Made by a program: the position numbers and the translations under genes
Assembly (NCBI RefSeq): GCF_045037415.1
Contig: NZ_CP173440.1
Origin: Escherichia coli
GTDB taxonomy: Bacteria > Pseudomonadota > Gammaproteobacteria > Enterobacterales > Enterobacteriaceae
Reading direction: 5' to 3' (one strand)
Length of the DNA: 64,000 nucleotides
Notes under the pieces: generated by a model
Told to the model about the DNA's origin: nothing
Database searches by the model: none
The model's input: only the letters and a program-made list of their open reading frames with translations
Shown: one piece after another, positions 1 through 64,000 of the stretch
How the letters are laid out: each line of letters starts with the position of its first letter
Position numbering within the stretch: position 1 is the first letter of the stretch

Positions 1-839
1 CGGAGGGTGTGCGGTGTGGCGGGCTTCGTGATGCCTGCTTGTTCTACGGCACGTTTGAAGGCGCGCTGAAAGGTCTGGTCATACATGTGATGGCGACGCA
101 CGACACCGCTCCGTGGATCGGTCGAATGCGTGTGCTGCGCAAAAACCCAGAACCACGGCCAGGAATGCCCGGCGCGCGGATACTTCCGCTCAAGGGCGTC
201 GGGAAGCGCAACGCCGCTGCGGCCCTCGGCCTGGTCCTTCAGCCACCATGCCCGTGCACGCGACAGCTGCTCGCGCAGGCTGGGTGCCAAGCTCTCGGGT
301 AACATCAAGGCCCGATCCTTGGAGCCCTTGCCCTCCCGCACGATGATCGTGCCGTGATCGAAATCCAGATCCTTGACCCGCAGTTGCAAACCCTCACTGA
401 TCCGCATGCCCGTTCCATACAGAAGCTGGGCGAACAAACGATGCTCGCCTTCCAGAAAACCGAGGATGCGAACCACTTCATCCGGGGTCAGCACCACCGG
501 CAAGCGCCGCGACGGCCGAGGTCTTCCGATCTCCTGAAGCCAGGGCAGATCCGTGCACAGCACCTTGCCGTAGAAGAACAGCAAGGCCGCCAATGCCTGA
601 CGATGCGTGGAGACCGAAACCTTGCGCTCGTTCGCCAGCCAGGACAGAAATGCCTCGACTTCGCTGCTGCCCAAGGTTGCCGGGTGACGCACACCGTGGA
701 AACGGATGAAGGCACGAACCCAGTGGACATAAGCCTGTTCGGTTCGTAAGCTGTAATGCAAGTAGCGTATGCGCTCACGCAACTGGTCCAGAACCTTGAC
801 CGAACGCAGCGGTGGTAACGGCGCAGTGGCGGTTTTCAT
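1..839 (-). CDS. intI1: Class 1 integron integrase IntI1, N-terminal ~279 codons only; gene is cut by the left window edge
   Basis: Reverse complement of 769-839 reads [24 protein letters not shown], the IntI1 N-terminus; start codon at 837-839; frame is open to position 1, so the ORF track does not list it. Canonical 5'-CS follows. Confidence 0.9.
724..752 (+). promoter_or_regulatory. Pc cassette promoter, weak variant (PcW): -35 TGGACA 724-729, 17-bp spacer, -10 TAAGCT 747-752
   Basis: Hexamers read directly inside the intI1 coding region, oriented towards the cassette. Confidence 0.7.
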
Positions 840-910
840 GGCTTGTTATGACTGTTTTTTTGTACAGTCTATGCCTCGGGCATCCAAGCAGCAAGCGCGT
901 TACGCCGTGG

Positions 911-975
911 GTCGATGTTTGATGTTATGGAGCAGCAACGATGTTACGCAGCAGGGCAGTCGCCCTAAAACAAAG
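911..975 (+). other. attI1 integron recombination site; cassette junction after G975 in caaaG/TTAaccc
   Basis: 5'-CS sequence gcagggcagtcgccctaaaacaaag immediately before the first cassette. Confidence 0.55.
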
Positions 976-994
976 TTAACCCGGAACCAAAATT

Positions 995-1468
995 GTGAAA
1001 GTATCATTAATGGCTGCAAAAGCGAAAAACGGAGTGATTGGTTGCGGTCCACACATACCCTGGTCCGCGAAAGGAGAGCAGCTACTCTTTAAAGCCTTGA
1101 CGTACAACCAGTGGCTTTTGGTGGGCCGCAAGACGTTCGAATCTATGGGAGCACTCCCTAATAGGAAATACGCGGTCGTTACTCGCTCAGCCTGGACGGC
1201 CGATAATGACAACGTAATAGTATTCCCGTCGATCGAAGAGGCCATGTACGGGCTGGCTGAACTCACCGATCACGTTATAGTGTCTGGTGGCGGGGAGATT
1301 TACAGAGAAACATTGCCCATGGCCTCTACGCTCCATATATCGACGATTGATATTGAGCCGGAAGGAGATGTTTTCTTTCCGAATATTCCCAATACCTTCG
1401 AAGTTGTTTTTGAGCAACACTTTAGCTCAAACATTAACTATTGCTATCAAATTTGGCAAAAGGGTTAA
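995..1468 (+). CDS. dfrA: Trimethoprim-resistant dihydrofolate reductase, dfrA1-group (closest to dfrA5/dfrA14), GTG start
   Basis: 157-aa product [32 protein letters not shown]...[12 protein letters not shown], typical plasmid DfrA; first cassette after attI1. Exact allele not resolvable from memory. Confidence 0.9.
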
Positions 1469-1543
1469 CAAAGCTATGCAATTGACGGTAAAAAGCTTCG
1501 TTCGCTTCGCTTGCTACGCTTCTTACCGCAATTGATAACGGCG
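1469..1543 (+). other. attC (59-be) of the dfrA cassette; 3'-CS begins at 1544
   Basis: Cassette ends ...ggcG/TTAGATgcactaagcacataattgctcacagcc, which is the start of the 3'-CS. Confidence 0.5.
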
Positions 1544-1651
1544 TTAGATGCACTAAGCACATAATTGCTCACAGCCAAACTATCAGGTCAAGTCTGCTTT
1601 TATTATTTTTAAGCGTGCATAATAAGCCCTACACAAATTGGGAGATATATC

Positions 1652-1999
1652 ATGAAAGGCTGGCTTTTTCTTGTTATCGCAATAGTTGGCGAAGTAATCG
1701 CAACATCCGCATTAAAATCTAGCGAGGGCTTTACTAAGCTTGCCCCTTCCGCCGTTGTCATAATCGGTTATGGCATCGCATTTTATTTTCTTTCTCTGGT
1801 TCTGAAATCCATCCCTGTCGGTGTTGCTTATGCAGTCTGGTCGGGACTCGGCGTCGTCATAATTACAGCCATTGCCTGGTTGCTTCATGGGCAAAAGCTT
1901 GATGCGTGGGGCTTTGTAGGTATGGGGCTCATAATTGCTGCCTTTTTGCTCGCCCGATCCCCATCGTGGAAGTCGCTGCGGAGGCCGACGCCATGGTGA
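1652..1999 (+). CDS. qacEdelta1: Truncated SMR quaternary-ammonium efflux protein QacEdelta1
   Basis: 115-aa product [27 protein letters not shown]...; standard 3'-CS position overlapping the sul1 start. Confidence 0.95.
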
Positions 2000-2832
2000 C
2001 GGTGTTCGGCATTCTGAATCTCACCGAGGACTCCTTCTTCGATGAGAGCCGGCGGCTAGACCCCGCCGGCGCTGTCACCGCGGCGATCGAAATGCTGCGA
2101 GTCGGATCAGACGTCGTGGATGTCGGACCGGCCGCCAGCCATCCGGACGCGAGGCCTGTATCGCCGGCCGATGAGATCAGACGTATTGCGCCGCTCTTAG
2201 ACGCCCTGTCCGATCAGATGCACCGTGTTTCAATCGACAGCTTCCAACCGGAAACCCAGCGCTATGCGCTCAAGCGCGGCGTGGGCTACCTGAACGATAT
2301 CCAAGGATTTCCTGACCCTGCGCTCTATCCCGATATTGCTGAGGCGGACTGCAGGCTGGTGGTTATGCACTCAGCGCAGCGGGATGGCATCGCCACCCGC
2401 ACCGGTCACCTTCGACCCGAAGACGCGCTCGACGAGATTGTGCGGTTCTTCGAGGCGCGGGTTTCCGCCTTGCGACGGAGCGGGGTCGCTGCCGACCGGC
2501 TCATCCTCGATCCGGGGATGGGATTTTTCTTGAGCCCCGCACCGGAAACATCGCTGCACGTGCTGTCGAACCTTCAAAAGCTGAAGTCGGCGTTGGGGCT
2601 TCCGCTATTGGTCTCGGTGTCGCGGAAATCCTTCTTGGGCGCCACCGTTGGCCTTCCTGTAAAGGATCTGGGTCCAGCGAGCCTTGCGGCGGAACTTCAC
2701 GCGATCGGCAATGGCGCTGACTACGTCCGCACCCACGCGCCTGGAGATCTGCGAAGCGCAATCACCTTCTCGGAAACCCTCGCGAAATTTCGCAGTCGCG
2801 ACGCCAGAGACCGAGGGTTAGATCATGCCTAG
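1993..2832 (+). CDS. sul1: Sulfonamide-resistant dihydropteroate synthase Sul1
   Basis: 279-aa product [28 protein letters not shown]...; the ORF-track entry 1906-2832 carries an N-terminal extension. Confidence 0.97.
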
Positions 2833-2959
2833 CATTCACCTTCCGGCCGCCCGCTAGCGGACCCTGGTCAGGTTCCGCGAAGGTGGGCGCAGACATGCTG
2901 GGCTCGTCAGGATCAAACTGCACTATGAGGCGGCGGTTCATACCGCGCCAGGGGAGCGA

Positions 2960-3136
2960 ATGGACAGCGAGGAGCCTCCGAACGTTCGGGTCGCCTGCTC
3001 GGGTGATATCGACGAGGTTGTGCGGCTGATGCACGACGCTGCGGCGTGGATGTCCGCCAAGGGAACGCCCGCCTGGGACGTCGCGCGGATCGACCGGACA
3101 TTCGCGGAGACCTTCGTCCTGAGATCCGAGCTCCTA
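2960..3136 (+). pseudogene. orf5: orf5 (GNAT acetyltransferase of the 3'-CS), truncated after ~58 codons at a Tn21-type IR
   Basis: MDSEEPPNVRVACSGDIDEVVRLMHDAAAWMSAKGTPAWDVARIDRTFAETFVLRSELL matches orf5, then the frame runs into IR and IS sequence. Confidence 0.7.
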
Positions 3137-3158
3137 GGGATCGCCTCAGAAAACGGAA
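3137..3158. repeat. Outer 22 bp of a Tn21-subfamily 38-bp terminal IR (gggatcgcctcagaaaacggaa), split by an IS insertion
   Basis: Together with 4486-4501 (aataaagcacgctaag) it reconstitutes a 38-bp IR, the known target of IS4321/IS5075. Confidence 0.8.
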
Positions 3159-4485
3159 TCTATGGTCACTCCCGTTTTTGCAACACCGATTTTGACGATA
3201 AATTGGCTTGCTTGAATCTATCCGGCGTCTGAATGGGATTTTATTCCCGCGCCTCGATGAGTTCCGCGCCTGATGAACCTCCAGAAAATATACGGCTTCA
3301 ATGAGCCTTTCCGTTTTACAGGTTCCTCAACAGGCCGGTGGGCCGTTAGTATCATCAATATCAGTATTCGCAAAACCAGATCAGTGATTCTTTAAACCGG
3401 TGTATTTCTGCCGTTATGCTACATAAGTTTGCTGTCGTGCCGTTAGGGCCCAGGCTATTCTGGCCAGCTTGTTTGCCAGAGCACAAGTGACGACAAAGTT
3501 GCTTTTCCTACACAGTAGATCCCTGACCCAATCGGCCAATTTGCCAGACTGGTGTTCCAGTTTTTGTATGAATACCCTGGCACATTGAACCAACAAAGTT
3601 CGGATCTTTTTGTTACCTCGCTTACTAATTCCCAGCAATGTCGTCCGACCTCCCGTGCTGTACTGTCGGGGTACCAGCCCTGTTGCCGCCGCAAAGTCAC
3701 GACTGCTGGCGTACTGCTTCCCGTCGCCAATCTCAGTTGAAATAGTACTCGCTGTCAGTGTTCCGACGCAGGGAATGCTCAGCAAGCGCTGTCCAATCTC
3801 ATCTTCGTCCAACTTTCGTTTCAACTGGGATTCCAAATCTTTAATCTGCTCAACAAGATAGTGATAATGCTGTTGTAATTTCAGCAATAACTGGCTGAGG
3901 TATAGAGGCAAACTATTGTCCTCAAGAAGGGTACTCAGTCGGCTAATAACGGCAGCTCCTCGTGGAACGCTGATGCCAAATTCCAGCAGAAAAGCATGCA
4001 TCTGATTGGTTGTTTTTACCTTATCCTGAACCAGGGATTCACGGACACGATGCAGCGCACGCATTGCCTGCTGAGATTCAGTTCTGGGCTGTACAAAACG
4101 CATAGACGGACGCGATGCAGCTTCACAAATAGCTTCGGCGTCGACAAAGTCGTTTTTGTTACTTTTAACGAATGGACGGACAAATTGTGGTGATATCAGC
4201 TTAGGAAAATGCCCCAACTCTTCCAACTTGCGTGCCATAAAGTGAGAGCCACCACAGGCTTCCATTGCGATGGTTGTAGCGGGGCATGTCGCCAAAAATT
4301 CGATTAACTTTGGCCGTGTAAATTTTTTACGGTAAACAGCCTTGCCGCGACGATCTTGGCAATGAATATGGAAAGAGTTTTTACCCAGATCGATACCAAT
4401 GAGCGCAATGTTTTCCATGATAGTTCTCCGAATGAAAGCCTATCCTCAGCATAGTACCGGGAAGGAGGGAGTGACCATCTCATTA
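3159..4485 (-). mobile_element. IS5075/IS4321-type element (IS110 family), complete, 1327 bp, inserted in a 38-bp IR
   Basis: Exactly 1327 bp between the two IR halves; contains a 334-aa IS110-family transposase. Confidence 0.85.
3414..4418 (-). CDS. IS110-family transposase (IS5075/IS4321)
   Basis: 334-aa product MENIALIGIDLGKNSFHIHCQDRRGKAVYRKKFTRPKLIEFL... Confidence 0.9.
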   Translation of the reverse strand: MENIALIGIDLGKNSFHIHCQDRRGKAVYRKKFTRPKLIEFLATCPATTIAMEACGGSHFMARKLEELGHFPKLISPQFVRPFVKSNKNDFVDAEAICEAASRPSMRFVQPRTESQQAMRALHRVRESLVQDKVKTTNQMHAFLLEFGISVPRGAAVISRLSTLLEDNSLPLYLSQLLLKLQQHYHYLVEQIKDLESQLKRKLDEDEIGQRLLSIPCVGTLTASTISTEIGDGKQYASSRDFAAATGLVPRQYSTGGRTTLLGISKRGNKKIRTLLVQCARVFIQKLEHQSGKLADWVRDLLCRKSNFVVTCALANKLARIAWALTARQQTYVA

Positions 4486-4501
4486 AATAAAGCACGCTAA
4501 G
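4486..4501. repeat. Inner 16 bp of the split 38-bp IR (aataaagcacgctaag)
   Basis: Immediately follows the IS end; continues into the chrA module. Confidence 0.75.
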
Positions 4502-4645
4502 CCGTAAGTAAGCGTGCTCCTGTGAAAGCCACAGCTAAAACTGCGTAGTACACATAGAGGTATTTTTTTCTAGATTTATATCGAATTTCGTTATCGAATT
4601 TCGCTTATTATTGATCAACTCGTTGCAGATCATGAAGGCGAAAGT

Positions 4646-5851
4646 ATGACGAATAACCCTACCGATGACAGCAGACCATGGTCGGTCTTTCTTATTTTTC
4701 TGCGGCTTGGATTGACATCTTTTGGCGGCCCCATTGCGCACTTGGGCTACTTCCGCGCCGAATTTGTCACACGGCGGCGCTGGCTCTCCGAACGGAGCTA
4801 TGCTGACTTGGTCGCGCTTTGTCAGTTCTTGCCAGGGCCTGCAAGCAGCCAGGTCGGCATAGCGGTAGGACTGTCTCGGGCTGGATACAGCGGGGCGCTG
4901 GCTGCTTGGGCTGGCTTCACGCTGCCGTCTGCCATAGCCTTGATCCTTTTTGCGCTCGGCATCTCCAGCTATGGCGATTACGTCTCGCAGGGCGCGTTGC
5001 ATGGCTTAAAAGTGGTGGCTGTGGCCGTGGTCGCTCAAGCAGTATGGGGCATGGCGCGTAACCTATGCACGGATGGGCTGCGAGTCACCATCATGGCAAT
5101 TGCTACCTGCGTCGTTTTACTTGTGCCGTCCGCGTGGGGACAGGTTGGCGTGATTGCTATCGCAGGCATCGCAGGCCGGTTATTGTTCAAGCCAGCGAAA
5201 GTTGTTGAGCATGACCCCCTACCTATCACGGTCAGTCACCGGGCCGGCGTGCTTTGGCTCTCGCTGTTCTTTGTCTTGCTGATTGGCCTGCCGGTGTTGG
5301 CCGAACTGATGCCAAGTCAAACCATGGCAATGGTGGATTCCTTCTATCGTGTCGGATCACTGGTGTTCGGCGGTGGTCACGTTGTGCTGCCATTACTGCA
5401 AGCCGAAGTGGTGCCCTCCGGCTGGGTCAACAATGAATCCTTTCTCGCGGGGTACGGGGCAGCTCAAGCGGTGCCCGGCCCTTTGTTCACGTTCGCCGCG
5501 TTTCTTGGTGCCTCGATGAACACCGCCCCGTCGGGCTGGATCGGCGGCATTGTGTGTCTGCTGGCTATCTTCGCGCCCTCGTTCTTGCTGGTCGTCGGAT
5601 CAATGCCATTTTGGGAGCGTTTGCGCCGCAATACAGGCATCCAAGCTGCGCTGGCCGGGATCAATGCCGCTGTAGTCGGCTTGCTGCTGGCCGCGCTGTA
5701 TCAGCCTGTATGGACTAGCGCCATCTTTCAGCCGCAAGACTTCGGCTTGGCATTAGTTGCCCTTGTCGCACTTATGTTCTGGAAGCTCCCGCCGTGGCTG
5801 GTTGTCCTCGGTAGCGGTGCAGCTGGGTGGCTGTTGAGCGTCGCTCTGTGA
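4646..5851 (+). CDS. chrA: Chromate ion transporter ChrA
   Basis: 401-aa polytopic membrane protein MTNNPTDDSRPWSVFLIFLRLGLTSFGGPIAHLGYFRAEF... Confidence 0.9.
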   Translation: MTNNPTDDSRPWSVFLIFLRLGLTSFGGPIAHLGYFRAEFVTRRRWLSERSYADLVALCQFLPGPASSQVGIAVGLSRAGYSGALAAWAGFTLPSAIALILFALGISSYGDYVSQGALHGLKVVAVAVVAQAVWGMARNLCTDGLRVTIMAIATCVVLLVPSAWGQVGVIAIAGIAGRLLFKPAKVVEHDPLPITVSHRAGVLWLSLFFVLLIGLPVLAELMPSQTMAMVDSFYRVGSLVFGGGHVVLPLLQAEVVPSGWVNNESFLAGYGAAQAVPGPLFTFAAFLGASMNTAPSGWIGGIVCLLAIFAPSFLLVVGSMPFWERLRRNTGIQAALAGINAAVVGLLLAALYQPVWTSAIFQPQDFGLALVALVALMFWKLPPWLVVLGSGAAGWLLSVAL

Positions 5852-5861
5852 GGCACAAAAA

Positions 5862-6167
5862 ATGACTGACAAAGACCTCTACGGCGGTTTGATCCGCCTG
5901 CACATCCTTCACCATGCAGCCGAGGAACCTGTCTTTGGGCTGGGGATCATCGAAGAGCTACGCCGACACGGCTACGAGATGAGCGCTGGCACCGTGTACC
6001 CGATGCTGCACGGCCTGGAAAAAAAAGGCTATCTGACCTCACGCCACGAACGCACCGGGCGACGTGAACGGCGTGTTTATGACATCACTGAACAAGGCAG
6101 AACTGCACTTGCTGATGCGAAAACAAAGGTCAAGGAGCTGTTCGGAGAGTTGGTAGAAGGTGGTTGA
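5862..6167 (+). CDS. padR: PadR-family transcriptional regulator (orf98 of the chrA module)
   Basis: 101-aa product with winged-helix PadR signature; directly downstream of chrA. Confidence 0.8.
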   Translation: MTDKDLYGGLIRLHILHHAAEEPVFGLGIIEELRRHGYEMSAGTVYPMLHGLEKKGYLTSRHERTGRRERRVYDITEQGRTALADAKTKVKELFGELVEGG

Positions 6168-6332
6168 GTTTTTGCTTCTATGTCAGGTTGAGCTATACCC
6201 TAACTGGATTGTCATTTTCAGAAGACGACTGCACCAGTTGATTGGGCGTAATGGCTGTTGTGCAGCCAGCTCCTGACAGTTCAATATCAGAAGTGATCTG
6301 CACCAATCTCGACTATGCTCAATACTCGTGTG

Positions 6333-7212
6333 GGCTCTGTTGCAAAAATCGTGAAGCTTGAGCATGCTTGGCGGAGATTGGACGGACGGAACGATGACGG
6401 ATTTCAAGTGGCGCCATTTCCAGGGTGATGTGATCCTGTGGGCGGTGCGCTGGTATTGTCGCTATCCGATCAGCTATCGCGACCTTGAGGAAATGCTGGC
6501 GGAACGCGGCATTTCGGTCGACCATACGACGATCTATCGCTGGGTCCAGTGCTACGCCCCGGAGATGGAGAAGCGGCTGCGCTGGTTCTGGCGGCGTGGC
6601 TTTGATCCGAGCTGGCGCCTGGATGAAACCTACGTCAAGGTGCGGGGCAAGTGGACCTACCTGTACCGGGCAGTCGACAAGCGGGGCGACACGATCGATT
6701 TCTACCTGTCGCCGACCCGCAGCGCCAAGGCAGCGAAGCGGTTCCTGGGCAAGGCCCTGCGAGGCCTGAAGCACTGGGAAAAGCCTGCCACGCTCAATAC
6801 CGACAAAGCGCCGAGCTATGGTGCAGCGATCACCGAATTGAAGCGCGAAGGAAAGCTGGACCGGGAGACGGCCCACCGGCAGGTGAAGTATCTCAATAAC
6901 GTGATCGAGGCCGATCACGGAAAGCTCAAGATACTGATCAAGCCGGTGCGCGGTTTCAAATCGATCCCCACGGCCTATGCCACGATCAAGGGATTCGAAG
7001 TCATGCGAGCCCTGCGCAAAGGACAGGCTCGCCCCTGGTGCCTGCAGCCCGGCATCAGGGGCGAGGTGCGCCTTGTGGAGAGAGCTTTTGGCATTGGGCC
7101 CTCGGCGCTGACGGAGGCCATGGGCATGCTCAACCACCATTTCGCAGCAGCCGCCTGATCGGCGCAGAGCGACAGCCTACCTCTGACTGCCGCCAATCTT
7201 TGCAACAGAGCC
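6333..7212 (+). mobile_element. IS6100 (IS6 family), 880 bp, 14-bp terminal IRs GGCTCTGTTGCAAA
   Basis: IRs read at 6333-6346 and 7199-7212; 880 bp. Confidence 0.9.
6394..7158 (+). CDS. IS6100 transposase
   Basis: [39 protein letters not shown]...; the ORF-track entry 6358-7158 has a 12-codon extension. Confidence 0.9.
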   Translation: MTDFKWRHFQGDVILWAVRWYCRYPISYRDLEEMLAERGISVDHTTIYRWVQCYAPEMEKRLRWFWRRGFDPSWRLDETYVKVRGKWTYLYRAVDKRGDTIDFYLSPTRSAKAAKRFLGKALRGLKHWEKPATLNTDKAPSYGAAITELKREGKLDRETAHRQVKYLNNVIEADHGKLKILIKPVRGFKSIPTAYATIKGFEVMRALRKGQARPWCLQPGIRGEVRLVERAFGIGPSALTEAMGMLNHHFAAAA

Positions 7213-7650
7213 CGCCGTGCTAGTCTGCTCGGTGATGGTGGAGTGAAGCCAACCCGCAATCGGGTTATGAATCTGCATCGCGATTCGCAATCAGCTGTCT
7301 CTTGAGCATGTCGAACTCCTGCGATGTTATCTCGCCGTGCTCGTGCTGCTACACCAACTTGTCCAACTCATCCGCCACACCGCTCCCCACCACCTGCGAT
7401 GGCCAGGTTGTTTGCTGGGCGCATTGGCGGAGTATCGTCTCGACCCGGGACACCCACACCGGCACAACCTTACGGGAGTGATTCACTGTCAAAGAATCGG
7501 CCCGGTGCTCTGACGCAAGTATCGGGATGGTCACCATTTGTAAGCCGTAGACCTGAGTGGTGATCAAGACTTCGATACCACCGACCGTACCGGTACTAAT
7601 CGACGACGGTCGTGTTCGTCGCCTGCCGCAGGGACTCTGCACACCTCCGT

Positions 7651-8235
7651 TTACGCATGTGCCTGGAGGAGTTGGAAATCGTCGTGTTCGGGAAACATTA
7701 AACACAGGATGGCAGCGATCTGAGCCAGCACATGATCAGCTAGCTCACCATCCGGATCGACGGCCCACTGCATCGTCGCGCCAGCGATGACCGAGTGCAG
7801 GAGCAACTCAGCTGCCGCAGGAGCACCTGGGGGCAGTCGCTTGCGGATCCCCTCCACCACCGCGCGGTTCCGCTGGATCGCAAGCGTGCGTAGCTCCGGC
7901 ACCTGGAGCTCGTACCAGGAGATGAGATAGTTCACCGAGAAGTCGTTGCGAGTGTTCATGCTCCGAACGAGCACCTGCAAAAATTCCCAGAGCCCTTGCG
8001 GCCCTGCGCCTATCGGTATCGCATTCAGGTAATGCCGCACCTGCTCGACGCCGCGCTCCATCATCCTCACCAGCAGCGTATCGCGGTTGGTGAAGCGCTG
8101 GATTAACGCTGCGCGGGAGAGCCCCACCTCCTTTGCTACTCCGCTGAGCGTGAACTCTATGGGACCGCAACGCTTCAGCACTACGGTGGCGGCCTCGAGT
8201 ACCTCGTCATCGGACTTGAGCTTGGGGCGGGGCAT
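7651..8235 (-). CDS. mphR(A): TetR-family repressor MphR(A)
   Basis: 194-aa product MPRPKLKSDDEVLEAATVVLKRCGPIEFTLSGVAKEVGLSRAALIQRF... Confidence 0.9.
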   Translation of the reverse strand: MPRPKLKSDDEVLEAATVVLKRCGPIEFTLSGVAKEVGLSRAALIQRFTNRDTLLVRMMERGVEQVRHYLNAIPIGAGPQGLWEFLQVLVRSMNTRNDFSVNYLISWYELQVPELRTLAIQRNRAVVEGIRKRLPPGAPAAAELLLHSVIAGATMQWAVDPDGELADHVLAQIAAILCLMFPEHDDFQLLQAHA

Positions 8236-9473
8236 CAGTGTTCACCTTCTGTATGGGTTGGGGCGGAGGCTGTGGCTGCCGCCGCCATTGTAGCAAATTG
8301 AAGACGGAGCGAGAGTAGAGCCACGAGCCCCGCAAACACGGCCGATACAACGAGGCCAGGGAGCGGACCAGCAAGGTCGACAAACGCGCCGGCCGCAAGC
8401 ATAACCATGGGCGAGGCTGACAGCATCACCGCCGAGACCGTGCCGAGTACCCGGCCGAGAAGTTCTGGCGGCGTGCGGTTGTAGATGGCAGCGTTGAGAA
8501 TGGGAGAGACTGAGCCGGTCAGCAGTCCCACGAGCGCGCCCAACAACATCAGCACCGGCACGCCTGGCAACTGTGAAAGCAGAAGCGAGCCCACCGCAGA
8601 GCCACAAAATGCCACCGCCAGCCAGTTCTGCGCTGATATCCGGGCGCCGACCGACGCATGAATGGCAATGCCAAGGAGACCACCAGCCCCCATCATTGAG
8701 GAGAACAGCCCGAGCTCTGCTACTTGGCGTCCTGCATCTACAAACAGCGCAGGCATGATGACGCTGCCGTTGGCGCCAACGATGCCCACGAAGATCATCA
8801 CTATACCAAAGAGAGGGCGCAGCAGGGGTTCGCTCCAGAGAAAAGCGACGCCGGCGCGCATGGAGAGAGTCGCCGTCGTGGTCATCGTCCGAGCGGCACG
8901 CGCGGGAAGCACCCACGCGCCGAGCAGACCTGCAAGGACGGAGCAGAACGCCGTCAGCCCGAGCGTTGGCGCAGCGCCAAGCAGGCCGATTGCGGCCCCC
9001 CCAAGGGCCGGGCCACCTAGAATCGCGACGTTCCCGATCACCGCTTTCAGTGACGAGACGCGCTCAACGGAGAGCCCGGCGACGTGGCCGAGTTTGGGCA
9101 GCTCACTGTCCTGCGCGGCCATACCGGGTGCGTCGAACGCGGCACCGAGCACCACGCAAGCGATCAGCCCAGTGTTCGAGAGGGCGCCAACGGCATCGAG
9201 CAGTGGGATGCTCGCCATGGCCACGCCGCCCACCACACCCGAGATCAATGCGACGGGCGCGCGCCCGAACCGATCGACGAGGCCACCACCAACCCACGCG
9301 CCGATGATGGTCGCGATGACGCTGCTAGCGGCCGTGGCGCCCGCCCAGGCCGCGCTCTTTGTATGAGACAGGACGAACCATGGAAGCGCGAGGGCCGCCA
9401 CCGCGTTGCCGATCCGGAAGAGAAAGGTCGCCGCGAACAGCGTCGCGAGCGGGCTATATCGACGTTCGCTCAT
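8235..9473 (-). CDS. mrx: MFS membrane protein Mrx of the mph(A) operon
   Basis: 412-aa hydrophobic product between mph(A) and mphR(A). Confidence 0.9.
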   Translation of the reverse strand: MSERRYSPLATLFAATFLFRIGNAVAALALPWFVLSHTKSAAWAGATAASSVIATIIGAWVGGGLVDRFGRAPVALISGVVGGVAMASIPLLDAVGALSNTGLIACVVLGAAFDAPGMAAQDSELPKLGHVAGLSVERVSSLKAVIGNVAILGGPALGGAAIGLLGAAPTLGLTAFCSVLAGLLGAWVLPARAARTMTTTATLSMRAGVAFLWSEPLLRPLFGIVMIFVGIVGANGSVIMPALFVDAGRQVAELGLFSSMMGAGGLLGIAIHASVGARISAQNWLAVAFCGSAVGSLLLSQLPGVPVLMLLGALVGLLTGSVSPILNAAIYNRTPPELLGRVLGTVSAVMLSASPMVMLAAGAFVDLAGPLPGLVVSAVFAGLVALLSLRLQFATMAAAATASAPTHTEGEH

Positions 9474-10375
9474 TCCGCTGCGGCGAGCTGCGCCTTCGCC
9501 GCAGCGAGGTACTCTTCGTTACCCGAGTCGAGGGCGAAGAGTGCGTAGGTGACCGCCCCGAACGCAAGGCGCTCCGCGATGTGGTGGGCGAGCCGCGGCC
9601 ACACCCGGCCACCGGCCGCTTCATACGTGAGGAGGAGCTTCGCGAGCCCCTCTTCACCAAAGACCATAAGGTGCGCGGCCATGTCGATGGCAGGGTCATC
9701 AACGCGGGCCTCGCTCCAGTCGATCATCCCGCTGACGCGCTCCGTGTTGTCGATGAGCACATGGCCCACGTAGAGATCGCCATGCACCACCACGGAGAAA
9801 TCTGGCCACGACGAATCGTCGTCGAGCCAGCGCTGCCACCGGTGGAGGCGCTTGTCGTTCACCACGAACTCGCGTCGGACGCGGTCAACGTCGTCGGCCA
9901 CCTTCTGACGGGCCTGCGTCGGTGTACGGATGAGCATCCCCGCATCCACGGCGGCGGAAATGGGGACGGCATGCAGGGCGGCGAGCGCGGTCGCGAAGCT
10001 CTCCGCGAAGACCTCCGAGTCCTGCGGCACGACCCAGTCGGGCGTGGACGAACCAGGCTGGATGACCATCGCAGTCGAGTCTTCGAGCATGGGATAGGCA
10101 ACGAGCTCGGCGTTGGCCACGCGCCAGTCCGGCACCGCGAACGGCAGGCGATTCTTGAGCATTGCCAGCACCCGCGCCTCTGGTTCGACCTTCGCGCTTA
10201 CCTCGGCTCGGCGCGGGATGCGCAGCACCCACCGACGTCCATCGTCGACGGTGGCGATCACGATCCTATAGTCGAGCCCAAGCTCATTGACAGTCAGCGG
10301 GCCATGGAGCTTGAGCCCATGTCGGGCTGCAAGTGCGTACAGTTGGGAGGTATCGGCGGTCGTGACTACGGTCAT
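9470..10375 (-). CDS. mph(A): Macrolide 2'-phosphotransferase Mph(A)
   Basis: 301-aa product MTVVTTADTSQLYALAARHGLKLHGPLTVNELGLDYRIVIATVDDGRRWVLRIPRR... Confidence 0.95.
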   Translation of the reverse strand: MTVVTTADTSQLYALAARHGLKLHGPLTVNELGLDYRIVIATVDDGRRWVLRIPRRAEVSAKVEPEARVLAMLKNRLPFAVPDWRVANAELVAYPMLEDSTAMVIQPGSSTPDWVVPQDSEVFAESFATALAALHAVPISAAVDAGMLIRTPTQARQKVADDVDRVRREFVVNDKRLHRWQRWLDDDSSWPDFSVVVHGDLYVGHVLIDNTERVSGMIDWSEARVDDPAIDMAAHLMVFGEEGLAKLLLTYEAAGGRVWPRLAHHIAERLAFGAVTYALFALDSGNEEYLAAAKAQLAAAE

Positions 10376-10444
10376 GATTCACTCCTGAGGGCTTGACGGG
10401 TTTAGCCACCTAAATGTAACAGTCACGTCGGTTATATTCAATCC

Positions 10445-11264
10445 GGCACTGTTGCAAAGTTAGCGATGAGGCAGCCTTTTGTCTTATTCAAAGGCCTTAC
10501 ATTTCAAAAACTCTGCTTACCAGGCGCATTTCGCCCAGGGGATCACCATAATAAAATGCTGAGGCCTGGCCTTTGCGTAGTGCACGCATCACCTCAATAC
10601 CTTTGATGGTGGCGTAAGCCGTCTTCATGGATTTAAATCCCAGCGTGGCGCCGATTATCCGTTTCAGTTTGCCATGATCGCATTCAATCACGTTGTTCCG
10701 GTACTTAATCTGTCGGTGTTCAACGTCAGACGGGCACCGGCCTTCGCGTTTGAGCAGAGCAAGCGCGCGACCATAGGCGGGCGCTTTATCCGTGTTGATG
10801 AATCGCGGGATCTGCCACTTCTTCACGTTGTTGAGGATTTTACCCAGAAACCGGTATGCAGCTTTGCTGTTACGACGGGAGGAGAGATAAAAATCGACAG
10901 TGCGGCCCCGGCTGTCGACGGCCCGGTACAGATACGCCCAGCGGCCATTGACCTTCACGTAGGTTTCATCCATGTGCCACGGGCAAAGATCGGAAGGGTT
11001 ACGCCAGTACCAGCGCAGCCGTTTTTCCATTTCAGGCGCATAACGCTGAACCCAGCGGTAAATCGTGGAGTGATCGACATTCACTCCGCGTTCAGCCAGC
11101 ATCTCCTGCAGCTCACGGTAACTGATGCCGTATTTGCAGTACCAGCGTACGGCCCACAGAATGATGTCACGCTGAAAATGCCGGCCTTTGAATGGGTTCA
11201 TGTGCAGCTCCATCAGCAAAAGGGGATGATAAGTTTATCACCACCGACTATTTGCAACAGTGCC
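10445..11264 (-). mobile_element. IS26 copy 1 (820 bp, 14-bp IRs GGCACTGTTGCAAA)
   Basis: IRs at both ends; Tnp26 ORF inside. Confidence 0.95.
10497..11219 (-). CDS. tnp26: IS26 transposase Tnp26 (ORF-track frame; native 234-aa start is 6 codons downstream)
   Basis: [41 protein letters not shown]... Confidence 0.95.
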   Translation of the reverse strand: MLMELHMNPFKGRHFQRDIILWAVRWYCKYGISYRELQEMLAERGVNVDHSTIYRWVQRYAPEMEKRLRWYWRNPSDLCPWHMDETYVKVNGRWAYLYRAVDSRGRTVDFYLSSRRNSKAAYRFLGKILNNVKKWQIPRFINTDKAPAYGRALALLKREGRCPSDVEHRQIKYRNNVIECDHGKLKRIIGATLGFKSMKTAYATIKGIEVMRALRKGQASAFYYGDPLGEMRLVSRVFEM

Positions 11265-11330
11265 GATAAAAATATATCATCATGAACAATAAAACTGTCT
11301 GCTTACATAAACAGTAATACAAGGGGTGTT

Positions 11331-12146
11331 ATGAGCCATATTCAACGGGAAACGTCTTGCTCGAGGCCGCGATTAAATTCCAACATGGATGCTGATTTAT
11401 ATGGGTATAAATGGGCTCGCGATAATGTCGGGCAATCAGGTGCGACAATCTATCGATTGTATGGGAAGCCCGATGCGCCAGAGTTGTTTCTGAAACATGG
11501 CAAAGGTAGCGTTGCCAATGATGTTACAGATGAGATGGTCAGACTAAACTGGCTGACGGAATTTATGCCTCTTCCGACCATCAAGCATTTTATCCGTACT
11601 CCTGATGATGCATGGTTACTCACCACTGCGATCCCCGGGAAAACAGCATTCCAGGTATTAGAAGAATATCCTGATTCAGGTGAAAATATTGTTGATGCGC
11701 TGGCAGTGTTCCTGCGCCGGTTGCATTCGATTCCTGTTTGTAATTGTCCTTTTAACAGTGATCGCGTATTTCGTCTCGCTCAGGCGCAATCACGAATGAA
11801 TAACGGTTTGGTTGATGCGAGTGATTTTGATGACGAGCGTAATGGCTGGCCTGTTGAACAAGTCTGGAAAGAAATGCATAAGCTTTTGCCATTCTCACCG
11901 GATTCAGTCGTCACTCATGGTGATTTCTCACTTGATAACCTTATTTTTGACGAGGGGAAATTAATAGGTTGTATTGATGTTGGACGAGTCGGAATCGCAG
12001 ACCGATACCAGGATCTTGCCATCCTATGGAACTGCCTCGGTGAGTTTTCTCCTTCATTACAGAAACGGCTTTTTCAAAAATATGGTATTGATAATCCTGA
12101 TATGAATAAATTGCAGTTTCATTTGATGCTCGATGAGTTTTTCTAA
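11331..12146 (+). CDS. aph(3')-Ia: Aminoglycoside 3'-phosphotransferase APH(3')-Ia (kanamycin/neomycin resistance)
   Basis: 271-aa product MSHIQRETSCSRPRLNSNMDADLYGYKWARDNVGQSGATIYRLYGKPDAPELFLKHG... Confidence 0.95.
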   Translation: MSHIQRETSCSRPRLNSNMDADLYGYKWARDNVGQSGATIYRLYGKPDAPELFLKHGKGSVANDVTDEMVRLNWLTEFMPLPTIKHFIRTPDDAWLLTTAIPGKTAFQVLEEYPDSGENIVDALAVFLRRLHSIPVCNCPFNSDRVFRLAQAQSRMNNGLVDASDFDDERNGWPVEQVWKEMHKLLPFSPDSVVTHGDFSLDNLIFDEGKLIGCIDVGRVGIADRYQDLAILWNCLGEFSPSLQKRLFQKYGIDNPDMNKLQFHLMLDEFF

Positions 12147-12283
12147 TCAGAATTGGTTAATTGGTTGTAACACTGGCAGAGCATTACGCTGACTTGACGG
12201 GACGGCGCTTCCCTACCCTCATGGCCGCCTCCCAGGAATCGACCCAGGTGCTTATCGTGGACATAATCCTTTACTCATAAATT

Positions 12284-13103
12284 GGCACTGTTGCAAAGTT
12301 AGCGATGAGGCAGCCTTTTGTCTTATTCAAAGGCCTTACATTTCAAAAACTCTGCTTACCAGGCGCATTTCGCCCAGGGGATCACCATAATAAAATGCTG
12401 AGGCCTGGCCTTTGCGTAGTGCACGCATCACCTCAATACCTTTGATGGTGGCGTAAGCCGTCTTCATGGATTTAAATCCCAGCGTGGCGCCGATTATCCG
12501 TTTCAGTTTGCCATGATCGCATTCAATCACGTTGTTCCGGTACTTAATCTGTCGGTGTTCAACGTCAGACGGGCACCGGCCTTCGCGTTTGAGCAGAGCA
12601 AGCGCGCGACCATAGGCGGGCGCTTTATCCGTGTTGATGAATCGCGGGATCTGCCACTTCTTCACGTTGTTGAGGATTTTACCCAGAAACCGGTATGCAG
12701 CTTTGCTGTTACGACGGGAGGAGAGATAAAAATCGACAGTGCGGCCCCGGCTGTCGACGGCCCGGTACAGATACGCCCAGCGGCCATTGACCTTCACGTA
12801 GGTTTCATCCATGTGCCACGGGCAAAGATCGGAAGGGTTACGCCAGTACCAGCGCAGCCGTTTTTCCATTTCAGGCGCATAACGCTGAACCCAGCGGTAA
12901 ATCGTGGAGTGATCGACATTCACTCCGCGTTCAGCCAGCATCTCCTGCAGCTCACGGTAACTGATGCCGTATTTGCAGTACCAGCGTACGGCCCACAGAA
13001 TGATGTCACGCTGAAAATGCCGGCCTTTGAATGGGTTCATGTGCAGCTCCATCAGCAAAAGGGGATGATAAGTTTATCACCACCGACTATTTGCAACAGT
13101 GCC
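12284..13103 (-). mobile_element. IS26 copy 2
   Basis: 820 bp with IRs; identical to copy 1. Confidence 0.95.
12336..13058 (-). CDS. tnp26: IS26 transposase Tnp26
   Basis: Identical 240-aa ORF-track product. Confidence 0.95.
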   Translation of the reverse strand: MLMELHMNPFKGRHFQRDIILWAVRWYCKYGISYRELQEMLAERGVNVDHSTIYRWVQRYAPEMEKRLRWYWRNPSDLCPWHMDETYVKVNGRWAYLYRAVDSRGRTVDFYLSSRRNSKAAYRFLGKILNNVKKWQIPRFINTDKAPAYGRALALLKREGRCPSDVEHRQIKYRNNVIECDHGKLKRIIGATLGFKSMKTAYATIKGIEVMRALRKGQASAFYYGDPLGEMRLVSRVFEM

Positions 13104-13433
13104 ATGCCGGTGAGCGCCCTGATCTGCTTCTGCACCTGTCCCGACGCCGACAGCGCCGAGCGCATCGCCACCGCGCTGGTGGCCGAGCGCCTGGCCGCCT
13201 GCGTCAACCTCCTGCCCGGCCTGCGTTCGGTCTATCGCTGGCAACGCAAGGTCGAGGCCGCGGCCGAGGTCCTGCTGCTGGTCAAGACCAGTGCCGAGGC
13301 CTACCCCGCCCTGCAGGAACGCCTGCGCCAACTGCATCCCTACGAACTCCCGGAGCTGCTCGCGGTCGAAGCCGCGTCCGGCCTGCCCGAATACCTGCAA
13401 TGGCTGGCCGCCGAGAGCCGACCGGTAAACTGA
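13104..13433 (+). CDS. cutA: Divalent-cation tolerance protein CutA, ATG directly abutting the IS26 end
   Basis: MPVSALICFCTCPDADSAERIATALVAERLAACVNLLPGLRSVYRWQRKVEAAAEVLLLVKT...HPYELPELL has the CutA signature; high GC. Confidence 0.85.
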   Translation: MPVSALICFCTCPDADSAERIATALVAERLAACVNLLPGLRSVYRWQRKVEAAAEVLLLVKTSAEAYPALQERLRQLHPYELPELLAVEAASGLPEYLQWLAAESRPVN

Positions 13434-13437
13434 GCCA

Positions 13438-14469
13438 ATGACCGCATCCACGATCCGCCTGCGCCGCTGGCTGGCCGGGCTCGCCCTGCTGCTTGCGCTG
13501 CCCGCGACCTCGGCCGTCGCCCAGGACTTCGAACTGCCGCCGGTCGACGAGGTCTTCGTCCTGTCCGCGCAGGCCACCGCGCCGGACCGCATCGAGGTGC
13601 GCTGGCGGATCGCCGACGGCTATTACCTGTACCGGCACCGCACCTCGGTCAAGGCCGATGCCGCCTTCACCGGCGCGACCATGGCGCTGCCGAAGGGCAA
13701 GGCCTACCGCGACGAATTCTTCGGCGACGTCGAAACCTACCGCAAGGAATTGCTCGGCACCCTCACCGGCACGCCCGCGGCCGGCGCGAGCGCGACCACC
13801 CTGACCGTGAAGTACCAGGGCTGCGCCGATGCCGGCGTGTGCTACCCGCCGCAGACCCGCACCCTGAAGGTCGCGTTGCCGGGCGAAGCGGGCGCTGGCG
13901 GCTTCGGCTGTAAGGCGCGCGGGCTGCATGATTATGTCGTCAAGAACGGCTCTGCCGATCATCCCAACGCCGAGGTGAAATTCGCACTGGGTGATGTGGT
14001 CAACACCATGATCGGCTGCACTAATGGTGAAACGATCATGCTGTGCCACGACACCTCGCTGCCGCGCCCCTATTCTCTCGGCTTTCGGGTGCAAGGCACC
14101 GAGGGGCTGTGGATGGACGTCAACAAGTCGATCTATCTGGAGGGCAAGAGCCCACAGCCGCACCGCTGGGAGCCTGCCGAGGGCTGGTTTGCGAAATACG
14201 ATCACCCGCTATGGAAACGCTACGCCGATCTGGCGGCAGGGGCCGGGCATGGCGGGATGGACTGGTTCGTGATCCACGCTTTTGTCGAGGCGCTGAAGGC
14301 CAAGGCCCCGATGCCAATCGACATTTACGACGCGCTGGCCTGGAGCGCGATCACGCCTCTGTCGGAACAATCGATTGCTGAGGGCAATCGCACGTTAGAT
14401 TTTCCCGACTTCACCCGAGGGCAGTGGCGCACCCGCAAGCCGATCTTTGCGCTGAACGACGCCTATTGA
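13438..14469 (+). CDS. dsbD: Fusion ORF: DsbD N-terminal domain joined in frame to the C-terminal part of a Gfo/Idh/MocA-like oxidoreductase (the 'tat'/'dsbC' ORF of blaNDM contexts)
   Basis: N-terminal half has DGYYLYR and TVKYQGCADAGVCYPP (nDsbD motifs); C-terminal half is unrelated to the DsbD membrane and thioredoxin domains; GC content drops near 13900. Confidence 0.65.
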   Translation: MTASTIRLRRWLAGLALLLALPATSAVAQDFELPPVDEVFVLSAQATAPDRIEVRWRIADGYYLYRHRTSVKADAAFTGATMALPKGKAYRDEFFGDVETYRKELLGTLTGTPAAGASATTLTVKYQGCADAGVCYPPQTRTLKVALPGEAGAGGFGCKARGLHDYVVKNGSADHPNAEVKFALGDVVNTMIGCTNGETIMLCHDTSLPRPYSLGFRVQGTEGLWMDVNKSIYLEGKSPQPHRWEPAEGWFAKYDHPLWKRYADLAAGAGHGGMDWFVIHAFVEALKAKAPMPIDIYDALAWSAITPLSEQSIAEGNRTLDFPDFTRGQWRTRKPIFALNDAY

Positions 14470-14479
14470 TCGACGCGAT

Positions 14480-15118
14480 TTAGGCCAAGCGCACCGCAAA
14501 GGCGAAATTGGTAATCTTGTCGGTATCCTTGACGCCCGGCGCGCTTTCGACGCCGCTGGAGGTATCGACCAGCGGCGCTCCGGTGCGCGCAATCGCCTCG
14601 GCAACATTCGTCGGATTTAGCCCGCCTGCCAGCCCCCACGGCAAGGCACCGCGATATCCGGCCAGCAGCGACCAGTCGAACGCCAACCCCATGCCGCCGG
14701 GCAGCGCGCCTTTGGGGGTCTTGGCGTCGAACAAGATCAAGTCCGCCGCCCCGGCATAGGCTGCGGCGCGTGCGACATCGCTGGCGCTGGCGACGGGCAG
14801 CGCCTTCCACACCGGCTTGCCAAACCGCGCGCGCAACTGGGCCACGCGTTCGGGCGATTCCGAACCGTGCAGCTGCAGCGCGTTCAGCTTGGCTGCCACC
14901 AGTGCGTCGGCGATGACAGCATCATCCGCATCGACGAACAAACCGACCATGGCGATCTGGCCAGCTGCGCGCGATGTCAAAGCGCCCGCGACATTCGACG
15001 TAACCGCACGGGGCGACGCTGGATAGAACACCAACCCGGCATAGTCCGCCCGCGCCGCGATGGTCGCATCGAGCGCCTCGGGTGTGCTGATCCCGCAAAT
15101 CTTGATTTTCGCGGGCAT
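14480..15118 (-). CDS. trpF: Phosphoribosylanthranilate isomerase TrpF
   Basis: 212-aa product MPAKIKICGISTPEALDATIAARADYAGLVFYPASPRAV... Confidence 0.9.
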   Translation of the reverse strand: MPAKIKICGISTPEALDATIAARADYAGLVFYPASPRAVTSNVAGALTSRAAGQIAMVGLFVDADDAVIADALVAAKLNALQLHGSESPERVAQLRARFGKPVWKALPVASASDVARAAAYAGAADLILFDAKTPKGALPGGMGLAFDWSLLAGYRGALPWGLAGGLNPTNVAEAIARTGAPLVDTSSGVESAPGVKDTDKITNFAFAVRLA

Positions 15119-15122
15119 GCGG

Positions 15123-15488
15123 TCAGTCGGGGTTCTGGATCAGCCGCACCAGCGTGCAGTCGGGATCGATCAGGTAGCCGATCCTCAGGCCGCTCGCCTC
15201 CAGTTGCGGAGCTTTGAAGCGCGGCCAGCCGGTGCTTTTTTCCTCGGCTCCCGCCGCGTTCACCAATGCCACCATGGCATCGAGATCATCCAACCGCAGG
15301 CAACAGCCGAACGAGCTCGTAGCTGGGTCGAGGTCAGGATAGGGGAAGAATTCGAGCTGCAAACCGCCGCGCTGCAGGATCATCCAGCCGCGATCCTTCC
15401 AACTCGTCGCAAAGCCCAGCTTCGCATAAAACGCCTCTGTCACATCGAAATCGCGCGATGGCAGATTGGGGGTGACGTGGTCAGCCAT
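15123..15488 (-). CDS. ble: Bleomycin-binding resistance protein BleMBL
   Basis: 121-aa glyoxalase/bleomycin-resistance fold protein immediately downstream of blaNDM. Confidence 0.9.
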   Translation of the reverse strand: MADHVTPNLPSRDFDVTEAFYAKLGFATSWKDRGWMILQRGGLQLEFFPYPDLDPATSSFGCCLRLDDLDAMVALVNAAGAEEKSTGWPRFKAPQLEASGLRIGYLIDPDCTLVRLIQNPD

Positions 15489-15491
15489 GGC

Positions 15492-16304
15492 TCAGCGCAG
15501 CTTGTCGGCCATGCGGGCCGTATGAGTGATTGCGGCGCGGCTATCGGGGGCGGAATGGCTCATCACGATCATGCTGGCCTTGGGGAACGCCGCACCAAAC
15601 GCGCGCGCTGACGCGGCGTAGTGCTCAGTGTCGGCATCACCGAGATTGCCGAGCGACTTGGCCTTGCTGTCCTTGATCAGGCAGCCACCAAAAGCGATGT
15701 CGGTGCCGTCGATCCCAACGGTGATATTGTCACTGGTGTGGCCGGGGCCGGGGTAAAATACCTTGAGCGGGCCAAAGTTGGGCGCGGTTGCTGGTTCGAC
15801 CCAGCCATTGGCGGCGAAAGTCAGGCTGTGTTGCGCCGCAACCATCCCCTCTTGCGGGGCAAGCTGGTTCGACAACGCATTGGCATAAGTCGCAATCCCC
15901 GCCGCATGCAGCGCGTCCATACCGCCCATCTTGTCCTGATGCGCGTGAGTCACCACCGCCAGCGCGACCGGCAGGTTGATCTCCTGCTTGATCCAGTTGA
16001 GGATCTGGGCGGTCTGGTCATCGGTCCAGGCGGTATCGACCACCAGCACGCGGCCGCCATCCCTGACGATCAAACCGTTGGAAGCGACTGCCCCGAAACC
16101 CGGCATGTCGAGATAGGAAGTGTGCTGCCAGACATTCGGTGCGAGCTGGCGGAAAACCAGATCGCCAAACCGTTGGTCGCCAGTTTCCATTTGCTGGCCA
16201 ATCGTCGGGCGGATTTCACCGGGCATGCACCCGCTCAGCATCAATGCAGCGGCTAATGCGGTGCTCAGCTTCGCGACCGGGTGCATAATATTGGGCAATT
16301 CCAT
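15492..16304 (-). CDS. blaNDM-1: New Delhi metallo-beta-lactamase NDM-1 (carbapenemase)
   Basis: [64 protein letters not shown]...MADKLR; diagnostic residues P28, V88, D95, D130, E152, M154, A233 are the NDM-1 states. The ORF-track entry carries one extra Met. Confidence 0.97.
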
Positions 16305-16379
16305 CAAGTTTTCCTTTTATTCAGCATTAAAAACCCCGCAAATGCGAGGCCTAGTAAATAGATGATCTTAATTTGGTTC

Positions 16380-16408
16380 ACTGTAGCAAAAATATGGGGC
16401 GAATTCAA
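16380..16408 (-). promoter_or_regulatory. blaNDM promoter: -35 TTGAAT (16403-16408) in the ISAba125 end, 17-bp spacer, -10 TACAGT (16380-16385)
   Basis: Hexamers read on the minus strand ~76-104 bp upstream of the blaNDM start. Confidence 0.65.
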
Positions 16409-16494
16409 ACATGAGGTGCGACAGTTTCAAAAGCCATATGATAATCAACAAGCTGAGCAAATTTCTCTAATGGTGTAAGCCAATCTAACGCCTT

Positions 16495-17630
16495 TCTAAA
16501 TAACTGATCCTAATACCGCTACACTTTAGCCAGCCCGTGTTTTCCACCGGGGAATGGGCTGACGGTATCCATAAAGTGATGAACCTTTTTCAACAGATGC
16601 CACATTGAACGGCACTGGTGATTTCGGGTTATTGTCTCATGAAGCGCCTGCCACAACCGTTCGACATGATTGACCCATGGCGAGTAAACCGGCTGATAAA
16701 TGACCCTGAACTTCTGGTTTGCTTTCAGCCAGCGCAACGTTTCACGACTTTTGTGGATAATGTAGTTATCGACAATGAGCGTAATCGTTTTTGCCCGCCG
16801 GTATGTCGCCTTAAGATGTTTTAACAGTCTGATAAATAAACATGAACCTTTACTGTTTCCACCTACGTAGCTGACTTTTCCCGTACCGCTGTGCAGCGCA
16901 CCGGCAAGATAGTACTTTTCATTCTGGCCCGGTGTGACAACACGTTTTTGCTGCCCGCGTAACTGCCAGTCAGCACCGATTTTCGGGTTGAGATGAATAT
17001 CCACTTCATCTTCGTAAAACACGGGATTTTCCGCACTGCATTTCGCCAGTGCTTCATGGATAGCAACCATTTTTTCTTCTTTGTGTGGGTCACGGATACG
17101 CAGTGTCGGCGCTGCTCTGCGCCATACCAGCCCGGCTGCAGGTAACCATCTCCGGATGGTTGAGGCATGTAGCGGACAACCGGTGACATCACGGATTTTT
17201 ATCGCCAGCAGTTCGGTACTCCAGCGGGAACGCTGATAACCGAAATCGCCGGGAGAATGCTTCACAAGCTCACGCAGCAATGCGCAAATATGTTCGAACG
17301 GCCAGCGCCTGCCACGTCCTGACGGTAATGACTTCAGGCCTTCAGCACCAGACAGAGTGAACCAGTTAATCCAGCGACCAATCGATGAGCGTGCACAGCA
17401 GAGTGTTCTGGCCACATGACTGACGCGCTCGCCCCGGTGCAACATCAGCATGGCGGTCAGTCTGCGGGCATAATTTTTATCGCGTGTTTTATGGATAGCT
17501 TTCTGCATCAGGCGTCGTTCGTCACGAGGTATTGGTGCTATGATCGACATCGCTCAGTCCGTTTGGTGATTTGTTTTGATTTGGCGATTGATCAGATCGC
17601 ACAATTCGGGCTGAGTTCCCTCAAAGTGAT
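16495..17630 (-). mobile_element. IS630-family element (ISEc33/IS630-like) inserted in ISAba125; ends approximate
   Basis: Contains a complete 343-aa IS630-type transposase; ISAba125 sequence resumes on both sides. Confidence 0.45.
16519..17550 (-). CDS. IS630-family transposase
   Basis: 343-aa product MSIIAPIPRDERRLMQKAIHKTRDKNYARRLTAMLMLHRGERVSHVARTL... Confidence 0.85.
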   Translation of the reverse strand: MSIIAPIPRDERRLMQKAIHKTRDKNYARRLTAMLMLHRGERVSHVARTLCCARSSIGRWINWFTLSGAEGLKSLPSGRGRRWPFEHICALLRELVKHSPGDFGYQRSRWSTELLAIKIRDVTGCPLHASTIRRWLPAAGLVWRRAAPTLRIRDPHKEEKMVAIHEALAKCSAENPVFYEDEVDIHLNPKIGADWQLRGQQKRVVTPGQNEKYYLAGALHSGTGKVSYVGGNSKGSCLFIRLLKHLKATYRRAKTITLIVDNYIIHKSRETLRWLKANQKFRVIYQPVYSPWVNHVERLWQALHETITRNHQCRSMWHLLKKVHHFMDTVSPFPGGKHGLAKV

Positions 17631-17646
17631 CTACTATTCTGCACAG

Positions 17647-18585
17647 CTATTTAGGACGAGTATTCAGTGACATGGCAACTTGATTTAAATAATGCTGATC
17701 TGCCTGATTTAAATCAATCCCTTTAGGTAAATATTGCCTAATTAAACCATTCATATTTTCGCATGTGCCTTTTTGCCAGGGTGAATGTGGGTCACAGAAA
17801 TATACATCTATGCCTAAATCTTCTTCGAGTATTTTATGTTCTGACATCTCACGTCCACGGTCATAGGTCAACGTTTTACGCAGTTCTGCAGGTAAATATT
17901 TCAGAGCTTCAGTTAAAGCCTTGCGCACTGATTCTGCCTTTGCATCAGGTAATGTTGCCAAGATACAGAGCCGTGTATTTCGTTCAATAAGTGTTGCTAT
18001 CGAACTTTTATTGTCTTTACCTTTAATTAAATCAGCTTCCCAATGACCCGGTATTTTTCTTTCTTGAACTTCGGCTGGGCGCTCATGAATAGTTTTAATA
18101 TCCTGTAATATAGAATCTTTTTTAGGTTCACCGTTAGCTTTTCGCTTTTTATTTTCATGACGTAGACAGGATAATAAGTCTTTTTTCAACTCACCCTTTG
18201 GTAATGCTCGTATCGTTGAATAAATCGTTGTATGGCTTACATTCATTGTTTGATCCAAATCAGGAAATGTCTTTAAACGCTTTGCTATTTGCTGAGGAGA
18301 CCATAAACAACGGATCGCTTCAACAATAAATTTCCAGAGGATTGAATCGATTTTGAGTTTTCTGTGACCACGTCTACGTCTAGCGAAGGTGTTATCAGAA
18401 GCATATCGAGCTTGATAAACGTCATTGATGCTATTTCTTTTAAGCTCACGATAGATCGTACTAGGATGTCTTTTAATGAGTTCAGCAAATTTTCTGGCTG
18501 AAAAGCCTTCTTTTCTTGACTCAAGCATTAATGCAGTACGATCTTCAAAGTTAAGATGATGGTATGACAATTTTATATACTCCAT
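17647..18585 (-). CDS. ISAba125 (IS30-family) transposase
   Basis: 312-aa product MEYIKLSYHHLNFEDRTALMLESRKEGFSARKFAELIKRHPSTIYREL... Confidence 0.85.
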   Translation of the reverse strand: MEYIKLSYHHLNFEDRTALMLESRKEGFSARKFAELIKRHPSTIYRELKRNSINDVYQARYASDNTFARRRRGHRKLKIDSILWKFIVEAIRCLWSPQQIAKRLKTFPDLDQTMNVSHTTIYSTIRALPKGELKKDLLSCLRHENKKRKANGEPKKDSILQDIKTIHERPAEVQERKIPGHWEADLIKGKDNKSSIATLIERNTRLCILATLPDAKAESVRKALTEALKYLPAELRKTLTYDRGREMSEHKILEEDLGIDVYFCDPHSPWQKGTCENMNGLIRQYLPKGIDLNQADQHYLNQVAMSLNTRPK

Positions 18586-18736
18586 AAACCCTTTAAATTA
18601 ATTAGGTGGTTTATGTCGCACTTCAAGTTTTACTCTGCCAACTTTAAATCAGTGGCTCCACTAACACTCTTCACTTATTTATTTAAAATTTAGCGACGTT
18701 AAAAGACAATTAAGTATTTTTAGATAATGCTTAGAA

Positions 18737-19516
18737 TCAATTCAATTCATCAAGTTTTAAAAAATAATTCCTTTTGTCAGGTCTATCATTTTTTAAATGC
18801 TTTAAAAATATTTTAGCAGTTTCCTCCGAGGCATCCTCTCTTAGGCAACGTTCAACAAAGGATATATCTACAAATTCATCAGCTAACCCAGCACGGCCAA
18901 GATCTAAAAAGTAAATTTCATTGAATTTATCTATAAAAATATTACTATCCGTGATATCGCCATGAGAAAAAACCAATCTTTCTTCAACACGAGTCTCAGT
19001 TAACTCATTCCATAGACTTAGGTAAGTTCTATGGTCTCCCCATAATTCAGCGTCAAAATCATCTTGATCTATATCGTCAAGGAGTTGGTTATCAATAAAA
19101 AATTTTGACTCTTTTAACCGATGATCAATGTTTGAAATAAATGGACAATCAATAATAGCAACTGAATTTAACAGATTGAGTGCCTCCTTATAGATAGCAA
19201 GCAATTCTTGGTCTGTTAAAAAAAGCGCTGAAATTGGTTTTGCATTGATCGCTTTAGTGATCATTAATTCAAACTGCTCATCCTGAAAAGTCATGATGAG
19301 TTCAGGCACCTTTAATTTCTCAGAGAGCCAACTCAACATTTTCGCTTCGCGAGAGACACTGTATGTGGTCTCTGTATATAAAGTGCTAGATCGCTTAAGA
19401 AAAAAAGTTTCATTATTTCGATTAAAAGAATAAACATCCGATGGCGACTGACCAATTTTATTTGGCTCTAAAACGCTGTTTCCAATAAATTGTTGAATAA
19501 TATTGGGCAATTCCAT
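18737..19516 (-). CDS. aph(3')-VI: Aminoglycoside 3'-phosphotransferase APH(3')-VI (amikacin/kanamycin resistance, aphA6)
   Basis: MELPNIIQQFIGNSVLEPNKIGQSPSDVYSFNRNNETFFLKRSSTLY...; shares its first six codons with blaNDM-1. Confidence 0.93.
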   Translation of the reverse strand: MELPNIIQQFIGNSVLEPNKIGQSPSDVYSFNRNNETFFLKRSSTLYTETTYSVSREAKMLSWLSEKLKVPELIMTFQDEQFELMITKAINAKPISALFLTDQELLAIYKEALNLLNSVAIIDCPFISNIDHRLKESKFFIDNQLLDDIDQDDFDAELWGDHRTYLSLWNELTETRVEERLVFSHGDITDSNIFIDKFNEIYFLDLGRAGLADEFVDISFVERCLREDASEETAKIFLKHLKNDRPDKRNYFLKLDELN

Positions 19517-19621
19517 CAAGTTTTCCTTTTATTCAGCATTAAAAACCCCGCAAATGCGAGAGAGGTGGTCCCACTTGTTTGAACAACTAAAAGCGTATTT
19601 ATAAGTGATATTCCGCTCTAG

Positions 19622-19864
19622 TTAAGCCACCTTGTTTTGTTGGGGTAGCTGATCATAGTAAAACTCATTTGGTGTCATTTTGTCTAGACTCGAATGAGGT
19701 CGTTTCAAATTATAAAACTCAAAATATGCACTTAATTGCTTTTTCGCATCTGTGACACTGCTATAAGCTTTGAGATACACCTCTTCATATTTAGGAGAGC
19801 ATGAAAAACCTCGGGGCAGCCATCGAATGATGCCATCTACAGGGGTTAAAATAACCACCATCAT
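19622..19864 (-). pseudogene. C-terminal fragment of an IS3-family transposase (ISAba14-like remnant)
   Basis: 80-aa ORF ending ...YFEFYNLKRPHSSLDKMTPNEFYYDQL, typical of an IS3 OrfB C-terminus; family assignment from context. Confidence 0.5.
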
Positions 19865-19886
19865 TTCATAACAATACCTGCTGACT

Positions 19887-20477
19887 ATGAAGATCTACGT
19901 CATCAAAATAGCAGTTCATGGAGTCAGTCCGATGGTCTGGCGTCGGCTGAGAATTGCTGCCGACACGTCACTGGCCGCGCTTCACTTCATTTTCCAGATA
20001 GTGCAGGGCTGGGGGGACGACCATCTCCATCAATTTCACATTTATGGCAAAGATTACGGTATCTCCTACGAAGGAGGCATCGGTTTTGTCGATAATCCGT
20101 TCCGGGTCGTGATTGATGATTTTGCTTTTGATGCTGGCGATCGCTTTACCTATGAATACAATTTCTTTGAGCACTGGCTTCATGACATTCGTGTTGAGGC
20201 CATTTATGAAAACTCTACGCTGAAAGCGCCGTTTTGTATAAGCGGCCATGGTATGCCCGGAGCCACAGCTGCGGATGAGTTCGATAAAACCCTGGCGTTT
20301 CTTGAAGCTATCGTTAATGCGGATGATGAAACAACGGTCGGCGAGATCCGCCCTTTTGCTGACGACCTGGATGCTGTCAGGTTCAACCGCCACAAAATCA
20401 ACCGGCAACTGAGCAGGCTCGACCTTGCATCTCCGGTACTGGAGCCTGAAGTTATCTGGCTGGGCCGTCGTCGCTGA
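19887..20477 (+). CDS. Hypothetical protein (pRiA4b ORF-3-like family), first ORF of the ISKpn19-like element
   Basis: 196-aa product MKIYVIKIAVHGVSPMVWRRLRIAADTSLAALHFIFQIVQGW... Confidence 0.45.
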   Translation: MKIYVIKIAVHGVSPMVWRRLRIAADTSLAALHFIFQIVQGWGDDHLHQFHIYGKDYGISYEGGIGFVDNPFRVVIDDFAFDAGDRFTYEYNFFEHWLHDIRVEAIYENSTLKAPFCISGHGMPGATAADEFDKTLAFLEAIVNADDETTVGEIRPFADDLDAVRFNRHKINRQLSRLDLASPVLEPEVIWLGRRR

Positions 20478-20613
20478 CTGATGTCTATAAAGGTATACGT
20501 TTTCAGCATGCCTCTCAGATCCCCGAAAAAATGTCTATAAACCTCCCTAAATCAGTGTTTATGGATTATTCTTTAAATCTCTATGATGTTTAAAGACCTT
20601 CCGGAGGTTTTGC

Positions 20614-21186
20614 GTGCAATATGCCTACATCAGGGTAAGCTCGGCCGATCAGAATACGGCCCGTCAGGAAGAGGCATTGTCAAAGGCGGGTTTTCAGCCT
20701 GATAAAATTTGTGTTGAGCATGCCAGCGCGAAGGACACAAACCGCCCGGGGTTACAGGAACTCCTGGGGCAATTACGCCCTGGTGATACGCTTCTGGTTC
20801 ATTCCATCGATCGCCTTTGCCGGAATATGTCGGATATGTGCGCTGTCACCACCCGGCTTCGTGACCAGGGCGTTACCCTTATTTTTCTGAAAGAGCAGCT
20901 GACGTTCAGCGCCGGCACAAACAATCCGATGCAGGAACTGCAGCTGCACATGATGTCGGCATTCAGCCAGTTTGAACGAGCCTTACTGAAGGAAAGGCAG
21001 GCCGACGGCATCGCCGCGAAAAAAGCACGGGGTGAAAAAACAGGGCGCCCCGGCGCCGATATCAAAAAGATCCAGGAAATTGACGCACTCAGAAGCAGAG
21101 GGGTCAGGCTCAGGATCGCCTGCGACCATGCGGGCCTTGGCGTTTCCACATATTATAAGCTTCGTCACCAGATGAACAACCAGTAG
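20614..21186 (+). CDS. Small serine recombinase (resolvase/invertase family) encoded inside the ISKpn19-like element
   Basis: N-terminal YIRVSSADQ serine-recombinase motif and C-terminal HTH. Confidence 0.6.
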   Translation: MQYAYIRVSSADQNTARQEEALSKAGFQPDKICVEHASAKDTNRPGLQELLGQLRPGDTLLVHSIDRLCRNMSDMCAVTTRLRDQGVTLIFLKEQLTFSAGTNNPMQELQLHMMSAFSQFERALLKERQADGIAAKKARGEKTGRPGADIKKIQEIDALRSRGVRLRIACDHAGLGVSTYYKLRHQMNNQ

Positions 21187-21219
21187 CCGGGAGATAGTCA
21201 TCCACCACAGCAGGAGGCA

Positions 21220-22614
21220 ATGATGCAACTGACGCTCCAGATAGTCATCACCGATGAATCAGGCTCCAGTCGAACGGAGGAACTGATGACAATCCAGAAA
21301 TCAGGGGAAACCCGGAACGACATCGGATTATCGGTGTCAGAATCCAAGCTGTTGCTGAATACGGTCCAGCAGTCGGTGGTCCAGCTGCAGGCAGACGAAT
21401 ATACTCAACACCATATCCGGTGCCCTCACTGCCTTGCTGCGCGCAGAATCAAAGGCAAACAGAAAATACGGTACCGGACGCTGTTTGGCGTTATTCCGGT
21501 ATCCGGGCTTCGGGTGTACCGGTGCCGTTGTGAAGAGAGTGATACAAAGACAGTCAGTTTGCTCAGCGACTGGGCCGGCGATTATTCTCACCCGGCACTG
21601 AAATATATTGAAACCCGCTGGGCCTCGATGATCTCCTATGAAATGACGACTCGTCTGCTGAAAGATATTCTGCCGGTGGGCCACAGCCTGAATGCCTCAA
21701 CGGTGAGGAATCATTTATGCCAGGTGGCGCAGCGTCTTGACGCTGAGGCTGAAGCTCATTCAGGTTTTCTTTCCGGCTGCCCCCGCGACTGGGGGAACCT
21801 GCCCAGGCCAGGAAAACCGCTTGTGGTGGGTATAGATGGTGGTTATGTTCGCGATCGGGATGACAAAAAGCGTAATTTTGAAATTATTGCCGGGAAGTCT
21901 TTTTCCGTTGGTGCGCCTGCTGACACCCGCCGCTTCGGTTTTGTTCAGAAGGATGACTGTCATCCGGAACGCAGGCTCATGACCCACCTTTCAGCGCAGG
22001 GAATGCAGGCCAACCAGCAGATATTTTTTCTGTCCGACGGCGCGGATAATCTCAGGGACCTCCAGTTCGGTATGTACCCTGAGTCAACGCATGTGCTGGA
22101 CTGGTTTCATATCACCATGAGGCTGAAGGTGCTCATGCAATATGCCCGGGGACTGCTGGTATCAGATCCAGAGGCGGGGAGTAAAGTTCTGGCACTGCTG
22201 GAAAGCATTAAACGATATCTCTGGCATGGCAATGTTGTCGCTGCGCTGGAACATATTGATAATTGCGTTATGTATTGCGATGACCCTGAACTCAGCTATC
22301 CTAGCCTGAAATCCCTGCAAAAACATCTGGATGAAATGTATACCTACATCCGGAATAATAAGATGATGATCCCAAACTACGGCGAAATGCGTCGGTACGG
22401 AGAGCCGGTATCAACCGCGTTTGTGGAATCCACGATCAATGAAGTGATCGCCAGACGAATGGCCAAAAAGCAGCAGATGCAGTGGAGCAGAAAAGGGGCT
22501 CATTATTTGTTACAGACCCGGACCGCCGTTTTGAATAACGAACTGCAGGATAAATTTGTCTGCTGGTATCCGGGTTTTCAAAGTGACGGGAAGGGACCAG
22601 CGATGGCAGCATAG
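21220..22614 (+). CDS. ISKra4-family transposase (ISKpn19-like)
   Basis: 464-aa product; assignment from recalled family features and the ISKpn19-tnpR fragment-qnrS1 context. Confidence 0.7.
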   Translation: MMQLTLQIVITDESGSSRTEELMTIQKSGETRNDIGLSVSESKLLLNTVQQSVVQLQADEYTQHHIRCPHCLAARRIKGKQKIRYRTLFGVIPVSGLRVYRCRCEESDTKTVSLLSDWAGDYSHPALKYIETRWASMISYEMTTRLLKDILPVGHSLNASTVRNHLCQVAQRLDAEAEAHSGFLSGCPRDWGNLPRPGKPLVVGIDGGYVRDRDDKKRNFEIIAGKSFSVGAPADTRRFGFVQKDDCHPERRLMTHLSAQGMQANQQIFFLSDGADNLRDLQFGMYPESTHVLDWFHITMRLKVLMQYARGLLVSDPEAGSKVLALLESIKRYLWHGNVVAALEHIDNCVMYCDDPELSYPSLKSLQKHLDEMYTYIRNNKMMIPNYGEMRRYGEPVSTAFVESTINEVIARRMAKKQQMQWSRKGAHYLLQTRTAVLNNELQDKFVCWYPGFQSDGKGPAMAA

Positions 22615-22616
22615 CT

Positions 22617-23075
22617 CACGCTGCCCCAATATTTTTTATGCTCTCGGTCGTATGGAAGCTGGACCGCCTCGGTCGTGATCTTCGTCATCTCATTAATACA
22701 GTGCACGACCTGACCGCGAGGGGGACCGGTCTGAAAGTGCTGACCGGTCACGGGGCGACTATCGACACAACAACGGCCGCTGGCAAGCTTGTCTTCGGTA
22801 TCTTTGCCGCACTGGCGGAGTTTGAGCGCGAACTGATTGCTGAAAGAACGACTGCAGGTCTGGCATCAGCAAGAGCCCGTGGGCGGAACGGCGGCCGACC
22901 TTATAAAATGACGCCAGTCAAACTGCGACTGGCAATGGCATCAATGGGACAATCAGAAACAAAGGTCAGTACGCTATGCCAGGAACTTGGGATAACCCGG
23001 CAAACTTTGTACAGGCATATTTCCCCTGTTGGTCAACTGCGGGCGGACGGGATCAAGCTGCTCAACCGTGGATAA
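22617..23075 (+). pseudogene. tnpR: Tn3-family resolvase TnpR, 5'-truncated (lacks the catalytic Ser region)
   Basis: Product starts at ...KLDRLGRDLRHLINTVHDL, about residue 60 of resolvases. Confidence 0.7.
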
Positions 23076-23393
23076 TTTGAACGGACGGAAAAATCTGGGG
23101 TTCCGGCGTAGTACCCCTATCACCTCCACATTTTTGCAACAGTGCCTTATAAATGGCAGCCTTATGTTTACTTGCCAAGATGGGCTACCATATGATGTTT
23201 TATACTGAGCAATATTAATATTATCTTTAATGGAAAAATTAAGCCCACTAAGTGACCCACTGCTATATGGCTCTATTGTGAAGACGCCTGAGGGTAAAAA
23301 TTTATACATGGTTGTCCCTATGTCTATTATTGCAAGGTTGACAATATTATTCGTTTTATAAATTTGAGCGTTTAAAATCACACATCAAAGCAA

Positions 23394-24050
23394 TTAGTCA
23401 GGATAAACAACAATACCCAGTGCTTCGAGAATCAGTTCTTGCTGCCAGGCTGCAATTTTGATACCTGATGTATCGACTTTGCGGGGATCTAAACCGTCGA
23501 GTTCGGCGTGGCATAAATTGGCACCCTGTAGGCTAAATTGCCCCCAGACATCTTCGGAAAAAACACCTCGACTTAAGTCTGACTCTTTCAGTGATGCACC
23601 CGCTAGGTTCGTTCCTATCCAGCGATTTTCAAACAACTCACATTTTTCTAAACAAACCCTCTCCATATTGGCATAGGAAAGATTACATCCAGAAATAAAT
23701 GCTGAGCAAAAGTACATACGATTACTCACTTGATGGGCAAAGTTTGTTCGGGAAAAGTTGGCACCTTTTAAATCACACGCACGGAACTCTATACCGTAGC
23801 AATTGGCATTACTGAAGTTTGCCATCGCAAGTTGGCATTGTTGGAAACTTGCATCACGAAGATCTGCGACATCAAAGTGGCAGCCTTCGATATCACCCTG
23901 TTCAATGAACTTGCAGTTGACGAATGTCGTATCACGCAAGTTAGCACGTCGAAAGTCGCTGCGAATGAATGTGCAAGCGGTGAAGGTGAGATCACTTAAG
24001 TCTTTATGTGAAAAGTTGTGGTGCCGATATGTATGATTGTAGGTTTCCAT
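23394..24050 (-). CDS. qnrS1: Quinolone-resistance pentapeptide-repeat protein QnrS1
   Basis: 218-aa product METYNHTYRHHNFSHKDLSDLTFTACTFIRSDFRRANLRDTTFVNCKF... Confidence 0.95.
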   Translation of the reverse strand: METYNHTYRHHNFSHKDLSDLTFTACTFIRSDFRRANLRDTTFVNCKFIEQGDIEGCHFDVADLRDASFQQCQLAMANFSNANCYGIEFRACDLKGANFSRTNFAHQVSNRMYFCSAFISGCNLSYANMERVCLEKCELFENRWIGTNLAGASLKESDLSRGVFSEDVWGQFSLQGANLCHAELDGLDPRKVDTSGIKIAAWQQELILEALGIVVYPD

Positions 24051-24417
24051 GAGTACTCCTTGTTGAAAGGAGGGCTAGACTACCATTATACATATGCCAA
24101 GACATTAAAATAAAAGCCTGTTACATCAACACATTACAACCCCTCAATTTACCTGTTTTAAGTGGTCAAATTGGCGCGTAGAGCGCCTATCGCTCTTGCA
24201 TTGGCACGCGGCCCTGTTGAAAAAAGTTATTCGCTTTAGATAGGGTTAGGAGAGCCGTGCTTCGCCGGTAAAAAATCGGACTATCCGACGCAGGGCGGAC
24301 TCATCGGCGGAGAAGCAAACTTTGACTATATCTCCCTACACTTGGAAGAGGGCTAGACTGGCCCCATAGATCACCAGACACTTCGACTCTCTTAAAATAA
24401 GAGGTAGTCTTGGAACT

Positions 24418-24813
24418 ATGTTTAATACCAGTCAGAACGATAAGATGGTTGAAGTGTTATCAGGACCTGAGCGGCGTCGGCGTCGTACACCGCAGGAAAA
24501 AATTGCCATTATTCAGCAGACTATGGAGCCCGGTATGACCGTGTCTCATGTCGCGCGCCTGCATGGCATCAATGCAAACCAGATATTCAAATGGCGCAAG
24601 CAATATTAAGACGGTTCACTGACGGCTGTTGCATCGGGCGAGGAAGTGGTGCCGGCCTCCGAACTCGCTGCCGCCAATAAGCAAATTCGCGAACTCCAGC
24701 GCCTTCTGGGCAAAAAGACGATGGAAGCCGAGATACTCAAAGAGGCCGTGGAGTTCGGCCGGGCAAAAAAATGGATTGCGCATGCGCCCTCGTTGCCTGG
24801 GAACGACGAATAA
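24418..24813 (+). pseudogene. orfA of an IS2-group (IS3-family) element with an in-frame TAA at 24607-24609
   Basis: Frame reads ...QIFKWRKQY[64 protein letters not shown], colinear with IS2 OrfA. Confidence 0.6.
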
Positions 24814-25469
24814 GCGACGTTTGCAGAAGTCTTGGCGTGTCGCGTGCGCAGTTGAGCATTCGGGTTCACCGGCCATCTGACTGACAGGATCGCAGACGGC
24901 AGCCCCGTTCTGACGATACCACCGTATTGTCCCGGATAAACATGGCGGTGGCTGACCTGCCGACGTATGGTTATCGCCGTGTGTGGGCGCTGCTGCGACG
25001 GGAGTCGGAGCGGGACGGCCTGCCTGTGGTTAATGCAAAGCGGGTGTATCGCATTATGAGAACGCATAATCTGCTTCTTGAACGTAAACCCGCTGATCCT
25101 TGCCGTAAGCGGGCCCATAAGGGGCGCGTAGCAGTAGCGGAAAGTAACCGGCGCTGGTGCTCAGATGGCTTTGAGTTCCGCTGTGATAATGGCGAAAAGC
25201 TGCGGGTGACCTTCGCGCAGGACTGCTGCGACAGGGAGATCATTGACTGGGCAGCGAGCACCGGAGGCTATGACAAAGAAACGGTGCAGGATGTCATGCT
25301 GGGTGCGGTGGAAAAACGCTTCGGAAGGCAGTTGCCAACAGTGCCGGCGTTCGCCCGGTTGCTGGGACTGGAGCCTTGTACGACAGCAGTGCGAAGCCCG
25401 GAAAGCAATGGCATAGCAGAAAGCTTCGTGATGACGATAAAACGGGACTACATCAGCATCAGGATTTTA
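24800..25469 (+). pseudogene. orfB of the IS2-group element, internally deleted and 3'-truncated where the Tn3 IR begins
   Basis: ORF-track product 24927-25478 matches IS2 InsD in blocks ([36 protein letters not shown]) with a gap and a premature end. Confidence 0.55.
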
Positions 25470-25507
25470 GGGGTCTGACGCTCAGTGGAACGAAAACTCA
25501 CGTTAAG
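25470..25507. repeat. Tn3-type 38-bp terminal inverted repeat (GGGGTCTGACGCTCAGTGGAACGAAAACTCACGTTAAG)
   Basis: Read directly; overlaps the tnpA stop as in Tn3/Tn2. Confidence 0.85.
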
Positions 25508-27709
25508 CAACGTTTTCTGCCTCTGACGCCTCTTTTAATGGTCTCAGATGTCCTTTGGTCACCAGTTCTGCCAGCGTGAAGGAATAATGGCCGAGCATAT
25601 TGATATGTCCGTGGCAAAGCGGGGAGAGGCGTGCGATATCTTCATCATTCAGTGTTTCACCCTGCGCCCGGAGATGATCCAGGGCTGCCTGCATATAAAT
25701 AGTGTTCCATAACACGACGGCGTTAGTGACCAGCCCCAGTGTGCCCAGTTGATCTTCCTGACCGTCGGTATATCGTTTTCTTATCTCACCTTTTTGACCG
25801 TGACAGATGGCTCTGGCAACGGCATGGCGACTTTCTCCCCGATTAAGCTGGGTCAGAATGCGCCGGCGGTAATCTTCATCATCAATATAATTAAGCAGAT
25901 ACAGCGTTTTGTTGATGCGCCCCACTTCAATGATTGCCTGAGTCAGTCCGGAAGGACGTTCACTTTTCAGCAATGAACGGACCAGCACTGAAACCTGTAC
26001 TTTGCCCAGCTTCAGGGAGCCAGCGGTCCGGATCATTTCGTCCCACTGAAGGACTATTTTTCGGGGATCTGATTGCCCTCTGGCAATATCATTCAGCACG
26101 CCATAGTCGGCATCATGGTCCATTCGCCAGAAAACCGAAGCACCGGCATCAGCCAGGCGTGGAGAAAACTGGTATCCCAGCAGCCAGAAAAGGCCAAAGA
26201 CAAGTTCGCTGGCACCTGCTGTATCGGTCATAATTTCGGTTGGATTCAGCCCGGTTCCTGTTCCAGAAGACCTTCCAGCACAAAGATAGAGTCCCTCAGC
26301 GTCCCCGGTATAACGATGCCATGAAAGCCGGAATACTGATCGGACACAAAGTTGTACCAGGTGATCCCTCTGTTATTACCAAAGTATTTGCGGTTCGGTC
26401 CGGCATTGATTGTTCTGACTGGCGTAACAAAGCGCATTCCATCTGCAGATGCCACTTCTCCTCCACCCCATATCTGTGCCAGTGGCAGCGTTGCCTGAAA
26501 ATCAACCAGTCTGGCATTAGCGCTGGTGATAGTTTCAGCCCGCAGATAGTTCGCTTTTGTCCAGTTCAGCCGGTGTCGGGTCAGTGCAGGAACATTTGAT
26601 CTGATCAGTGGTTCCAGACCGATATTGCAGGCTTCAGCCATCAGCACGGCGCTGATGCTGACGGGCAGATCATCAACTCTGGCACTGGCTTCACTAGCAT
26701 GGAAAAACTCATCAGCAAATCCGGTATGGGCGTTAATTTCGAGCAGCAACTCCGTTAAATCCACCGGAGGGAGTAGATCACTGATCATTTTGCTCAGTCG
26801 TTTCAGACTGTCCGGCTCATCAAGACTGGCGAGGGGAGAAATTGTCAACCGGGGCTTCGGGCCAGAAACATCGAGTTCGACAGCCTCATTTTCGCAAAGA
26901 CGTGCAGCAACCTGTCTGTAACGACTATCAAGCTGATGACCCAGAGATTTTATTGCTTCCTGCGGGTCTGTCGGGTGCCCCAAAGAACGATAAACCTTAA
27001 TCCGGTTTGCCTGCCAGTCAGCACCCTGTAGTAATCTTGCACGAGGATCTCCCCACCGGTTACTGCCGGTAACGTAGACATCCCTCCGCCTCAGACTATC
27101 CTGCAGTTTACTGAGAAAGCAGAGCGTGTATCCCCTGCGGGTGATATGTTTTTCCTTGTTAATCACCAGCCGTTTCCATGACCGACTGATAATTTCCGTT
27201 GGTGCGTCGTCAAAAAACTGCCGCCGTGAGCTGAACTCCCGGCTGAGGTAGTCACAGGCATTCAGAGTGGTAACCCCGGCAGGTGCGGATGAAAATTTAA
27301 CGGTATTCAGCAGATGGGGCAGGAAACGACGAACGCGCCCGTACTGCTCCACCATTTCTTCATGAAAATTATCGTCTGAGGGCCGGGCAATTTCACGGAC
27401 AAGCGTGATGATTTCAGCCAGCTTTTGCCTTGGGATGTAGCTGAACACCTCAGCACGAATCGATTCGTCCGGTGTTTCTTCTTTCAGCAGGTACGAACAT
27501 GCGCTGGCGAGCGCCAATGCAGATTTATCCAGATCCTTCAGCGAGCGGAGCCGTTTTTTCTGCCCAATCTTTCTGGCGTCACGGATGATAACGGCCAGCA
27601 TGGCGTCCAGAACGTCCAATGCATCATCCAGCGCCAGCGTTTCCCATGCAAGGACAAAGGCAACCAGAACCGCCATCCTTTTCTGCGGTGACATCCTGGC
27701 AATATTGAA
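25503..27709 (-). pseudogene. tnpA: Tn3/Tn2-type transposase tnpA, 5'-truncated by IS26 (first ~280 codons missing) with a frameshift near 26231-26246
   Basis: ORF-track products 26246-27694 and 25503-26231 are colinear with TnpA but in different frames; the reading frame runs up to the IS26 boundary. Confidence 0.85.
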
Positions 27710-28529
27710 GGCACTGTTGCAAAGTTAGCGATGAGGCAGCCTTTTGTCTTATTCAAAGGCCTTACATTTCAAAAACTCTGCTTACCAGGCGCATTTCGCC
27801 CAGGGGATCACCATAATAAAATGCTGAGGCCTGGCCTTTGCGTAGTGCACGCATCACCTCAATACCTTTGATGGTGGCGTAAGCCGTCTTCATGGATTTA
27901 AATCCCAGCGTGGCGTTGATTATCCGTTTCAGTTTGCCATGATCGCATTCAATCACGTTGTTCCGGTACTTAATCTGTCGGTGTTCAACGTCAGACGGGC
28001 ACCGGCCTTCGCGTTTGAGCAGAGCAAGCGCGCGACCATAGGCGGGCGCTTTATCCGTGTTGATGAATCGCGGGATCTGCCACTTCTTCACGTTGTTGAG
28101 GATTTTACCCAGAAACCGGTATGCAGCTTTGCTGTTACGACGGGAGGAGAGATAAAAATCGACAGTGCGGCCCCGGCTGTCGACGGCCAGGTACAGATAC
28201 GCCCAGCGGCCATTGACCTTCACGTAGGTTTCATCCATGTGCCACGGGCAAAGATCGGAAGGGTTACGCCAGTACCAGCGCAGCCGTTTTTCCATTTCAG
28301 GCGCATAACGCTGAACCCAGCGGTAAATCGTGGAGTGATCGACATTCACTCCGCGTTCAGCCAGCATCTCCTGCAGCTCACGGTAACTGATGCCGTATTT
28401 GCAGTACCAGCGTACGGCCCACAGAATGATGTCACGCTGAAAATGCCGGCCTTTGAATGGGTTCATGTGCAGCTCCATCAGCAAAAGGGGATGATAAGTT
28501 TATCACCACCGACTATTTGCAACAGTGCC
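27710..28529 (-). mobile_element. IS26 copy 3, variant encoding Tnp26 with G184N and R93L
   Basis: 820 bp with IRs; nucleotide differences from the other copies are cag vs ccg at ~28189 and tt vs cc at ~27916-27917. Confidence 0.95.
27762..28484 (-). CDS. tnp26: IS26-variant transposase (G184N, R93L in the 234-aa numbering)
   Basis: Product has AYLYLAVDS and KRIINATLGF where the other four copies have AYLYRAVDS and [10 protein letters not shown]. Confidence 0.9.
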   Translation of the reverse strand: MLMELHMNPFKGRHFQRDIILWAVRWYCKYGISYRELQEMLAERGVNVDHSTIYRWVQRYAPEMEKRLRWYWRNPSDLCPWHMDETYVKVNGRWAYLYLAVDSRGRTVDFYLSSRRNSKAAYRFLGKILNNVKKWQIPRFINTDKAPAYGRALALLKREGRCPSDVEHRQIKYRNNVIECDHGKLKRIINATLGFKSMKTAYATIKGIEVMRALRKGQASAFYYGDPLGEMRLVSRVFEM

Positions 28530-29284
28530 GTGTACATCGAAATACGGCTTATCAGGCGTTAAAAGATGCTTGCGATGACTTGTTTGCAAGACAATTCAGT
28601 TATCAGAGTCTTAGTGAAAAAGGTAACACTATTAATCACAAATCAAGATGGGTGAGCGAGGTGGCTTATATTGATAATGAAGCTGTCGTTAGACTTATTT
28701 TTGCCCCTGCTATTGTGCCTTTAATTACTAGGTTAGAAGAACAATTTACAAAGTATGAAATACAACAAATAAGTAATTTAACAAGTGCTTATGCTGTTCG
28801 TTTATATGAAATATTGATTGCATGGCGTAGTACTGGAAAAACGCCTCTCATAACTATGTATGATTTTAGACAAAAAATAGGTGTACTCGAGACTGAATAC
28901 AAACGAATGTATGATTTTAAAAAATATGTTTTAGACATTGCATTAAAACAAGTAAATGAACATACCGATATTATTGTCAAAGTTGAACAGCATAAAACAG
29001 GTAGATCTATTACTGGTTTTTCATTTAGCTTTAAACAGAAAAAATCAGCCACGCATTCAGTCGAATCTAAAAGAGATCCGAATACATTAGACCTCTTTTC
29101 AAAAATAACAGATAAACAACGCCATCTATTCGCCAACAAGCTCTCAGAGCTTCCTGAGATGAGTAAATATTCACAAGGCACAGAAAGCTATCAGCAGTTT
29201 GCTGTACGTATAGCTGCCATGCTGCAAGATGCAGAGAAATTTAAGGAATTACTTCCTTTACTCAGAAAATTAGGATTTCAATGA
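28530..29284 (+). pseudogene. Rep_3-family plasmid replication initiator, 5'-truncated by IS26 (Acinetobacter-type, as in Tn1548)
   Basis: C-terminal region ...LYEILIAWRSTGKTPLITMYDFRQKIGVLETEYKRMYDFKKYVLDIALKQVNEH...; low GC. Confidence 0.6.
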
Positions 29285-29350
29285 CATTGTTAATTGAAAT
29301 TGTTAAGTTAACAGTCAGGTATTAACACAAGTTGAAAACTGGTTTACATA

Positions 29351-29893
29351 ATGAAAAAACTGTCAGTTTCAGAGTTAGCTAAGCTTTATGGATATTCAAG
29401 ACAAGCCATATATGCACATATAAACAAAGGAAATTTATCTAAAGGATCTGATGGATTAATTGACTTTTCAGAGGCCCTAAGAGTTTTTGGGGAACCACAA
29501 AAAAAAGAGGATACAGTCAATCAAAGTCAATCAATTAACAGTCAAAACTTGACAGAAGTTGACTTACTAAAACGTCAAGTTGACATACTGGAAAAACAAT
29601 TAAATCAGGCAATACAGAGAGAAAATCAATCTTTAGAACGTGAATCGTTTTATCAAGAACAGATTGAAGCTATGCAGCGCTTACTAGAAGCACCAAAAGC
29701 CAATATGACTACCTTTACCGATCAGAGCTTTAAACAGGATATAGCAACGGATCCTCGGTCGGAACTAGCAACGAACTATGACGAATTGACTACTCCTCAG
29801 CAAGACAATAAGCGTATTCCTATCCCGGAGCATGTTGAACCAGAACAGAAGAAGAGAGGCTTCCTAAGCCGCTTTTTCCTTCCATATGGTTAG
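29351..29893 (+). CDS. Hypothetical HTH DNA-binding protein downstream of the rep fragment
   Basis: 180-aa product with N-terminal HTH-like segment (LSVSELAKLYGYSRQAIYAHINKG) and a coiled-coil middle. Confidence 0.45.
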   Translation: MKKLSVSELAKLYGYSRQAIYAHINKGNLSKGSDGLIDFSEALRVFGEPQKKEDTVNQSQSINSQNLTEVDLLKRQVDILEKQLNQAIQRENQSLERESFYQEQIEAMQRLLEAPKANMTTFTDQSFKQDIATDPRSELATNYDELTTPQQDNKRIPIPEHVEPEQKKRGFLSRFFLPYG

Positions 29894-30251
29894 CCAAGAC
29901 TCCAGTTTTTTGAAGAGCCAATTTCAGTGCAAGCACTTGAAATAATGACTCCTCAAAAAACCGGATGATGTTTATTAAAACTGAATAAAACCGTGGAACA
30001 TCGCTCAATTAGTGATCGTGGAACATGAATAATCAATAAAAAGCCGTTCTGGTGCCCTATACTCCAGAACGGCTTACGTTAATATAATGATATTTAAAGA
30101 GAAATATCAAGCATTTCGTATAAGAAATTTTATGTTAAATGATTGTTAGAAATGCCCCTTGATCGAGGCATTTTCTATAAAGAATACTAAAAACTAATTA
30201 AAGCCAACCAAGTTTCAAAACAAGGCAGTTCTCAGCAATCATATTTTTAAA

Positions 30252-31136
30252 TTATATAACTCCCAACTGAGCTTTTGCTCCAACGATAAGGCTTTCATTT
30301 TGAGTTTCTAAGGCAAATAAACCATACATCAAAGGAGAGGCCGCTGCTCTTTCTAAAGTCTGTTCATATAGTTTATTCCAAACTTTACCCCCTAGTTTTT
30401 CATACTCGATGATTAGAGTTTTGAGGCTTTCTTCTCCAAACAAAGTTACATGCCCAGCAAAATCAATCGCTGGGTCATCTATATGGGCTGTTGACCAATC
30501 AATAACGCCTGAAACAGCTCCATCCTTTGAAGCTAGTACATGCCCAGCATATAAATCGCCATGTATAAATTGGGTGAAATCTGCCCATAGAACATCATTA
30601 TCCAACCATTTTCTGTAGCGGGTTTCCAATTGCTCACTTATACCAATTTCAGATTTTACTAACTGCAAATTGTTTGCTATTTCAGGTCTTAAATCTGAAG
30701 GTTTCATAATTTTCAAATCATTTTCCCGAACTTCTTTTTCAGGAATACTATGGATTTCAAATAAGGTTTTTGCCAAAGATGTTATGTATTTCGGGCTATC
30801 TTTGTCCATATTCCAAATTATTTCATAGGTTTCAGCATCCAAATTTAAAACAGGATTATCTTTAAGTATGGGATAAGCCACTAATTCTGTAGATGAAATT
30901 CTCCAATCAGGAACCTCTACAGAAAGATGTTTTTTTACCAATTCTAAAATGCGTTTTTCTTTCTTGATTTGTTCCCTCATGCCATCACGACGAGGAATAC
31001 GCAGCAACCATTGTTGCCCCTTTGTATCAAGAGCAAAAACGACCTTAAAATCAATGCCCATTTCATTGAAATTCATTTTGTCCGTAAGCAACAAGCCGTG
31101 TGCTTCAGCAAGTGATTGAATATCTTGAATTGTCAT
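30252..31136 (-). CDS. mph(E): Macrolide 2'-phosphotransferase Mph(E)
   Basis: 294-aa product MTIQDIQSLAEAHGLLLTDKMNFNEMGIDFKVVFALDTKGQQWLLRIPRR... Confidence 0.95.
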   Translation of the reverse strand: MTIQDIQSLAEAHGLLLTDKMNFNEMGIDFKVVFALDTKGQQWLLRIPRRDGMREQIKKEKRILELVKKHLSVEVPDWRISSTELVAYPILKDNPVLNLDAETYEIIWNMDKDSPKYITSLAKTLFEIHSIPEKEVRENDLKIMKPSDLRPEIANNLQLVKSEIGISEQLETRYRKWLDNDVLWADFTQFIHGDLYAGHVLASKDGAVSGVIDWSTAHIDDPAIDFAGHVTLFGEESLKTLIIEYEKLGGKVWNKLYEQTLERAAASPLMYGLFALETQNESLIVGAKAQLGVI

Positions 31137-31191
31137 TTTTAATTTCCTTTAAAGAGTTCAATAATTAATGTTCGGATTAGATTGGCTATCA

Positions 31192-32667
31192 TTAACAATC
31201 TCTCTCAAAAGTCTTGATGATTTTGTGGTCTTTGATCTCGTAGATAATGTCAGCAATATTATCGACCAATTGCTTGTCATGAGATACGAAGATAATAGTT
31301 CCTGCATAGGACTTCATCATTGTTTCTAATGCGGCAATACTTTTTAGGTCAAGATAGTTTCCTGGTTCATCCATAAGCAAAATATTATATTTTCCTAAAA
31401 GCATTTTGGATAAAAGCAGTTTGATGATTTCACCTCCCGATAAGTCGGATAAGTTTTTTTGAATATCATTCGCTCCGATCCCCATTGAAGCCAATACTGC
31501 ACGAATTTCCGCAACTGTGTACTCGCACTCTTCCTGCATAAAGGAGAGCACAGATTTATGCGTGTTAAATTTATATCCTGTTTGTGTAAAGTAGCCAATT
31601 TCAGCTTTTGGAGATATGGTTAATCCATCAGCACGTTCTGATATCATTTTTAACAAGGACGTTTTCCCTGTTCCATTCGATCCAGTTATAGCGACTTTAG
31701 CGCCAAGCGGTATTATAAAGTTAGCGTCATCAAAGATAGTACGGCTACCAAATTTTAAGCTCAGACCATCTGCCGTAATCGGGAACTTATTGTGCAGTTC
31801 TAGGGCTGAACTTTGACGAAAACGAATAGAACGCAAATGCTCTGGTGCTTGAATATCTTCTAATGCAGCCAAACGCTTTTCCATACTCTTAGCTGCCTGA
31901 TACAGTTTTCTTTGCTTGGTGCCAGTCATTTTTGCATGCCCAAGTCGTCCAGCACTTTCGGTAGAGTTTTTGGATTTTTCTCCTTTTTTCTTATTGTCTA
32001 ATCGATTAGCTTGCTGGCGTTTTTCTTGCACAGCAGATTCTAATCGCTCCCGTTCCTTCATCATCAGCTCATATTCTACGGCTTGGTGTTGTCGCTCTTC
32101 TTCTTTTTGACGCAAGTAATCCGAGTAACCACCCCAATATTCCGTAATTTTACCGTCTTTTAACTCCCATATCTTGTCTACAACCATATCAAGAAAATAT
32201 CGGTCATGACTGATAACAAGTAATGCTCCATCAAATGCTTTAAGTTGACCAATAAGTAGATCTATTCCATTGAGATCAAGGTGGCTGGTTGGTTCATCCG
32301 CTAGAATGCCATGTACTTGTTGGGAAAATGCGGCAGCAATTTTTGCACGAGTTTCCTCTCCGCCACTCATTGTGTCGTTTTGTACATTGGAAACACCAAG
32401 GCGAGATAACATTGCCCGGTCTTCGACCGTTTCTATTTCGATTCCGCCCAGTTGGCTGATATGTGCAAAATCACCAAAACGCTGTAATGTCGCTTCGGCT
32501 AAAACAATTTCGCCATTAAGTACTTTGAGTAAACTACTCTTTCCTGCTCCGTTATCACCCACAAGACCAATACGGTCATAAGAGTGAATTTCCAATTCAT
32601 CAATATCCAAAACATCACGCCCAGCATAATCCAAGCGTATGTTTCTCGCTTTAATAATTAAACTCAT
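31192..32667 (-). CDS. msr(E): ABC-F ribosomal protection protein Msr(E) (macrolide resistance)
   Basis: 491-aa product with two ABC domains, [48 protein letters not shown]... Confidence 0.95.
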
Positions 32668-33065
32668 TTTTATTTACTCCTGTTTAGCTCTTGAAATTTT
32701 TTATGCAGCAAACAGGATTTAGGTGAAAACAAAAGCTAGCATCACAGTGTCCTCCCAAAAAAAAAGCTATTCATCCACAGGGTGGACAAATAGCTAGTCA
32801 ATTAAGTTATAACTGGAAACTATGCACTAAAAGCATACTTATAAATTAAGCATACTTTTACTTTATATATCCGCATATATTCTTAAAGACACAACAAAAG
32901 CCCACCATTATAAAATAGTGTCACTATGCAAATAGTTGTGTCTTAACGAATGCGGATAGAATGCATAAACTTACCTAAAAAATAAAATTCAGTTTTATGA
33001 TAACTTTACTGTTAAAAGAAGTCTAGACAACCTGAGGGATCCCCACAAAATTTCCATTCATACAA

Positions 33066-34250
33066 TCAGCTATCAGCCTGTTTGATTACTGCCCAGTCCC
33101 ACTGAACCACCCACTGTAGTATTTGTTTAAGTCCCTGCTGATAATATTGCCTGCGTATTCGCTGTTTGGGTTCTTTGCAAAGTAATATCCCAAGGAAATT
33201 CAGGGCCAATACCCGCCTATTTTTAACGGTGTTAGCTTGATAACGCAGGTGCAAACCCGCTTTCTCCGCTGCGCTACCTAGCAGGTAATGAAACCAATTA
33301 ACCAATGCGGCCAGTAGTAGCAGTATCTCTAAGCGAGATTTCTTCTTGGTACCATGCAAATCGCTACCCAGGCCATAGCGGTGACTTTTCTGATCACGGA
33401 AGCTTTCTTCAATTTGCATTCGGCTACTGTAGCACTTAGCAATTTTATCCGCATACCCATGGCAGTCAGCTAAGGATGACACCAACAACCATGGTTCCTT
33501 ATACGTCTTATTTTTATCGCGTTTCAATAGCTTATAACCTTTGCCAACCAGGACGGCCTGCGTTTCATAGTGTTGTGTTTGGGCAAGCATGATTTTTCCT
33601 ACACTTTTTGGATCCTTCTTCGCTTGCCGATAAAGCTGATTAACACTGATAAACTTGTCCTGCTCTGCCAATTTAAGCTTCACATTGCCTCGAACTCTAG
33701 CTACATAATGCCATCCCAGCTTACGCACTTGTTTCAGCCATGGAACTTTAAACCCCGCGTCAGTGACAATTACGGGCTTACAGTCCTTGGGTAGCATGGC
33801 TTTAAGCTGCTTTAAAAACGCCCCGTGTAGGTGTGGGCAGGTATAATCTTCTGCGGCGGCAATCTTCTGTAGCAGAGTCAACGCTCTACCGTCAGCGGCA
33901 ATGCTGGCACGCAGGATAAAGTGTCGCTTGGCAGTATCGGCATTGCTCCAGTCAACCAAAATCATCGGCTTAGTTTTATGGCCAACAATAGAAGCCGTCA
34001 GCGCAGCATAAATCAATGGCAGCTCTCGTTGCAGGTTAGGATTATTGAGTAGACGATCTGCCCGTTTGATACTGACCTTATCTGAAGAGCCAGGCATCGC
34101 CCGGCCAATCGCAGTAACGGTGCAACACGCATCCTTTGCCAGGGCGGTTACCGCATCTAGCAAAACCGAAAATCGGGCTTTATGCATTGATTTTGGCGTG
34201 ACAAAGGTGAGGAAATCAGCGAGCATAGCTTTTACATTCATGGTGAGCAT
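33066..34250 (-). CDS. IS4-family transposase (ISEc29-like)
   Basis: 394-aa product; position between armA and msr(E) as in Tn1548. Confidence 0.75.
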   Translation of the reverse strand: MLTMNVKAMLADFLTFVTPKSMHKARFSVLLDAVTALAKDACCTVTAIGRAMPGSSDKVSIKRADRLLNNPNLQRELPLIYAALTASIVGHKTKPMILVDWSNADTAKRHFILRASIAADGRALTLLQKIAAAEDYTCPHLHGAFLKQLKAMLPKDCKPVIVTDAGFKVPWLKQVRKLGWHYVARVRGNVKLKLAEQDKFISVNQLYRQAKKDPKSVGKIMLAQTQHYETQAVLVGKGYKLLKRDKNKTYKEPWLLVSSLADCHGYADKIAKCYSSRMQIEESFRDQKSHRYGLGSDLHGTKKKSRLEILLLLAALVNWFHYLLGSAAEKAGLHLRYQANTVKNRRVLALNFLGILLCKEPKQRIRRQYYQQGLKQILQWVVQWDWAVIKQADS

Positions 34251-34965
34251 CCGCGGTGTGGGAGTTTTGGCGAATGATCAGATCAGGAACCGCCATGAAT
34301 GTTCCCCAATCAACTAACATTTTATTTTAACTACAGAATTTCTGGGGATACCTCAGGTGGTTTGCAACTCTTTGGTTTAATTGGTTTGATTTATGGGCCA
34401 ATTATTTTTGCGTTAACCATGGTGCTGTTACGGCTTTATACTATTGAGTTTAAAGATTTTCTGGAACGCCAAGACAATAGCTAACAATAAGATTGTTGTA
34501 CTTTAGCGCTTCGCCCTGCCCATATCGGTATACAGTGCATTTACGGGAGAAAAAACGGCTCAAACAGGAAAAAATGAAATGACTGAGTCAGCCGAGAAGA
34601 ATTTCCCCGCTTATTCGCACCTTCCCTAGATTGCTTTTGAGCCATGCATGCATTTGTTTTTAACCTTCTAAACTGTAGTTGAAACCTATCTTTTCCTCAA
34701 AATATCCTCTATGTTGTCCAAGGAAAAGATAATCCAAAACTTTGGAAAAACATAGTAAGTGTTTCAGAATTGCACTTGATAAACGAAACTTCATTACTTA
34801 ATAATAACTATACAGCATCTATCCGTTATAGAAGTCAGGATACACCAGTAAAAGTAACCCAGAATGAAAATGGATATATATTTGAATTTTCTGCACCACA
34901 ATGGGCTCCAGCCGTTGGACAGAGTTTAGTACTTTTCCAAGAAAATGAGTGCCTTGGAGGCGGAG

Positions 34966-35739
34966 TTATTTCTGAAATCCACTAGTAATATATACTAACT
35001 CATTCCCTATAACCTTCGAATCAAGGATTTTTATCCAACCTTTTGTAAAAGATTCAAACCATAGCTGGTAATTCTCTTCCATTCCCTTCTCCTTTCCAGA
35101 TAAAGACTTTATTGGAAAAGATATTACAAAGTTTTGAGTATGAAAAAGCTGTAGGAAATCCAAGATATTTACATCTTGCTGTTTTAGCACAGGAAGCATC
35201 TTTAAAAGGAATACTACATCATAAGTACCTTTGTAGACATCACTCTCTTTATTCAAAAACCTATACTTTATCGTCGTCTTTAACTTCCCAATAATGCTAC
35301 TCAAAAAAGCTATCTCAGCTCTATCAATATCGTATGCATGATATATTATTTTTTCATTTTCATTCCATTGGTATAAAGCTAATGGATTGAAGCCACAACC
35401 AAAATCTAAAATAGATGAGACATGTTTGATATTTCCAAATACATAAGTGTAAAAGTCATTTAATGTTGCGACTCTTTCATTCGTCGAAGAATGAATCTTT
35501 AGTAAATCTTCTATTGATAACTGCCCCTGATTGTACTTTTTTAATAATTTATCCCAATTAGGATAGGCAGAATAGTAAGACCCCCATATTTGATGCAATT
35601 TCTTTTTAGAATAATTCTCAACTTCCTTTAATTTATATTTCTTCTCAGAAATGGAAACAACCTTTTCAACAATATCTGAATCAAGGTTTTCGTACTTTTT
35701 TGATTCAAGTATCTTCTTAACAACATCATTCTTATCCAT
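34966..35739 (-). CDS. armA: 16S rRNA (guanine1405-N7)-methyltransferase ArmA (pan-aminoglycoside resistance)
   Basis: 257-aa product MDKNDVVKKILESKKYENLDSDIVEKVVSISEKKYKLKEV...; the ORF-track entry 34966-35808 has an N-terminal extension. Confidence 0.95.
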   Translation of the reverse strand: MDKNDVVKKILESKKYENLDSDIVEKVVSISEKKYKLKEVENYSKKKLHQIWGSYYSAYPNWDKLLKKYNQGQLSIEDLLKIHSSTNERVATLNDFYTYVFGNIKHVSSILDFGCGFNPLALYQWNENEKIIYHAYDIDRAEIAFLSSIIGKLKTTIKYRFLNKESDVYKGTYDVVFLLKMLPVLKQQDVNILDFLQLFHTQNFVISFPIKSLSGKEKGMEENYQLWFESFTKGWIKILDSKVIGNELVYITSGFQK

Positions 35740-35952
35740 TTGAAAGAACCTACAAGTTAAGTATTTGATAGGAACTGTCATTTCGGGTTTTTTGCGGTTT
35801 CGGGTCAAAATTCGGTTTTTCCCCCAAACTACGACTGTTTTCGCACCCCGAACAACTAATCCAATCAGAATTTTCCGGCAACGCCGACTCTAAGAAGTGT
35901 AATTCCAGTCCATTTCTGCCGTCAACCCCTGATTCGCGTTAATGCGACAAAG
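35740..35952 (-). mobile_element. Remnant upstream of armA (ISEc28-type end expected from Tn1548 context), truncated by IS26
   Basis: Non-coding ~210 bp between armA and the IS26 IR; identity inferred from context only. Confidence 0.35.
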
Positions 35953-36772
35953 GGCACTGTTGCAAATAGTCGGTGGTGATAAACTTATCATCCCCTTTTG
36001 CTGATGGAGCTGCACATGAACCCATTCAAAGGCCGGCATTTTCAGCGTGACATCATTCTGTGGGCCGTACGCTGGTACTGCAAATACGGCATCAGTTACC
36101 GTGAGCTGCAGGAGATGCTGGCTGAACGCGGAGTGAATGTCGATCACTCCACGATTTACCGCTGGGTTCAGCGTTATGCGCCTGAAATGGAAAAACGGCT
36201 GCGCTGGTACTGGCGTAACCCTTCCGATCTTTGCCCGTGGCACATGGATGAAACCTACGTGAAGGTCAATGGCCGCTGGGCGTATCTGTACCGGGCCGTC
36301 GACAGCCGGGGCCGCACTGTCGATTTTTATCTCTCCTCCCGTCGTAACAGCAAAGCTGCATACCGGTTTCTGGGTAAAATCCTCAACAACGTGAAGAAGT
36401 GGCAGATCCCGCGATTCATCAACACGGATAAAGCGCCCGCCTATGGTCGCGCGCTTGCTCTGCTCAAACGCGAAGGCCGGTGCCCGTCTGACGTTGAACA
36501 CCGACAGATTAAGTACCGGAACAACGTGATTGAATGCGATCATGGCAAACTGAAACGGATAATCGGCGCCACGCTGGGATTTAAATCCATGAAGACGGCT
36601 TACGCCACCATCAAAGGTATTGAGGTGATGCGTGCACTACGCAAAGGCCAGGCCTCAGCATTTTATTATGGTGATCCCCTGGGCGAAATGCGCCTGGTAA
36701 GCAGAGTTTTTGAAATGTAAGGCCTTTGAATAAGACAAAAGGCTGCCTCATCGCTAACTTTGCAACAGTGCC
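35953..36772 (+). mobile_element. IS26 copy 4 (opposite orientation to copies 1-3 and 5)
   Basis: 820 bp with IRs. Confidence 0.95.
35998..36720 (+). CDS. tnp26: IS26 transposase Tnp26
   Basis: Identical to the copy 1 product. Confidence 0.95.
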   Translation: MLMELHMNPFKGRHFQRDIILWAVRWYCKYGISYRELQEMLAERGVNVDHSTIYRWVQRYAPEMEKRLRWYWRNPSDLCPWHMDETYVKVNGRWAYLYRAVDSRGRTVDFYLSSRRNSKAAYRFLGKILNNVKKWQIPRFINTDKAPAYGRALALLKREGRCPSDVEHRQIKYRNNVIECDHGKLKRIIGATLGFKSMKTAYATIKGIEVMRALRKGQASAFYYGDPLGEMRLVSRVFEM

Positions 36773-37788
36773 GTTAAAAGCAACAAAAATGACTTCGTTG
36801 ATGCTGAAGCTATCTGTGAAGCAGCATCACGTCCATCTATGCGTTTCGTGCAGCCCAGAACCGAATCTCAGCAGGCAATGCGAGCTCTGCTCTGCATCGT
36901 GTCCGTGAATCCCTGGTTCAGGATAAGGTGAAAACAACTAATCAGATGCATGCTTTTCTGCTGGAATTTGGTATCAGCGTTCCGCGAGGTGCTGCCGTTA
37001 TTAGTCGACTGAGTACCCTTCTTGAGGACAGTAGTTTGCCTCTTTATCTCAGCCAGTTACTGCTGAAATTACAACAGCATTATCACTATCTTGTTGAGCA
37101 GATTAAAGATCTGGAATCTCAGTTGAAACGAAAGTTGGACGAAGATGAGGTTGGACAGCGCTTGCTGAGTATTCCCTGCGTTGGAACGCTGACTGCCAGT
37201 ACTATTTCAACTGAGATTGGCGACGGGAAGCAGTACGCCAGCAGCCGTGACTTTGCGGCGGCAACAGGGCTGGTACCCCGACAGTACAGCACGGGAGGTC
37301 GGACGACATTGTTAGGGATTAGCAAGCGGGGCAACAAAAAGATCCGAACTTTGTTGGTTCAGTGTGCCAGGGTATTCATACAAAAACTGGAACACCAGTC
37401 TGGCAAGTTGGCCGACTGGGTCAGGGAGTTGTTGTGTCGGAAAAGCAACTTTGTCGTCACCTGTGCTCTGGCAAACAAGCTGGCCAGAATAGCCTGGGCA
37501 CTGACGGCGCGACAGCAAACTTACGAAGCATAAAGGCAGAAATACACCAGTTTAAACAATCATTCATCTGGTTTTGCGAATACTGATATTGATGATACTA
37601 ACGGCCCACCGGCCTGTTGAGGAACCTGTAAAACGGAAAGGCTCATTGAAGCCGTATATTTTCTGGAGGTTCATCAGGCGCGGAACTCATCGAGGCGCGG
37701 GAATAAAATCCCATTCAGACGCCGGATAGATTCAAGCAAGCCAACTTGTCGTCAAAATCGGTGTTGCAAAAACGGGAGTGACCATAGA
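36773..37788 (+). mobile_element. IS4321/IS5075-type element, 5'-truncated by IS26 (3' ~1.0 kb retained); a distinct variant of the copy at 3159-4485
   Basis: Transposase C-terminal part present (ORF track 36928-37533) with 4 aa differences from the complete copy (D/S, I/V, D/E, V/E); element end ...agtgaccataga at 37788. Confidence 0.8.
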
Positions 37789-37811
37789 TTCCGTTTTCTG
37801 AGGCGACCCCC
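37789..37811. repeat. Outer part of a second Tn21-type 38-bp IR (reverse complement GGGGGTCGCCTCAGAAAACGGAA) adjoining the IS4321-like end
   Basis: Read directly; the remainder of the transposon it belonged to is absent. Confidence 0.7.
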
Positions 37812-37891
37812 ACATAGAGACCTTCCCGGTCATTCACTTTGTAGAGTTTGTCCCTGGGCTTGAGATTGCGCAGCTTGGTATCGGTCAGCAT
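37812..37891 (-). pseudogene. int: First 27 codons of a P4-type tyrosine integrase, interrupted by the Tn21-type IR
   Basis: Reverse complement reads MLTDTKLRNLKPRDKLYKVNDREGLYV, the conserved N-terminus of P4-like integrases, then runs into IR sequence. Confidence 0.5.
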
Positions 37892-38220
37892 GTACCTTGT
37901 CCTTCTTCGTCTCCGATACCCACTCTATTGTAAACAAGACATTTTTATCTTTTATATTCAATGGCTTATTTTTCTGCTAATTGGTAATACCATGAAAAAT
38001 ACCATGCTCAGAAAAGGCTTAACAATATTTTGAAAAATTGCCTACTGAGCGCTGCCGCACAGCTCCATAGGCCGCTTTCCTGGCTTTGCTTCCAGATGTA
38101 TGCTATTCTGCTCCTGCAGCTAATGGATCACCGCAAACAGGTTACTCGCCTGGGGATTCCCTTTCGACCCGAGCATCCGTATGAGACTCATGCTCGATTA
38201 TTATTATTATAGAAGCCCCC

Positions 38221-39036
38221 ATGAATAAATCGCTCATCATTTTCGGCATCGTCAACATAACCTCGGACAGTTTCTCCGATGGAGGCCGGTATCTGGCGCC
38301 AGACGCAGCCATTGCGCAGGCGCGTAAGCTGATGGCCGAGGGGGCAGATGTGATCGACCTCGGTCCGGCATCCAGCAATCCCGACGCCGCGCCTGTTTCG
38401 TCCGACACAGAAATCGCGCGTATCGCGCCGGTGCTGGACGCGCTCAAGGCAGATGGCATTCCCGTCTCGCTCGACAGTTATCAACCCGCGACGCAAGCCT
38501 ATGCCTTGTCGCGTGGTGTGGCCTATCTCAATGATATTCGCGGTTTTCCAGACGCTGCGTTCTATCCGCAATTGGCGAAATCATCTGCCAAACTCGTCGT
38601 TATGCATTCGGTGCAAGACGGGCAGGCAGATCGGCGCGAGGCACCCGCTGGCGACATCATGGATCACATTGCGGCGTTCTTTGACGCGCGCATCGCGGCG
38701 CTGACGGGTGCCGGTATCAAACGCAACCGCCTTGTCCTTGATCCCGGCATGGGGTTTTTTCTGGGGGCTGCTCCCGAAACCTCGCTCTCGGTGCTGGCGC
38801 GGTTCGATGAATTGCGGCTGCGCTTCGATTTGCCGGTGCTTCTGTCTGTTTCGCGCAAATCCTTTCTGCGCGCGCTCACAGGCCGTGGTCCGGGGGATGT
38901 CGGGGCCGCGACACTCGCTGCAGAGCTTGCCGCCGCCGCAGGTGGAGCTGACTTCATCCGCACACACGAGCCGCGCCCCTTGCGCGACGGGCTGGCGGTA
39001 TTGGCGGCGCTGAAAGAAACCGCAAGAATTCGTTAA
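38221..39036 (+). CDS. sul2: Sulfonamide-resistant dihydropteroate synthase Sul2
   Basis: 271-aa product MNKSLIIFGIVNITSDSFSDGGRYLAPDAAIAQARKLMAEGADVIDLGPASSNPDAAP... Confidence 0.97.
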   Translation: MNKSLIIFGIVNITSDSFSDGGRYLAPDAAIAQARKLMAEGADVIDLGPASSNPDAAPVSSDTEIARIAPVLDALKADGIPVSLDSYQPATQAYALSRGVAYLNDIRGFPDAAFYPQLAKSSAKLVVMHSVQDGQADRREAPAGDIMDHIAAFFDARIAALTGAGIKRNRLVLDPGMGFFLGAAPETSLSVLARFDELRLRFDLPVLLSVSRKSFLRALTGRGPGDVGAATLAAELAAAAGGADFIRTHEPRPLRDGLAVLAALKETARIR

Positions 39037-39122
39037 CTGCACATTCGGGATATTTCTCTATATTCGCGGTTCAGCAGGCATGTCCCCTTTGAGGGCGACC
39101 CGACGACAGGATAATCGACCTT

Positions 39123-39425
39123 ATGGTGCGCAAATATTTCGGCACAGACGGTATTCGTGGCAAAGCCAACGAAGGCGCGATGACGGCGGAAACCGCCTTG
39201 CGCGTCGGCATGGCGGCTGGCCGTGTCTTTCGTCGCGGTGACCACCGCCATCGTGTCGTGATCGGCAAGGATACGCGCCTGTCGGGCTATATGCTTGAAC
39301 CCGCGCTCACAGCCGGTTTCACCTCGATGGGCATGGACGTATTCCTTTTTGGCCCGCTGCCGACAACGTATAGGAAGAATAAACGCCCTTTTCACCCAAG
39401 TCCAACAGCTTTGGACCGCAGTTGA
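39123..39425 (+). pseudogene. glmM: Phosphoglucosamine mutase glmM, 5' fragment (the usual sul2-linked remnant)
   Basis: [36 protein letters not shown]... then loss of similarity. Confidence 0.8.
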
Positions 39426-39559
39426 CTCTTTCGACACCCCTGCGATGCAACCCAATCCGGCTGACGGGGAGCCAGCAACGCTGAAAATTTACCCTCCTCT
39501 TTCCCACTAGCGGCTCCTTTTCCGACAACCAGCACGGCGGATCCCTGCCGCGGCGCTGT

Positions 39560-41200
39560 GAACGCAGCATTTTGATTGGTATCGTTGGCCTTCAGGCTCG
39601 TCAGTCAAACAGACCCAGGAGCAGCTCAGCCGGTGGCGCCCGGCTTTCGGGTAACGCCCTGGTCCCGCTGGTTTCGGCTTTGTGCTTCAGGTGATCAAGG
39701 ATCTGCTTGATCACTATAGGGTCTTCAATGCAGGCGATGACTTTCATGGCGCCGCCGCAGCCGCTGCAGGTCTCGATGTCGATATTGAAAACACGCTTGA
39801 GCCGTTGCGCCCATGTCATCGACGCTCGCCGTTGTGCTGGTGTTGCCGGTTCATCAGCCACCCTGACCTTGTTGCCCCTGCCCCGTTTTGCCGGCGTGAC
39901 CAACGCCCGGTGCCGACTGTTGGGTGCGAACACCCCGTGGAAGCGGGTTAGGTTGACTCTGGGCTTCGGTACCAGGGCGGCCAGCCTTGCAATGAAATCC
40001 AATGGTTCGAAAATGACGTGCGTGGTGCCGTCCCGGTACGGCGTCTTGAGCTGGTAGCGCACGTTGCCGCCTCGTGTTAACGACAGCCGCTTCTCGGATA
40101 CCGCCGGGCGGCTGATGTACCGGCACAGCCGTTCGAGCTTCTTGCGTTCATCGGCCCTGGCCGCCACGCCGGCGTGCAGGCTGGACCCGGCTACCTTGCC
40201 AATCCCGTCACCGAACGGATCACCACTGGTCGGCAGAGTTTGCAAAGTGAACACCTTTCGCCCCGCCTGTGAACCGACAGCGATACGGTAAGTGATCGAG
40301 TGCCCCAGCAGGGGTGTCATCGGGTCGTCATCCACCGCATCCGAGGCCAGATAGCTGTTTTCGACATCCCGTTCCAGCAGGCCTTGCCGTTCCAGATAGC
40401 GACCCACCCGGTGGGCGATGGTGTGCGTCAGCTGGGTGAGCTCTGGGCTGGTCGGCGCCTTGACCCAGCGGAAACGCGCTGAGCCGTGGGATTGCTCGAC
40501 ATACACACCGTCGAGAAACAGCATGTGGAAGTGAACATTCAGATTGAGCGCCGATCCAAAACGCTGGATCAGGGTGACCGCGCCCGTCTTGGCCACTTGG
40601 TGGGTATGGCCCGCTTTCTTGACCAGGTGCGTGGCAATGACGCGGTAAACGATGCCCAGCACCCACCCCATGATCTCGGGCCGGCTGGCAAACAGGAAAC
40701 GCAGCTGAAACGGGAAGCTCAACACCCACTGACGCATGGGTTGTTCAGGCAGTACTTCATCAACCAGCAAGGCGGCACTTTCGGCCATCCGCCGCGCCCC
40801 ACAGCTCGGGCAGAAACCGCGACGCTTACAGCTGAAAGCGACCAGGTGCTCGGCGTGGCAAGACTCGCAGCGAACCCGTAGAAAGCCATGCTCCAGCCGC
40901 CCGCATTGGAGAAATTCTTCAAATTCCCGTTGCACATAGCCCGGCAATTCCTTTCCCTGCTCTGCCATAAGCGCAGCGAATGCCGGGTAATACTCGTCAA
41001 CGATCTGATAGAGAAGGGTTTGCTCGGGTCGGTGGCTCTGGTAACGACCAGTATCCCGATCCCGGCTGGCCGTCCTGGCCGCCACATGAGGCATGTTCCG
41101 CGTCCTTGCAATACTGTGTTTACATACAGTCTATCGCTTAGCGGAAAGTTCTTTTACCCTCAGCCGAAATGCCTGCCGTTGCTAGACATTGCCAGCCAGT
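39560..41200 (-). mobile_element. ISCR2 (IS91-like rolling-circle element); oriIS side towards the glmM fragment; ends approximate
   Basis: Contains the 497-aa Rcr2 transposase; canonical sul2-glmM fragment-ISCR2 arrangement. Confidence 0.7.
39601..41094 (-). CDS. rcr2: ISCR2 rolling-circle transposase (Rcr2)
   Basis: 497-aa product MPHVAARTASRDRDTGRYQSHRPEQTLLYQIVDEYYPAFAALMAEQGKELPGYVQREF... Confidence 0.9.
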   Translation of the reverse strand: MPHVAARTASRDRDTGRYQSHRPEQTLLYQIVDEYYPAFAALMAEQGKELPGYVQREFEEFLQCGRLEHGFLRVRCESCHAEHLVAFSCKRRGFCPSCGARRMAESAALLVDEVLPEQPMRQWVLSFPFQLRFLFASRPEIMGWVLGIVYRVIATHLVKKAGHTHQVAKTGAVTLIQRFGSALNLNVHFHMLFLDGVYVEQSHGSARFRWVKAPTSPELTQLTHTIAHRVGRYLERQGLLERDVENSYLASDAVDDDPMTPLLGHSITYRIAVGSQAGRKVFTLQTLPTSGDPFGDGIGKVAGSSLHAGVAARADERKKLERLCRYISRPAVSEKRLSLTRGGNVRYQLKTPYRDGTTHVIFEPLDFIARLAALVPKPRVNLTRFHGVFAPNSRHRALVTPAKRGRGNKVRVADEPATPAQRRASMTWAQRLKRVFNIDIETCSGCGGAMKVIACIEDPIVIKQILDHLKHKAETSGTRALPESRAPPAELLLGLFD

Positions 41201-41304
41201 GCCCGTCACTCCCACTCGATTGTAAACAAGCACACAAAACCCTTTAGTGACAACAATTTGCAAGAACTATCAGGCTCAGTGCCATGAAAAATACCATGAC
41301 CAGA

Positions 41305-41529
41305 TCATGAGGTTGAACACGGCTTGCGCCGGCAGCGTTCACGCTCCTGGTCGGCGATCTCGCCCGGCTGCAATGCTAGCTCAGCATCGGTCATGCGCTC
41401 CAGCACGTCGCGTAGGCGGATGGTGCAAGGAATGGGCGGCAGCTCGAACTCATAGCCGCCGGCGATCATTTCGGCCGCAATCTCCTCGGTGATGAAAAAC
41501 GGCTCGTCGTCTTGGTTCGGCTTCTTCAT
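41305..41529 (-). CDS. Small hypothetical protein between resG and ISCR2
   Basis: 74-aa ORF whose start overlaps the resG stop by 4 bp (41526-41529). Confidence 0.4.
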   Translation of the reverse strand: MKKPNQDDEPFFITEEIAAEMIAGGYEFELPPIPCTIRLRDVLERMTDAELALQPGEIADQERERCRRKPCSTS

Positions 41530-42263
41530 GCCCTTTCCTCCTGGCGCTCATCCTGGCCGACAGCGGCCAGGGCATCGGCTTCCGTCAATGCGTCCTCCAC
41601 GAACGCGCCGTGCTGCTTCGCTTCGGCCTGGCTGACCTCGGCCCATATCCGTTTCACCTGGGCCGCACTGTACCCGGCCAGCTCGGCGGTCTTGTTGATG
41701 CTGTAGCCGGACTTGCGCAGCGCGACAACTTGGGCGCGGCGCTTCGGATCAGCACGGCGGCCCTTGTACCGCCCGGCCTGGCGGGCCAACTCAATGCCTT
41801 GGCGCTGGCGTTCGCGCCTGTCCTCGTAGTCGTCGCGGGCCATCTGCAAGGCCAGGCGAAAAAGCATGATCTGCACGGCTTCCAGCACGATCTTGGCGAC
41901 GCCCTGGGCCTCGGCCGCCAGGTCGGATAGATCGACCACGCCAGGGACGGCCAGGCTTGCGCCTTTGGCCTGTATCGAGGCCACCAGGCGCTCGGCCTCG
42001 GGCAAAGGTAGGCGGCTGATGCGGTCGATCTTCTCGGCAATGACCACCTCGCCGGGCTGTAGGTCGCCGATCATGCGCAGCAGCTCAGGCCGGTCGGCGC
42101 GTGCGCCGGATGCCTTCTCACGGTAGATGCCGGCGACGTAGTAGCCGGCGGCCTTCGCGGCCGTAGTGATCGCCTCTTGGCGTTCCAAGTCCTGCGCGTC
42201 GGTGCTGACGCGCAGATAGACCCGCGCCACCATCGGCGCGGCTACTGGCTTCGTCCTGCGCAT
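41526..42263 (-). CDS. resG: Serine recombinase/resolvase (ResG-like, as found next to ISCR2 in GIsul2-derived regions)
   Basis: 245-aa product with N-terminal YLRVSTDAQDLERQ serine-recombinase motif. Confidence 0.75.
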   Translation of the reverse strand: MRRTKPVAAPMVARVYLRVSTDAQDLERQEAITTAAKAAGYYVAGIYREKASGARADRPELLRMIGDLQPGEVVIAEKIDRISRLPLPEAERLVASIQAKGASLAVPGVVDLSDLAAEAQGVAKIVLEAVQIMLFRLALQMARDDYEDRRERQRQGIELARQAGRYKGRRADPKRRAQVVALRKSGYSINKTAELAGYSAAQVKRIWAEVSQAEAKQHGAFVEDALTEADALAAVGQDERQEERA

Positions 42264-42387
42264 ACTTGCGGGCTCCTTTGGGCATACGCAAAGTGTCCGG
42301 TCATGCTACCCCCGGCCAAAAAGGCCGTCATGCGATTTATCTTGGCCGGGTCGTTATTGGCGGGTCTAAATGGCCGCTCCGTGGATC

Positions 42388-42600
42388 TCATCGCCAGAAA
42401 TGGCGATGCGAGATCCAGGGCAGGGCGGCCGCCATCGTCAGACCTGGCGATGGTCGACGCCGGCGCGCATCGTCGGATGTGGCGATGCGAGCTCGAGGTC
42501 GGTGGCCACCGCCGGCGACCTGGTGCCATCGTCGGCAATGGCGATGCTGCAGCTCGACGTGCGCGGCCTGGTCGTCTCGGCATCGTCGGATGCGGCGATG
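42388..42600. repeat. Array of five 20-bp palindromic sites, consensus CATCGYC-N6-GRCGATG, 125-340 bp upstream of resG
   Basis: Sites read at 42388-42407, 42433-42452, 42468-42487, 42527-42546 and 42581-42600. Confidence 0.75.
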
Positions 42601-42842
42601 CTCGAGCGAGGCGAAAAAAAACCGCCTCGGGGTGTCCGAGGCGGCAAGTCTGCATGCGGTTCAGGGAGGAAGAAACCGCGCCGGCGATCAGGGAGGAAAA
42701 CCGCGCGGCCTGATGTGCAGCTCGGCCACTTTAGCCGGATTTTTCGACTTATCCGATGCGAGCGGCCCGCCGTGGGCGCTGCTCGATCTGCTGTTGCTTT
42801 TTCTCGACGTGCTTCTGCTCCTGGTGCTGCTGCTCGTCGCGC

Positions 42843-43662
42843 GGCACTGTTGCAAAGTTAGCGATGAGGCAGCCTTTTGTCTTATTCAAAGGCCTTACAT
42901 TTCAAAAACTCTGCTTACCAGGCGCATTTCGCCCAGGGGATCACCATAATAAAATGCTGAGGCCTGGCCTTTGCGTAGTGCACGCATCACCTCAATACCT
43001 TTGATGGTGGCGTAAGCCGTCTTCATGGATTTAAATCCCAGCGTGGCGCCGATTATCCGTTTCAGTTTGCCATGATCGCATTCAATCACGTTGTTCCGGT
43101 ACTTAATCTGTCGGTGTTCAACGTCAGACGGGCACCGGCCTTCGCGTTTGAGCAGAGCAAGCGCGCGACCATAGGCGGGCGCTTTATCCGTGTTGATGAA
43201 TCGCGGGATCTGCCACTTCTTCACGTTGTTGAGGATTTTACCCAGAAACCGGTATGCAGCTTTGCTGTTACGACGGGAGGAGAGATAAAAATCGACAGTG
43301 CGGCCCCGGCTGTCGACGGCCCGGTACAGATACGCCCAGCGGCCATTGACCTTCACGTAGGTTTCATCCATGTGCCACGGGCAAAGATCGGAAGGGTTAC
43401 GCCAGTACCAGCGCAGCCGTTTTTCCATTTCAGGCGCATAACGCTGAACCCAGCGGTAAATCGTGGAGTGATCGACATTCACTCCGCGTTCAGCCAGCAT
43501 CTCCTGCAGCTCACGGTAACTGATGCCGTATTTGCAGTACCAGCGTACGGCCCACAGAATGATGTCACGCTGAAAATGCCGGCCTTTGAATGGGTTCATG
43601 TGCAGCTCCATCAGCAAAAGGGGATGATAAGTTTATCACCACCGACTATTTGCAACAGTGCC
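42843..43662 (-). mobile_element. IS26 copy 5
   Basis: 820 bp with IRs. Confidence 0.95.
42895..43617 (-). CDS. tnp26: IS26 transposase Tnp26
   Basis: Identical to the copy 1 product. Confidence 0.95.
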
Positions 43663-45180
43663 CTTTCGACTACCTCCCCTCAAAGCCATATCACGTACGT
43701 TAATCCTGACTTCATTAAAATCAGTGGTTTCACTGAGGAAGAACTATTAGGCCAGCCTCACAACATCGTAAGACACCCAGATATGCCGCCTGCTGCATTT
43801 GAGCATATGTGGAGTACATTAAAATCTGGCCGCTCATGGATGGGGCTAGTAAAAAATCGCTGTAAAAATGGCGACCACTATTGGGTAAGTGCTTATGTAA
43901 CGCCAATAGCTAAGAATGGTTCGATTGTTGAATACCAGTCTGTAAGGACCAAGCCTGAACCTGAGCAGGTTTTGGCTGCGGAAAAATTATATGCTCAATT
44001 GAGAAGCGGGAAGGCCGCGAGGCCGAAATTGGCTGCTAGCTTTTCCGTGAAAATACTCTTGCTCATATGGGGTAGTATTATATCAAGCGCAATGGCTGCC
44101 GGCATGCTTACTGATACATCAATAAGCAGCTTATTGTTAGCCACTTTAATGTCAGGAAGCTTAAGCTCTGTTAGTGTTTTGGCTATTCTCTCTCCTCTTG
44201 GAAGACTGGTTGAAAGAGCCAGGAATATTTCCAATAACCCATTAAGTCAATCCCTCTACACTGGGCGCACCGATGAGTTTGGCCAAATAGAGTTTGCTTT
44301 ACGAATGATGCAAGCTGAAACAGGCGCCATAGTAGGTCGCATAGGTGATGCATCAAATCGGCTTAGCGAACACACCCGAGGCCTACTAAAGGATATTGAG
44401 TCAAGCAATGTACTTACAGTTGAGCAGCAGGCAGAGACAGATCAAATAGCAACGGCAGTAAACCAAATGGTGGCAAGCATTCAAGAGGTTGCGAGCAATG
44501 CACAGCATGCTGCAGATGCGGCCGGAAGAGCAGACACTGAGACGGCATCTGGCCAGCGTCTGGTAGCCCACACAAGCCAGTCAATCACTGCCCTTGAAGG
44601 TGAAATTAGGCAAGCCACTCAGGTTATTCATGAGCTTGAAGGTCAAAGTAACGAGATATCAAAAGTTCTTGACGTTATACGAGGGATCGCCGAGCAAACG
44701 AATTTGTTGGCACTCAACGCAGCAATTGAGGCCGCGCGTGCTGGTGAGCAGGGGCGTGGTTTTGCTGTTGTCGCCGATGAGGTTCGCAGTCTTGCTGCTC
44801 GCACACAGCAATCGACAACGGATATTCAAAGCATGATCAGCGCTCTACAAGAGCGAGCGCAATCCGCTGTTACAGTCATGGAGCAAAGTAGTCGGCAAGC
44901 GCACACGAGTGTAGCTCACGCAGAGGAAGCAGCTACAGCTCTTGATGGAATTGGCCAACGCGTTAACGAAATTACCGACATGAACGCGCAAATAGCGACT
45001 GCGGTCGAGCAGCAGGGAGCAGTAAGTGAAGACATAAACCGCAGTATTATCAATATACGCGATGCTGCTGATACCAATGTACAGACCGGGCAGAATAATT
45101 TGCAAAGTGCGAAATCTGTCGCTCAGTTAACTAGCGCTCTGAGCGAACTGGCAAAACAGTTTTGGGAAAAACGAGGATAA
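43663..45180 (+). pseudogene. Methyl-accepting chemotaxis protein with PAS domain (Aer-like), 5'-truncated by IS26
   Basis: After the IS26 end the frame reads a PAS-like segment ([41 protein letters not shown]), two TM helices, then an MCP signalling domain ([35 protein letters not shown]). Confidence 0.75.
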
Positions 45181-45450
45181 CGCTTTTCAGTATCTCGACA
45201 GGGATAACTTACTTTACCATCGGTTATCCCTTTTAGCCGCACAAATTTTAGCCATGGCTTTTCAGGAAGTCAGGGCTATCAGAATGGCCTTAGAAAGCCT
45301 AGTCAAAGAGCTGTCACGAGAACACCGTTAGCTTAGCGTACGATTTTTTCCGAATTCTGCGGTTCCCCCTTTCATGGCTTTTCAGCTGAGTAATTCTCTC
45401 AATAAGCCATCTGAAATTACTGTATGACATTCTATCCTCTACAAGACATT

Positions 45451-46446
45451 TTAATCATTTGTGTTTGGTAATAAATTTAAAAGTTCGCCAGGTAATGTCT
45501 CGTCTTCTAGTAGCATAAAGTTCCCATCCAGAAACTCTAAGTTAATATATTCTCTGTATAGTTGAATATACTGATTAATGGTGTAACATAAGTTATTACA
45601 GATGATGCTACAGTTTTCTCCCCATAAGTCGTGCTCTTTCTGAAGGTTTTCATGCATTTCATAGGGTTCATTTTTTTTCCAGCTTTTTAAAACCATATAT
45701 CCTCTTCGCCCCATTTCCATATATCTAAACTCCATGAAATGTTTTTCAAGAGCAAGAATCCATGGGTACATTGCTTCAATTGCTTCTTTAAAACCCGGAA
45801 TATCATACGTTTGTTGATTACAAATGCCGACAATTTTCCTCAAATCCCTTAAAGTATCAGCTTCAATATAATTGGCAGACAAATTAGTGACAAAGAGGCC
45901 TGGCTGATCTAAAGGTAAATGCCTGACTAGGTAGTTATGTATAACCATTTCTTTCTTATATGAGGGCGTCTCGACATTCAAAAATGTTTTTAACTTTGAT
46001 GCTGGTAATTTCATTGCTAAACGGTGAAGGCTCGAAGAGCTGAAAACATCTGCGTGTTCTAACTTATAATCTTCTTTAATTTTCGCAAGAGTGGTATATA
46101 TCTCTTTTGGAAACCCCTGTTCTTTATCATTGATAACCGCATAAAAAACTTTAAACTCGCAAGACTCATTCCATGATTCTTTTATTTTTTCAACATCTGC
46201 TTTCATTTTTTTTATTGCAAATTTTATTGTTTCGCGATTTAATTCCTCCGGAGCGTATACTTGATAATATTCCCCTCGCTCTGGAATATAACCATCGTTA
46301 CCGCCATCACCTTTTCTTCCCCAAGGTTTGACCTTCCTGAATTTTTCAGGGTAAGATAACTCCATTACGGTTTCAAATAGTCTTTGATATTCTACACCGT
46401 TGCTACGGAGTATTTCTAAACGCATACGTGCCCAAAAATCTGACAT
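45451..46446 (-). CDS. Hypothetical protein with an N-terminal Mrr-type nuclease-like motif (WGRKGDGGNDGYI); AT-rich gene
   Basis: 331-aa ORF; G-D-G-G-x-D-G motif resembles the Mrr catalytic domain, but the usual (E/Q)-x-K lysine is not evident (YQVY). Confidence 0.5.
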   Translation of the reverse strand: MSDFWARMRLEILRSNGVEYQRLFETVMELSYPEKFRKVKPWGRKGDGGNDGYIPERGEYYQVYAPEELNRETIKFAIKKMKADVEKIKESWNESCEFKVFYAVINDKEQGFPKEIYTTLAKIKEDYKLEHADVFSSSSLHRLAMKLPASKLKTFLNVETPSYKKEMVIHNYLVRHLPLDQPGLFVTNLSANYIEADTLRDLRKIVGICNQQTYDIPGFKEAIEAMYPWILALEKHFMEFRYMEMGRRGYMVLKSWKKNEPYEMHENLQKEHDLWGENCSIICNNLCYTINQYIQLYREYINLEFLDGNFMLLEDETLPGELLNLLPNTND

Positions 46447-46707
46447 ATAAAAATTTCCTCGAAAATAGCAGATCTCTAATGTTTATCTATTCCTTATCAT
46501 CTTTTATTGGGAAAAACAACCTCAACGCATTAACTACCGAAAGTAAGCTTAAACGGGTGTGAAGGCCGTAACCATTTCCATCCAGATATAGCGAGACCAT
46601 TGTTCACATCCCACAACTGAACGAGGCCCAATTTAGCAATCCACCACGCAGAGAAAGTAAAGGAATCTTATGGCATAGATGCACGTAAGTGGTAAGGTAC
46701 TGGGCAT

Positions 46708-47625
46708 CTACAAAACCTTATTTCTAAGCCATCGAGCCAGTCCGGTGTCCAGTATGAGTTCGGCAAGCCTGATGGGGCCAATCATAGTGACTCCTTCAGC
46801 ACGAAGGTCCTCACTCAATGTCCCTCGATGCCAGACAAAGAACATTCGAGCATAGCTGTCACTGGTCTGGAACAGTGACAGATACTCAGAGAATACAGAC
46901 GGGTCAGCAACAGACTTCACTTGCACAAATGCCCGTTCGCCGGTAGTGGGCAGTTCAAGCTCAATGTCTACGGTCTTCTGTGTCCTCCCAAGGCACCCGG
47001 TTCTTCTCCATCCGCTGGCGGAAAAAATCAGATCTACCAGCAATTCAAAGTCCTGCCAGGTAAGTAAACTACACAGCCTCGTAATAGCCTTAAGGTACTG
47101 AGCTTCAGCAATATCCGCGTCTTTGATTTCCGGCGATTGCTCGTCGTTAATTTTCCGCAGGGCGTAATCGGCCAAACGCACATCGCAGATGGTACCCCGG
47201 TAACTCTGTGTAGCGAGCAAAGCACCGCTAAGGACGCTGTGGGAGAGAAGGTTTCCGGCCAGACTATGGTTGTGCCATCCGTTCACAGTGGGGCGGATCC
47301 TGCTGCCATCATCCAGTTCTGTGACTTCCCCGGAAGGCTGACACCAATACAATAATCCCTGGCTGAAAGTTATGAACAGCATATCGGGGGTGGCTGTGTA
47401 AAATGTCCTTATCTGCCTGACATCACTGGTGGCAGTGGACTGGTTATATTTCCTCTCTTCTAACCAGACTTTATTGACTTCTTCCCACTTTCCCTCAAGA
47501 CACATCTGATGGGGTGTTTTGTCGTAACCAAACCTAATAATGCCAGATGTCAGGCACTCACGTTCCCATTCGCCTCCCTCTCCCAGCTTGATGTATTTAA
47601 CTGCAGTAGCCCGAATCTTTTCCAA
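46708..47625 (-). CDS. Hypothetical protein with a C-terminal PD-(D/E)xK restriction-endonuclease-like domain
   Basis: 305-aa ORF; C-terminal FELLVDLIFSASGW...VDIELELPTTGERAFVQVK fits a D...E...QxK nuclease core; N-terminal ~190 aa unassigned. Confidence 0.5.
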   Translation of the reverse strand: MEKIRATAVKYIKLGEGGEWERECLTSGIIRFGYDKTPHQMCLEGKWEEVNKVWLEERKYNQSTATSDVRQIRTFYTATPDMLFITFSQGLLYWCQPSGEVTELDDGSRIRPTVNGWHNHSLAGNLLSHSVLSGALLATQSYRGTICDVRLADYALRKINDEQSPEIKDADIAEAQYLKAITRLCSLLTWQDFELLVDLIFSASGWRRTGCLGRTQKTVDIELELPTTGERAFVQVKSVADPSVFSEYLSLFQTSDSYARMFFVWHRGTLSEDLRAEGVTMIGPIRLAELILDTGLARWLRNKVL

Positions 47626-47713
47626 AATACAATCACTCCGTTAAACGAATATCCAGACAGAATAGGAGGTTCTGTCCAGCGCCCACAAAAAAGCCACTTT
47701 CGCGGGGTGTGTC

Positions 47714-48046
47714 TTATTTTTTCGCGACCAGATGAACACCTTCCGCTTTATCGGCGGCCAGCTGAATAAGCCCATCATACTCTTCAATCACATGATCATG
47801 ACCATGTACGGACCACTCACAGCTCTGACATTTAATCCCAAACCGCACCTCTCCGGAGTCGCAGCTCACTACTATAACCTTTGACAGACACCCACTGGGT
47901 TTCACGTTGTACTGAAGCTCGGCGTTCATATCAAACCAAACTTTATCGATACGAGTCTGTAGCTTCGCCTGAAAATCCGGGCGTGTTTCCGCCATCCTGA
48001 CGGCTTCAACAGATAATACCTTATATTTGCCCTGCTGAAGTGGCAC
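47714..48046 (-). CDS. Small hypothetical Cys/His-rich protein
   Basis: 110-aa ORF with CxxxxxxxC and CQSCEWSVHGHDH motifs suggesting metal binding. Confidence 0.4.
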   Translation of the reverse strand: MPLQQGKYKVLSVEAVRMAETRPDFQAKLQTRIDKVWFDMNAELQYNVKPSGCLSKVIVVSCDSGEVRFGIKCQSCEWSVHGHDHVIEEYDGLIQLAADKAEGVHLVAKK

Positions 48047-49109
48047 GCCAGGCCAGCGGCGTATGGCGGTGTCTGTCCAGAGACGGGAGTTCTTAAGTTG
48101 GTAGACGGTGATCCATTTTTCTGACCATTCATAAAATTTCTGGCATAGCAGCTTCTACAGCAAACTTTCGGTCACCAATTAAATCCCCTGGATTTTACCC
48201 ATACCTGCTCTTCCCTGGAATGTCGTTAATATCCACGGTATCAGGTCAGAGCTGTAACGACCAGCAGCGCCAGTGGAAATAGTCCGGCCAGTACCGGCTC
48301 CTTACCCCGGATTGATGTCTACTGTATGCGATAAATTTGGGAAAAACTGGCGATGGCCATTCTTCTGATTCTGATCGCCGGCAAGCGTGTCAGGTAGCAA
48401 AAGAGCGAACGTAAGACAACATACCCTTGAGGGTCCTGACCTTCAACGTGCCCGACCCGGCCCCCGCCGCGCGGACGAAAAAAAGAGAAAAAATAAAAAA
48501 AAAGAAAAAAAGAATATGCCGAAAATGTGCACAGTCGCGACCCACGCAGAGCGTGGCGCTCCGGGGCAAAGGCTTTGCAGGACTATAAGGCATGTTGTCT
48601 TACGTTTTGAGTGTGATGGTTACGAGCCCACCAGCTTTCATGAATTGTCCCGCCGGGTGGACTGCTATAAAGTGCATACCAGCACTGCAGCCCCTGCCGG
48701 TGATGAAGAATAATTCCGTTCAGGCGAGTATTGAGCAAGACCTTTACTACGTATTAAAACCTGGTACTCCGGGATGACGATGCCTGAGGTGCTTACCACC
48801 GGGAGAAGCAATTCGTTTATGGCGCCAGCAGCTGGTACCTGGCAGAGTTAAGTTCTTATCGCAAAGGATGATAAAAATGAGCCATGGCAAATGTGAGCCG
48901 ACAAACACGAATGCCGCCGATTACAAGCTGTACGCGCGATTCGATGCTGGTGAAACGCTTGAAAGCGTTTTAGCCTCTCCTCCGACCACGAAGCACAATA
49001 AAGTAACTTCTGAAGGAAACATCAGGACTGAACACAGAATGTGGATAGCGTGGAGAAAGAAGCATCCCAGACCACTCTGATTATCAGTGACGATTAATAA
49101 GGATAAAAC

Positions 49110-49424
49110 ATGCGAACGACAAGTATCACCCTGTGTCTGGTTTTGGCGAGTTTTGGTGTATCCGCTAAAATCCTTGCAGACCCAGACCTTACTTACCAGG
49201 CAAATAAAACGTGTGCTAAACGAGATGAACTGGAACTGAAAGTCCCTTTAGAAGCCAATAATCCCTACTCTCCCACATGGGGTTTGGACAAGGGCATGGT
49301 GCAGGCCACAATTGACGCACTGAAAGAAAATCCAGACATCGCCCCGACTGACTCTGTAGCCTGCCAACAGGCTGCAATAAAACAGTATCGGGCTGGGCAA
49401 AAACACTACAGTAAGCTCAGGTAG
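49110..49424 (+). CDS. Small hypothetical secreted protein (predicted signal peptide)
   Basis: 104-aa ORF with N-terminal MRTTSITLCLVLASFGVSA followed by a polar mature region. Confidence 0.4.
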   Translation: MRTTSITLCLVLASFGVSAKILADPDLTYQANKTCAKRDELELKVPLEANNPYSPTWGLDKGMVQATIDALKENPDIAPTDSVACQQAAIKQYRAGQKHYSKLR

Positions 49425-49628
49425 CTGCCGTGATGCCCACCAGCTGAAACCTGTGTGTGGTATAAAAACCCCGTAGCGCTGGTGCAAAACAGACCAGCGC
49501 ATTCCAGTTCTCAATCCCCTTCTGTGATGTAGGCCCCTGTCGCATTCAGACCTGAATAACCGTGCAGGGAAACATGTCAGTAAGCCATCTGGATACAAAA
49601 ACTGGTGGTATAGCCACTTTAGCTTAAA

Positions 49629-49649
49629 GCTAATGTATGCGTACATTAG
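49629..49649. repeat. 21-bp palindrome gCTAATGTAtgcgTACATTAGt followed by a T-run; partner of 50172-50192
   Basis: Read directly; the site at 50172-50192 is its exact inverse (centre cgca versus tgcg). Confidence 0.75.
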
Positions 49650-49666
49650 TTTTAAGTTTATGTTAT

Positions 49667-50149
49667 TTACCCTTCTCCCTTCCTGGATGCCTTAACCTGG
49701 GTCTGATAGTTGCGCTTTACCCGCTCAATTTCCGCCAGAGTTGCCGCCCAGTGCAGCCCTGCGGCGTGACGATATCTGGTTGCCATTTTTTCAACGGCCT
49801 CCGGAGTGCTGTCATCGCTGCGGTGCTGCCGTCCCTTCACCCCGAAAATTTCCACTATAAGCCACTGGCTACCGGTTCTGCCGAACAAGGCCTGACACAG
49901 CCGCCTCACGGCAAGCGGGGTCAGATCCGGGTCGGGATCATACGCGATGGTGGCAAAAATAAAACGCAGCATCTCAGAGGTTTTGTAGCGTTTTACCGCT
50001 GCCGCCAGCCGGGCAGCTCTTTGCGGCGCTTCCCAGCGGTCGTCGCTGTAACCTGCCACTTCAGAGAGATAGTCCTTCTCGAGTTGTTTAGCCGTGTAGC
50101 AACGTCCCCCCAAAAACATCCGCATAGCTTCTTTCGTTTCAGCTCTCAC
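49667..50149 (-). CDS. Hypothetical protein bracketed by the two palindromes
   Basis: 160-aa ORF MRAETKEAMRMFLGGRCYTAKQLEKDYLSEVAGYSDDRWEAPQRAARLAAAVKRYK...; no family recognised. Confidence 0.45.
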   Translation of the reverse strand: MRAETKEAMRMFLGGRCYTAKQLEKDYLSEVAGYSDDRWEAPQRAARLAAAVKRYKTSEMLRFIFATIAYDPDPDLTPLAVRRLCQALFGRTGSQWLIVEIFGVKGRQHRSDDSTPEAVEKMATRYRHAAGLHWAATLAEIERVKRNYQTQVKASRKGEG

Positions 50150-50171
50150 GAATCTTGTCCTCAGCCAAAGC

Positions 50172-50192
50172 TAATGTACGCATACATTAGCA
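50172..50192. repeat. 21-bp palindrome gCTAATGTAcgcaTACATTAGc, 23 bp upstream of the 49667-50149 start codon
   Basis: Read directly. Confidence 0.75.
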
Positions 50193-51095
50193 TTAAGTAT
50201 CCGGTTCAACAAAAATCAGGAAACCGATCTGATTTAGTGCATGTGGCTGTCTCTTTTGGATTATCGCTTTTGCGTTATGGTATACAGGTTACCCCTCCCC
50301 CTCTTTTCCCGCTGGTCTACTGTAGTCGACACAAAAGACAGGAACTGCGGTATGTCCTGATAATATTGTTTGAGTTTTAATCACGAAGCAGAGGGTATCG
50401 CATACAGTAGACACAACGCAGCCAGAATAACGCTCGATGTAAAATTTAGATCGTTGTCGCCTGCAGTAGACATTCCTGGTATCGACTCTGGTGCATCCAA
50501 TACTGACCCGTTCCCGGATCATGGCAGAGCATCCAGTAGACACGGTATGGAAGGACGTCAGTCCTCACCTTTCCGTCTGTTTTGACTGTGTCGGAGACGA
50601 CGGTTGCGGTTATTGTTGATGCCTTTGGCCGTCAGGTGAATACCTGTCAGTCAGGTAACTCTGTCGTTACATTTGATGCCCGAAAATCATAATTACCACA
50701 TATTAATCCGGGCATTCCGGAAAATTGTACCTGCCTGAAGAGTATCAAACGATACCTGTCTCCCCTCCTCTGAATTATCTGCTCAGTCGAGAACCTTGAC
50801 GATCGGGTGATTCAGTTTCGGCAAATGGCAGCATGATAATGTCAGCCAACAGCGTGCTGGTGAATTTATTGTCGGGCCAGACGAATTCTGTTTGTCACTG
50901 CATACTGCATGCCGGGCAGAGGAGTGAACAACGATCGAACTGAAACAGTTGCAGCGTCGTATGGAGAAAGAATGGGTTGGTTTCAGGCGGTGCTTCGGTC
51001 GGTTTCAAACAGTGTCTGACCGACTTCTGGTAAGTTTCTCCCTTGCTGTCTGGTGATTCTGTCTTGCCCGGATTGTTGACTATTGATGATGGTGT

Positions 51096-51104
51096 TTATC
51101 CACA
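51096..51104. promoter_or_regulatory. DnaA box (TTATCCACA) followed by an AT-rich tract, upstream of the repA iterons
   Basis: Consensus 9-mer read directly; AT-rich 51110-51180. Confidence 0.55.
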
Positions 51105-51214
51105 GCTTAGAATAATAACAGAAGCTTAACTAAAGCTAAGAAAAGGACAAAAAAGACTAATAAAAGAATAACGTTTTAGTGAGGCCTTGAACTACGGGGC
51201 TCTCAGGCCATCTC

Positions 51215-51346
51215 TGTCAACGCTGGCGGGTATTCTATCATTGCTGGCGGGTGAACCATCATCGCCAGAGGGTATACCATCAACGCTAACGGGGCAATTA
51301 TCATCGCCAGAGGGTAGATTTTATCAACGCCAGCGGGTAATCTGGT
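51215..51346. repeat. Origin iterons (about six ~22-bp repeats with core CAACGCTGGCGGGTA) immediately upstream of repA
   Basis: tcaacgctggcgggtattcta / tcattgctggcgggtgaacca / tcatcgccagagggtataccat / ... / tcaacgccagcgggtaatctgg. Confidence 0.65.
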
Positions 51347-51375
51347 AAAAATATCCACATCCGGGATTTTATAAA

Positions 51376-52260
51376 ATGGCCAATGATAACAATCAGTTAG
51401 CGCTAATTATCACTGAGCAAGATAAAAGTTCTGGTGAAGTTATACATTTGGTTCCTAACTCAAAACAGAGTATTCAACCTAAATCGCTACTGCGATTGGG
51501 GGTCTTTGTTCCGACAGTCAAGGATGGCAGCGACCCTATGGCACGAGGTCATGTCATCGATGCAACGACTGAGTTGTGTCGTCTTTCTTCTATCGCTGGA
51601 GAGGGGTACGAAAAGATTAGTATTTTTGGGCCCAGGCTTGATATGGATACGGATTTCAAAGTCTGGCTAGGGATCGTGGACACACTCGCCAACACGTTTC
51701 TTGAGCCTGATGGGACTGTTAGGGTCAATTTTATTGATTTTGCTTTCAGTTGTGGGCTTGCTACAAAACGAGTTGATTCAAGGTTAAGGAAACGTTTTAG
51801 CGACTCACTGACACGGATCCAGCACACCCATTTCCAGTTCATCAAAAACTCAACAGTAGAAGGGAAAAAAGTAAAGATCGACATGAGCCTGGTGTCTACT
51901 TCTTACTATGATGAGGGAACCGATGAGGTCATTATCAGGCCAAATCCGGATTTGAATACTCTGTATCGTGTCGACGGGAAGACCCGACTTTACTTAAAAA
52001 TATTGAAGACCCTGTCTCGAAAAGAATCAGCCCAGGCACTGTATCTTTATCTAGTTGAATTACCTGACCATTTTTATCGCATTGGATTCGACCGCTTAAG
52101 AGAACGGTTGCAGCTGACTTCACACAAAGGTGCTCAGAATGCGACGATAAAAAAAGCGTTAGAGCAACTGGATGAAGCTGGTTTTTTAAAATACACGATA
52201 GAAAAAAATCGTGGGGATTATGTACTGGTCATTCTTAGTCGAAACAAAAAAGTTACCTGA
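51376..52260 (+). CDS. repA: Iteron-binding replication initiator RepA (P1 RepA / RepFIB family)
   Basis: 294-aa product with LLRLGVFVPT, GPRLDMDTDFKVWLG, RKESAQALYLY and KKALEQLDEAGFL blocks shared with P1/RepFIB RepA. Confidence 0.8.
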   Translation: MANDNNQLALIITEQDKSSGEVIHLVPNSKQSIQPKSLLRLGVFVPTVKDGSDPMARGHVIDATTELCRLSSIAGEGYEKISIFGPRLDMDTDFKVWLGIVDTLANTFLEPDGTVRVNFIDFAFSCGLATKRVDSRLRKRFSDSLTRIQHTHFQFIKNSTVEGKKVKIDMSLVSTSYYDEGTDEVIIRPNPDLNTLYRVDGKTRLYLKILKTLSRKESAQALYLYLVELPDHFYRIGFDRLRERLQLTSHKGAQNATIKKALEQLDEAGFLKYTIEKNRGDYVLVILSRNKKVT

Positions 52261-52399
52261 GTTATTTAGGTAAAATCAGTCATTTACATTACACACTGAC
52301 TCCAGAGTGTAGTTTCAAGAGTTCGGGTTTTTAGCTAACGCAGCAAACCGCACCAGGTAATTACCCTCCAGGGATGAGGCTTTACACCAGCAGCACCCT

Positions 52400-53520
52400 G
52401 TTTACCCGCCAGCGTTGAGGATGACCACCAGCAGCGACCACGCTTACCCGTCAGCGTTGAGGATGGTCACTGGTATCGCCCCTGTTTACCCGCCAGCGTT
52501 GACGGTGACCACCGACAGCGGCCACGCTTACCCGCCAGCGTTGAGGATGACTACCGGCAGCGGTCCCGTTTACCCGCCAGCGTTGAGGATGACTACCGGC
52601 AGCGGTCCCGTTTACCCGCCAGCGTTGAGGATAGCCACCGTCAGCGGCCACGTTTACCCGCCAGCGTTGAGGATAGCCACCGTCAGCGGCCCCGTTTGCC
52701 CGCCAGCGTTGAGGATGAGCACCGGCAGCGGCCACGTTTACCCGCCAGCGTTGAGGATAGCCACCGTCAGCGGCCACGCTTACCCGCCAGCGTTGAGGAT
52801 AGCTACCGTCAGCGGCCACGCTTACCCGCCAGCGTTGAGGATAGCCACCGTCAGCGGCCACGTTTACCCGCCAGCGTTGAGGATAGCCACCTTCAGCGGC
52901 CACGTTTACCCGCCAGCGTTGAGGATGAGCACCGTCAGCAGCCCCGCTTACCCGCCAGCGTTGAGGATAGCCACCGTCAGCGGCCCCGTTTGCCCGCCAG
53001 CGTTGAGGATGAGCACCTGCAGCGGCCCCGCTTACCCGCCAGCGTTGAGGATGAGCACCGTCAGCAGCCCCGCTTACCCGCCAACGTTGAGGATAAGCAC
53101 CGTCAGCGCCCCCGTTTGCCCGCCAGCGTTGAGGATGAGCACCGGTAGCGGATCCGTTCACCCGCCAGCGTTGAGGATAAGCACCGTCAGCGGTCACGTT
53201 TACCCGCCAGCGTTGAGGATAAGCACCGTCAGCGGTCACGTTTACCCGCCAGCGTTGAGGATGAGCGCCGTCAGTGGATCCGTTTACCCGCCAGCGTTGA
53301 GGATAAGCACCGTCAGCGGTCACGTTTAACCGCCAGCGTTGAGGATGAGCGCCGTCAGTGGATCCGTTTACCCGCCAGCGTTGAGGATAAGCACCGTCAG
53401 CGGTCACGTTTAACCGCCAGCGTTGAGGATGAGCACCGGCAGCGGCCCTGTTTGCCCGCCAGCGTTGAGGATGAGCACCGGTAGCGGATCCGTTTACCCG
53501 CCAGCGTTGAGAATGATTCC
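52400..53520. repeat. Tandem array of ~26 imperfect 42-bp repeats (TTACCCGCCAGCGTTGAGGAT + variable 21 bp); core is the inverse of the origin iteron
   Basis: Periodicity and unit read directly; CCCGCCAGCGTTGA is the reverse complement of the upstream iteron core TCAACGCTGGCGGG. Confidence 0.85.
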
Positions 53521-53702
53521 CCTCCACCGACCCCGGTTACACGCCAGCTTTGACACTACCAGCGACTACAGTCGACATTAAAATCGCCGTGACCTGCTGC
53601 AGCGCGATATACGCCCGGCTGGCATCAAAAGAATTTTAACCAAACAGCACACATCCAGCGGTACAGGAGGCCAGGTTTAACCCGGGGCAGAAACAGATTG
53701 AT

Positions 53703-54770
53703 CTATAGCGACTTGTTAGGATCATTTAGCAAAAACCAATCCCGAAAGGCCTGCTTGCTATCGAAGGTGGGAAGGTTATGTATGGACAAGTTCCAGTTAA
53801 TGATTTTCACTATAAAAGACAAAAATTCAATTTCAGCCTCATTCAGTACACCCTCTCCTTTTTTCCGTATATAGAAGTCATACCATCGTTCGTAGGCGGC
53901 AACATTGATAGATTCAGATGCTTCCAGAAGCCGGGGGATATAATAAACCAGTTCTTCAAAGGCAATACTGCCTTGAGGGATATCAGAACGGCTCAGGCGA
54001 CAAAGAAGGTTAATCGTGGCTCGAAGGTGATGCCACTGCTGTGCCGGGGAGGATGGGAGGGCGTTCATGCTTATCGGAAGTTCATGAGGAATTAAAGCAA
54101 GGATCTGATTTCCACTGGTAGACAGCTCACGCCGGTACTGGTGTAGAGTATGGTGTTTAACCTTCTTCATCATAGGATGGTAGATCCATTTTTTCGCTTC
54201 CTCAGAAACGAAAAGTAACTTTTCTATCGCATCCATCATCTTTATGCCTTCTCCACTCTCACGATATGGAGCGATGATACTTTCAATCCGAACGGCATCG
54301 ATCTCCACCAGCGCCAGCTGGTCTGTTTGCGCTAACAGGTCTGGATTGGGCTGGATATCCTCCGACGTATCATTAATAAATATCCCGATTGTCGTATCGT
54401 TACATATCCCTGTGAGGTCAGCATTAAGGCCACAAACAATCCCACCACCAGCGAGATTTTTGAGGTTAACTATCCCTTTCTCCTTACCCTGCAGAAGATG
54501 AGGGAGAGCAAGGTATTTTTTTTCCTGTATTTTCACCTTTATGTATTTTTTTATATGTTGTAGTGTGAGCTCACTACAAACCCCTTTTACTTCTGTGCTG
54601 TGGCTAAAATGCCATTTTTTATTTTGACCCTGTTTGGCAATCAGGGAGGTCCCACAGATGAGGCAGATACAGTTACACGAAAGCCCATTTTCAACGCTGG
54701 CGATATCAACAATTTTATTTGAATCCGTATCAAATCCAAACGGGATCCATTTTTGTGCATTACGTCGCAT
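53703..54770 (-). CDS. Hypothetical protein with CoiA-like N-terminal zinc-finger/nuclease-related motif
   Basis: 355-aa ORF; N-terminus LSCNCICLICGTSLIAKQGQNKKWHFSHS resembles the CoiA family CxxC...HFxH signature. Confidence 0.45.
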   Translation of the reverse strand: MRRNAQKWIPFGFDTDSNKIVDIASVENGLSCNCICLICGTSLIAKQGQNKKWHFSHSTEVKGVCSELTLQHIKKYIKVKIQEKKYLALPHLLQGKEKGIVNLKNLAGGGIVCGLNADLTGICNDTTIGIFINDTSEDIQPNPDLLAQTDQLALVEIDAVRIESIIAPYRESGEGIKMMDAIEKLLFVSEEAKKWIYHPMMKKVKHHTLHQYRRELSTSGNQILALIPHELPISMNALPSSPAQQWHHLRATINLLCRLSRSDIPQGSIAFEELVYYIPRLLEASESINVAAYERWYDFYIRKKGEGVLNEAEIEFLSFIVKIINWNLSIHNLPTFDSKQAFRDWFLLNDPNKSL

Positions 54771-54855
54771 GTATATTCCTCGTTAAAAATGAGTAAAGGA
54801 ATTCTACATCATCCGTTTTTATCAAACCTGGAATAACAGCGTCTAATTACATTAT

Positions 54856-55110
54856 TCATATCTCATCGGGGATGAGATGCCACATGGAAGCAGGTATTTT
54901 GTCATAGTTTTTTTTCATGTAGATCTCAGCCCTGCGGTGATCATAAGCTCCGTTCAGGCTGGTTATCTTATTCATATCCCCACCTTCATCATTTAATTTA
55001 TCCAGGATACGCTCAAACACTCGGTCAAGGGTTTCAGTCGTACTGCACTTTCTGAACTTCAGGAGATAGGTTTCTCTCAGGCTACTGTGCGCATTTGGGC
55101 TTTTCAACAA
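54856..55110 (-). CDS. Small hypothetical protein
   Basis: 84-aa ORF, no recognisable family. Confidence 0.35.
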   Translation of the reverse strand: MLKSPNAHSSLRETYLLKFRKCSTTETLDRVFERILDKLNDEGGDMNKITSLNGAYDHRRAEIYMKKNYDKIPASMWHLIPDEI

Positions 55111-55259
55111 CGACGCTCCGGGGCATGTTCAAAAACACTGGCTATTTTCGAAAACAGTAAACGAAGTTCCACGCACAGGCAAGAGAAGCCATTTGATTAA
55201 TTCACGTTCTGCCTGGATTTGAAAAAAAACAATGTTACTATACTGGCTATAAAAACAGT

Positions 55260-57190
55260 GTGCGCCGGGGAACCGGTTAGAGATCAAGGGGTGAAAGTCC
55301 CCGACCATTGAAGGACCAGCAATCCACAAGGTCCCCGAGTCATGCGTTGCATACCGCGAGGTATGGGGCGAAGCGTTGACAGGGGTGTTGACAGGCCAGC
55401 CATTGAGCCACGAAATGTATATTAAATTACCGGGTGCCGACGTTGTACTGTTAACGGAAGGCAACATCATAGGGTGCGATACTGCGAGTGCCACATGGAC
55501 CCGGCGGGGTCTGAGACCCTGGCATGTCAATACGATCTCTACGCGGGAACCGGGAGATCTCCCCTCTGACCATCTGCCAGTGTCGGAGATGGCCCGCACC
55601 GGGAAGACGAGGAGTCATAGCCGGTGATGTACGGAGAGGAGAAGTCGGACTCGCTCATAGTAGCGGCGAAGCAGGCGAACAACCCGAAAGGAGCGGAGTC
55701 AGTGGAGCGAAGGAGCGGGGCCAAGGGGAACGCGGAACAGCCACACATGCGCCGGACACAGAGCCGGGAAAGCATGTCACAGAGGCTGTCACGCGTGCGG
55801 GAAGCTGCGAAGCAGCGGAAGAAAGAACGGTTTACAGCATTGTTCCACCTGCTGACAGTCGAAGCACTGGAAGCCGCATTCCTCTCCCTGAGCAGGAAAG
55901 CGGCCGCCGGAGTGGATGGCATCAGGTGGATGGACTACGCCGGAAACATGAAGAACAACATAACAGATCTGCACCGGAGGCTACATCAGGGCAGCTACAG
56001 GGCGCAGCCCGGCAGGCGTCACTACATCCCAAAAGCGGATGGAAAACAACGCCCGCTCGGCATCGCCTCGCTGGAGGACAAGATCGTCCAGTATGCGCTG
56101 GTGAAAATCCTGAACGCAGTCTATGAAAACGACTTTATGGGGTTCTCATACGGGTTCAGACCCGGGCGAAGCCAGCACGATGCACTGGACGCACTGGCCA
56201 CAGGGCTGGTACGCACTAACGTAAACTGGGTACTGGATGCCGACATCAGTCAGTTCTTCGACAGGGTGAGCCACGAATGGCTGATCAGGTTCACAGAGCA
56301 TCGGATCGGCGACCGGAGGGTAATCAGGCTCATACGTAAGTGGCTCACAGCCGGGACGTCGGAGGAGGGTCAATGGCGAGCAACGGAGGAAGGCACCCCA
56401 CAGGGTGCGGTCATCTCACCGCTGCTGGCAAACATATACCTCCACTACGTCTTCGATCTGTGGGCGCATCAGTGGCGACGTCGCTATGCCACAGGCAATG
56501 TGGTAATGGTCAGATACGCCGATGACATCGTCATCGGGTTCGACAAACGATACGATGCCCGGCGCTTCCGTATAGCCATGCAGCGCAAACTGAGGGAGTT
56601 CGGACTCACGGTTCACCCGGAGAAAACCCGTCTGATGGAGTTCGGCCGCTTCGCTGCCGAAAACCGTGCCATCAGGGGAAAAGGCAAACCAGAAACGTTC
56701 AACTTCCTCGGGTTCACGCACATCAGCGGGAAAGATCGCAACGGCAGGTTCATGCTGATACGAAAGACCCGCCGGGATCGGATGACGGCAACTCTGAAAG
56801 CCATCAAAGACGGTCTGCGAAGGCGCTGGCATTACTCAATCCCCGAACAGGGAAAATGGCTCAGGAGAGTGGTTCAGGGATACCTGAACTATCACTCGGT
56901 ACCGGGCAACTTCCCCACCATGCAGAAGTTCAGGACACACGTAACAAACCTCTGGCGCCGGGCGCTCAGGCGCAGGAGCCAGAAGGATGATACGACCTGG
57001 ACGAAAGCAAACAAACTGGCAGCCGCATGGCTACCAAGGGTTCGGGTTCTTCATCCATGGCCTGTGGAGCGGTTCACCGCCAGACACCCGAGGCAGGAGC
57101 CCGGTGCGTAAATCGCGCACGCCGGGATCTGTGCGGGGGGTATCCGGTAACGGGTATCCCTACCGCGACATCAGTGAAAAGACATGAGAT
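55260..57190 (+). mobile_element. Group II intron (starts GTGCGCC) encoding an RT/maturase; 3' end approximate (within ~30 bp)
   Basis: 5' GTGCGCC at 55260; intron-encoded protein with RT domains 0-7 and X; ~80 nt follow the RT stop, as expected for domains V-VI. Confidence 0.7.
55624..57111 (+). CDS. Group II intron-encoded reverse transcriptase/maturase, no endonuclease domain; N-terminal start uncertain
   Basis: AAGVDG, PLGIASLEDKIVQ, SYGFRPGRSQHDAL, DADISQFFDRVSHEWL, PQGAVISPLLANIYL and YADDIVI motifs. Confidence 0.9.
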   Translation: MMYGEEKSDSLIVAAKQANNPKGAESVERRSGAKGNAEQPHMRRTQSRESMSQRLSRVREAAKQRKKERFTALFHLLTVEALEAAFLSLSRKAAAGVDGIRWMDYAGNMKNNITDLHRRLHQGSYRAQPGRRHYIPKADGKQRPLGIASLEDKIVQYALVKILNAVYENDFMGFSYGFRPGRSQHDALDALATGLVRTNVNWVLDADISQFFDRVSHEWLIRFTEHRIGDRRVIRLIRKWLTAGTSEEGQWRATEEGTPQGAVISPLLANIYLHYVFDLWAHQWRRRYATGNVVMVRYADDIVIGFDKRYDARRFRIAMQRKLREFGLTVHPEKTRLMEFGRFAAENRAIRGKGKPETFNFLGFTHISGKDRNGRFMLIRKTRRDRMTATLKAIKDGLRRRWHYSIPEQGKWLRRVVQGYLNYHSVPGNFPTMQKFRTHVTNLWRRALRRRSQKDDTTWTKANKLAAAWLPRVRVLHPWPVERFTARHPRQEPGA

Positions 57191-57196
57191 CTTCCC

Positions 57197-58333
57197 ATGA
57201 CAGATAAAACCAAACTGGTTGCTATCTCACGAACCGATGACATAAGTGCTCTGGATGCACTCAAGCTGTTGCGGTTTCGCCGGTACAATACGGCCAGAAG
57301 TCAGTTAAGGGTCACGAGTGTCTGGTCTGCATGGTGCGCCAGGCACGGTCTGACCCCCTTCCCGGTCACAGCGGTTGATGTCGAGCGCTATATTAATGGG
57401 CTGAATGGATCCGTTAAAATGGCGACTATCTCTCATTTTATTGCATGCCTTTCAAGCGTTAACAGCAGCCTGGGTTTTCCAGACTTCCGCAACGTTCTGA
57501 TAAAAGCACTGGTTCAGGTATGGCGGGCGCGGGAGAATGAGAAAAAAATCGTCACCGGTCAGGCCCTTCCATTTCTTATATCCGATCTCAATATTCTTCG
57601 CCGGTCGCTGCATAAAAGCGACGACCTGAGAGACATACGGGACCTTGCAATGATATGGGTTGGGTTTGAAACCCTGCTGCGTAACGTGGAAATTCGAAGG
57701 ATTAAAACCGGCGACCTGAAATGGCAAAATGACACGTCCTGTTACCTTCTGGATGTCATGCGGACCAAGACAAGCCTTTCAAGTAACCTGACATTTCAGC
57801 TCTCACCACAATGCAGTCAGCATGTCAGACGGTTGATTGAGACGGTGGAATACACCGATACCGAAACCTTCGGGCACCGTTTTCTTTTTCAGCCTGTAAA
57901 CATCCATACGAACCGATATTTCCCGTCCACCAGCAGTAAGCTATCCCGGGGTAAATCCATAGACAGGATGCTGGTCAAAGCAGGATTCAGTGAGGGGTTA
58001 CTGACGCAGTTACAGAATGAATCAAAGGTATCACGGGAAGATGTTGGAATGCTGTCCTCTAATTCACTGAACCAGGCATTTGCACGCCTCTGGGGGATTG
58101 CCGGGAAGGTCAGCGACAGTAACCGACAGTCCGGGCGGTACCGGACATGGACAGGACACAGTGTGCGTGTGGGGGGAGCCATAGAGCTGTTTAAGGCCGG
58201 GTACTCACTGGAAAAGATTACCGAGATGGGGAACTGGTCTGATCCAAAGATGGTCTTCCGTTATATCCGTGGATATCTTGCCAGTGAAAAAGCCATGGTA
58301 AGCTTTATGCGTAATCATCTGGACGACATATAG
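57197..58333 (+). CDS. Cre-like tyrosine site-specific recombinase
   Basis: 378-aa product; C-terminus GHSVRVGGAIELFKAGYSLEKITEMGNWSDPKMVFRYIR parallels the Cre catalytic H-x-x-R...W...Y region. Confidence 0.6.
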   Translation: MTDKTKLVAISRTDDISALDALKLLRFRRYNTARSQLRVTSVWSAWCARHGLTPFPVTAVDVERYINGLNGSVKMATISHFIACLSSVNSSLGFPDFRNVLIKALVQVWRARENEKKIVTGQALPFLISDLNILRRSLHKSDDLRDIRDLAMIWVGFETLLRNVEIRRIKTGDLKWQNDTSCYLLDVMRTKTSLSSNLTFQLSPQCSQHVRRLIETVEYTDTETFGHRFLFQPVNIHTNRYFPSTSSKLSRGKSIDRMLVKAGFSEGLLTQLQNESKVSREDVGMLSSNSLNQAFARLWGIAGKVSDSNRQSGRYRTWTGHSVRVGGAIELFKAGYSLEKITEMGNWSDPKMVFRYIRGYLASEKAMVSFMRNHLDDI

Positions 58334-58398
58334 ATTTTACTGAGAGAAACGCCAGCACTCAGCAACATGTTTCTGAGCGCTGGTCACTTATGAACTTT

Positions 58399-58716
58399 TC
58401 AGATATTCAGTTCTTTCAAATCTGTCACAACAAAATCCCCTTTTCCTGAAAGACTGTCAAAATCATCGAGTGTAAATTCATGGGTGTGATACCAAATGAC
58501 CCTGCATGTGGGGCAGGTAACAGGTAACAAATCTTCCGCTAACTTTTCGCTGTTATGGATAACCTCACCCATCTCGTTATGTTCGACAATATAACCACTT
58601 ATGCAAAGGGTTTCGTACCCATGAGCACCGGTAACAATATGGGTTGCTGTTCTCTCACGAATTTCCCCATTAATTTTAATCTGCTCTCGAGTGGTAATCG
58701 TTCTTTTATTATTCAT
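58399..58716 (-). CDS. Hypothetical protein (105 aa, CPTC motif)
   Basis: ORF only. Confidence 0.35.
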   Translation of the reverse strand: MNNKRTITTREQIKINGEIRERTATHIVTGAHGYETLCISGYIVEHNEMGEVIHNSEKLAEDLLPVTCPTCRVIWYHTHEFTLDDFDSLSGKGDFVVTDLKELNI

Positions 58717-58867
58717 GAAAACTCCGGATGATATTTAAAAACGGCTGACATTGCTCCCTGCTTCGGAATAATTGTGAAGGCAGCCAGGAAACCTGAAAAT
58801 ATGTTACCCTGTGCCTGAATCAGTTCTGGTGCGTCTCACGAATGAAAATGAGAGGCGATATCATGGA

Positions 58868-59191
58868 TTATCCTTTTTGAGCAGCTTTTTCTTCTTTTCT
58901 TTGTTTTTTTAATCTCCGTTTTGCCCGGAAATTTGCAACGGTATAGAGAGTGACAGATGCAATGAAATTCACCAGTGCAGCAAACTCTACTGCCAGATTG
59001 ATCACGGCAGGTTTGACAGGAAGCCAGAGTGAGACAAGGAGAAGGAGGAACGATGTGATACACCGTAAGGCGTGTACATTAGAGCCTCCACTCTGGTTAA
59101 TCATACCCGTACCGGAACAGATTTTGTTTGTCAGATAATTTAATCCGAATGCACAAACAGCAGTTACTAACAAGAAAATAGCGTAAGTCAT
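58868..59191 (-). CDS. Hypothetical small membrane protein (2-3 predicted TM helices, basic C-terminus)
   Basis: Hydrophobic segments in the ORF translation. Confidence 0.4.
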   Translation of the reverse strand: MTYAIFLLVTAVCAFGLNYLTNKICSGTGMINQSGGSNVHALRCITSFLLLLVSLWLPVKPAVINLAVEFAALVNFIASVTLYTVANFRAKRRLKKQRKEEKAAQKG

Positions 59192-59946
59192 TTTTCCTCC
59201 AGAGGCTTTAATCTTAATTTGACCACGTTAACCAGTTTCATTACTCCCGCCTCATCCGGTACGAAAATGTAACGACATCTCGGCCATGTCGCGTGTGTAA
59301 ATATCTTACCAGCGGTGTTGATATTCAGAGGCATAAGCCTTTCAGTCTTACTCAACGGCATTTTCTCTATCGGGATCAACCCTGACTTAAAACTTTTTAT
59401 CATTAAGTCGAGAGGGGTTTTACAATCTTTATTGCTCATCGTTTCTGTGTAACGGATCATCCCGGCAATCGTTACCTGTATCGTTCCTATATCAGATTCG
59501 AATTTCGGCAGCACCGGCCAGTAAGGAATTTCAAAATCCACACTGGTAAGCGCCTGTTCGTAACCCTGCTCATTTGTTTCTGCAACCGTTTTAAGGCCTG
59601 GAAACCGGGCGTGCATAAATTTGATAATCTTTACCACATTGGGCGTGCTGGCCTGACGCTGATATATCTCTGGCAGCCATGTGGACGTGGTGGCCCATGT
59701 CGTGGTGCATGCATAAGTTTTTTGCTCCATATGCCATAAAATAGAGGTGTCAGCCAGGAAGTGATGAACAGTCAACAGCTCGGCCAGCAGCCGATCTTCA
59801 TCTGGATGTGTTATGGCATTTTTGAAACAGACCTGTACACGAAAACGTTCTTTTGCAGACAGAAAAGTGTTTCCCCTACTGACGGCCACTTTGTATAACC
59901 TCCTGGCCGGATCAGCTTCACAAATCCCGGTTAAAATCCGGCTCAT
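59188..59946 (-). CDS. Hypothetical protein (252 aa), translationally coupled to the upstream gene
   Basis: Start overlaps the stop of 59943-60902 by 4 bp. Confidence 0.45.
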   Translation of the reverse strand: MSRILTGICEADPARRLYKVAVSRGNTFLSAKERFRVQVCFKNAITHPDEDRLLAELLTVHHFLADTSILWHMEQKTYACTTTWATTSTWLPEIYQRQASTPNVVKIIKFMHARFPGLKTVAETNEQGYEQALTSVDFEIPYWPVLPKFESDIGTIQVTIAGMIRYTETMSNKDCKTPLDLMIKSFKSGLIPIEKMPLSKTERLMPLNINTAGKIFTHATWPRCRYIFVPDEAGVMKLVNVVKLRLKPLEEK

Positions 59947-60902
59947 TTTGACTCCCTGATGACTTCCACCAGCCCTATACGGGGCAGGACAGAACGATAT
60001 TTTTCATTAAAATCGCCGCGCTTCTGCCTTTCACCTTTTACGTAATTTTTTAACGGATTAAACCGGCCCGGTTCGCTGAACAAAATTAATGGTAAAGGCG
60101 CGCGAAAGTTGAGTTTGTACGGCCCATGAACATCATCTGGATCTTCAGGACTGGTGTACCGGATATTGACGTTAACAGCCGGAAAGTTACTTTCCCGGAT
60201 AAGCCGAAATTTTCTCAAATTTTCATCGTCATGACTCACTTCATCATTGAGCAACGACAGCATCATGATTTCTTCGGTTCGTTCCTGTTTCAGCCGTTTA
60301 ACATCCTGTTTTGTCAGACTGATATCCGGCTGGAGCTCAGTTATCTCCCTGCGTAAGCGGTCGATAACCGTTTCCAGCCGGGTAAATTTATGAATGACAG
60401 GGATTTGCCAGGTGAACCCCAGGGAGCGAATTTGCTCAGTAACGATCCGGATATTACGGGACACCTGTAAAGTCACCAGCCACGGGTAAACCTGGTGCAG
60501 AATTTCTGACCGGGAGTCCTGGTAATGAGTGATAGCTTTTACAGCATCAGCAAATTTGTCACGAAGCCGGTTGATTTCACCCACCAGCGACATCACCTGA
60601 TCATGATTGTTTCTGACCACAACGAACCCGGGGTATTTTCGGGTGATTTTGGTTGAATAATGCTCATCCCTGACATGGACTTTATCAACCCGCTGCTGCC
60701 GGTAAATATCCACCAGGGTGTCGACGTCGGGTACCGAATGAGTCACATTGATTTCCTGTGGCGGATTCAACTCCTCAACACTACGGGGCTCCGGGAGCGA
60801 GGCAAGGTAAGATGAGCCGATATCGCTGTGACGGAGTAAACTGTGCAGCTCACCGAGTTTGCGTAGTTGCTCTTCGTTGTAATGGGCAAAGTCAGTATTC
60901 AT
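59943..60902 (-). CDS. Hypothetical protein with weak Tus-like (replication terminus-binding) similarity
   Basis: 319-aa product; C-terminal blocks APLPLILFSE and YRSVLPRIGLVEV resemble Tus PTPLIALIN and LRLIIPRLHLY; from memory, not searched. Confidence 0.4.
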   Translation of the reverse strand: MNTDFAHYNEEQLRKLGELHSLLRHSDIGSSYLASLPEPRSVEELNPPQEINVTHSVPDVDTLVDIYRQQRVDKVHVRDEHYSTKITRKYPGFVVVRNNHDQVMSLVGEINRLRDKFADAVKAITHYQDSRSEILHQVYPWLVTLQVSRNIRIVTEQIRSLGFTWQIPVIHKFTRLETVIDRLRREITELQPDISLTKQDVKRLKQERTEEIMMLSLLNDEVSHDDENLRKFRLIRESNFPAVNVNIRYTSPEDPDDVHGPYKLNFRAPLPLILFSEPGRFNPLKNYVKGERQKRGDFNEKYRSVLPRIGLVEVIRESK

Positions 60903-60944
60903 ATCGTCTCCCGTATCGTATTCCTGAACGTGCGACGGTAATCG

Positions 60945-61352
60945 TTAAACAAACTCTGGTAAAGACTTAAACGTCAGCCATACAGGCTGGCGTCGCCCGT
61001 CCCTGCATACTCTGACGAGGCGATAACGGTTTTTCTCCATCGTGACCAGCCAGTACCCATCGGAGACAGGGCGATCGAGAGTGAACAGTTTTAACCCGTA
61101 AAAACCCATCGAGGTAAACAGACGCCCTTCCCGCTCCCGGAAAGAGACCGTAAAGGACGGGAACAGAAGCCAGAATGCAGTGAAGAAAACATACCAGGTA
61201 TACGGAACAGTCAGTTGTAGAATTTCATAGTTCCTGACGGTAGCTGTGACCAGGCCAAGGCTGAATACAGCAGCAATGCTGGCATATACTTTGAAAGACG
61301 CGCTATCGGAGTTTTTCCAGGTAATACCACTAATACAATGCACTTTGCTCAT
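60945..61352 (-). CDS. Hypothetical membrane protein (135 aa)
   Basis: Hydrophobic segments AAVFSLGLVTATV and WYVFFTAFWLLFPSF. Confidence 0.4.
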   Translation of the reverse strand: MSKVHCISGITWKNSDSASFKVYASIAAVFSLGLVTATVRNYEILQLTVPYTWYVFFTAFWLLFPSFTVSFREREGRLFTSMGFYGLKLFTLDRPVSDGYWLVTMEKNRYRLVRVCRDGRRQPVWLTFKSLPEFV

Positions 61353-61361
61353 CGCCTTGCC

Positions 61362-61826
61362 TCAATGTAGTTGTCTGCGCACTTTCATCCGGGGAAGAAT
61401 TTCTTTCTCCCACAGAGACCTTGCATTCCCATGCCCCCCCAGGAGTTGCATAGCACAAACCCTGTTAAACACAGTTACTTCTTTCCTGATTGCCTGGGTT
61501 TGGCTGTCTGTGAGCTCAATGCATTCCGGTACCAACTGCATAACACCGTTCATCATTTCGGCCTTTATGAGGCCTGGACCGTCTTTTGGGTCGGCCTCAC
61601 AGGATTCCTTTACATTAAACCCGAATGAACAAAGAAGCTGGCCCTGTGCCTTAGGCCCCATCTGGACCCCCCGGCTATCGACGGTAAAGCGGACGATCGC
61701 GTAATCCCCTCCCTGATCGCTGGTTATGTTTCTTACCAGCATGCTGACCGGAGTCATATGAAGCCAGCTGTAGATACCCAAAACAATTTCTTCTTTTAAA
61801 ATCATATTCAATTTACTGGTTCTCAT
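61362..61826 (-). CDS. Hypothetical protein (154 aa)
   Basis: ORF only. Confidence 0.35.
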   Translation of the reverse strand: MRTSKLNMILKEEIVLGIYSWLHMTPVSMLVRNITSDQGGDYAIVRFTVDSRGVQMGPKAQGQLLCSFGFNVKESCEADPKDGPGLIKAEMMNGVMQLVPECIELTDSQTQAIRKEVTVFNRVCAMQLLGGHGNARSLWEKEILPRMKVRRQLH

Positions 61827-61873
61827 TTTCTAATTTATGAATATGAAAACATAAAAAAAAGCTCTGTAAAGCC

Positions 61874-62116
61874 CTAATCTGTAGAAAGCAAAGGTTTGGT
61901 GGCTTTTAACTTGTACTCAATAAAAATTCCGGCTGCATCTGCAGCTGTTATTTCAGACAATATGGCATCAATGATTTCCGGCTCCGTGATGTTATTGAAC
62001 CCCTGCTTACGAACCATCTCTTTAACGCACTCAAAACGTCGGGCTGTTGCCGGGTCGATGACAAATGTATTTAGATGCACATCTTCGCATACGCCAGACG
62101 TCTCATTTAGTTTCAT
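61874..62116 (-). CDS. Hypothetical protein (~80 aa from the internal Met; ORF-track entry extends to 62179)
   Basis: ORF only; the shorter start avoids a long overlap with the upstream gene. Confidence 0.3.
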   Translation of the reverse strand: MKLNETSGVCEDVHLNTFVIDPATARRFECVKEMVRKQGFNNITEPEIIDAILSEITAADAAGIFIEYKLKATKPLLSTD

Positions 62117-62711
62117 GTTCACTCTCCAGATCAGGGATGAAGTCAAAGTTGTACGCAATCGCTTTTTCAGGTGATTCACCCGCGATGAGTTTTAACCAGG
62201 AGTAAGAGTCTTGCTGGTTAAGAAAAATAACGAGATACCCTTCATCTGCACTGTTTCGCTGTTTAATGAATTCAATCTCATTATCCATTACGAAACCAAA
62301 TGGCCCATGTATAACACGCGACTGCTCTGGAAGCATTGAGCTGAACATTGATACCACGACTTCCCTCAGCTCCAAATTTTGGTGCGCAATAAAAGCCACT
62401 CTTTTACCTTCCTTAACGGAAGCTACAATTCGTTTAACACTCGACTTCACGTTATAGCGATACACAATCAACCGGAGCCGGGTCATGCAGAGGAAAATAA
62501 TACATACGCAACTGACAAGAGCCCCATAAGCTGAGCCTTCAATGAACCAGTTAAGGAATCCCAAAACAACCAGTCCCAAAAAAGTGAATATACTCAACAG
62601 GAAAATATAAAAGTTAATTTTACGGTCTTTTGGATACCAGGTTGATGCAACGGCTATGATAGCCATTACGCCGACTAATGCATACATTGAAAGATCAAAC
62701 GGGTTACTCAT
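62103..62711 (-). CDS. Hypothetical protein with N-terminal transmembrane region and ~120-aa cytoplasmic domain
   Basis: 202-aa product; three hydrophobic helices in the first 80 residues. Confidence 0.45.
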   Translation of the reverse strand: MSNPFDLSMYALVGVMAIIAVASTWYPKDRKINFYIFLLSIFTFLGLVVLGFLNWFIEGSAYGALVSCVCIIFLCMTRLRLIVYRYNVKSSVKRIVASVKEGKRVAFIAHQNLELREVVVSMFSSMLPEQSRVIHGPFGFVMDNEIEFIKQRNSADEGYLVIFLNQQDSYSWLKLIAGESPEKAIAYNFDFIPDLESEHETK

Positions 62712-62925
62712 CGATAGTCTCGCAATCGTGCCCAGGGCAGCCCTTGACAGGTGAAAATTCAGGGCATTCTTGAGTAGTTATAAGTCGCTCACCGGCGTTA
62801 AAACGTATTTGTAAGTCACTACGTAAAGCTTCTGCATTCTCCCCCCCCAAAAGGTAGAGCAGAAACTCATCATCAGCCAAAAGTAACTTTTCCAGGTCAT
62901 AGCACTCGTGTTTGTAGTCCATCAT
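62704..62925 (-). CDS. Small hypothetical protein (73 aa)
   Basis: ORF only; start overlaps the downstream gene by 8 bp. Confidence 0.3.
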   Translation of the reverse strand: MMDYKHECYDLEKLLLADDEFLLYLLGGENAEALRSDLQIRFNAGERLITTQECPEFSPVKGCPGHDCETIDE

Positions 62926-63066
62926 TCCTCCTTGAGACTATTAAATCACAGAGGAAAGACAAATTTTCTGTACTAAAGGGCTAAATCTGGAAGATCAAGT
63001 AAATTTTTTGGCAAAAAAAAAGCGCATAAAATATGCGCTCTTTTTTTAATAGACAACAATGGGTAA

Positions 63067-63327
63067 TTAGTTCATACGGAGCATATGGTTCTCAACTCTT
63101 GCTATGAAGTTACTCATTGAGGGAAGGTTTAACTCGTCTCCTATGCGTTTACAGTCAAAAAGTGACTTTGCAGGGGAAAAGTTAAAGCCTTTATTATTAA
63201 CAAACTCTAAAATCTCTTTCAGATAGGAGTTTTTACTTCCGGCACTGAAGGAGTTGAGTAAAGGCCCACGATCTAAAAGTTCACCTGCTGCTTTTTTGGT
63301 CAACTTAATACCTTGTTTACTTATCAT
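63067..63327 (-). CDS. Small hypothetical protein (86 aa)
   Basis: ORF only. Confidence 0.3.
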   Translation of the reverse strand: MISKQGIKLTKKAAGELLDRGPLLNSFSAGSKNSYLKEILEFVNNKGFNFSPAKSLFDCKRIGDELNLPSMSNFIARVENHMLRMN

Positions 63328-63368
63328 CTTACAATGATAGTACTCAAAGCTTTCACTACCTTCCCAGT

Positions 63369-63605
63369 CTAGAACCTGGAGGAGTGAAACTCAGAAAGCA
63401 AAAGCAACATTGTGCCATGATCACGAACAACATATAAAAATTCAAAATTACCATTTATCAACGCTTGCTTAACTAAGCGCAAATCTATCTCTATGTCGTA
63501 GTCATACCAGGGGCTATTAACGAGAGAAGCGGAATGCTTCAGAATGAAGTGTTCCTTAACCCAGTTAAAAACCGATTCGATATCATAATCATAATAAACG
63601 TTCAT
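63369..63605 (-). CDS. Small hypothetical protein (78 aa)
   Basis: ORF only. Confidence 0.3.
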   Translation of the reverse strand: MNVYYDYDIESVFNWVKEHFILKHSASLVNSPWYDYDIEIDLRLVKQALINGNFEFLYVVRDHGTMLLLLSEFHSSRF

Positions 63606-63673
63606 AATTAGCTCTCCTAAAGTAAAAAAGGGAGAGCCCCACAGGGAGCACTCTCCCTGTATGGGTTATGAAA

Positions 63674-64000
63674 TTATTTAATCAAGTCAAAAAATCTTTC
63701 TTCCAGTTTGCCTGGGAAAGCTTCATGACCCTTGAGCATTAATACATCATTCCAATCGACACCTTTCGCACCATCAGGTATATCCAGTTCAGGCAAATGA
63801 ATCTCAACCCGGACTGTTGCTTCAGGATAGCGTTCAGCAAGTAAGGGCTCCATACGGCTCTTGAGAACACGTGCAGCAGACTCACCAGCTGAATTACCGG
63901 TGTTTGGATTTACCCGATCTTTATCTGCCCAAATCGACAATTCAATAAATTGGCAATCAGAAGGTGGCATTAAATACTCAGGTATTTCCAGCATTTCCAT
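63674..64000 (-). CDS. Hypothetical protein (108 aa); start codon is the last three bases of the window
   Basis: ORF-track product MEMLEIPEYLMPPSDCQFIELSIWADKDRVNPNTG... Confidence 0.35.
   Translation of the reverse strand: MEMLEIPEYLMPPSDCQFIELSIWADKDRVNPNTGNSAGESAARVLKSRMEPLLAERYPEATVRVEIHLPELDIPDGAKGVDWNDVLMLKGHEAFPGKLEERFFDLIK

Follow-up and report, generated by a model that had tools for sequence, protein, structure and literature searches.

The window, a 64,000-nucleotide stretch of an Escherichia coli contig (NZ_CP173440.1), carries from about 8.2 to 19.5 kb a typical multiresistance mosaic, in which mrx, mph(A), IS26, aphA1, IS26, cutA and a dsbD ORF are followed by the blaNDM-1 side and, beyond blaNDM-1, by ISSpu2 inside an ISAba125 remnant, a copy of ISAba125 and aph(3')-VI. 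The features around the point at which IS26 meets cutA are collected in Table 1.

Table 1. Features flanking the IS26|cutA junction (window coordinates).
Feature	Position	Strand	Basis
Upstream IS26 and aphA1 segment; with IS26 12284..13103 forms IS26-aphA1-IS26, Tn4352-like	10445..12283	+	ORFs, IRs
aphA1 hybrid promoter TTGCAA-17-TATCAT (-35 in upstream IRL, -10 in flank)	11252..11280	+	scan
aphA1, pointing towards cutA	11331..12146	+	ORF
IS26, complete 820-bp copy	12284..13103	- (tnp26 strand)	exact 14-bp IRs at both ends
tnp26 transposase gene, 234 aa, ATG at 13040	12336..13040	-	Pfam DDE_Tnp_IS240 (PF13610), E 2.4e-48
IS26 IRL (tnp26-proximal), touching cutA	13090..13103	-	exact 14-bp IR
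Palindromic TTGCAA, outward -35 in IRL, no usable -10 partner	13091..13096	+	slot scoring
cutA, complete CDS, 109 aa, native start codon, no native upstream sequence	13104..13433	+	PGAP, Pfam, homologues
Chimeric 'dsbD/tat' ORF, 343 aa, starting 4 nt past the cutA stop	13438..14469	+	Pfam; identical to Tn125
trpF	14480..15118	-	ORF; identical to pNDM-BJ01 Tn125
bleMBL	15123..15488	-	ORF; identical to pNDM-BJ01 Tn125
blaNDM-1	15492..16304	-	ORF; identical to pNDM-BJ01 Tn125

The IS26 copy next to cutA is bounded by the 14-bp terminal repeat GGCACTGTTGCAAA, at 12284-12297 on the plus strand and at 13090-13103 on the minus strand; the repeat occurs 11 times in the window, where chance alone would give 0.01. 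The transposase of a homologous IS26 copy is annotated as 'IS26 family transposase' (WP_001067855.1). The last IS26 base, 13103, is directly followed by the cutA ATG (13104-13106), so that the junction reads ...TTTGCAACAGTGCC|ATGCCGGTGAGC... in the window, where the intact Tn125 of pNDM-BJ01 reads ...GCCGCTACCCT|ATGCCGGTG at the start of cutA. Since the base at position -1 is C in the window and T in Tn125, the breakpoint is unambiguous and lies at -1/+1 of the start codon. From the ATG onward, the window matches Tn125 over 3395 uninterrupted bases, to 16499. Both the inverted repeats and the break of the Tn125 alignment at the A of the ATG thus bear out the coordinates that a first-pass annotation of this DNA had given for the end of IS26 and the start of cutA. 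The abutting end, described there as the right inverted repeat, is 'right' solely in window coordinates: tnp26 starts 64 nt inside it, which makes it the tnp26-proximal IRL. The claim that the native sequence upstream of cutA has been lost, ribosome-binding site included, agrees with the Tn125 comparison, in which every native upstream base is replaced by IS26. The exact hit on a start codon, roughly a 1 in 500 event for one junction in a 523-bp stretch, is a post hoc coincidence; as a pattern, the placement of this single historical junction is without statistical meaning.

The same cutA CDS (WP_004201171.1) is given by PGAP in pNDM-1fa and pNDM-BJ01, the CutA1 domain is complete (PF03091, 123 bits, residues 7-103 of 109, profile positions 2-98 of 99), and Met-1 is nearly invariant in 22 homologues (69-87% identity; mostly 107-113 aa). 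Gene calls, domain and homologue alignment together show that ATG 13104-13106 is the real start of cutA. An in-frame ATG lying 26 codons further upstream in Tn125 was considered as a native alternative start and rejected, the homologues beginning at the annotated Met. A 116-aa CutA form (P0003, 'MSARPAGSPVSAL...') was likewise considered as a second break at the start codon and rejected, as its contig carries intact groES-groEL upstream; this form represents a different start or gene call within the native arrangement.

Downstream of cutA, the 'dsbD' ORF matches DsbD_N over residues 32-145 (E 6e-30) and Glyco_hydro_109_C over residues 156-246 (profile positions 92-186 of 187), and by these domain matches it is a chimera, in which the DsbD N-terminal domain is joined to part of a C-terminal domain of GH109 type. 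The trpF-bleMBL-blaNDM-1 genes are convergent with cutA-dsbD, and the junction lies 2388 bp past the stop codon of blaNDM and 3201 bp from its start codon. The expression of blaNDM-1 is unaffected by the junction, the gene lying on the opposite strand with its own ISAba125-derived promoter. No terminator-like site was seen between trpF and IS26; transcripts running on from the blaNDM operon would cross dsbD and cutA in antisense and reach IS26 in the sense direction of tnp26.

The stretch 13104..16499 is identical to Tn125, with cutA, dsbD, trpF, bleMBL, blaNDM and the ISAba125 remnant collinear, whereas the 193-bp cutA/groES spacer, groES, groEL and ISCR27 of Tn125 are replaced by IS26. A complete Tn125 with two intact ISAba125 copies is not present in the window, where ISSpu2 interrupts the ISAba125 side. 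In Tn125, groES and groEL lie on the strand opposite cutA, with the 193-bp spacer between the divergent genes. What cutA lost is thus a spacer rather than a co-transcribed upstream operon, and groES-groEL never supplied it with read-through. The first-pass annotation had pointed to blaNDM contexts retaining groES-groEL upstream of cutA as the comparison to make. A simple scan of the native spacer (pNDM-BJ01 4808..5000) found no sigma-70-like promoter towards cutA. Because this spacer shows no cutA-facing promoter in that scan and offers only a weak Shine-Dalgarno sequence, the Xanthomonadales-like cutA and dsbD genes may never have been well expressed in Enterobacterales. Only towards groES does the spacer show a strong sigma-70-like promoter (TTGGCA-18-TAAAAT, its second hexamer preceded by TG); a hairpin resembling a terminator lies at 4911-4896 on the groES strand.

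Hybrid promoters are a known means by which IS26 activates neighbouring genes: the -35 hexamer TTGCAA of the inverted repeat is combined with a -10 hexamer in the flank (PMC7986276, PMC12802963). TTGCAA is palindromic and stops 7 nt short of the tip of IS26; this position requires the -10 hexamer to sit at +10 to +17 of the flank and places the transcription start at about +25. For the copy at 13091-13096, the -10 slot falls at 13113-13120 (spacings of 16-18 nt), inside the cutA CDS, and the three hexamers AGCGCC, GCGCCC and CGCCCT match TATAAT at 0, 0 and 1 of 6 positions, respectively. With the -10 slot and the predicted transcription start both inside the CDS, the IS26 hybrid promoter cannot, on this geometry, serve cutA. 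The hybrid promoters of aphA1 in Tn4352-type structures, of aphA7 and of blaSHV-2a use the same IS26 end and the same outward TTGCAA; at cutA, by contrast, no matching -10 hexamer occupies the slot, and the slot itself is coding. The geometry implies that an IS26 hybrid promoter can serve only genes that start further than about 25 nt past the end of the element, and a gene flush with that end is therefore not rescuable in this way.

What this end of IS26 can do is seen in an internal positive control, the identical end that lies 1.8 kb upstream of the junction. There, the -10 hexamer of the aphA1 promoter, TATCAT, scores 5/6 and the aphA1 ATG lies 67 nt from the end of IS26 (11264), in line with the hybrid promoter described for aphA1 pseudo-compound transposons, a group of related structures that differ downstream of aphA1 (PMC12802963). 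The two IS26 copies 10445..11264 and 12284..13103 are in direct orientation, and a single G stands next to the upstream IRL (...GTGCC|GATAAAA), a feature of Tn4352 rather than of Tn4352B (PMC4676283). The central aphA1 segment measures 1019 bp, and it is on the direct IS26 copies and the single G that the possible likeness of the structure to Tn4352 is based. The single G at the IS end is as in the stable form of Tn4352.

Translation signals at cutA were assessed by pairing with the 16S anti-Shine-Dalgarno sequence. The best duplex in the 25 nt before the cutA ATG reaches -1.7 kcal/mol; by comparison, the native Tn125 context gives -5.0, aphA1 gives -10.3, and random 25-mers drawn from the window have a median of -4.1. 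By this measure, Shine-Dalgarno pairing before the cutA ATG is essentially absent. A sigma-70-type scan found no promoter-like site facing cutA inside or near IS26 other than a weak one to the left of the element, at 12239-12267; the consensus scans used here are simple and cover sigma-70-type promoters and intrinsic terminators only. As judged by these predictions, cutA and the dsbD remnant stand here without initiation signals of their own, be it a promoter or a Shine-Dalgarno sequence, and the CutA protein is expected to be poorly made or not at all. The description of the cutA-dsbD pair as 'probably silent' in the first-pass annotation is plausible on these grounds. The same annotation held that any expression would need read-out from IS26: since the hybrid promoter is unusable, expression of cutA would indeed need transcription that crosses IS26, but the element's own outward hexamer cannot provide it. 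Our literature search on cutA or dsbD transcripts in blaNDM contexts returned no relevant paper.

The junction is not confined to the window. An identical IS26|cutA junction (100% identity) is present in at least 97 complete plasmids of PLSDB, mostly from K. pneumoniae; a plasmid was counted if a single alignment took in at least 80% of a 501-bp query that runs across the junction. In K. pneumoniae, plasmids of IncFIB(pQil) type and IncHI1B/IncFIB hybrids, such as pNDM-1fa (CP014757) and phvKpST395_NDM1_1657 (CP072809), carry it as part of a blaNDM-1 module bounded by IS26, described in PMC8226487 and PMC10913492. The best-matching plasmids are 100% identical to the window from IS26 through cutA, dsbD, trpF, ble, blaNDM-1 and ISSpu2 to aph(3')-VI; the window differs from that module in its left flank, the IS26-aphA1 unit with mph(A)-mrx further left, and no PLSDB record covers at least 80% of window positions 8000-20000. 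At least three different left flanks adjoin the unchanged junction: a backbone with a DUF2913 gene in IncFIB, IncFII and IncFII/IncR plasmids, intI1-dfrA5 in an IncFIB/IncHI1B/IncR plasmid, and the aphA1 segment in the window. A fixed junction with varying left flanks, together with the missing target duplication and reciprocal junction described below, is the usual signature of an IS26 turned into a recombination and translocation boundary, and the identity of the junctions suggests that they share a single origin.

Published structures agree with this picture. IS26 has been reported downstream of ble-iso-tat-dct, with ISAba125-ISSpu2-ISAba125 upstream (PMC8226487), and following bleMBL-iso-DsbD-cutA in ST147 (PMC10913492). 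Contig flanks of 3000-3300 bp downstream of blaNDM end almost exclusively in the left IR of IS26 (PMC8894482), a range into which the 3201 bp of the present junction fits if the distances there are assumed to run from the blaNDM start codon. Two further papers, PMC13175049 and PMC6929489, deal with other structures and contain nothing on the IS26|cutA junction. The junction is thus an already known, widespread and ordinary rearrangement scar.

Other scars lie on the same side of blaNDM. The IncX3 (46-kb) and IncF blaNDM plasmids carry delta-cutA junctions that keep dsbD, trpF and ble, and the name 'IS26-delta-cutA' has been used for IncX3 plasmids (PMC9377402). Their breaks fall inside cutA (positions 201, 255 and others) and destroy the gene, whereas the cutA CDS of the window is complete. 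Among PLSDB plasmids, we found at least five cutA breakpoints, at positions 1, 201, 233, 255 and 282 of the gene, of which only position 1 was confirmed here as an IS26 junction. Some part of cutA is carried by 1637 plasmids; 711 of them have at least 80% of the gene and 926 only part of it. Partial copies being the more numerous, blaNDM does not need cutA in order to spread.

Taken together, these data lead us to read the junction as a fossil IS26 breakpoint rather than a regulatory device, with cutA and the chimeric dsbD as passenger DNA, a reading to which we assign a probability of about 80%. It builds on the observed structure, its identity with Tn125, its recurrence and the absent promoter and Shine-Dalgarno signals, from which we infer the following order of events. 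An IS26-mediated event would have removed the groES-groEL-ISCR27 side of a Tn125-derived blaNDM-1 region: either IS26 inserted with target ATGCCGGT and one flank was lost afterwards, or an adjacent deletion took place. The IS26 IRL would thereby have come to abut the first base of cutA. This copy of IS26 would then have become the boundary of a 7.7-kb module made of IS26, cutA, the dsbD remnant, trpF, ble, blaNDM-1, the ISAba125 remnant with ISSpu2, and aph(3')-VI, which may have moved between plasmids by IS26 reactions or by homologous recombination. In the window, the IS26-aphA1 unit would have joined this module later, and any cutA RNA would stem from read-through across IS26.

The flanks of this IS26 copy fit such a history. 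An 8-bp target duplication is absent, the left flank being CATAAATT and the right flank ATGCCGGT. Such a duplication is expected only for a simple, unrearranged IS26 insertion and is not needed for membership of IS26. The hypothetical reciprocal junction, in which the native spacer would be followed by ATGCCGGT and the IS26 IRR, is covered by no PLSDB record, so that an original simple insertion could not be demonstrated. The missing duplication and the missing reciprocal junction are consistent with a later IS26-mediated rearrangement. As a fossil breakpoint, the junction can serve to mark the lineage of one widespread blaNDM-1 module bounded by IS26, and matters little otherwise: cutA and the dsbD remnant hitch-hike, and blaNDM-1 spreads equally with a promoterless but intact cutA, with a truncated one, or with groES-groEL.

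The strongest challenge to passenger status is that cutA-dsbD is still transcribed, by read-through that starts at the aphA1 promoter or in another left flank and crosses IS26 antisense to tnp26, yielding some CutA or a CutA extended by 13 residues. The aphA1 gene and its promoter at 11252-11280, the nearest candidate source of such read-through, run in the same direction as cutA, and neither strand of 11200-14600 showed a site resembling an intrinsic terminator. Antisense to tnp26, an open frame extends from 12417 to the end of IS26 and is in frame with cutA (mechanically called ORF 12513..13433, 306 aa), and an in-frame ATG inside IS26 at 13065, 13 codons upstream of cutA, is touched by AAGGGG (duplex of -6.6 kcal/mol). 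That motif, however, has zero spacing to the ATG, the cutA ATG itself has next to no Shine-Dalgarno pairing, and about 950 nt of untranslated RNA would separate the aphA1 stop codon from cutA. Rho-dependent termination, as well as collision with transcription of tnp26, would threaten such RNA. Moreover, the left flank differs in most carriers of the junction, so read-through would be incidental to the context. We therefore regard continued transcription of the pair as rather doubtful, and meaningful production of CutA as unlikely on these predictions. That IS26 acts more generally as a portable translational fusion partner, through the 13-residue CutA extension encoded by IS26 from ATG 13065 or through a longer fusion made from read-through RNA, is highly improbable.

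Selection could also be invoked for the exact placement, an intact cutA flush with IS26 being beneficial, for instance through IS26-driven expression of metal tolerance. In its favour, not a base of the cutA CDS is missing and successful K. pneumoniae plasmids carry the junction, but geometry excludes the hybrid promoter, Shine-Dalgarno pairing is lacking, the adjacent dsbD is a truncated chimera, and cutA is dispensable, as the predominance of partial copies and the breaks at 201, 233, 255 and 282 attest. Hitch-hiking with blaNDM-1 explains the success of the junction, and we give selection a very slim chance. Finally, repeats such as the five IS26 copies of the window, of which four are identical, are a classic source of assembly errors, but the junction recurs base for base in the independently sequenced complete plasmids counted above, which span several replicon types, and an assembly or annotation artefact is hence hardly conceivable.

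Besides the junction, the window offers further observations on IS26. The copy 12284..13103 is identical to those at 10445..11264, 35953..36772 (inverted) and 42843..43662. The remaining copy, 27710..28529, is 3 bases off the other four, giving Tnp26 the changes R93L and G184N; the latter is presumably the substitution reported for an IS26 variant of increased activity. A lone IS6-family-like end lies at 23117..23146 on the minus strand, about 530 bp downstream of an ISKra4-family (ISKpn19-like) transposase gene (21220..22614); its first 14 bases are those of the IS26 IR and 24 of its first 30 bases match IS26, and neither an IS26 body nor a partner end follows it. The reading frame antisense to tnp26 is open up to the tip of the IRL, so that mechanically called ORFs exit IS26 into the neighbouring DNA. 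At copy 42843..43662 it continues, without a change of frame, into a truncated PAS/methyl-accepting chemotaxis gene (ORF 43072..45180, 702 aa), and database proteins labelled 'partial CutA' with IS26-antisense N-termini (P0002: 27 member sequences, 39 contigs) are an annotation artefact of the same kind.

The resistance mosaic extends well beyond the junction. From 1900 to 47700, the window is densely occupied by sul1, an IS110-family transposase gene, chrA, mrx-mph(A), Tn3-family tnpA fragments, an Acinetobacter-type repM fragment, mph(E)-msr(E), an IS4-family transposase gene, sul2 and an ISCR element. It also contains an Rmt-family 16S rRNA methyltransferase gene that falls below the cut-offs of the named subfamilies and is presumably armA.

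Follow-up and report, generated by a model that had tools for sequence, protein, structure and literature searches.

The "dsbD" reading frame beside blaNDM is probably a chimeric relic created by one illegitimate joint

The window (the whole stretch of 64,000 nucleotides of Escherichia coli DNA analysed here) carries blaNDM-1 (15492-16304, minus strand) and bleMBL (15123-15488, minus strand), both located from the annotation of matching sequences, and trpF (14480..15118, minus strand). Convergent with trpF across a 10-bp spacer lies the open reading frame (ORF) studied here, on the plus strand at 13438..14469; the ORF list gives it exactly as first described, with an ATG start and 343 aa. It is preceded by cutA (13104..13433, plus strand), an ORF that matching plasmids label CutA. 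On the left, the blaNDM-linked DNA of the window is bounded by IS26 (12284..13103, minus strand; transposase ORF at 12336..13058, minus strand, from the ORF list), which is the right-hand one of the two copies in an IS26-aph(3')-Ia-IS26 unit. Its inverted repeats are GGCACTGTTGCAAA at 12284 and TTTGCAACAGTGCC at 13090-13103, and the terminal repeat abuts the cutA ATG, i.e. the module is cut directly before cutA, whose own upstream region is lost. A scan of 12950-14650 gave no promoter-like (sigma-70-like) site on the plus strand and no terminator. Compared with Tn125-type contexts (blaNDM-bleMBL-trpF-dsbD-cutA-groES-groEL-ISCR27) the ORF sequence is the same, as is the gene order as far as cutA; the only difference is that the window lacks groES, groEL and ISCR27.

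The original prediction saw in this ORF a DsbD N-terminal half joined to an oxidoreductase-like C-terminal half. Pfam indeed finds two domains, DsbD_N (PF11412) at aa 32-145 (E=6e-30) and Glyco_hydro_109_C (PF21252) at aa 156-246 (E=8e-37, profile positions 92-186 of 187 only), and no single family covers the full length: the full-length DsbD model of NCBIfam (NF001419) matches partially, scoring 111 bits where the cut-off is 330, over model positions 12-139 of 574 only. Solved structures align in the same way, aa 33-145 with nDsbD (1L6P and others) and aa 155-343, end-to-end, with residues 250-444 of the 444-aa GH109 alpha-N-acetylgalactosaminidase NagA (2IXA, E=6e-67). The C-terminal half, expected to be of Gfo/Idh/MocA type, belongs more exactly to the GH109 branch.

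The dsbD-derived segment (13438..13909, plus strand, GC3 0.93) corresponds to the initial 472 nt of a dsbD from Lysobacteraceae (Thermomonas-like), as judged from the matches described below. These first 157 codons comprise the signal peptide, the whole alpha domain and part of a Gly/Ala linker. The signal peptide, probably of Sec type and read by eye from the sequence (13438..13521, plus strand; MTASTIRLRRWLAGLALLLALPATSAVA, predicted cut before QD), has a positive n-region, a 12-residue hydrophobic core and A-V-A preceding the predicted cut. This N-terminus (RLRRWLAG...) is dsbD's own, and the Tat_signal family of Pfam and NCBIfam has no match in the ORF. The DsbD N-terminal (alpha, Ig-like) domain is complete (13531..13872, plus strand, from PF11412 and the nDsbD structures). 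Within it lie DGYYLYR (aa 60-66), YQGCADAGVCYPP (aa 126-138), the cap-loop motif DEFFG (13711-13725, plus strand) and both redox cysteines, Cys129 (13822-13824, plus strand) and Cys135 (13840-13842, plus strand), identified by alignment to the catalytic motif of E. coli nDsbD (YQGCADAG-CYPP), which is conserved. Thus the ORF shares with DsbD (DipZ/CutA2; 1L6P, 1JPE, 1VRS) the whole nDsbD domain, the cysteine pair, the cap loop and the cutA-dsbD order, but it keeps ~157 residues only, without the second N-terminal domain of the Lysobacteraceae parent and without the transmembrane (beta) and thioredoxin-like (gamma) domains. The amino acids after 157 are GH109-like.

The remaining 560 nt (13910..14469, plus strand, GC3 0.753), assigned from homologues, are the 3' end of a GH109-type Gfo/Idh/MocA gene, ~186 codons with the natural stop; aa 156-343 are the last ~44% only of such a protein. 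Relative to GH109 NagA and the wider Tat-exported Gfo/Idh/MocA family, the fragment has no Tat signal, Rossmann domain or catalytic His, and the front half of its C-terminal domain is missing. Pfam finds no Rossmann NAD(P)-binding domain (PF01408) in the ORF; a full-length homologue (L005) has the Tat motif NRRNFLS and the Rossmann motif GLIGTGMRG upstream, both absent here. In homologues the catalytic His motif LYP(S/T)HG stands ~27 residues before KARGLH, i.e. upstream of the first retained residue. The change H225A, at the position corresponding to the GH109 catalytic His, abolishes activity in a GH109 enzyme.

An unfused relative of the left-hand part occurs on a wastewater contig (L002), organised groEL'-groES-cutA-dsbD, whose dsbD runs on into the linker and a second DsbD_N-like domain. 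Positions 860-1671 of L002 correspond to 13104-13909 of the window with 98.2% nt identity (cutA being 98% identical from exactly 13104) and the match stops at 13909; with blaNDM plasmids in general, positions 1-1671 match at 99.0% nt and the match always stops at 1671. The L002 sequence past 1671 is found in no PLSDB plasmid. Between L002 and the window, the dsbD part shows 3 nonsynonymous and 3 synonymous differences and cutA 3 and 0, too few for a dN/dS reading. The dsbD of L002 contains an in-frame TAG, and this contig may be a mobile or decaying copy, not the donor chromosome. The same synteny, with groEL and groES pointing away from cutA and dsbD, is present in genomes of Thermomonas and other Lysobacteraceae, where cutA is the native upstream neighbour of dsbD. 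Thermomonas chromosomes give single collinear alignments at 83-86% nt, from ~175 nt past the groEL stop to the joint. In a scan of genome contigs the post-junction linker reached only about 70% aa, Thermomonas spp. being best, so that the GTDB r220 representatives do not include the donor species. On these matches, the left block is of Lysobacteraceae, Thermomonas-like origin, with its native neighbour cutA still attached.

When the window, L002 and six GH109 homologues are compared codon by codon, the joint resolves to a single position, 13909/13910. In the joint region (13903..13911, plus strand) a new codon for Cys158, T/GT, lies across 13909/13910. An imperfect microhomology is visible there, CTTCGGCT in dsbD versus CTTCGCCA in the GH109 homologues, with CTTCG-C at the crossover. 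The dsbD linker around the joint is a repetitive, GC-rich tract coding for Gly/Ala (GGCTTCGGCTTCGGC) in which L002 and the window differ by a 6-nt indel. Another contig (L092), of 835 bp and 0.3x coverage and possibly a chimeric assembly, displays a separate break of a 96% allele, 31 bp upstream of the joint. The composition changes at the joint as well. GC falls from 0.70-0.72 over 13100-13900 to 0.585-0.63 over 13900-14500, so that the predicted drop near 13900 is real, with a step of GC3 at 13909/13910: 146/157 codons (0.93) in the dsbD part versus 140/186 (0.75) in the GH109 part (Fisher p=8.7e-6). GC3 is 0.86 and 0.93 to the left of the joint, and to the right 0.753 for the GH109 fragment, 0.779 for trpF, 0.754 for ble and 0.753 for blaNDM.

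To the right, the C-terminal half of the ORF is 65-79% identical (aa) to the C-terminal parts of Gfo/Idh/MocA/GH109 proteins, environmental homologues included. Among the protein matches listed, which apparently extended up to ~1.75x the query length and could hide full-length parents, none was closer than 79% aa and no unfused right-hand parent occurred. Two patterns excluding the fused T at 13909, an exact 26-mer on the GH109 side and a wobble-degenerate pattern over S-KARGLHDYVVKNG, had 0 matches each in JGI metagenome DNA. The GH109 fragment and trpF both end at natural stops on the two sides of the spacer, and the contig of the best GH109 homologue (L004) has the same convergent GH109-trpF layout, alone among the seven homologue contexts examined. 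The closest non-NDM relatives of trpF are from Sphingomonadales (70-76% aa). Because the Sphingomonadales with the closest trpF carry trpB, not a GH109 gene, downstream of it, another, hidden joint could lie between trpF and the GH109 fragment. We nevertheless infer a single origin for the right block (GH109'-trpF-ble-blaNDM).

Lysobacteraceae also encode GH109-like proteins, with 67-73% aa identity to the C-terminal half (P0020, P0104), and both halves could in principle derive from one donor genome in which dsbD became joined to a GH109-like gene through an internal deletion. We regard this as highly improbable: GC3 steps down at the joint to a value common to trpF, ble and blaNDM, trpF, only 10 bp away from the fragment, resembles that of Sphingomonadales and not that of Lysobacteraceae, and the Thermomonas collinearity stops at the joint. 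In the comparison of dsbD loci of Lysobacteraceae, which covered the groEL-groES-cutA-dsbD block only, no GH109-like gene was recorded.

The same joint is present throughout blaNDM contexts, in thousands of independently finished plasmids. The segment 13000-15200 of the window is 100% identical, with the same neighbours, in many plasmids of Klebsiella, Escherichia, Enterobacter and other genera. Among matching E. coli records, 589/600 span 80% of the query or more, 599/600 are at least 99% identical, and at least 1615 plasmid records have the joint DNA at 99% identity or more. The proposal of a recombination joint belonging to the blaNDM module is borne out by this distribution. It was also called ancient, which is correct in that it predates all sequenced blaNDM contexts; on the evolutionary scale it is recent, since a wastewater sequence of today still matches the dsbD side at 98-99%. 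A genuine two-domain family, or an assembly artefact of the window, has nothing in its favour beyond the open reading frame itself, and its probability is negligible. Every database protein combining PF11412 and PF21252 is a blaNDM-linked sequence, mostly at 99-100% identity (the lone outlier is a 73% E. coli fragment, probably a frameshifted copy), and native relatives of either half occur with different partners. Identical DNA in independently finished plasmids speaks against an artefact.

We conclude, with a probability of about 0.85, that the ORF is a chimeric relic and no native gene, its reading frame having been made by one illegitimate joint at 13909/13910 between the DNA of two different bacteria. 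Gene callers report one ORF of 343 aa because the joint fell in frame by chance. The other end of the module offers a parallel: NDM agrees with aphA6 in its first six codons (Acman et al.), and this 5' chimera is likewise an in-frame junction of unrelated DNA arising from assembly of the module. It differs in its outcome, the aphA6-blaNDM fusion giving a working enzyme and a promoter context, the dsbD-GH109 fusion two incomplete genes with no demonstrated product.

How the joint arose can be considered in the light of ISCR27 capture, a hypothesis current in the literature (Acman et al. 2022). In fuller blaNDM contexts the ISCR27 transposase gene is on the same strand as groEL, 189 nt downstream of it. 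The donor segment is uninterrupted, collinear with Thermomonas, and extends from beside the 5' end of the transposase to an arbitrary end within a gene; this geometry would fit one-ended ISCR transposition, for which a segment starting at the transposase 5' (terIS) side with an arbitrary end point is expected. In the mechanism that we consider most likely, ISCR27 would have been located just downstream of groEL in a Lysobacteraceae donor, and rolling-circle replication past its end would have stopped inside dsbD. The resulting ISCR27-dsbD' unit would have inserted in a GH109-like gene beside trpF of a blaNDM-carrying organism, and a second read-through may have moved the whole unit with blaNDM into Acinetobacter and Tn125. 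For the ISCR27 rolling-circle step taken alone we see even odds. An ISCR27-bearing donor chromosome was not found among the genomes searched.

The joint could instead result from ordinary illegitimate (microhomology-mediated) recombination or deletion, e.g. during co-integration of plasmids or chromosome, and not mark an ISCR27 end point. The imperfect microhomology at the crossover suits such an event, as do the repetitive GC-rich linker with its 6-nt indel and the second, independent break in L092, although that contig may be a chimeric assembly. No ISCR/IS91-type target or termination signature is recognisable at 13909/13910, where there is only the imperfect microhomology. The geometry of the donor segment, however, is what one-ended ISCR transposition predicts, and we consider ordinary recombination a serious candidate that somewhat more probably fails than holds.

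The product would be unable to act as DsbD because the membrane beta domain and the electron-receiving thioredoxin gamma domain are absent, which gives substance to the earlier doubt about its function. Nor should it act as a glycosidase or oxidoreductase, since the NAD-binding domain and the catalytic His are absent. A working enzyme is very unlikely; the ORF would be a hitch-hiking relic encoding at most a secreted orphan nDsbD with a misfolding tail. Separately expressed DsbD domains can reportedly cooperate, as Katzen and Beckwith are said to have found in 2000, and for this reason a role in trans is conceivable: a functional neo-protein, i.e. a secreted nDsbD reduced by the host DsbD and kept by selection, might serve periplasmic disulfide isomerisation, cytochrome c maturation or, with cutA, copper tolerance. 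The predicted signal peptide, the cap loop and Cys129/Cys135 are intact, the ORF is unbroken in thousands of copies, and cutA-dsbD is a native gene pair. But intactness means little for copies that are at least 99% identical and only decades old, and the host has an nDsbD of its own. Furthermore the native upstream region was removed by IS26 with no plus-strand sigma-70-like promoter found in the window, and the 186-residue tail is a partial domain, unlikely to fold. Retention, finally, just drops with distance from blaNDM. Complete copies were retained among 7014 contigs in the order ble 6863, trpF 6038, dsbD 5551, cutA 2731, groS 2175 and groL 1631 (Acman et al. 2022), a steady fall that corresponds to passive hitch-hiking. 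Selection for a neo-protein thus appears improbable to us, and we retain the reading of the ORF as a relic.

The passenger ORF itself is well known, and public annotation already implies that it is chimeric: RefSeq gives the region as two partial pseudogenes, the right-hand fragment beginning at the base equivalent to 13903, and the 2011 table of pNDM-1_Dok01 lists a 1032-nt CDS of which only 141/188 aa match a Brevundimonas protein. The blaNDM literature names it "dsbD", "dsbC" or "tat", as if one gene. A full-text search, with some core blaNDM-context papers outside its reach, returned no paper describing the fusion or tying Thermomonas to blaNDM or ISCR27. The advance is incremental and consists of the exact breakpoint, an unfused relative of the left parent at 99%, and the distinction of a Thermomonas-like from a Sphingomonadales-like side. 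In hundreds of blaNDM papers, the gene so named is an accidental fusion of parts of two genes, not to be taken for a disulfide reductase, a component of the Tat pathway or an oxidoreductase.

The joint is also a sharp border between Lysobacteraceae-derived ISCR27 cargo and DNA that came with blaNDM from its source. Being that border, it makes the GH109 fragment the outermost remnant of the progenitor locus, usable as a search handle; this handle has been public since 2011, and as a marker it is of modest use in tracking down the blaNDM progenitor. More tentatively, with somewhat less than even confidence, we suggest that the joint is the scar of the first ISCR27 capture and that GH109'-trpF-ble-blaNDM is one contiguous piece of the progenitor chromosome, probably that of a Sphingomonadales-like alphaproteobacterium. 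If this is true, the donor of ISCR27 would be a Thermomonas-like member of the Lysobacteraceae (99% to the wastewater contig) and not Xanthomonas/Pseudoxanthomonas as usually cited. In the progenitor, blaNDM-ble would sit at a variable site flanked by pyrF and trpF, and a gene for a Tat-exported GH109-like protein would converge on trpF; this arrangement would provide a concrete signature of synteny and sequence by which the blaNDM progenitor may be located.

The ORF at 13438-14469 (+ strand, ATG start, 343 aa) has the extent given in the original prediction. It is the standard "dsbD/dsbC/tat" ORF of Tn125-type blaNDM contexts and is 100% identical in many plasmids. Its motifs DGYYLYR (aa 60-66) and YQGCADAGVCYPP (aa 126-138) lie in an N-half recognised as nDsbD (Pfam DsbD_N, aa 32-145, E=6e-30), and the C-half is, as proposed, of Gfo/Idh/MocA type (Pfam Glyco_hydro_109_C, aa 156-246, E=8e-37, limited to profile positions 92-186 of 187). 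Against the full-length NCBIfam DsbD model the score is 111 bits for a cut-off of 330, with only model positions 12-139 of 574 covered. Among solved structures, the match to aa 33-145 is nDsbD as an isolated domain (1L6P, 1JPE and others), and aa 155-343 align to residues 250-444 of 2IXA, its extreme end (E=6e-67); this 444-residue GH109 alpha-N-acetylgalactosaminidase is thus covered in its C-terminal part only. As a complete protein the ORF product was assigned neither to DsbD, nor to GH109, nor to the Tat-signal proteins; the nDsbD domain alone was accepted. The announced GC drop is genuine (0.70-0.72 before 13900, 0.585-0.63 after), and GC3 is 146/157 in the dsbD part versus 140/186 in the GH109 part (Fisher p=8.7e-6). 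The chimeric ORF arose when fragments of two genes, from two different bacteria, were joined in frame by chance.

The protein homologue search with fragment queries listed proteins shorter than ~1.75x the query. For this reason the full-length DsbD and GH109 parents are absent from it, and an unfused left parent appears because a stop codon shortens its ORF. This homologue, P0121 (246 aa, 95% identical to the N-half), comes from an ENA wastewater metagenome. Its contig, L002 (2254 bp), reads groEL' (N-terminus)<-groES, cutA->dsbD, and its unfused dsbD continues via a Gly/Ala linker to a second DsbD_N-like domain. By blastn, L002 860-1671 corresponds to 13104-13909 of the window with 98.2% identity, and the match ends at 13909. 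In PLSDB, L002 1-1671 matches blaNDM plasmids at 99.0%, invariably ending at 1671, and the remainder of L002 was found in no plasmid. At codon level the native dsbD reads GGC TTC GGC T/TC GGC AAG (the slash marks the joint), six GH109 homologues AGC TTC GCC AGC AAG GCG, and the window GGC TTC GGC T/GT AAG GCG. The crossover therefore lies between 13909 and 13910, inside a short imperfect microhomology, and the Cys158 codon is junction-specific. RefSeq, which annotates the same DNA as two partial pseudogenes, gives boundaries consistent with this joint. The predicted recombination joint between two unrelated halves thus stands, with a base-exact breakpoint at which the plasmid matches to L002 always end.

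The stop in L002 (ENA ERZ965164 / ERR2607425) is an in-frame TAG at 1932-1934, in place of the GAG that relatives have at dsbD codon 247. It may reflect a sequencing error; alternatively, the L002 copy may be decaying as cargo of a mobile element and not be the donor chromosome. A second contig, L092 (ENA ERZ15184836, 835 bp), has this cutA-dsbD as a 96% allele; 31 bp short of the blaNDM joint, at the position matching window 13878, it turns into ABC-permease-like sequence. Either the same Gly/Ala-rich linker was truncated independently here, which would suggest a possible recombination hot spot, or L092 is an assembly chimera of low coverage (0.3x).

In a genome scan, the post-junction part of the L002 DsbD, with its fast-evolving linker, was most similar to proteins of Thermomonas species and other Lysobacteraceae (~70% aa). 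The order groEL<-groES, cutA->dsbD is kept in their chromosomes, and Lysobacteraceae GroES and nDsbD are up to 98% and 80% identical, respectively, to the blaNDM-linked copies. L087, a longer blaNDM plasmid segment, forms with Thermomonas chromosomes a single collinear block (83-86% nt) running from ~175 nt past the groEL stop to the joint. Downstream of groEL in L087, 189 nt away and on the same strand, is the truncated ISCR27 transposase gene. The left block is therefore a single unbroken stretch of Lysobacteraceae chromosome, with ISCR27 at one end and the joint at the other.

Over its C-terminal 188 residues the ORF product shares 65-79% identity with Gfo/Idh/MocA (GH109-like) C-termini from many phyla, including a Brevundimonas homologue (75%) already tabulated in 2011 as a 141/188 partial match. 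The GH109 fragment keeps its natural stop, 10 bp from that of a convergent full-length trpF. In L004 (JGI 3300036970, 1372 bp), the contig of the best GH109 homologue among the matches listed (79% aa), trpF is likewise convergent, 4 bp from the GH109 gene, with the C-terminus of a pyrF-like gene upstream. This arrangement mirrors the blaNDM module; the L004 trpF is only 49% identical, and six other GH109 homologue contexts have no convergent trpF. GC3 is uniform over the GH109 fragment (0.753), trpF (0.779), ble (0.754) and blaNDM (0.753), compared with 0.86 for cutA and 0.93 for the dsbD part. The closest non-NDM relatives of trpF are from Sphingomonadales (Novosphingobium, Croceicoccus, Altericroceibacterium; 70-76% aa), whose genomes read pyrF-[variable genes]-trpF-trpB-trpA with no GH109 gene after trpF. 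Compared with two such loci (L090, L091), the blaNDM module (14480-16304) has blaNDM-ble at the pyrF-trpF slot of variable small genes and the convergent GH109 fragment in place of trpB. It is likely rather than certain that the GH109 gene was natively adjacent to trpF in the blaNDM source, since Sphingomonadales have trpB there and the L004 trpF is so distant. No unfused right parent was found in the protein search, among matches below ~1.75x the query, or in metagenome DNA scans.

The arrangement runs from an ISCR27 element through an intact stretch of donor chromosome to an end at an arbitrary point within a gene; one-ended rolling-circle transposition of IS91-like/ISCR elements, as reportedly described by Toleman et al. 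in 2006, gives this geometry. Mobilisation of blaNDM by ISCR27 is a hypothesis already in the literature. Together these favour an inferred scenario in three steps. ISCR27 next to groEL in a Thermomonas-like donor would have read through groEL-groES-cutA and ended within dsbD, 472 nt from its start; the unit would have inserted in a GH109-like gene adjoining trpF in the blaNDM source; a second read-through would have exported ISCR27 plus both blocks. Plain illegitimate recombination nevertheless remains a serious rival for the making of the joint, because all that the joint shows is an imperfect microhomology, within a repetitive Gly/Ala-coding tract in which L002 and the window also differ by a 6-nt indel.

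The predicted product retains the dsbD signal peptide and the complete alpha domain with both cysteines. The doubt raised about DsbD function is justified: the beta and gamma domains are missing, and we infer that the product cannot be DsbD, nor a glycosidase, and is at most a periplasmic orphan nDsbD whose tail is unlikely to fold. Of the GH109 fold, just the final 44% is present, without cofactor-binding or catalytic residues. The Tat signal (NRRNFLS) and Rossmann motif (GLIGTGMRG) of a full-length homologue are missing, as is the catalytic histidine motif LYP(S/T)HG, which in homologues lies ~27 residues upstream of the point where the retained part begins; mutating this histidine in a characterised GH109 enzyme abolishes activity. 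The product name "TAT signal" is misleading, being inherited from full-length relatives. Among 7014 blaNDM contigs, complete ble is kept in 6863, trpF in 6038, dsbD in 5551 and cutA in 2731, a decay with distance from blaNDM such as hitch-hiking DNA would show. That the ORF is intact counts for nothing, as the copies are at least 99% identical.

Upstream, IS26 copies at 10445-11264 and 12284-13103 flank aph(3')-Ia (11331-12146) in a Tn4352-like unit (10445-13103). The inverted repeat of the right copy abuts the cutA ATG at 13104, so that everything to its left, groES-groEL-ISCR27 and the sequence that natively precedes cutA-dsbD, has been deleted; a scan of 12950-14650 detected no sigma-70-like promoter on the + strand. 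IS26 inverted repeats also occur at 27710, 35953 and 42843, and a single one stands alone at 23133. Over 16300-21000, upstream of blaNDM-1, annotations in the best plasmid matches give an IS630-like ISSpu2 transposase and an APH(3')-VI gene; the blaNDM-1 context is of Klebsiella type, and its ISAba125 region is disrupted.

The observation is confirmed and its interpretation supported, and the finding is already known, given the standard Tn125-type ORF, the RefSeq pseudogenes and the 2011 Brevundimonas table. The additions are incremental, and some may have been published before. They are the breakpoint to the base, a wastewater relative of the left parent that is unfused and 98-99% identical, a Thermomonas-like and not Xanthomonas/Pseudoxanthomonas affinity of the ISCR27 cargo, and the placing of the GH109 fragment in the blaNDM-side block by composition and synteny. 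As a relic junction, the chimeric ORF has modest value as a marker of provenance.

Follow-up and report, generated by a model that had tools for sequence, protein, structure and literature searches.

The 5' ends of blaNDM-1 and of the nearby aph(3')-VI (aphA6) gene carry an identical 64-bp segment in the 64,000-nt stretch of DNA analysed here (hereafter, "the window"). We consider it very probable that this repeat is a passive historical scar and not a functional element, left by the four-step history proposed below. Direct string comparison of positions 16285–16348 with positions 19497–19560 showed identity over exactly 64 bp, with mismatches flanking both ends. The two copies are in direct orientation and lie 3,212 bp apart, measured start to start; a repeat search of the window returned a 67-nt direct repeat with one mismatch at the same start-to-start distance of 3,212 bp. 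Both genes are on the minus strand, and the repeat, read in gene orientation, consists of 44 nt of leader followed by ATGGAATTGCCCAATATTAT, the 20 nt of coding sequence that specify M-E-L-P-N-I plus 2 nt of the next codon. The first base past the repeat is G in blaNDM-1 and T in aph(3')-VI, the following CA is common to both genes, and the sequences diverge thereafter. By chance, only ~6e-30 exact repeat pairs of this length are expected in 64 kb. These measurements agree with the initial annotation, which had described 64 bp of identity made up of 20 nt of coding sequence and 44 bp upstream, followed by divergence, with about 3.2 kb between directly oriented copies. It had also named an identity shorter than the first six codons as the result that would undo its reading; the alignment covers at least those six codons. 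A chimeric start of blaNDM-1 is defined by first six codons, about 19–20 nt, that are the same as those of aphA6, and what we found is 20 identical nt and then a mismatch.

The features around the two copies are listed in Table 1. Gene identities were taken from the deposited annotation of 100%-identical records, in which WP_014386410.1 is an APH(3')-VI family protein. The aph(3')-VI of the window is the pNDM-BJ01-type allele, with 98.46% identity to APH(3')-VIa (RGI).

Table 1. Features at and between the two copies of the 64-bp repeat (window coordinates)
Feature	Position	Strand	Basis or remark
blaNDM-1 CDS	15492..16304	-	ORF; NDM-1 WP_004201164.1 annotated in 100%-identical records
Repeat copy at blaNDM-1	16285..16348	-	CDS nt 16285-16304 plus aphA6-type leader 16305-16348; identical to the TnaphA6 leader
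Remainder of aphA6-type leader before blaNDM-1, 49 bp	16349..16397	-	contains -10 TACAGT; absent upstream of the linked aph(3')-VI
ISAba125, 1,087 bp once the insertion is removed	16398..18639	-	in two pieces, 16398-16498 and 17652-18639
ISSpu2-like IS630-family element, 1,153 bp	16499..17651	-	in the 3' end of ISAba125; transposase ORF 16519-17550
aph(3')-VI 3' flank, 97 bp	18640..18736	-	stop codon to ISAba125 IRL, the Tn125 insertion point
aph(3')-VI (aphA6) CDS	18737..19516	-	ORF; WP_014386410.1, same protein in A. baumannii pNDM-0285
Repeat copy at aph(3')-VI	19497..19560	-	CDS nt 19497-19516 plus leader 19517-19560
ISAba14 (IS3 family) 3' remnant, 233 bp	19561..19793	-	adjoins the aph(3')-VI leader at -44

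The 3,148 bp between the copies hold the 49 bp of additional leader, ISAba125 (1,087 bp), the ISSpu2-like element (1,153 bp), the 97-bp flank and a 760-bp aph(3')-VI body. The IRR of ISAba125 ends at 16398, 93 bp from the blaNDM-1 ATG, and its IRL starts at 18639; the two inverted repeats match at 20 of 26 positions, and a GTT triplet (18640–18642) flanks the IRL. The ISSpu2-like element is bordered by a TA duplication (16497–16498 and 17652–17653). Its insertion deprives the ISAba125 transposase gene of some 30 codons at the 3' end (ORF 17647–18585, compared with a 322-aa CDS in pNDM-0285), and this copy of ISAba125 is, as judged from its reading frame, probably unable to make its own full-length transposase. 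We assigned the ISAba14 remnant from its annotation in a 100%-identical record; pNDM-0285 has a complete ISAba14, and identity to that plasmid stops at 19793.

An intact Tn125 has two intact ISAba125 copies bracketing the segment from blaNDM-1 to ISCR27, and the window does not contain one. The ISSpu2-like element splits the upstream ISAba125 and leaves a truncated transposase gene. Downstream of blaNDM-1, an IS26 copy (12284–13103), joined at cutA, stands in place of groES, groEL, ISCR27 and the second ISAba125. This IS26 truncation has taken away the right-hand end of Tn125, and the window shows the GTT at the IRL side only. A 343-aa ORF with a signal-peptide-like N-terminus lies on the plus strand between cutA and trpF (13438–14469). 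The PLSDB gene tables of related plasmids list no CDS for this ORF, which the original records may treat as a pseudogene or a fused remnant.

To establish why the identity ends where it does, we aligned five leaders, including those of blaNDM-1 in the window and in pNDM-0285, the TnaphA6 of pACICU2, and the linked aphA6. The blaNDM-1 leader of both the window and pNDM-0285 is the same as the pACICU2 TnaphA6 leader from codon 7 through the 44 nt of the repeat, through a further 49 nt and on into ISAba125. By contrast, the leader of the linked aphA6 departs from the others at -44, precisely at the start of ISAba14. The identity is limited to 64 bp because ISAba14 adjoins the linked aphA6 at this position, and the limits of the repeat are those of two separate events, the fusion point of the chimera on the downstream side and the ISAba14 boundary in the aphA6 copy on the upstream side. 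We also queried plasmid records with a synthetic junction composed of the aphA6 body, the 64 bp, the spacer and the ISAba125 end; this TnaphA6-type junction is contiguous in 188 plasmid records, most of them from Acinetobacter.

The base composition gives the direction of transfer, which is from aphA6 to the start of blaNDM-1: the GC content is 35.9% in the repeat, 36.2% in the spacer and 33.7% in the aphA6 body, and 62.3% in the NDM body. The claim of the initial annotation that the segment is the chimeric 5' end of blaNDM-1 is borne out by this composition, which is like that of the aphA6 body and not that of the NDM body, and by earlier publication of both the fusion and the exact 64-bp repeat. 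Composition and leader alignment together support the reading of the repeat as an aphA6-derived chimeric 5' end. Yoon et al. (PMC4212838) described a native aphA6 leader of 93 bp and a hybrid promoter, PaphA6, that arose from a -35 supplied by ISAba125 and that is the same as PNDM-1; that paper, citing Toleman et al. (2012), has this promoter and the first 19 bp of aphA6 fused to blaNDM-1. The same aphA6/blaNDM-1 chimera is summarised by Acman et al. (PMC8894482). Support for the fusion step consists of secondary citations of the chimera work, together with the composition and alignment evidence. The "donor-type" label that the initial annotation had given to the linked aph(3')-VI is imprecise: this gene has ISAba14 at -44 and is without the further 49 bp of leader, the ISAba125 end and, with them, the hybrid promoter region, and so is not of the intact donor type.

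The predicted hybrid promoter of blaNDM-1 has its hexamers at the published position, with -35 TTGAAT (16403–16408) inside the ISAba125 IRR, a 17-nt spacer, and -10 TACAGT (16380–16385) outside the repeat. Scanning the ISAba14 remnant for promoters gave no consensus-like candidate for aph(3')-VI. Of the two promoters published for this gene, Pnative lies at -104 to -75 and PaphA6 is the ISAba125 hybrid; the truncation at -44 separates aph(3')-VI from both.

We considered, and dropped, a regulatory (RNA) reading of the shared leader. A hairpin, GGCCUCGC-AUUU-GCGGGGUU, followed by a U-run, can be drawn at the 5' edge of the shared leader (16331–16352 and 19546–19561, minus strand); it falls within the 5' UTR of both genes, and the ISAba14 boundary lies in the base of its stem. 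The leader folds no better than shuffled sequence (z = -0.59 and +0.83), and a terminator scan gave fewer sites than in shuffles. An Rfam scan of positions 16000–20000 placed no credible RNA family in the shared leader, the lone match being a sub-threshold snoRNA inside aphA6 (E = 0.56).

The first step of the history that we propose, an in-frame fusion, is established in the literature and agrees with the sequence of the window: a metallo-beta-lactamase gene of high GC content acquired, at its 5' end, the first ~20 nt of aphA6, preceded by the 93-bp leader of that gene, by PaphA6 and by ISAba125. Tn125 carrying blaNDM-1 would then have entered a pNDM-BJ01-like plasmid of Acinetobacter at a point 97 bp downstream of a separate unit, ISAba14-aphA6, a step suggested by the literature and by the GTT flank, and would have left two aphA6-type 5' ends in direct orientation. 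The present sequence shows that, with ISAba14 at -44 in the linked aphA6, the stretch in common with blaNDM-1 comprises 44 nt of leader and 20 nt of coding sequence. It shows, too, that this block passed unchanged into Klebsiella pneumoniae plasmids, and that the ISSpu2-like element then inserted into ISAba125, so that the two copies of the repeat came to lie 3,212 bp apart where they had been 2,057 bp apart, while IS26 truncated the downstream end. According to the literature, the adjacency of blaNDM-1 and aph(3')-VI is secondary and came about when Tn125 inserted downstream of aphA6: Ji et al. (PMC5155454) ascribed it to such an insertion with GTT duplication, and the same account is given in PMC4396501.

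Comparison with known plasmids is consistent with this history. Over positions 15097–19793, the 1,153-bp ISSpu2-like insertion is the sole difference from A. baumannii pNDM-0285. Whereas pNDM-0285 has a complete ISAba14, aphA6, an intact ISAba125 and blaNDM-1, the window has an ISAba14 remnant and an interrupted ISAba125. The arrangement in the window is that of the pNDM-BJ01 type, with ISAba14 directly upstream of aphA6 and ISAba125-blaNDM-1 downstream in the same orientation. At least 87 plasmid records, from several genera, contain the 8-kb core of this region with 100% identity, and the window matches ~340–350-kb Klebsiella pneumoniae plasmids of IncFIB/IncHI1B type.

The closest published description is that of pNDM-44551 from Acinetobacter pittii (PMC5155454, Sci Rep 2015), in which a 64-bp repeat (20 + 44 bp) was reported as a consequence of the aphA6/blaNDM-1 chimera. 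The composition of the repeat, the order ISAba14-aphA6-ISAba125-blaNDM-1 and the reading as a by-product of the chimera are all common to pNDM-44551 and the window. The window differs in having a K. pneumoniae IncFIB/IncHI1B-type host plasmid, in the ISSpu2-like element within ISAba125, which makes the spacing 3,212 bp as opposed to about 2,057 bp, in the reduction of ISAba14 to 233 bp, and in its aphA6 allele, which is of the pNDM-BJ01 type and not of the pNDM-44551 type. Similarly, the window has the six codons, the leader, the predicted ISAba125 hybrid promoter and the sharp GC break of the chimera as described in PMC4212838 and PMC8894482; relative to that description, its only extra is a second, promoter-less aphA6 5' end in cis. 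The leader of TnaphA6 (ISAba125-aphA6-ISAba125) is the same as the blaNDM-1 leader of the window over the ISAba125 end, the 93 bp and the 20 nt. The aph(3')-VI of the window, however, falls outside TnaphA6, with ISAba14 at -44 replacing the upstream ISAba125 and a different allele that has 3 mismatches in the 483-nt synthetic query. Lastly, the hybrid plasmids of K. pneumoniae ST147 (phvKpST147_NDM; PMC8226487) have ISAba125-ISSpu2-ISAba125 before blaNDM, IS26 downstream, and aphA6 with an ISAba14 remnant. The IS26 truncation at cutA is common to these plasmids and the window, which are 100% identical across 8 kb. A difference lies to the left of the IS26 at 12284, where the relative that we compared has a dfrA5 class 1 integron in place of the IS26-aph(3')-Ia-IS26 of the window.

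The initial annotation had presented the repeat as a substrate for homologous deletion of the intervening ISAba125. Perfect 64-bp direct repeats are a formally valid substrate, and that part of the claim stands; ISAba125 alone, however, is not what would go. Lost with it would be the second insertion sequence and the body of aph(3')-VI, a gene that would thereby be destroyed, and blaNDM-1 would be cut off from its promoter, whose -35 and -10 hexamers also lie in the 3,148 bp between the copies. We constructed the junction that such a deletion would leave, consisting of the ISAba14 remnant, the 64 bp and blaNDM-1, and searched for it in plasmid records and E. coli genomes. Among 72,556 plasmid records, 264 have the parental ISAba14-64 bp-aphA6 junction and none has that of the deletion, which is likewise missing from all of 5,426 complete E. 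coli genomes. The search of sequenced relatives that the initial annotation had suggested turned up no deletion in either collection. The reciprocal, duplication-type junction with the aphA6 allele of the window has no match at 100% among the plasmid records, the best matches being to TnaphA6 at 99.4%. An exact pattern of the ISAba14 end plus the 64 bp, which catches both parental and deleted forms, had 0 matches in species-representative genomes and metagenomes; these collections are uninformative because the parental junction is absent from them too.

These results bear directly on the idea that the repeat is the relevant recombination site, with homologous or replication-slippage deletion recurrently removing the 3.2 kb. 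Perfect direct repeats of 64 bp are long enough in principle, since RecA-independent deletion occurs in E. coli between 46-bp perfect repeats 886 bp apart, with rates that rise with repeat length and fall with distance (PMC5426353). Recurrent deletion is nonetheless very unlikely, given the missing deletion and duplication junctions and a product that would have lost both a resistance gene and a promoter. Moreover, far longer direct repeats are close by in the form of four 820-bp IS26 copies, and the one documented deletion in the region ran between two ISAba14 copies (PMC8754128). We infer that deletions across these 64 bp are rare if they occur at all and that exposure to carbapenem or amikacin would select against them, which fits the absence of the deletion junction from the databases. 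An absence from assembled plasmids is also compatible with rare events within populations. We rate it as very unlikely that, within populations, the repeat now and then gives rise to a deletion or, by unequal exchange, to the reciprocal tandem duplication. If it did, blaNDM-1 in the deletion subpopulations, which would be without aph(3')-VI, would be expressed not from PNDM-1 but from the leader on the ISAba14 side, and duplication subpopulations would have amplified aph(3')-VI. Such deletions and duplications would be a source of heteroresistance invisible to consensus assemblies. The armA gene makes aph(3')-VI redundant for amikacin resistance in the plasmid, which would weaken selection keeping aph(3')-VI.

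The proximity of the two genes, their common orientation and their perfectly matching 5' ends might also suggest that the original fusion took place at this very locus and that the linked aph(3')-VI was the copy that donated the 5' end. We regard this as highly improbable. The 49 bp of additional aphA6 leader and the ISAba125 in front of blaNDM-1 are missing from the linked copy, which has ISAba14 at -44, and the GTT at the ISAba125 IRL is the published target-site triplet of Tn125, indicating transposition downstream of aphA6. Furthermore, blaNDM-1 with the same leader and with no linked aphA6 is found in thousands of records. As for an assembly artefact or a chance match, we found no point in support of either, and both are excluded: the chance expectation is the one given above, and sequencing done independently has yielded the identical 8-kb structure for no fewer than 87 complete plasmids, which come from several genera, and it is present in Acinetobacter pNDM-0285 as well.

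Elsewhere in the window, IS26 is present in five copies, four in direct orientation (10445–11264, 12284–13103, 27710–28529 and 42843–43662) and one inverted (about 35953–36772); two positions set the copy at 27710 apart from the others. The segment with blaNDM-1, aph(3')-VI and qnrS1 (13104–27709) lies between directly oriented IS26 copies, and the IS26-aph(3')-Ia-IS26 segment at 10445–13103 has a Tn4352-like layout. The rest of the resistance island (28600–43700) contains mph(E), msr(E), armA and sul2 with ISEc29 and ISVsa3, according to the annotation of a related plasmid. A tandem array at 52400–53516 consists of 26.6 copies of a 42-bp unit with 87% matches, directly downstream of a gene that the related plasmid's annotation assigns to a RepB-family replication initiator, and it looks like an iteron array. 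A CDS annotated as "hypothetical protein" in the related plasmid spans this array and may be spurious.

The 64-bp repeat is an ordinary feature whose origin and genetic context, like the repeat itself, are already in the literature, and its value as a discovery is small. If rare deletions across it occurred, amikacin resistance would be lost and the carbapenemase gene would be taken off its promoter at once, an outcome of which current sequence collections hold no sign. The two gene starts can be confused by short-read assemblers and k-mer tools. The practical use of the finding lies in annotation: in this module, which is widespread in Klebsiella and Acinetobacter, the linked aph(3')-VI has just a truncated 5' end in common with blaNDM-1.

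What the first reader, a model, noticed from the sequence alone, without database searches (positions are those of the whole stretch)
16390..17650. IS630-family insertion in ISAba125 just upstream of the blaNDM promoter
A complete 343-aa IS630-type transposase lies between the ISAba125 transposase stop and the ISAba125 end that supplies the blaNDM -35. The -35/-10 pair at 16380-16408 appears intact, but the insertion changes upstream context and makes ISAba125 unable to move as a unit.
Basis: partly seen in the sequence, partly recalled or inferred. Interest (0 to 1): 0.35.

Follow-up and report, generated by a model that had tools for sequence, protein, structure and literature searches.

The report
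Known IS630-type insertion upstream of blaNDM-1
A 1.15-kb IS630-family insertion sequence sits inside ISAba125 just upstream of the carbapenemase gene blaNDM-1; it leaves the gene's promoter untouched, and the same arrangement is already described in over a hundred sequenced Klebsiella and E. coli plasmids.

Summary

**The element.** A 1153-bp IS630-family element lies at 16499-17651, with a 343-aa transposase on the minus strand. It sits inside ISAba125 (16398-18639), flanked by a TA duplication in a cTAg target.

**ISAba125.** Removing the insert and one TA restores a 1087-bp ISAba125 identical to Acinetobacter copies.

**The promoter.** The blaNDM-1 promoter is intact: -35 TTGAAT at 16403-16408 and -10 TACAGT at 16380-16385. 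The insertion lies 90 bp upstream of the -35.

The insertion is not downstream of the ISAba125 transposase stop. The native ORF runs to 16405, inside the terminal repeat. The insertion removes its last 30 residues, and the stop at 17647-17649 comes from the inserted element.

**Naming.** The element is not ISEc33. It is 82% identical in DNA and 89.5% in protein. NCBI labels it "ISSpu2 family".

**ISEc33 comparison.** True ISEc33, in p271A-type IncN2 plasmids, occupies the same cTAg in the opposite orientation. That is a second, independent insertion.

**How common it is.** The window's junction occurs in 118 database plasmids and is described in the literature.

**Verdict.** Ordinary and already known, with low interest.

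The parts
15492..16304 (-). blaNDM-1 coding sequence (270 aa plus stop)
   Evidence: The translation is identical to the NDM-1 CDS (WP_004201164.1) of pNDM-9c17.
16380..16385 (-). -10 hexamer TACAGT of the blaNDM promoter, outside ISAba125
   Evidence: Read from the sequence. Matches the published PNDM promoter. No mismatches to the uninterrupted locus.
16403..16408 (-). -35 hexamer TTGAAT of the blaNDM promoter, inside the ISAba125 terminal repeat. The native ISAba125 transposase stop TGA (16405-16407) overlaps it.
16398..16498 (-). blaNDM-proximal 101 bp of ISAba125. It includes the terminal inverted repeat (16398-16423) and the last 31 codons of the native transposase ORF, now cut off from the rest.
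   Evidence: Inverted repeat I1. Alignment to L001. The reconstructed 1087-bp element is found exactly in L001.
16497..16498 (.). TA, one copy of the target-site duplication. The original target was cTAg.
16499..17651 (-). IS630-family insertion sequence of 1153 bp (the variant NCBI labels 'ISSpu2 family'). It has imperfect terminal inverted repeats: 18 of the first 29 nt match.
   Evidence: The boundaries come from alignment to uninterrupted ISAba125. Four independent copies elsewhere match end to end and carry the same cTA|...|TAg flanks.
16519..17550 (-). IS630-family transposase ORF of 343 aa, pointing the same way as blaNDM. It has HTH domains and a DDE domain, with D261 and E297 separated by 35 residues.
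   Evidence: The exact protein was seen on 975 contigs.
17652..17653 (.). TA, second copy of the target-site duplication
17654..18639 (-). Distal 986 bp of ISAba125, including the other terminal inverted repeat (18614-18639)
17647..18585 (-). Truncated ISAba125 (IS30-family) transposase ORF: 311 native residues plus K. The stop TAG at 17647-17649 lies in the inserted element.

Best explanation
An IS630-family insertion sequence of 1153 bp transposed once, by the family's cut-and-paste mechanism, into the TA of a CTAG tetranucleotide. That site lies 99-102 nt from the blaNDM-proximal end of ISAba125. The element is the variant NCBI names 'ISSpu2 family', and its transposase gene points the same way as blaNDM.

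The insertion duplicated the TA and split ISAba125 into a 101-bp promoter-bearing end and a 986-bp remainder. It also cut off the last 30 codons of the ISAba125 transposase.

The blaNDM-1 promoter and the 194 bp upstream of the ATG are unchanged, so blaNDM-1 expression is expected to be as in the ancestral arrangement. The promoter has its -35 inside the ISAba125 terminal repeat and its -10 just outside.

The interrupted ISAba125 is most likely a fossil that can no longer mobilise itself. The module now travels by IS26 and plasmid transfer.

The whole structure has been inherited unchanged and spread on Klebsiella and E. coli plasmids.

Shown here: the boundaries, the target duplication, the truncation, the intact promoter sequence and the wide distribution. 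Inferred: loss of ISAba125 transposase activity, unchanged blaNDM expression, and a single ancestral event.
For: - **Insert and restoration.** Alignment to the uninterrupted locus shows a 1155-bp insert with 0 mismatches on either side. Removing the insert and one TA gives a 1087-bp ISAba125 found exactly in pNDM-9c17.
- **Boundaries.** Five independent copies of this element and its relatives, including IS630 of Shigella sonnei, all show cTA|IS|TAg flanks. This fits the published IS630 preference for TA within CTAG (reference list in PMC2170065).
- **Family.** The transposase matches the IS630 family model at 250 bits against a cutoff of 100.
- **Truncation.** The ISAba125 transposase loses 30 C-terminal residues. 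RefSeq annotates it as a pseudogene.
- **Promoter.** The hexamers match the published PNDM promoter. The insertion is 90 bp beyond the -35 and 194 bp from the ATG.
- **Distribution.** The identical junction is in 118 PLSDB plasmids, and 113 records cover at least 80% of the 2.4-kb region 16300-18700, the listed best matches at 100% identity.
- **Literature.** 'ISAba125-ISSpu2-ISAba125' lies upstream of blaNDM, with IS26 downstream and aphA6 beside it, in K. pneumoniae hybrid plasmids (PMC8226487). The window matches those plasmids at 100% over 10445-32000.
Against: - No expression data exist for this arrangement compared with the uninterrupted one. The two transposase genes point towards blaNDM and no terminator-like site was found in 16250-17750, so some read-through contribution cannot be excluded.
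- Loss of ISAba125 transposase activity is inferred, not shown. The NCBIfam IS30 model (267 positions) still aligns over positions 1-266 of the truncated protein, so the conserved core is retained and only the tail is missing.
- A single ancestral event is inferred from identical junctions, not from a phylogeny.
Confidence: 0.93

Rival explanations
1. The insertion changes blaNDM expression. This could happen through read-through from the co-directional IS630-type and ISAba125 transposase genes, or through an outward-facing promoter at the IS end.
For: The IS630-type transposase gene, the ISAba125 transposase remnant and aphA6 all point towards blaNDM. No terminator-like site was found in 16250-17750.
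Against: - No sigma-70-like site scoring at least 9 of 12 was found on the minus strand of the region.
- In the ancestral arrangement the ISAba125 transposase gene already reads into the promoter, so read-through is not new.
- The 110-bp region shown experimentally to drive expression is intact.
- The related ISEc33 sits at the same site in the opposite orientation on equally successful plasmids. This argues that orientation, and so read-through, is not needed.
Confidence: 0.08
2. The element is ISEc33, as many papers name the IS630-type element upstream of blaNDM and as the first reader proposed for comparison.
For: Papers on the same plasmid family write 'ISAba125-ISEc33-blaNDM-1' (PMC10808583; PMC12444185).
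Against: - In IncN2 plasmid pNH25.5, NCBI labels the element 'ISEc33 family'. Its junction is 100% identical to that of p271A (NC_015872), pTR3 and pJN24NDM1.
- That element is only 81.9% identical in DNA and 307/343 identical in protein to the window's element. It lies in the opposite orientation relative to blaNDM.
- NCBI names the window's exact protein 'ISSpu2 family'.
Confidence: 0.03
3. One reading: the IS lies in non-coding DNA after the ISAba125 transposase stop, so the ISAba125 transposase is intact.
For: An ORF of 312 aa ends at 17647, just before the insert.
Against: The native ORF continues for 30 more residues to a TGA at 16405-16407. The TAG at 17647-17649 is made of bases of the inserted element.
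Confidence: 0.01
4. The arrangement is an assembly artefact, with a chimeric join of two repeated elements.
For: None found. IS-rich regions are prone to misassembly in general.
Against: The junction has a clean TA duplication. The same junction is present in 118 independently sequenced plasmids.
Confidence: 0.01

Closest known systems
ISAba125::ISSpu2-like upstream of blaNDM on K. pneumoniae IncHI1B/IncFIB hybrid plasmids, e.g. phvKpST395_NDM-1_1971 and phvKpST147_NDM-29 (PMC8226487)
   Same: Identical sequence: 100% over window 10445-32000. Same order of IS26-cutA-...-trpF-ble-blaNDM-[ISAba125::IS630-type]-aphA6. Same junction in 118 plasmids.
   Different: Nothing found. The window is an instance of this arrangement.
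ISAba125::ISEc33 upstream of blaNDM-1 on IncN2 plasmids p271A, pTR3/pTR4, pJN24NDM1 and pNH25.5 (PMC3490853, PMC6499153)
   Same: An IS630-family element of 1153 bp at exactly the same cTAg of ISAba125, with a TA duplication. The break falls at L001 1667/1668 in both.
   Different: A different element: 81.9% DNA identity and 307/343 protein identity. It is in the opposite orientation relative to blaNDM, and ISAba125 is additionally truncated further upstream. The junction is in 29 plasmids rather than 118.
IS630 of Shigella sonnei
   Same: Same length of 1153 bp, a 343-aa transposase, TA duplication within CTAG, and imperfect terminal repeats.
   Different: 83.5% DNA identity and 304/343 protein identity. 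It is a related but separate member of the family.
IS3000-ISAba125-IS5-blaNDM on IncX3 plasmids
   Same: A second insertion sequence lies within the ISAba125 remnant upstream of blaNDM (gene order quoted in PMC6499153). That the promoter-bearing end is left intact is from my own knowledge.
   Different: A different IS family (IS5). The insertion site was not compared here.

Membership tests
IS630 family insertion sequence | Single transposase matching the family model, with N-terminal HTH domains and a DDE catalytic domain | tested here: met
   NF033545 scores 250.5 bits against a cutoff of 100, aligned over 1-298 of 299 model positions. Pfam DDE_3 and HTH_32/23/29/33 also match.
IS630 family insertion sequence | Second D and E of the catalytic triad separated by 35 residues (DD35E) | tested here: met
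   D261 (IVDNY) and E297 (HVERLW) have 35 residues between them. The catalytic role is inferred from the motif, not tested.
IS630 family insertion sequence | TA target-site duplication | tested here: met
   TA at 16497-98 and 17652-53, with a single TA in the uninterrupted ISAba125.
IS630 family insertion sequence | Terminal inverted repeats | tested here: met
   Imperfect repeats: 18 of the first 29 nt match between the two ends.
IS630 proper and close relatives | Preference for TA within 5'-CTAG-3' | tested here: met
   All five copies examined, in five different contexts, show cTA|IS|TAg. The preference was published by Tenzen and Ohtsubo 1991, cited in PMC2170065.
ISEc33 (same element as in p271A) | Near-identity in DNA to the ISEc33 copy of p271A-type plasmids | tested here: not met
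   81.9% DNA identity and 307/343 protein identity to the element of pNH25.5, whose junction is 100% identical to that of p271A NC_015872.
ISSpu2 (ISfinder entry from Shewanella putrefaciens) | Near-identity to the ISfinder reference sequence | not testable with these tools
   No ISfinder copy is available. The only support is NCBI's label 'IS630-like element ISSpu2 family transposase' for the exact protein.
ISAba125 (IS30 family) | An element with terminal inverted repeats, identical to reference copies once the insert is removed | tested here: met
   16398-16498 plus 17654-18639 gives 1087 bp, found exactly in pNDM-9c17. The repeats are at 16398-16423 and 18614-18639.
ISAba125 as an autonomous element | Full-length transposase ORF | tested here: not met
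   The last 30 residues are lost. RefSeq annotates the gene as a pseudogene missing its C-terminus.
PNDM promoter (ISAba125-derived hybrid promoter of blaNDM) | -35 TTGAAT, 17-bp spacer, -10 TACAGT, and an intact conserved 110 bp upstream of the ATG | tested here: met
   Read from the sequence. No mismatches to the uninterrupted locus over 16250-16496. Hexamers and the 110-bp region are as published.
Active transposable element (either IS) | Demonstrated transposition | not testable with these tools
   Needs a mating-out or papillation assay.

The most novel reading that the evidence does not exclude
The CTAG at nt 99-102 of ISAba125 may be a recurrent landing site for IS630-family elements. 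Two different elements hit it independently, in opposite orientations. Insertion there might be favoured in Enterobacterales because it disables the ISAba125 transposase while preserving the promoter-bearing end. That would stabilise blaNDM expression, or tune it according to orientation.

The evidence does not exclude this, but it does not require it. ISAba125 has only three CTAG sites, so a repeat hit on one of them has roughly a 1-in-3 chance. Sites close to blaNDM are also more likely to survive later truncations of ISAba125.
Probability: 0.08. Interest if true: 0.35.

Novelty: already known. Interest (0 to 1): 0.08.

Why it matters
It matters little beyond bookkeeping. The arrangement is a useful lineage marker for blaNDM modules on K. 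pneumoniae IncHI1B/IncFIB hybrid resistance-virulence plasmids.

One practical point comes from this check. Two different IS630-family elements occupy the same TA of ISAba125 in opposite orientations, and the literature and annotation pipelines use 'ISEc33' and 'ISSpu2' loosely for them. Studies that count 'ISEc33 upstream of blaNDM' may therefore merge two independent events.

The insertion does not touch the known blaNDM promoter, so no change in resistance level is expected.

Tried and rejected
- **First junction guess.** A chimeric query joining 16498 to 17650 was 4 bases too long against uninterrupted ISAba125 (370 nt matched onto 366). The global alignment corrected it.
- **Candidate repeats rejected.** The inverted-repeat pair I5 (16496-16515 / 17635-17654) suggested ends that include CTAAATA. 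This was rejected because that stretch contains the duplicated TA and ISAba125 bases.
- **Promoter scan.** The consensus scan did not list the known PNDM promoter. It matches 8 of 12 positions and the threshold is 9, so the absence of other hits on the minus strand is weak evidence.
- **Accessions not in the collections.** JF785549, JQ349086, MK368725 and KJ413946 were not found as typed. NZ_CP024879 was used instead, and the RefSeq forms NC_015872, NZ_JQ349086 and NZ_MK368725 then appeared among the hits.
- **E. coli genome search.** A search of complete E. coli genomes for an 'ISEc33' label under matches to the window's element found none. This fits ISEc33 being a different element.
- **Searches not run.** No large protein or metagenome searches were run, because the question was settled by plasmid records.

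Full report
**What is there**

All the genes in this region run on the minus strand:
- trpF, 14480-15118
- ble, 15123-15488
- blaNDM, 15492-16304
- a 343-aa ORF, 16519-17550
- a 312-aa IS30-type ORF, 17647-18585
- aph(3')-VI, 18737-19519

The 343-aa protein matches the NCBIfam IS630 family model at 250.5 bits (cutoff 100). It also matches Pfam DDE_3 and several HTH domains. The NDM protein is identical to the NDM-1 of an Acinetobacter plasmid.

**Boundaries of the insertion**

I fetched an uninterrupted ISAba125-blaNDM-1 locus from Acinetobacter plasmid pNDM-9c17 (L001) and aligned it globally with the window.
- Window 16250-16496 equals L001 1421-1667.
- Window 17652-18744 equals L001 1668-2760.
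- There are no mismatches, and 1155 bp lie between the two blocks.

The uninterrupted sequence reads ...gcctttcTAggacg.... The insert is therefore a 1153-bp element at 16499-17651, plus a duplicated TA (16497-98 and 17652-53) inside a CTAG.

Searching the 1153 bp against plasmids found end-to-end matches in unrelated contexts:
- Klebsiella oxytoca, 98.2%
- K. quasipneumoniae, 97.9%
- E. coli, 92.8%
- IS630 itself on the Shigella sonnei invasion plasmid, 83.5%

All of these show the same cTA|element|TAg flanks. This independently fixes the ends. It also fits the published IS630 preference for TA within CTAG (Tenzen and Ohtsubo 1991, cited in PMC2170065).

The ends are imperfect inverted repeats, with 18 of the first 29 nt matching. 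D261 and E297 have 35 residues between them, which is the family's spacing.

**ISAba125**

The ISAba125 terminal repeats lie at 16398-16423 and 18614-18639. Joining 16398-16498 to 17654-18639 gives 1087 bp, and this sequence is found exactly in pNDM-9c17.

ISAba125 has three CTAG sites among its 82 TA dinucleotides. The one used lies 99-102 nt from the blaNDM end.

In uninterrupted ISAba125 the transposase ORF runs on to a TGA at window 16405-16407. That is inside the terminal repeat and overlaps the -35 hexamer.

The insertion therefore lies inside this ORF. It replaces the last 30 residues (RKALDWLTPLEKFAQLVDYHMAFETVAPHV) with K and a stop, and the TAG at 17647-17649 is made of bases of the inserted element. 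RefSeq annotates the same gene in an E. coli plasmid as a pseudogene 'missing C-terminus'.

Whether the truncated protein is inactive is an inference. The NCBIfam IS30 model still aligns over 266 of its 267 positions. The lost tail carries the RK-L---TP-E-F motif that I recall as conserved in IS30-family transposases. That conservation is my own knowledge and was not tested here.

**The promoter**

On the minus strand, the -35 TTGAAT is at 16408-16403 and the -10 TACAGT is at 16385-16380, with a 17-bp spacer. These are the published PNDM hexamers.

The -35 lies inside ISAba125 and the -10 lies outside it. The insertion is 90 bp upstream of the -35 and 194 bp upstream of the ATG. It is therefore well outside the 110-bp conserved region, which was shown by mutagenesis and band-shift assays to carry the promoter and the ArcA and ArgR2 sites (PMC12283253). 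No sequence known to matter for expression is altered.

Both transposase genes point towards blaNDM, and no terminator-like site was found in 16250-17750. Read-through is therefore possible. It was equally possible in the ancestral arrangement, where the ISAba125 transposase gene reads straight into the promoter.

**Is it known?**

Yes.
- 113 plasmid records cover at least 80% of the 2.4-kb region 16300-18700, and the listed best matches are 100% identical.
- The blaNDM-proximal junction is in 118 plasmid records.
- The exact transposase protein was seen on 975 contigs.
- Window 10445-32000 is 100% identical to the multidrug-resistance region of K. pneumoniae IncHI1B/IncFIB hybrid plasmids such as phvKpST395_NDM-1_1971.
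- The paper describing those plasmids reports blaNDM 'flanked upstream by ISAba125-ISSpu2-ISAba125 and downstream by IS26', with aphA6 alongside (PMC8226487).
- Other papers describe the same order and call the element ISEc33 (PMC10808583; PMC12444185).
- A global survey lists ISEc33 (n = 147) among the insertion sequences within 1200 bp upstream of blaNDM (PMC8894482).

**ISEc33 and the window's element are different**

The insertion named ISEc33 in IncN2 plasmids p271A and pTR3/4 was described with a TA duplication (PMC3490853). I fetched IncN2 plasmid pNH25.5 (L008), where NCBI labels the transposase 'ISEc33 family'.
- ISAba125 there is broken at exactly the same position (L001 1667/1668) by a 1155-bp insert.
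- That element is only 81.9% identical in DNA and 307/343 identical in protein to the window's element.
- Its transposase gene points away from blaNDM.
- Its junction is 100% identical in 29 plasmids, including p271A (NC_015872), pTR3 and pJN24NDM1.
- A partial protein that NCBI labels ISEc33 family is likewise 89% identical to the window's protein.

Two related IS630-family elements therefore hit the same TA independently. With only three CTAG sites in ISAba125 this is not statistically remarkable. It does mean that the two names in the literature cover two distinct events.

**Verdict**

Two things need correcting. The insertion truncates the ISAba125 transposase rather than lying after it. 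The element is the 'ISSpu2 family' variant, not ISEc33.

It is an instance of a widely distributed and already described arrangement. The sequence gives no sign of an effect on blaNDM expression.

Noticed in passing
L008 (pNH25.5, NZ_CP024879.1) 20554-21708, compared with window 16497-17651: True ISEc33 of IncN2 blaNDM-1 plasmids sits at the same cTAg of ISAba125 as the window's element. It is in the opposite orientation and only 82% identical in DNA. Papers use 'ISEc33' and 'ISSpu2' loosely for both, so counts of 'ISEc33 upstream of blaNDM' may merge two independent insertions (29 versus 118 plasmids in PLSDB).
   Followed up: yes
window 13438-14469 (+): A 343-aa ORF starts with a DsbD-like signal peptide and N-terminal domain. 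It then continues into an apparently unrelated C-terminal part, between cutA and trpF. RefSeq annotates part of the corresponding stretch in a related plasmid as an incomplete hypothetical protein. It looks like the known fused remnant downstream of trpF in Tn125-derived modules.
   Followed up: no
window 12336-13058 (-) and 12513-13433 (+): An IS26 transposase gene abuts the cutA side of the blaNDM module. The module is therefore bounded by IS26 rather than by a second ISAba125, and only one ISAba125 is in the window. The literature describes this as an IS26-dependent composite structure.
   Followed up: partly
window 19622-19864 (-): An 80-aa ORF is a C-terminal fragment of an integrase-core transposase just beyond aph(3')-VI. 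RefSeq annotates its counterpart as a pseudogene missing its N-terminus. It is probably the ISAba14 remnant mentioned in PMC8226487.
   Followed up: no
window 8000-10445: This stretch does not continue collinearly in the best-matching plasmids, whose matches start at window 10445. This suggests an IS-mediated rearrangement that distinguishes this plasmid from its closest relatives.
   Followed up: no
window 16405-16408: The native stop codon TGA of the ISAba125 transposase overlaps the -35 hexamer TTGAAT of the blaNDM promoter. In uninterrupted ISAba125, translation of the transposase would therefore end within the promoter.
   Followed up: partly

What the first reader, a model, noticed from the sequence alone, without database searches (positions are those of the whole stretch)
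19881..22616. ISKra4-type element with a serine recombinase and a pRiA4b ORF-3-like accessory gene
Besides the 464-aa transposase, the element region encodes a 196-aa protein of unknown function and a 190-aa serine recombinase. An IS carrying its own resolvase-like gene is unusual and could be a cointegrate-resolution or inversion function travelling with the IS; alternatively the two ORFs belong to a separate fragment.
Basis: inference. Interest (0 to 1): 0.35.

Follow-up and report, generated by a model that had tools for sequence, protein, structure and literature searches.

The report
ISKpn19: known three-gene insertion sequence
This is an ordinary, intact copy of ISKpn19, a well-catalogued mobile element of resistance plasmids that is already known to carry a resolvase-type recombinase gene and a gene of unknown function inside its ends as well as its transposase.

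Summary
The three ORFs are real: pRiA4b-ORF3-like (196 aa), serine recombinase (190 aa) and ISKra4-family transposase (463/464 aa). They all lie inside one mobile unit, window 19795-22645. It is 2,851 bp long with 26-nt imperfect terminal inverted repeats.

This is ISKpn19. Its length, terminal sequences and gene content match the published entry (Guerillot 2014, Table S1: "pRiA4b_ORF-3, S Recomb"). That paper already suggested cointegrate resolution.

The alternative that the two ORFs are a separate fragment is refuted:
- 14 other fetched copies are 2,851 bp and sit in many different contexts.
- Three copies have 9-bp target duplications; for two of them an uninterrupted empty site exists in other plasmids.
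- Relatives with only 55% and 43% transposase identity keep the same gene order.

New here, from sequence only:
- A res-like cluster of TCTATAAA dyads lies upstream of the recombinase gene (20484-20596).
- All three genes are under strong purifying selection.
- Left and right arms of close relatives have reassorted, with the junction in that cluster.

These points favour a working res/resolvase system.

Seen in passing: all six insertions that keep a duplication sit exactly at the outer edge of a Tn3-family terminal repeat.

Verdict: already known, low interest.

The parts
19795..22645 (+). Complete ISKpn19 (2,851 bp)
   Evidence: Bounded by inverted-repeat pair I2. Homology in other plasmids starts at query 195/196 and ends at 3046. 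14 other fetched copies are 2,851 bp: 13 compared base by base differ by at most 2 mismatches, and a 14th, L104 copy B, is delimited by its terminal repeats. Length and terminal 41-mers are identical to the published entry.
19795..19820 (+). Left terminal inverted repeat, GAGAGCATGAAAAACCTCGGGGCAGC
   Evidence: Identical to the reverse complement of the end sequence listed for ISKpn19 in Guerillot 2014 Table S1. The GAGAGC...GGGGCA termini are conserved in relatives.
19887..20477 (+). pRiA4b ORF-3-like gene (196 aa; RefSeq also annotates a 181-aa form from an internal start)
   Evidence: Pfam PF07929 at 110.7 bits. PDB 2i1s at E 2.4e-12. dN/dS 0.065-0.10 against close relatives. A homologue lies upstream on the same strand in 70 of 80 surveyed loci.
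20484..20596 (.). Candidate res site. Block A 20484-20502 (TCTATAAAGGTATAC...); dyad B 20534-20565 (TCTATAAA-N16-TTTATGGA); dyad C 20570-20596 (TCTTTAAA-N11-TTTAAAGA)
   Evidence: 5 of the 6 matches to TCTATAAA (up to 1 mismatch) in the whole IS lie in the 136-bp spacer (the motif was chosen post hoc). The blocks are conserved in relatives down to 55% transposase identity. Divergence change-points against L016 (~20484) and L023 (~20555) fall here. The function is inferred.
20614..21186 (+). Small serine recombinase (190 aa, GTG start)
   Evidence: PF00239 at 136.1 bits. Aligns over residues 3-183 with Gin invertase 4m6f (E 2.7e-24) and with Tn3, gamma-delta and Sin resolvases; the YIRVSSADQ motif aligns with Gin YVRVSTNDQ. 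dN/dS 0.04-0.09.
21220..22614 (+). ISKra4-family (p-MULT 4, ISAzba1 group) DDE-type transposase
   Evidence: NF033572 at 380.7 bits against a cut-off of 205. 100% identical to the cluster named 'ISKra4-like element ISKpn19 family transposase' (P0001). Group assignment comes from Guerillot 2014 Table S1.
22620..22645 (+). Right terminal inverted repeat, GCTGCCCCAATATTTTTTATGCTCTC
   Evidence: identical to the published end.
19600..19794 (-). Left flank (context, not part of the IS): 3' remnant of ISAba14 (IS3 family), cut by the IS left end
   Evidence: 100% match to annotated ISAba14 transposase genes ending at query 194-196 (H33-H37). NF033516 IS3 C-terminal match.
22638..23075 (+). Right flank (context): N-terminally truncated Tn3-type resolvase gene next to qnrS1. 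It is a different gene from the IS recombinase
   Evidence: PF00239 match covers profile positions 68-144 only. Only 30% identical to the IS recombinase. The same junction GGTCGTATGG occurs in L009, L017, L018, L021 and L022. The platform is described in PMC5034289.

Best explanation
SHOWN: window 19795-22645 is an intact copy of ISKpn19 (ISKra4 family, ISAzba1 group). It is a 2,851-bp unit with 26-nt imperfect inverted repeats. All three genes (pRiA4b-ORF3-like, serine recombinase, transposase) lie inside the ends and transpose together, making a 9-bp target duplication. The copy in this window has no duplication: its left end abuts an ISAba14 remnant and its right end abuts the widespread truncated-tnpR/qnrS1 module. 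INFERRED: the recombinase is a working resolvase. It acts on a res-like cluster of TCTATAAA dyads just upstream of its own gene (20484-20596), recombining two directly repeated copies of the element. That would resolve cointegrates or element and plasmid dimers, and would probably also repress its own promoter, as in Tn3. The same reaction between related elements in one cell explains the observed swapping of left and right arms. It may also explain why most copies have unmatched flanks. INFERRED MORE WEAKLY: the pRiA4b-ORF3-like protein is a conserved partner of this transposase clade, acting as a regulator or a target or DNA-binding helper, rather than as cargo.
For: IDENTITY AND UNITY
- The inverted repeats coincide with the homology break-points in plasmid records.
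- 13 other copies are 2,851 bp with at most 2 mismatches, and they show at least 9 different left junctions.
- The length of 2,851 bp is stated in PMC6498974.
- The end sequences, the 26/22 inverted repeat and the content 'pRiA4b_ORF-3, S Recomb' are in Guerillot 2014 Table S1.
- Three copies carry 9-bp duplications: TTGGGTTAG in pB379_2, with a 219/219 empty site in NZ_CP058829.1; AGGAAATAG in NZ_CP100988.1, with 231/231 empty sites in at least 10 plasmids; CATATAGGC in pIMP-DS1516 copy B.
- A 2,770-bp Providencia relative (55% transposase identity) has the same gene order in 4 contexts and 9-bp duplications in two of them. A Pseudoruegeria relative (43%) also has one.

FUNCTION
- The recombinase is full length, and its catalytic-serine motif aligns with Gin and the resolvases.
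- dN/dS is 0.04-0.16 for all three genes.
- Recombinase and transposase identities co-vary across 16 elements (r = 0.96). In the gamma-proteobacterial clade the three-gene order appears ancestral, with degraded recombinase remnants in some Xenorhabdus copies.
- The dyad cluster is conserved upstream of the recombinase gene. The alpha-proteobacterial clade has a different repeat (TGTCC/GGACA) in the same place.
- The right arms of ISKpn19, L016 and L023 are 94-95% alike, but their left arms are only 80-88% alike in all three pairs. The change-points fall at ~20484 and ~20555 (log-likelihood ratios 49.5 and 17.6). Synonymous divergence differs in the same way (dS 0.74 against 0.16).
- Guerillot 2014 proposed the same role.
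Against: - No experiment on ISKpn19 transposition or on its recombinase turned up in the searchable literature.
- From general knowledge, other Mutator-type bacterial elements (IS256, TnGBS) move through circular copy-out intermediates. These do not obligatorily make cointegrates.
- About two thirds of surveyed relatives have no recombinase, and some lineages have lost it, so it is dispensable for transposition.
- The TCTATAAA motif was defined from the same region in which its enrichment was then counted.
- Only two clean dyads are visible in ISKpn19. The third block is a half-site plus a conserved GGTATAC, and no crossover dinucleotide can be assigned.
- The closest solved homologue by sequence is an invertase (Gin), not a resolvase.
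- The arm-exchange junctions coincide with a gene boundary and carry an uncertainty of tens of bases, so homologous recombination cannot be excluded.
- Two complete copies coexist on pIMP-DS1516, but they are inverted, so this says nothing either way.
Confidence: 0.6

Rival explanations
1. The res/recombinase pair works mainly as a plasmid multimer-resolution (stability) module. The IS would confer it on whatever plasmid it enters, so it benefits the carrier plasmid rather than completing the element's own transposition.
For: In complete E. coli genomes 789 of 838 places are on plasmids. A preprint also reports ISKra4-family elements as predominantly plasmid-borne. The chemistry is the same as cointegrate resolution, so the res-like site, the selection and the arm exchange fit equally well. 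Relatives without a recombinase still spread.
Against: Three-gene relatives also sit in large scaffolds that are probably chromosomal: Morganella 2.9 Mb and Pantoea 5.2 Mb (L024, L025). Many host plasmids already carry their own resolution systems, for example the recombinase genes on the IncX3 and IncN backbones. The recombinase has co-diverged with the transposase over long distances, which points to a role tied to the element.
Confidence: 0.2
2. The recombinase acts mainly as a DNA-binding repressor at the dyads, controlling the recombinase-transposase operon. Recombination would be a relic or a minor activity.
For: The dyads lie directly upstream of the recombinase gene, which ends 33 bp before the transposase gene. 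From general knowledge, Tn3 and gamma-delta resolvases are also repressors.
Against: The catalytic-serine motif and the whole catalytic domain are kept under strong purifying selection. A pure repressor would not need them. Arm reassortment with junctions at the dyads points to strand exchange there.
Confidence: 0.1
3. The two accessory ORFs are inert cargo, or a separate fragment trapped next to the transposase. They would have no role for the element.
For: The window copy has no target duplication and sits in a heavily rearranged mosaic. The published table records no direct repeats for ISKpn19.
Against: Both genes are inside the inverted repeats. The whole unit has inserted with 9-bp duplications into sites known empty elsewhere. 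The order is conserved at 55% and 43% transposase identity. dN/dS is at most 0.10 for both genes. A pRiA4b-ORF3-like gene is present in 70 of 80 relatives.
Confidence: 0.04
4. The recombinase is a DNA invertase that flips a segment of the element or of neighbouring DNA.
For: The best solved-structure match by sequence is Gin invertase (E 2.7e-24, against 1.8e-16 for Tn3 resolvase). NCBIfam's weak best partial matches include an invertase family, far below its cut-off.
Against: All half-site matches cluster in one 113-bp stretch, and there is no second, inverted site elsewhere in the IS. The 13 copies compared base by base are all collinear with the window copy. Megablast found whole-length collinear matches in hundreds of records.
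Confidence: 0.03

Closest known systems
ISKpn19 (ISfinder; Guerillot et al. 2014, Table S1; ISKra4 family, ISAzba1 group)
   Same: Everything tested is the same: 2,851 bp; identical terminal 41-mers; a 26-nt inverted repeat with 22 matches; a 463-aa transposase; passenger genes 'pRiA4b_ORF-3, S Recomb'. Identity to annotated copies is at least 99.9%.
   Different: Nothing of substance differs. The published table lists no direct repeats. Three other copies with 9-bp duplications were found here, two of them with empty sites. The window copy itself has none.
Other ISAzba1-group transposons carrying pRiA4b-ORF3-like genes with or without a site-specific recombinase (e.g. ISAfe13, ISAra2; Guerillot 2014)
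   Same: Same transposase clade and the same GAGAG... termini. A pRiA4b-ORF3-like gene lies upstream of the transposase, and some members have a serine recombinase between the two.
   Different: Different hosts and sequences. Most relatives surveyed here (about 48 of 80) lack the recombinase and are about 2.1-2.3 kb rather than about 2.8-2.9 kb.
Tn3-family res/resolvase cointegrate-resolution module
   Same: A small serine recombinase with a cluster of dyad sites directly upstream of its gene. Related elements exchange arms at that site. The proposed role is resolving direct repeats of the element.
   Different: This is not a Tn3-family element. The transposase is ISKra4/Mutator type, not the Tn3 type. 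The ends are 26 nt starting GAGAGC, not 38 nt starting GGGG. The duplication is 9 bp, not 5 bp. Replicative transposition has not been demonstrated for this family.
IS1096 of Mycobacterium smegmatis and its 'TnpR' passenger
   Same: RefSeq names pRiA4b-ORF3-family proteins 'IS1096 element passenger TnpR family protein' (H76). The same protein family therefore rides on an unrelated insertion sequence.
   Different: From memory, IS1096 belongs to a different IS family and has no serine recombinase. The 'TnpR' name there is historical and does not indicate a resolvase fold. None of this was tested here.

Membership tests
ISKpn19 (specific insertion sequence) | Length of 2,851 bp, with the published terminal sequences | tested here: met
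   Window 19795-22645 is 2,851 bp. The length is stated in PMC6498974. Both 41-nt end sequences in Guerillot 2014 Table S1 are identical to the window ends (one search compared).
ISKpn19 (specific insertion sequence) | Gene content: pRiA4b-ORF3-like gene, serine recombinase and 463-aa transposase | tested here: met
   Table S1 lists 'pRiA4b_ORF-3, S Recomb' and 463 aa. RefSeq annotation of identical copies agrees.
ISKra4 family (p-MULT 4 Mutator-like transposases) | Transposase matches the family model above its curated cut-off | tested here: met
   NF033572 at 380.7 bits, cut-off 205.
ISKra4 family (p-MULT 4 Mutator-like transposases) | DDE catalytic triad | tested here: inconclusive
   Invariant acidic residues (for example D205, D272, D293, E388, E402) are present in a 15-sequence alignment. 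They were not mapped onto a defined triad.
ISKra4 family (p-MULT 4 Mutator-like transposases) | Terminal inverted repeats and a target duplication on insertion | tested here: met
   Inverted repeats. 9-bp duplications with empty sites in other copies. The window copy itself has none.
Small serine recombinases (resolvase/invertase) | N-terminal catalytic domain with the nucleophilic serine | tested here: met
   PF00239 at 136.1 bits. YIRVSSADQ aligns with Gin YVRVSTNDQ.
Small serine recombinases (resolvase/invertase) | C-terminal helix-turn-helix DNA-binding domain | tested here: inconclusive
   The alignment with Gin runs to residue 183 of 190, covering Gin's C-terminal domain. No Pfam helix-turn-helix model reached E 0.01.
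res/resolvase resolution system (as in Tn3, Tn21, Sin) | A res site with several recombinase-binding dyads next to the recombinase gene | tested here: inconclusive
   Two dyads (32 bp and 27 bp) and one conserved half-site block lie at 20484-20596 and are conserved in relatives. Binding and the crossover point are unknown.
res/resolvase resolution system (as in Tn3, Tn21, Sin) | Recombination between res sites, seen as arm exchange between related elements | tested here: met
   Divergence change-points at ~20484 and ~20555. Left arms are 80-88% alike and right arms 94-95% alike in all three pairs. Homologous recombination is not excluded.
res/resolvase resolution system (as in Tn3, Tn21, Sin) | The element forms cointegrates that need resolution | not testable with these tools
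   This needs a mating-out or transposition assay. No such data turned up in the literature searches.
Tn3 family transposons | Tn3-type transposase, about 38-bp ends starting GGGG, 5-bp duplication | tested here: not met
   The transposase has no Pfam match and matches ISKra4 in NCBIfam. The ends are 26 nt starting GAGAGC. The duplication is 9 bp.
Invertase switch (Gin/Hin type) | Two inverted crossover sites flanking an invertible segment | tested here: not met
   There is a single cluster of half-sites, and all compared copies are collinear.
IS607-type serine transposase | Match to the IS607 transposase model | tested here: not met
   NF033518 at 25.7 bits, against a cut-off of 110.

The most novel reading that the evidence does not exclude
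The three-gene ISKpn19 clade may be a Mutator-type transposon that has converged on a Tn3-like way of life and specifically homes to Tn3-family transposons. It would insert, with a 9-bp duplication, exactly at the outer edge of their 38-bp terminal repeats, and it carries its own working res/resolvase that also shuffles element arms. The near-universal pRiA4b-ORF3-like protein could be the factor that selects this target or controls transposition. No paper found in the literature searches here mentions this homing.
Probability: 0.3. Interest if true: 0.55.

Novelty: already known. Interest (0 to 1): 0.2.

Why it matters
The finding itself adds nothing new. ISKpn19, with these three genes inside its ends, has been catalogued since 2014 and is named in hundreds of resistance-plasmid papers. 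It is present in 718 of 5,426 complete E. coli genomes.

It matters in practice because ISKpn19 sits beside qnrS1, and in this window close to aph(3')-VI and blaNDM. How it moves and rearranges its flanks therefore shapes resistance regions.

The secondary observations would be worth a short experimental study, since nothing mechanistic is known for this IS family:
- a candidate internal res site
- arm exchange at that site
- insertion at the outer edge of Tn3-family ends

Tried and rejected
- A metagenome scan for the exact right end of ISKpn19 found nothing, so no extra junctions came from that source.
- The consensus promoter/terminator scan of the element gave no more sites than shuffled sequence and no clear promoter for the recombinase gene.
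- NCBIfam has no model matching the pRiA4b-ORF3-like protein. The only solved relative, 2i1s, is a 'hypothetical protein'. The literature search on the family gave only annotation mentions. No structure prediction was run because it could not have changed the verdict.
- An automated search for ends and duplications in the 80 genome loci found terminal repeats in about 45 loci but a duplication in only one, L075. Most single genomic copies are therefore uninformative, in line with the 'DR 0' entry in the published table.
- I considered that the G which precedes the left end in every junction lacking a duplication belongs to the IS, which would give an 8-bp duplication and 2,852 bp. I rejected this because pIMP-DS1516 copy B has C there together with a clean 9-bp duplication.
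- I considered that the IS recombinase and the flanking truncated tnpR are duplicates. I rejected this because they are only 30% identical.
- I looked for a second copy or fragment of the IS in the window and found none.
Full report
WHAT IS THERE

The region holds three same-strand ORFs:
- 19887-20477, 196 aa
- 20614-21186, 190 aa, GTG start
- 21220-22614, 464 aa (463 aa as annotated in RefSeq)

They match, respectively:
- Pfam PRiA4_ORF3, 110.7 bits
- Pfam Resolvase, 136.1 bits
- the NCBIfam ISKra4-family transposase model, 380.7 bits against a cut-off of 205

THE ENDS

- A 26-nt inverted repeat, 85% complementary, lies at 19795-19820 and 22620-22645. This bounds 2,851 bp.
- Megablast of 19600-22900 against 72,556 plasmids found 2,839 records. 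In many of them homology starts at query 195/196 and stops at 3046, which are window 19794/5 and 22645. ISAba14 records match only query 1-194/196.
- Thirteen copies fetched from different plasmids and one chromosome are all 2,851 bp, with at most 2 mismatches. They show at least 9 different left junctions. A fourteenth, copy B of pIMP-DS1516, is described below.

The literature agrees:
- PMC6498974 gives ISKpn19 as 2,851 bp.
- Supplementary Table S1 of Guerillot et al. 2014 (PMC3942029) lists ISKpn19 in the ISAzba1 group. It gives exactly these two end sequences, a 26-nt repeat with 22 matches, a 463-aa transposase and passengers 'pRiA4b_ORF-3, S Recomb'.
- The text of that paper says that 12 ISAzba1-group elements share the pRiA4 ORF, that five carry a serine recombinase, and that these recombinases might resolve cointegrates as in Tn3.

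The finding and its favoured interpretation are thus already published.

THE THREE GENES MOVE AS ONE UNIT

- In pB379_2 the element is flanked by TTGGGTTAG on both sides. The reconstructed empty site occurs uninterrupted in NZ_CP058829.1, 219/219.
- In NZ_CP100988.1 it is flanked by AGGAAATAG, with one extra T at the right junction. The empty site is present, 231/231, in at least 10 plasmids.
- Copy B of pIMP-DS1516 has CATATAGGC on both sides.
- A 2,770-bp relative in Providencia has a transposase 55% identical. It has the same gene order in four contexts, the same GAGAGCAT termini, and 9-bp duplications in two of them.
- A Pseudoruegeria relative (43% identical) also has a 9-bp duplication.

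The window copy has no duplication. Its left flank is an ISAba14 remnant. Its right flank is the truncated-tnpR/qnrS1 junction, which is shared by five of the other fetched copies and is described as a widespread platform.

HOW GENERAL THE ARCHITECTURE IS

A scan of one genome per species returned 80 loci with transposases 40-94% identical.
- A pRiA4b-ORF3-like gene lies upstream on the same strand in 70 of them. Nine of the other ten have too little upstream sequence to judge.
- A serine recombinase gene is also present in about 25.
- Elements with the recombinase are about 2.81-2.90 kb. Those without are about 2.12-2.29 kb.
- On a transposase tree, the gamma-proteobacterial clade containing ISKpn19 appears ancestrally three-gene. 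Degraded recombinase remnants remain in some Xenorhabdus copies.
- A Rhodobacterales clade is also three-gene, but its recombinase is only about 27% identical to that of ISKpn19.
- A few loci have the recombinase upstream of the pRiA4-like gene instead.

EVIDENCE ON FUNCTION

- The recombinase aligns along its whole length with Gin, Tn3, gamma-delta and Sin recombinases, including the catalytic-serine motif.
- dN/dS against close relatives is 0.04-0.09 for the recombinase, 0.065-0.10 for the pRiA4-like gene and 0.07-0.16 for the transposase.
- The 136-bp spacer upstream of the recombinase gene holds 5 of the 6 matches to TCTATAAA (up to one mismatch) in the whole element. The motif was chosen after looking at this region.
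- The matches form a 32-bp dyad (20534-20565), a 27-bp dyad (20570-20596) and a conserved block TCTATAAAGGTATAC (20484-20502).
- The same blocks are conserved in relatives down to 55% transposase identity. In Photobacterium both dyads are perfect.
- The Rhodobacterales clade has different repeats (TGTCC/GGACA) in the same position.

Divergence between ISKpn19 and two close relatives jumps inside this region:
- against L016, from 18.3% to 5.3% mismatch at ~20484 (log-likelihood ratio 49.5)
- against L023, from 12.0% to 5.3% at ~20555 (log-likelihood ratio 17.6)

Synonymous divergence behaves the same way. All three pairs among ISKpn19, L016 and L023 have right arms 94-95% alike but left arms only 80-88% alike. 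This requires at least two arm exchanges.

I therefore favour a working res/resolvase system. It would resolve direct repeats of the element, and it would account for arm shuffling and possibly for the many copies with unmatched flanks.

This is inference. No experiment was found. Related Mutator-type elements are known, from general knowledge, to use circular intermediates. Most relatives also do without a recombinase.

RIVAL EXPLANATIONS

- A plasmid-stability role uses the same chemistry and cannot be separated from cointegrate resolution here.
- A purely regulatory role is hard to reconcile with the conserved catalytic domain.
- An invertase role lacks a second site.
- A 'separate fragment' is excluded.

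SEEN IN PASSING

Every one of the six insertions that still has its duplication lies at the outer boundary of a Tn3-family 38-bp terminal repeat (GGGG...ACGYTAAG). Three are ISKpn19, two are the Providencia relative and one is the Pseudoruegeria relative.
- The duplicated 9 bp are 8 bp outside the repeat plus its first base.
- In five cases the transposase end of the IS faces the repeat. In one case the other end does.
- The Tn3-family repeats involved are of different types, including the Tn21 type.
- No paper found in the literature searches here mentions this. The adjacency of ISKpn19 to Tn6901 and to Tn6322 in two reports fits it.

A second point is unexplained. The base before the left end is G in all nine distinct ISKpn19 left junctions that lack a duplication. 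It is not part of the element, because pIMP-DS1516 copy B has C there.

VERDICT

This is a correct reading of a well-known element. Novelty: already known. Interest is low for the finding itself. The res-site and target-site observations are modest leads for anyone studying this IS family.

Noticed in passing
L013 4355-4401; L020 3451-3498; L104 26829-26883; L005 and L007 6414-6460; L075 5411-5457: All six insertions of ISKpn19-clade elements that keep a 9-bp target duplication sit exactly at the outer boundary of a Tn3-family 38-bp terminal repeat (GGGG...ACGYTAAG). The duplication is 8 bp outside the repeat plus its first base. Several repeat types and both IS orientations are involved. This suggests homing to Tn3-family ends, which no paper found in the searches here mentions.
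   Followed up: partly
window 19794; the same position in L009-L012, L015, L017, L019, L022 and L006: The base just before the left inverted repeat is G in all nine distinct ISKpn19 left junctions that lack a duplication, and also in the Providencia L006 junction. The first bases of the right flanks are not constrained in the same way. The G is not part of the IS, because L104 copy B has C there. This is unexplained.
   Followed up: partly
window 20484-20596, compared with L016, L023, L024 and L025: Close relatives are mosaics. The right arms (recombinase plus transposase) of ISKpn19, L016 and L023 are 94-95% alike, but their left arms (left end plus the pRiA4-like gene) are only 80-88% alike. 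The switch falls in the dyad cluster upstream of the recombinase gene.
   Followed up: yes
L023-L102 (80 genome loci): A pRiA4b-ORF3-like gene lies directly upstream of the transposase in 70 of 80 relatives at 40-94% identity, from Proteobacteria to Cyanobacteria. It is often only 0-90 bp from the transposase start. It looks like a core partner of this transposase clade, yet its function is unknown.
   Followed up: partly
L001/L002 about 4790-4980; L026: Some Xenorhabdus copies have lost the recombinase but keep a short remnant of it (63 codons) just before the transposase gene, or have it broken in two. Sister copies (L027, L028) keep it intact. The loss is therefore secondary.
   Followed up: partly
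L046, L066, L068, L070, L075, L079 (spacer upstream of the recombinase gene): The Rhodobacterales/Nitratireductor three-gene clade has a recombinase only about 27% identical to that of ISKpn19. In the equivalent spacer it has different repeats (TGTCC/GGACA dyads, and a TTGAC...TATGAT promoter-like pair). This could be an independent capture of a recombinase, or co-evolution of the recombinase and its site.
   Followed up: partly
L051, L091, L101: Three loci have the serine recombinase gene upstream of the pRiA4-like gene instead of between it and the transposase. It was not determined whether that recombinase lies inside the element ends.
   Followed up: no
L104 (pIMP-DS1516) 19792-22642 and 26875-29725; L011, L014, L103: There are two kinds of ISKpn19/qnrS1 junction. 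In the window, the IS right end cuts the Tn3-type tnpR. In IncN and IncX3 plasmids, the IS left end lies 343 bp upstream of a full-length copy of that recombinase gene. pIMP-DS1516 carries two complete copies in inverted orientation around qnrS1 and IS26.
   Followed up: partly
L079 172-209 and 6715-6752: In Primorskyibacter the three-gene element lies between a pair of inverted Tn3-type 38-bp repeats 6.6 kb apart, together with another resolvase gene. It may sit inside a Tn3-derived unit.
   Followed up: no
window 15492-27694: Resistance mosaic around the IS: blaNDM (15492-16307), IS630-family and IS30-family transposase genes, aph(3')-VI (18737-19519), an ISAba14 remnant, ISKpn19, a truncated tnpR, qnrS (23394-24050), an IS2 fragment and a split Tn3-family transposase gene (25503-27694). 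Family assignments were confirmed with NCBIfam.
   Followed up: partly
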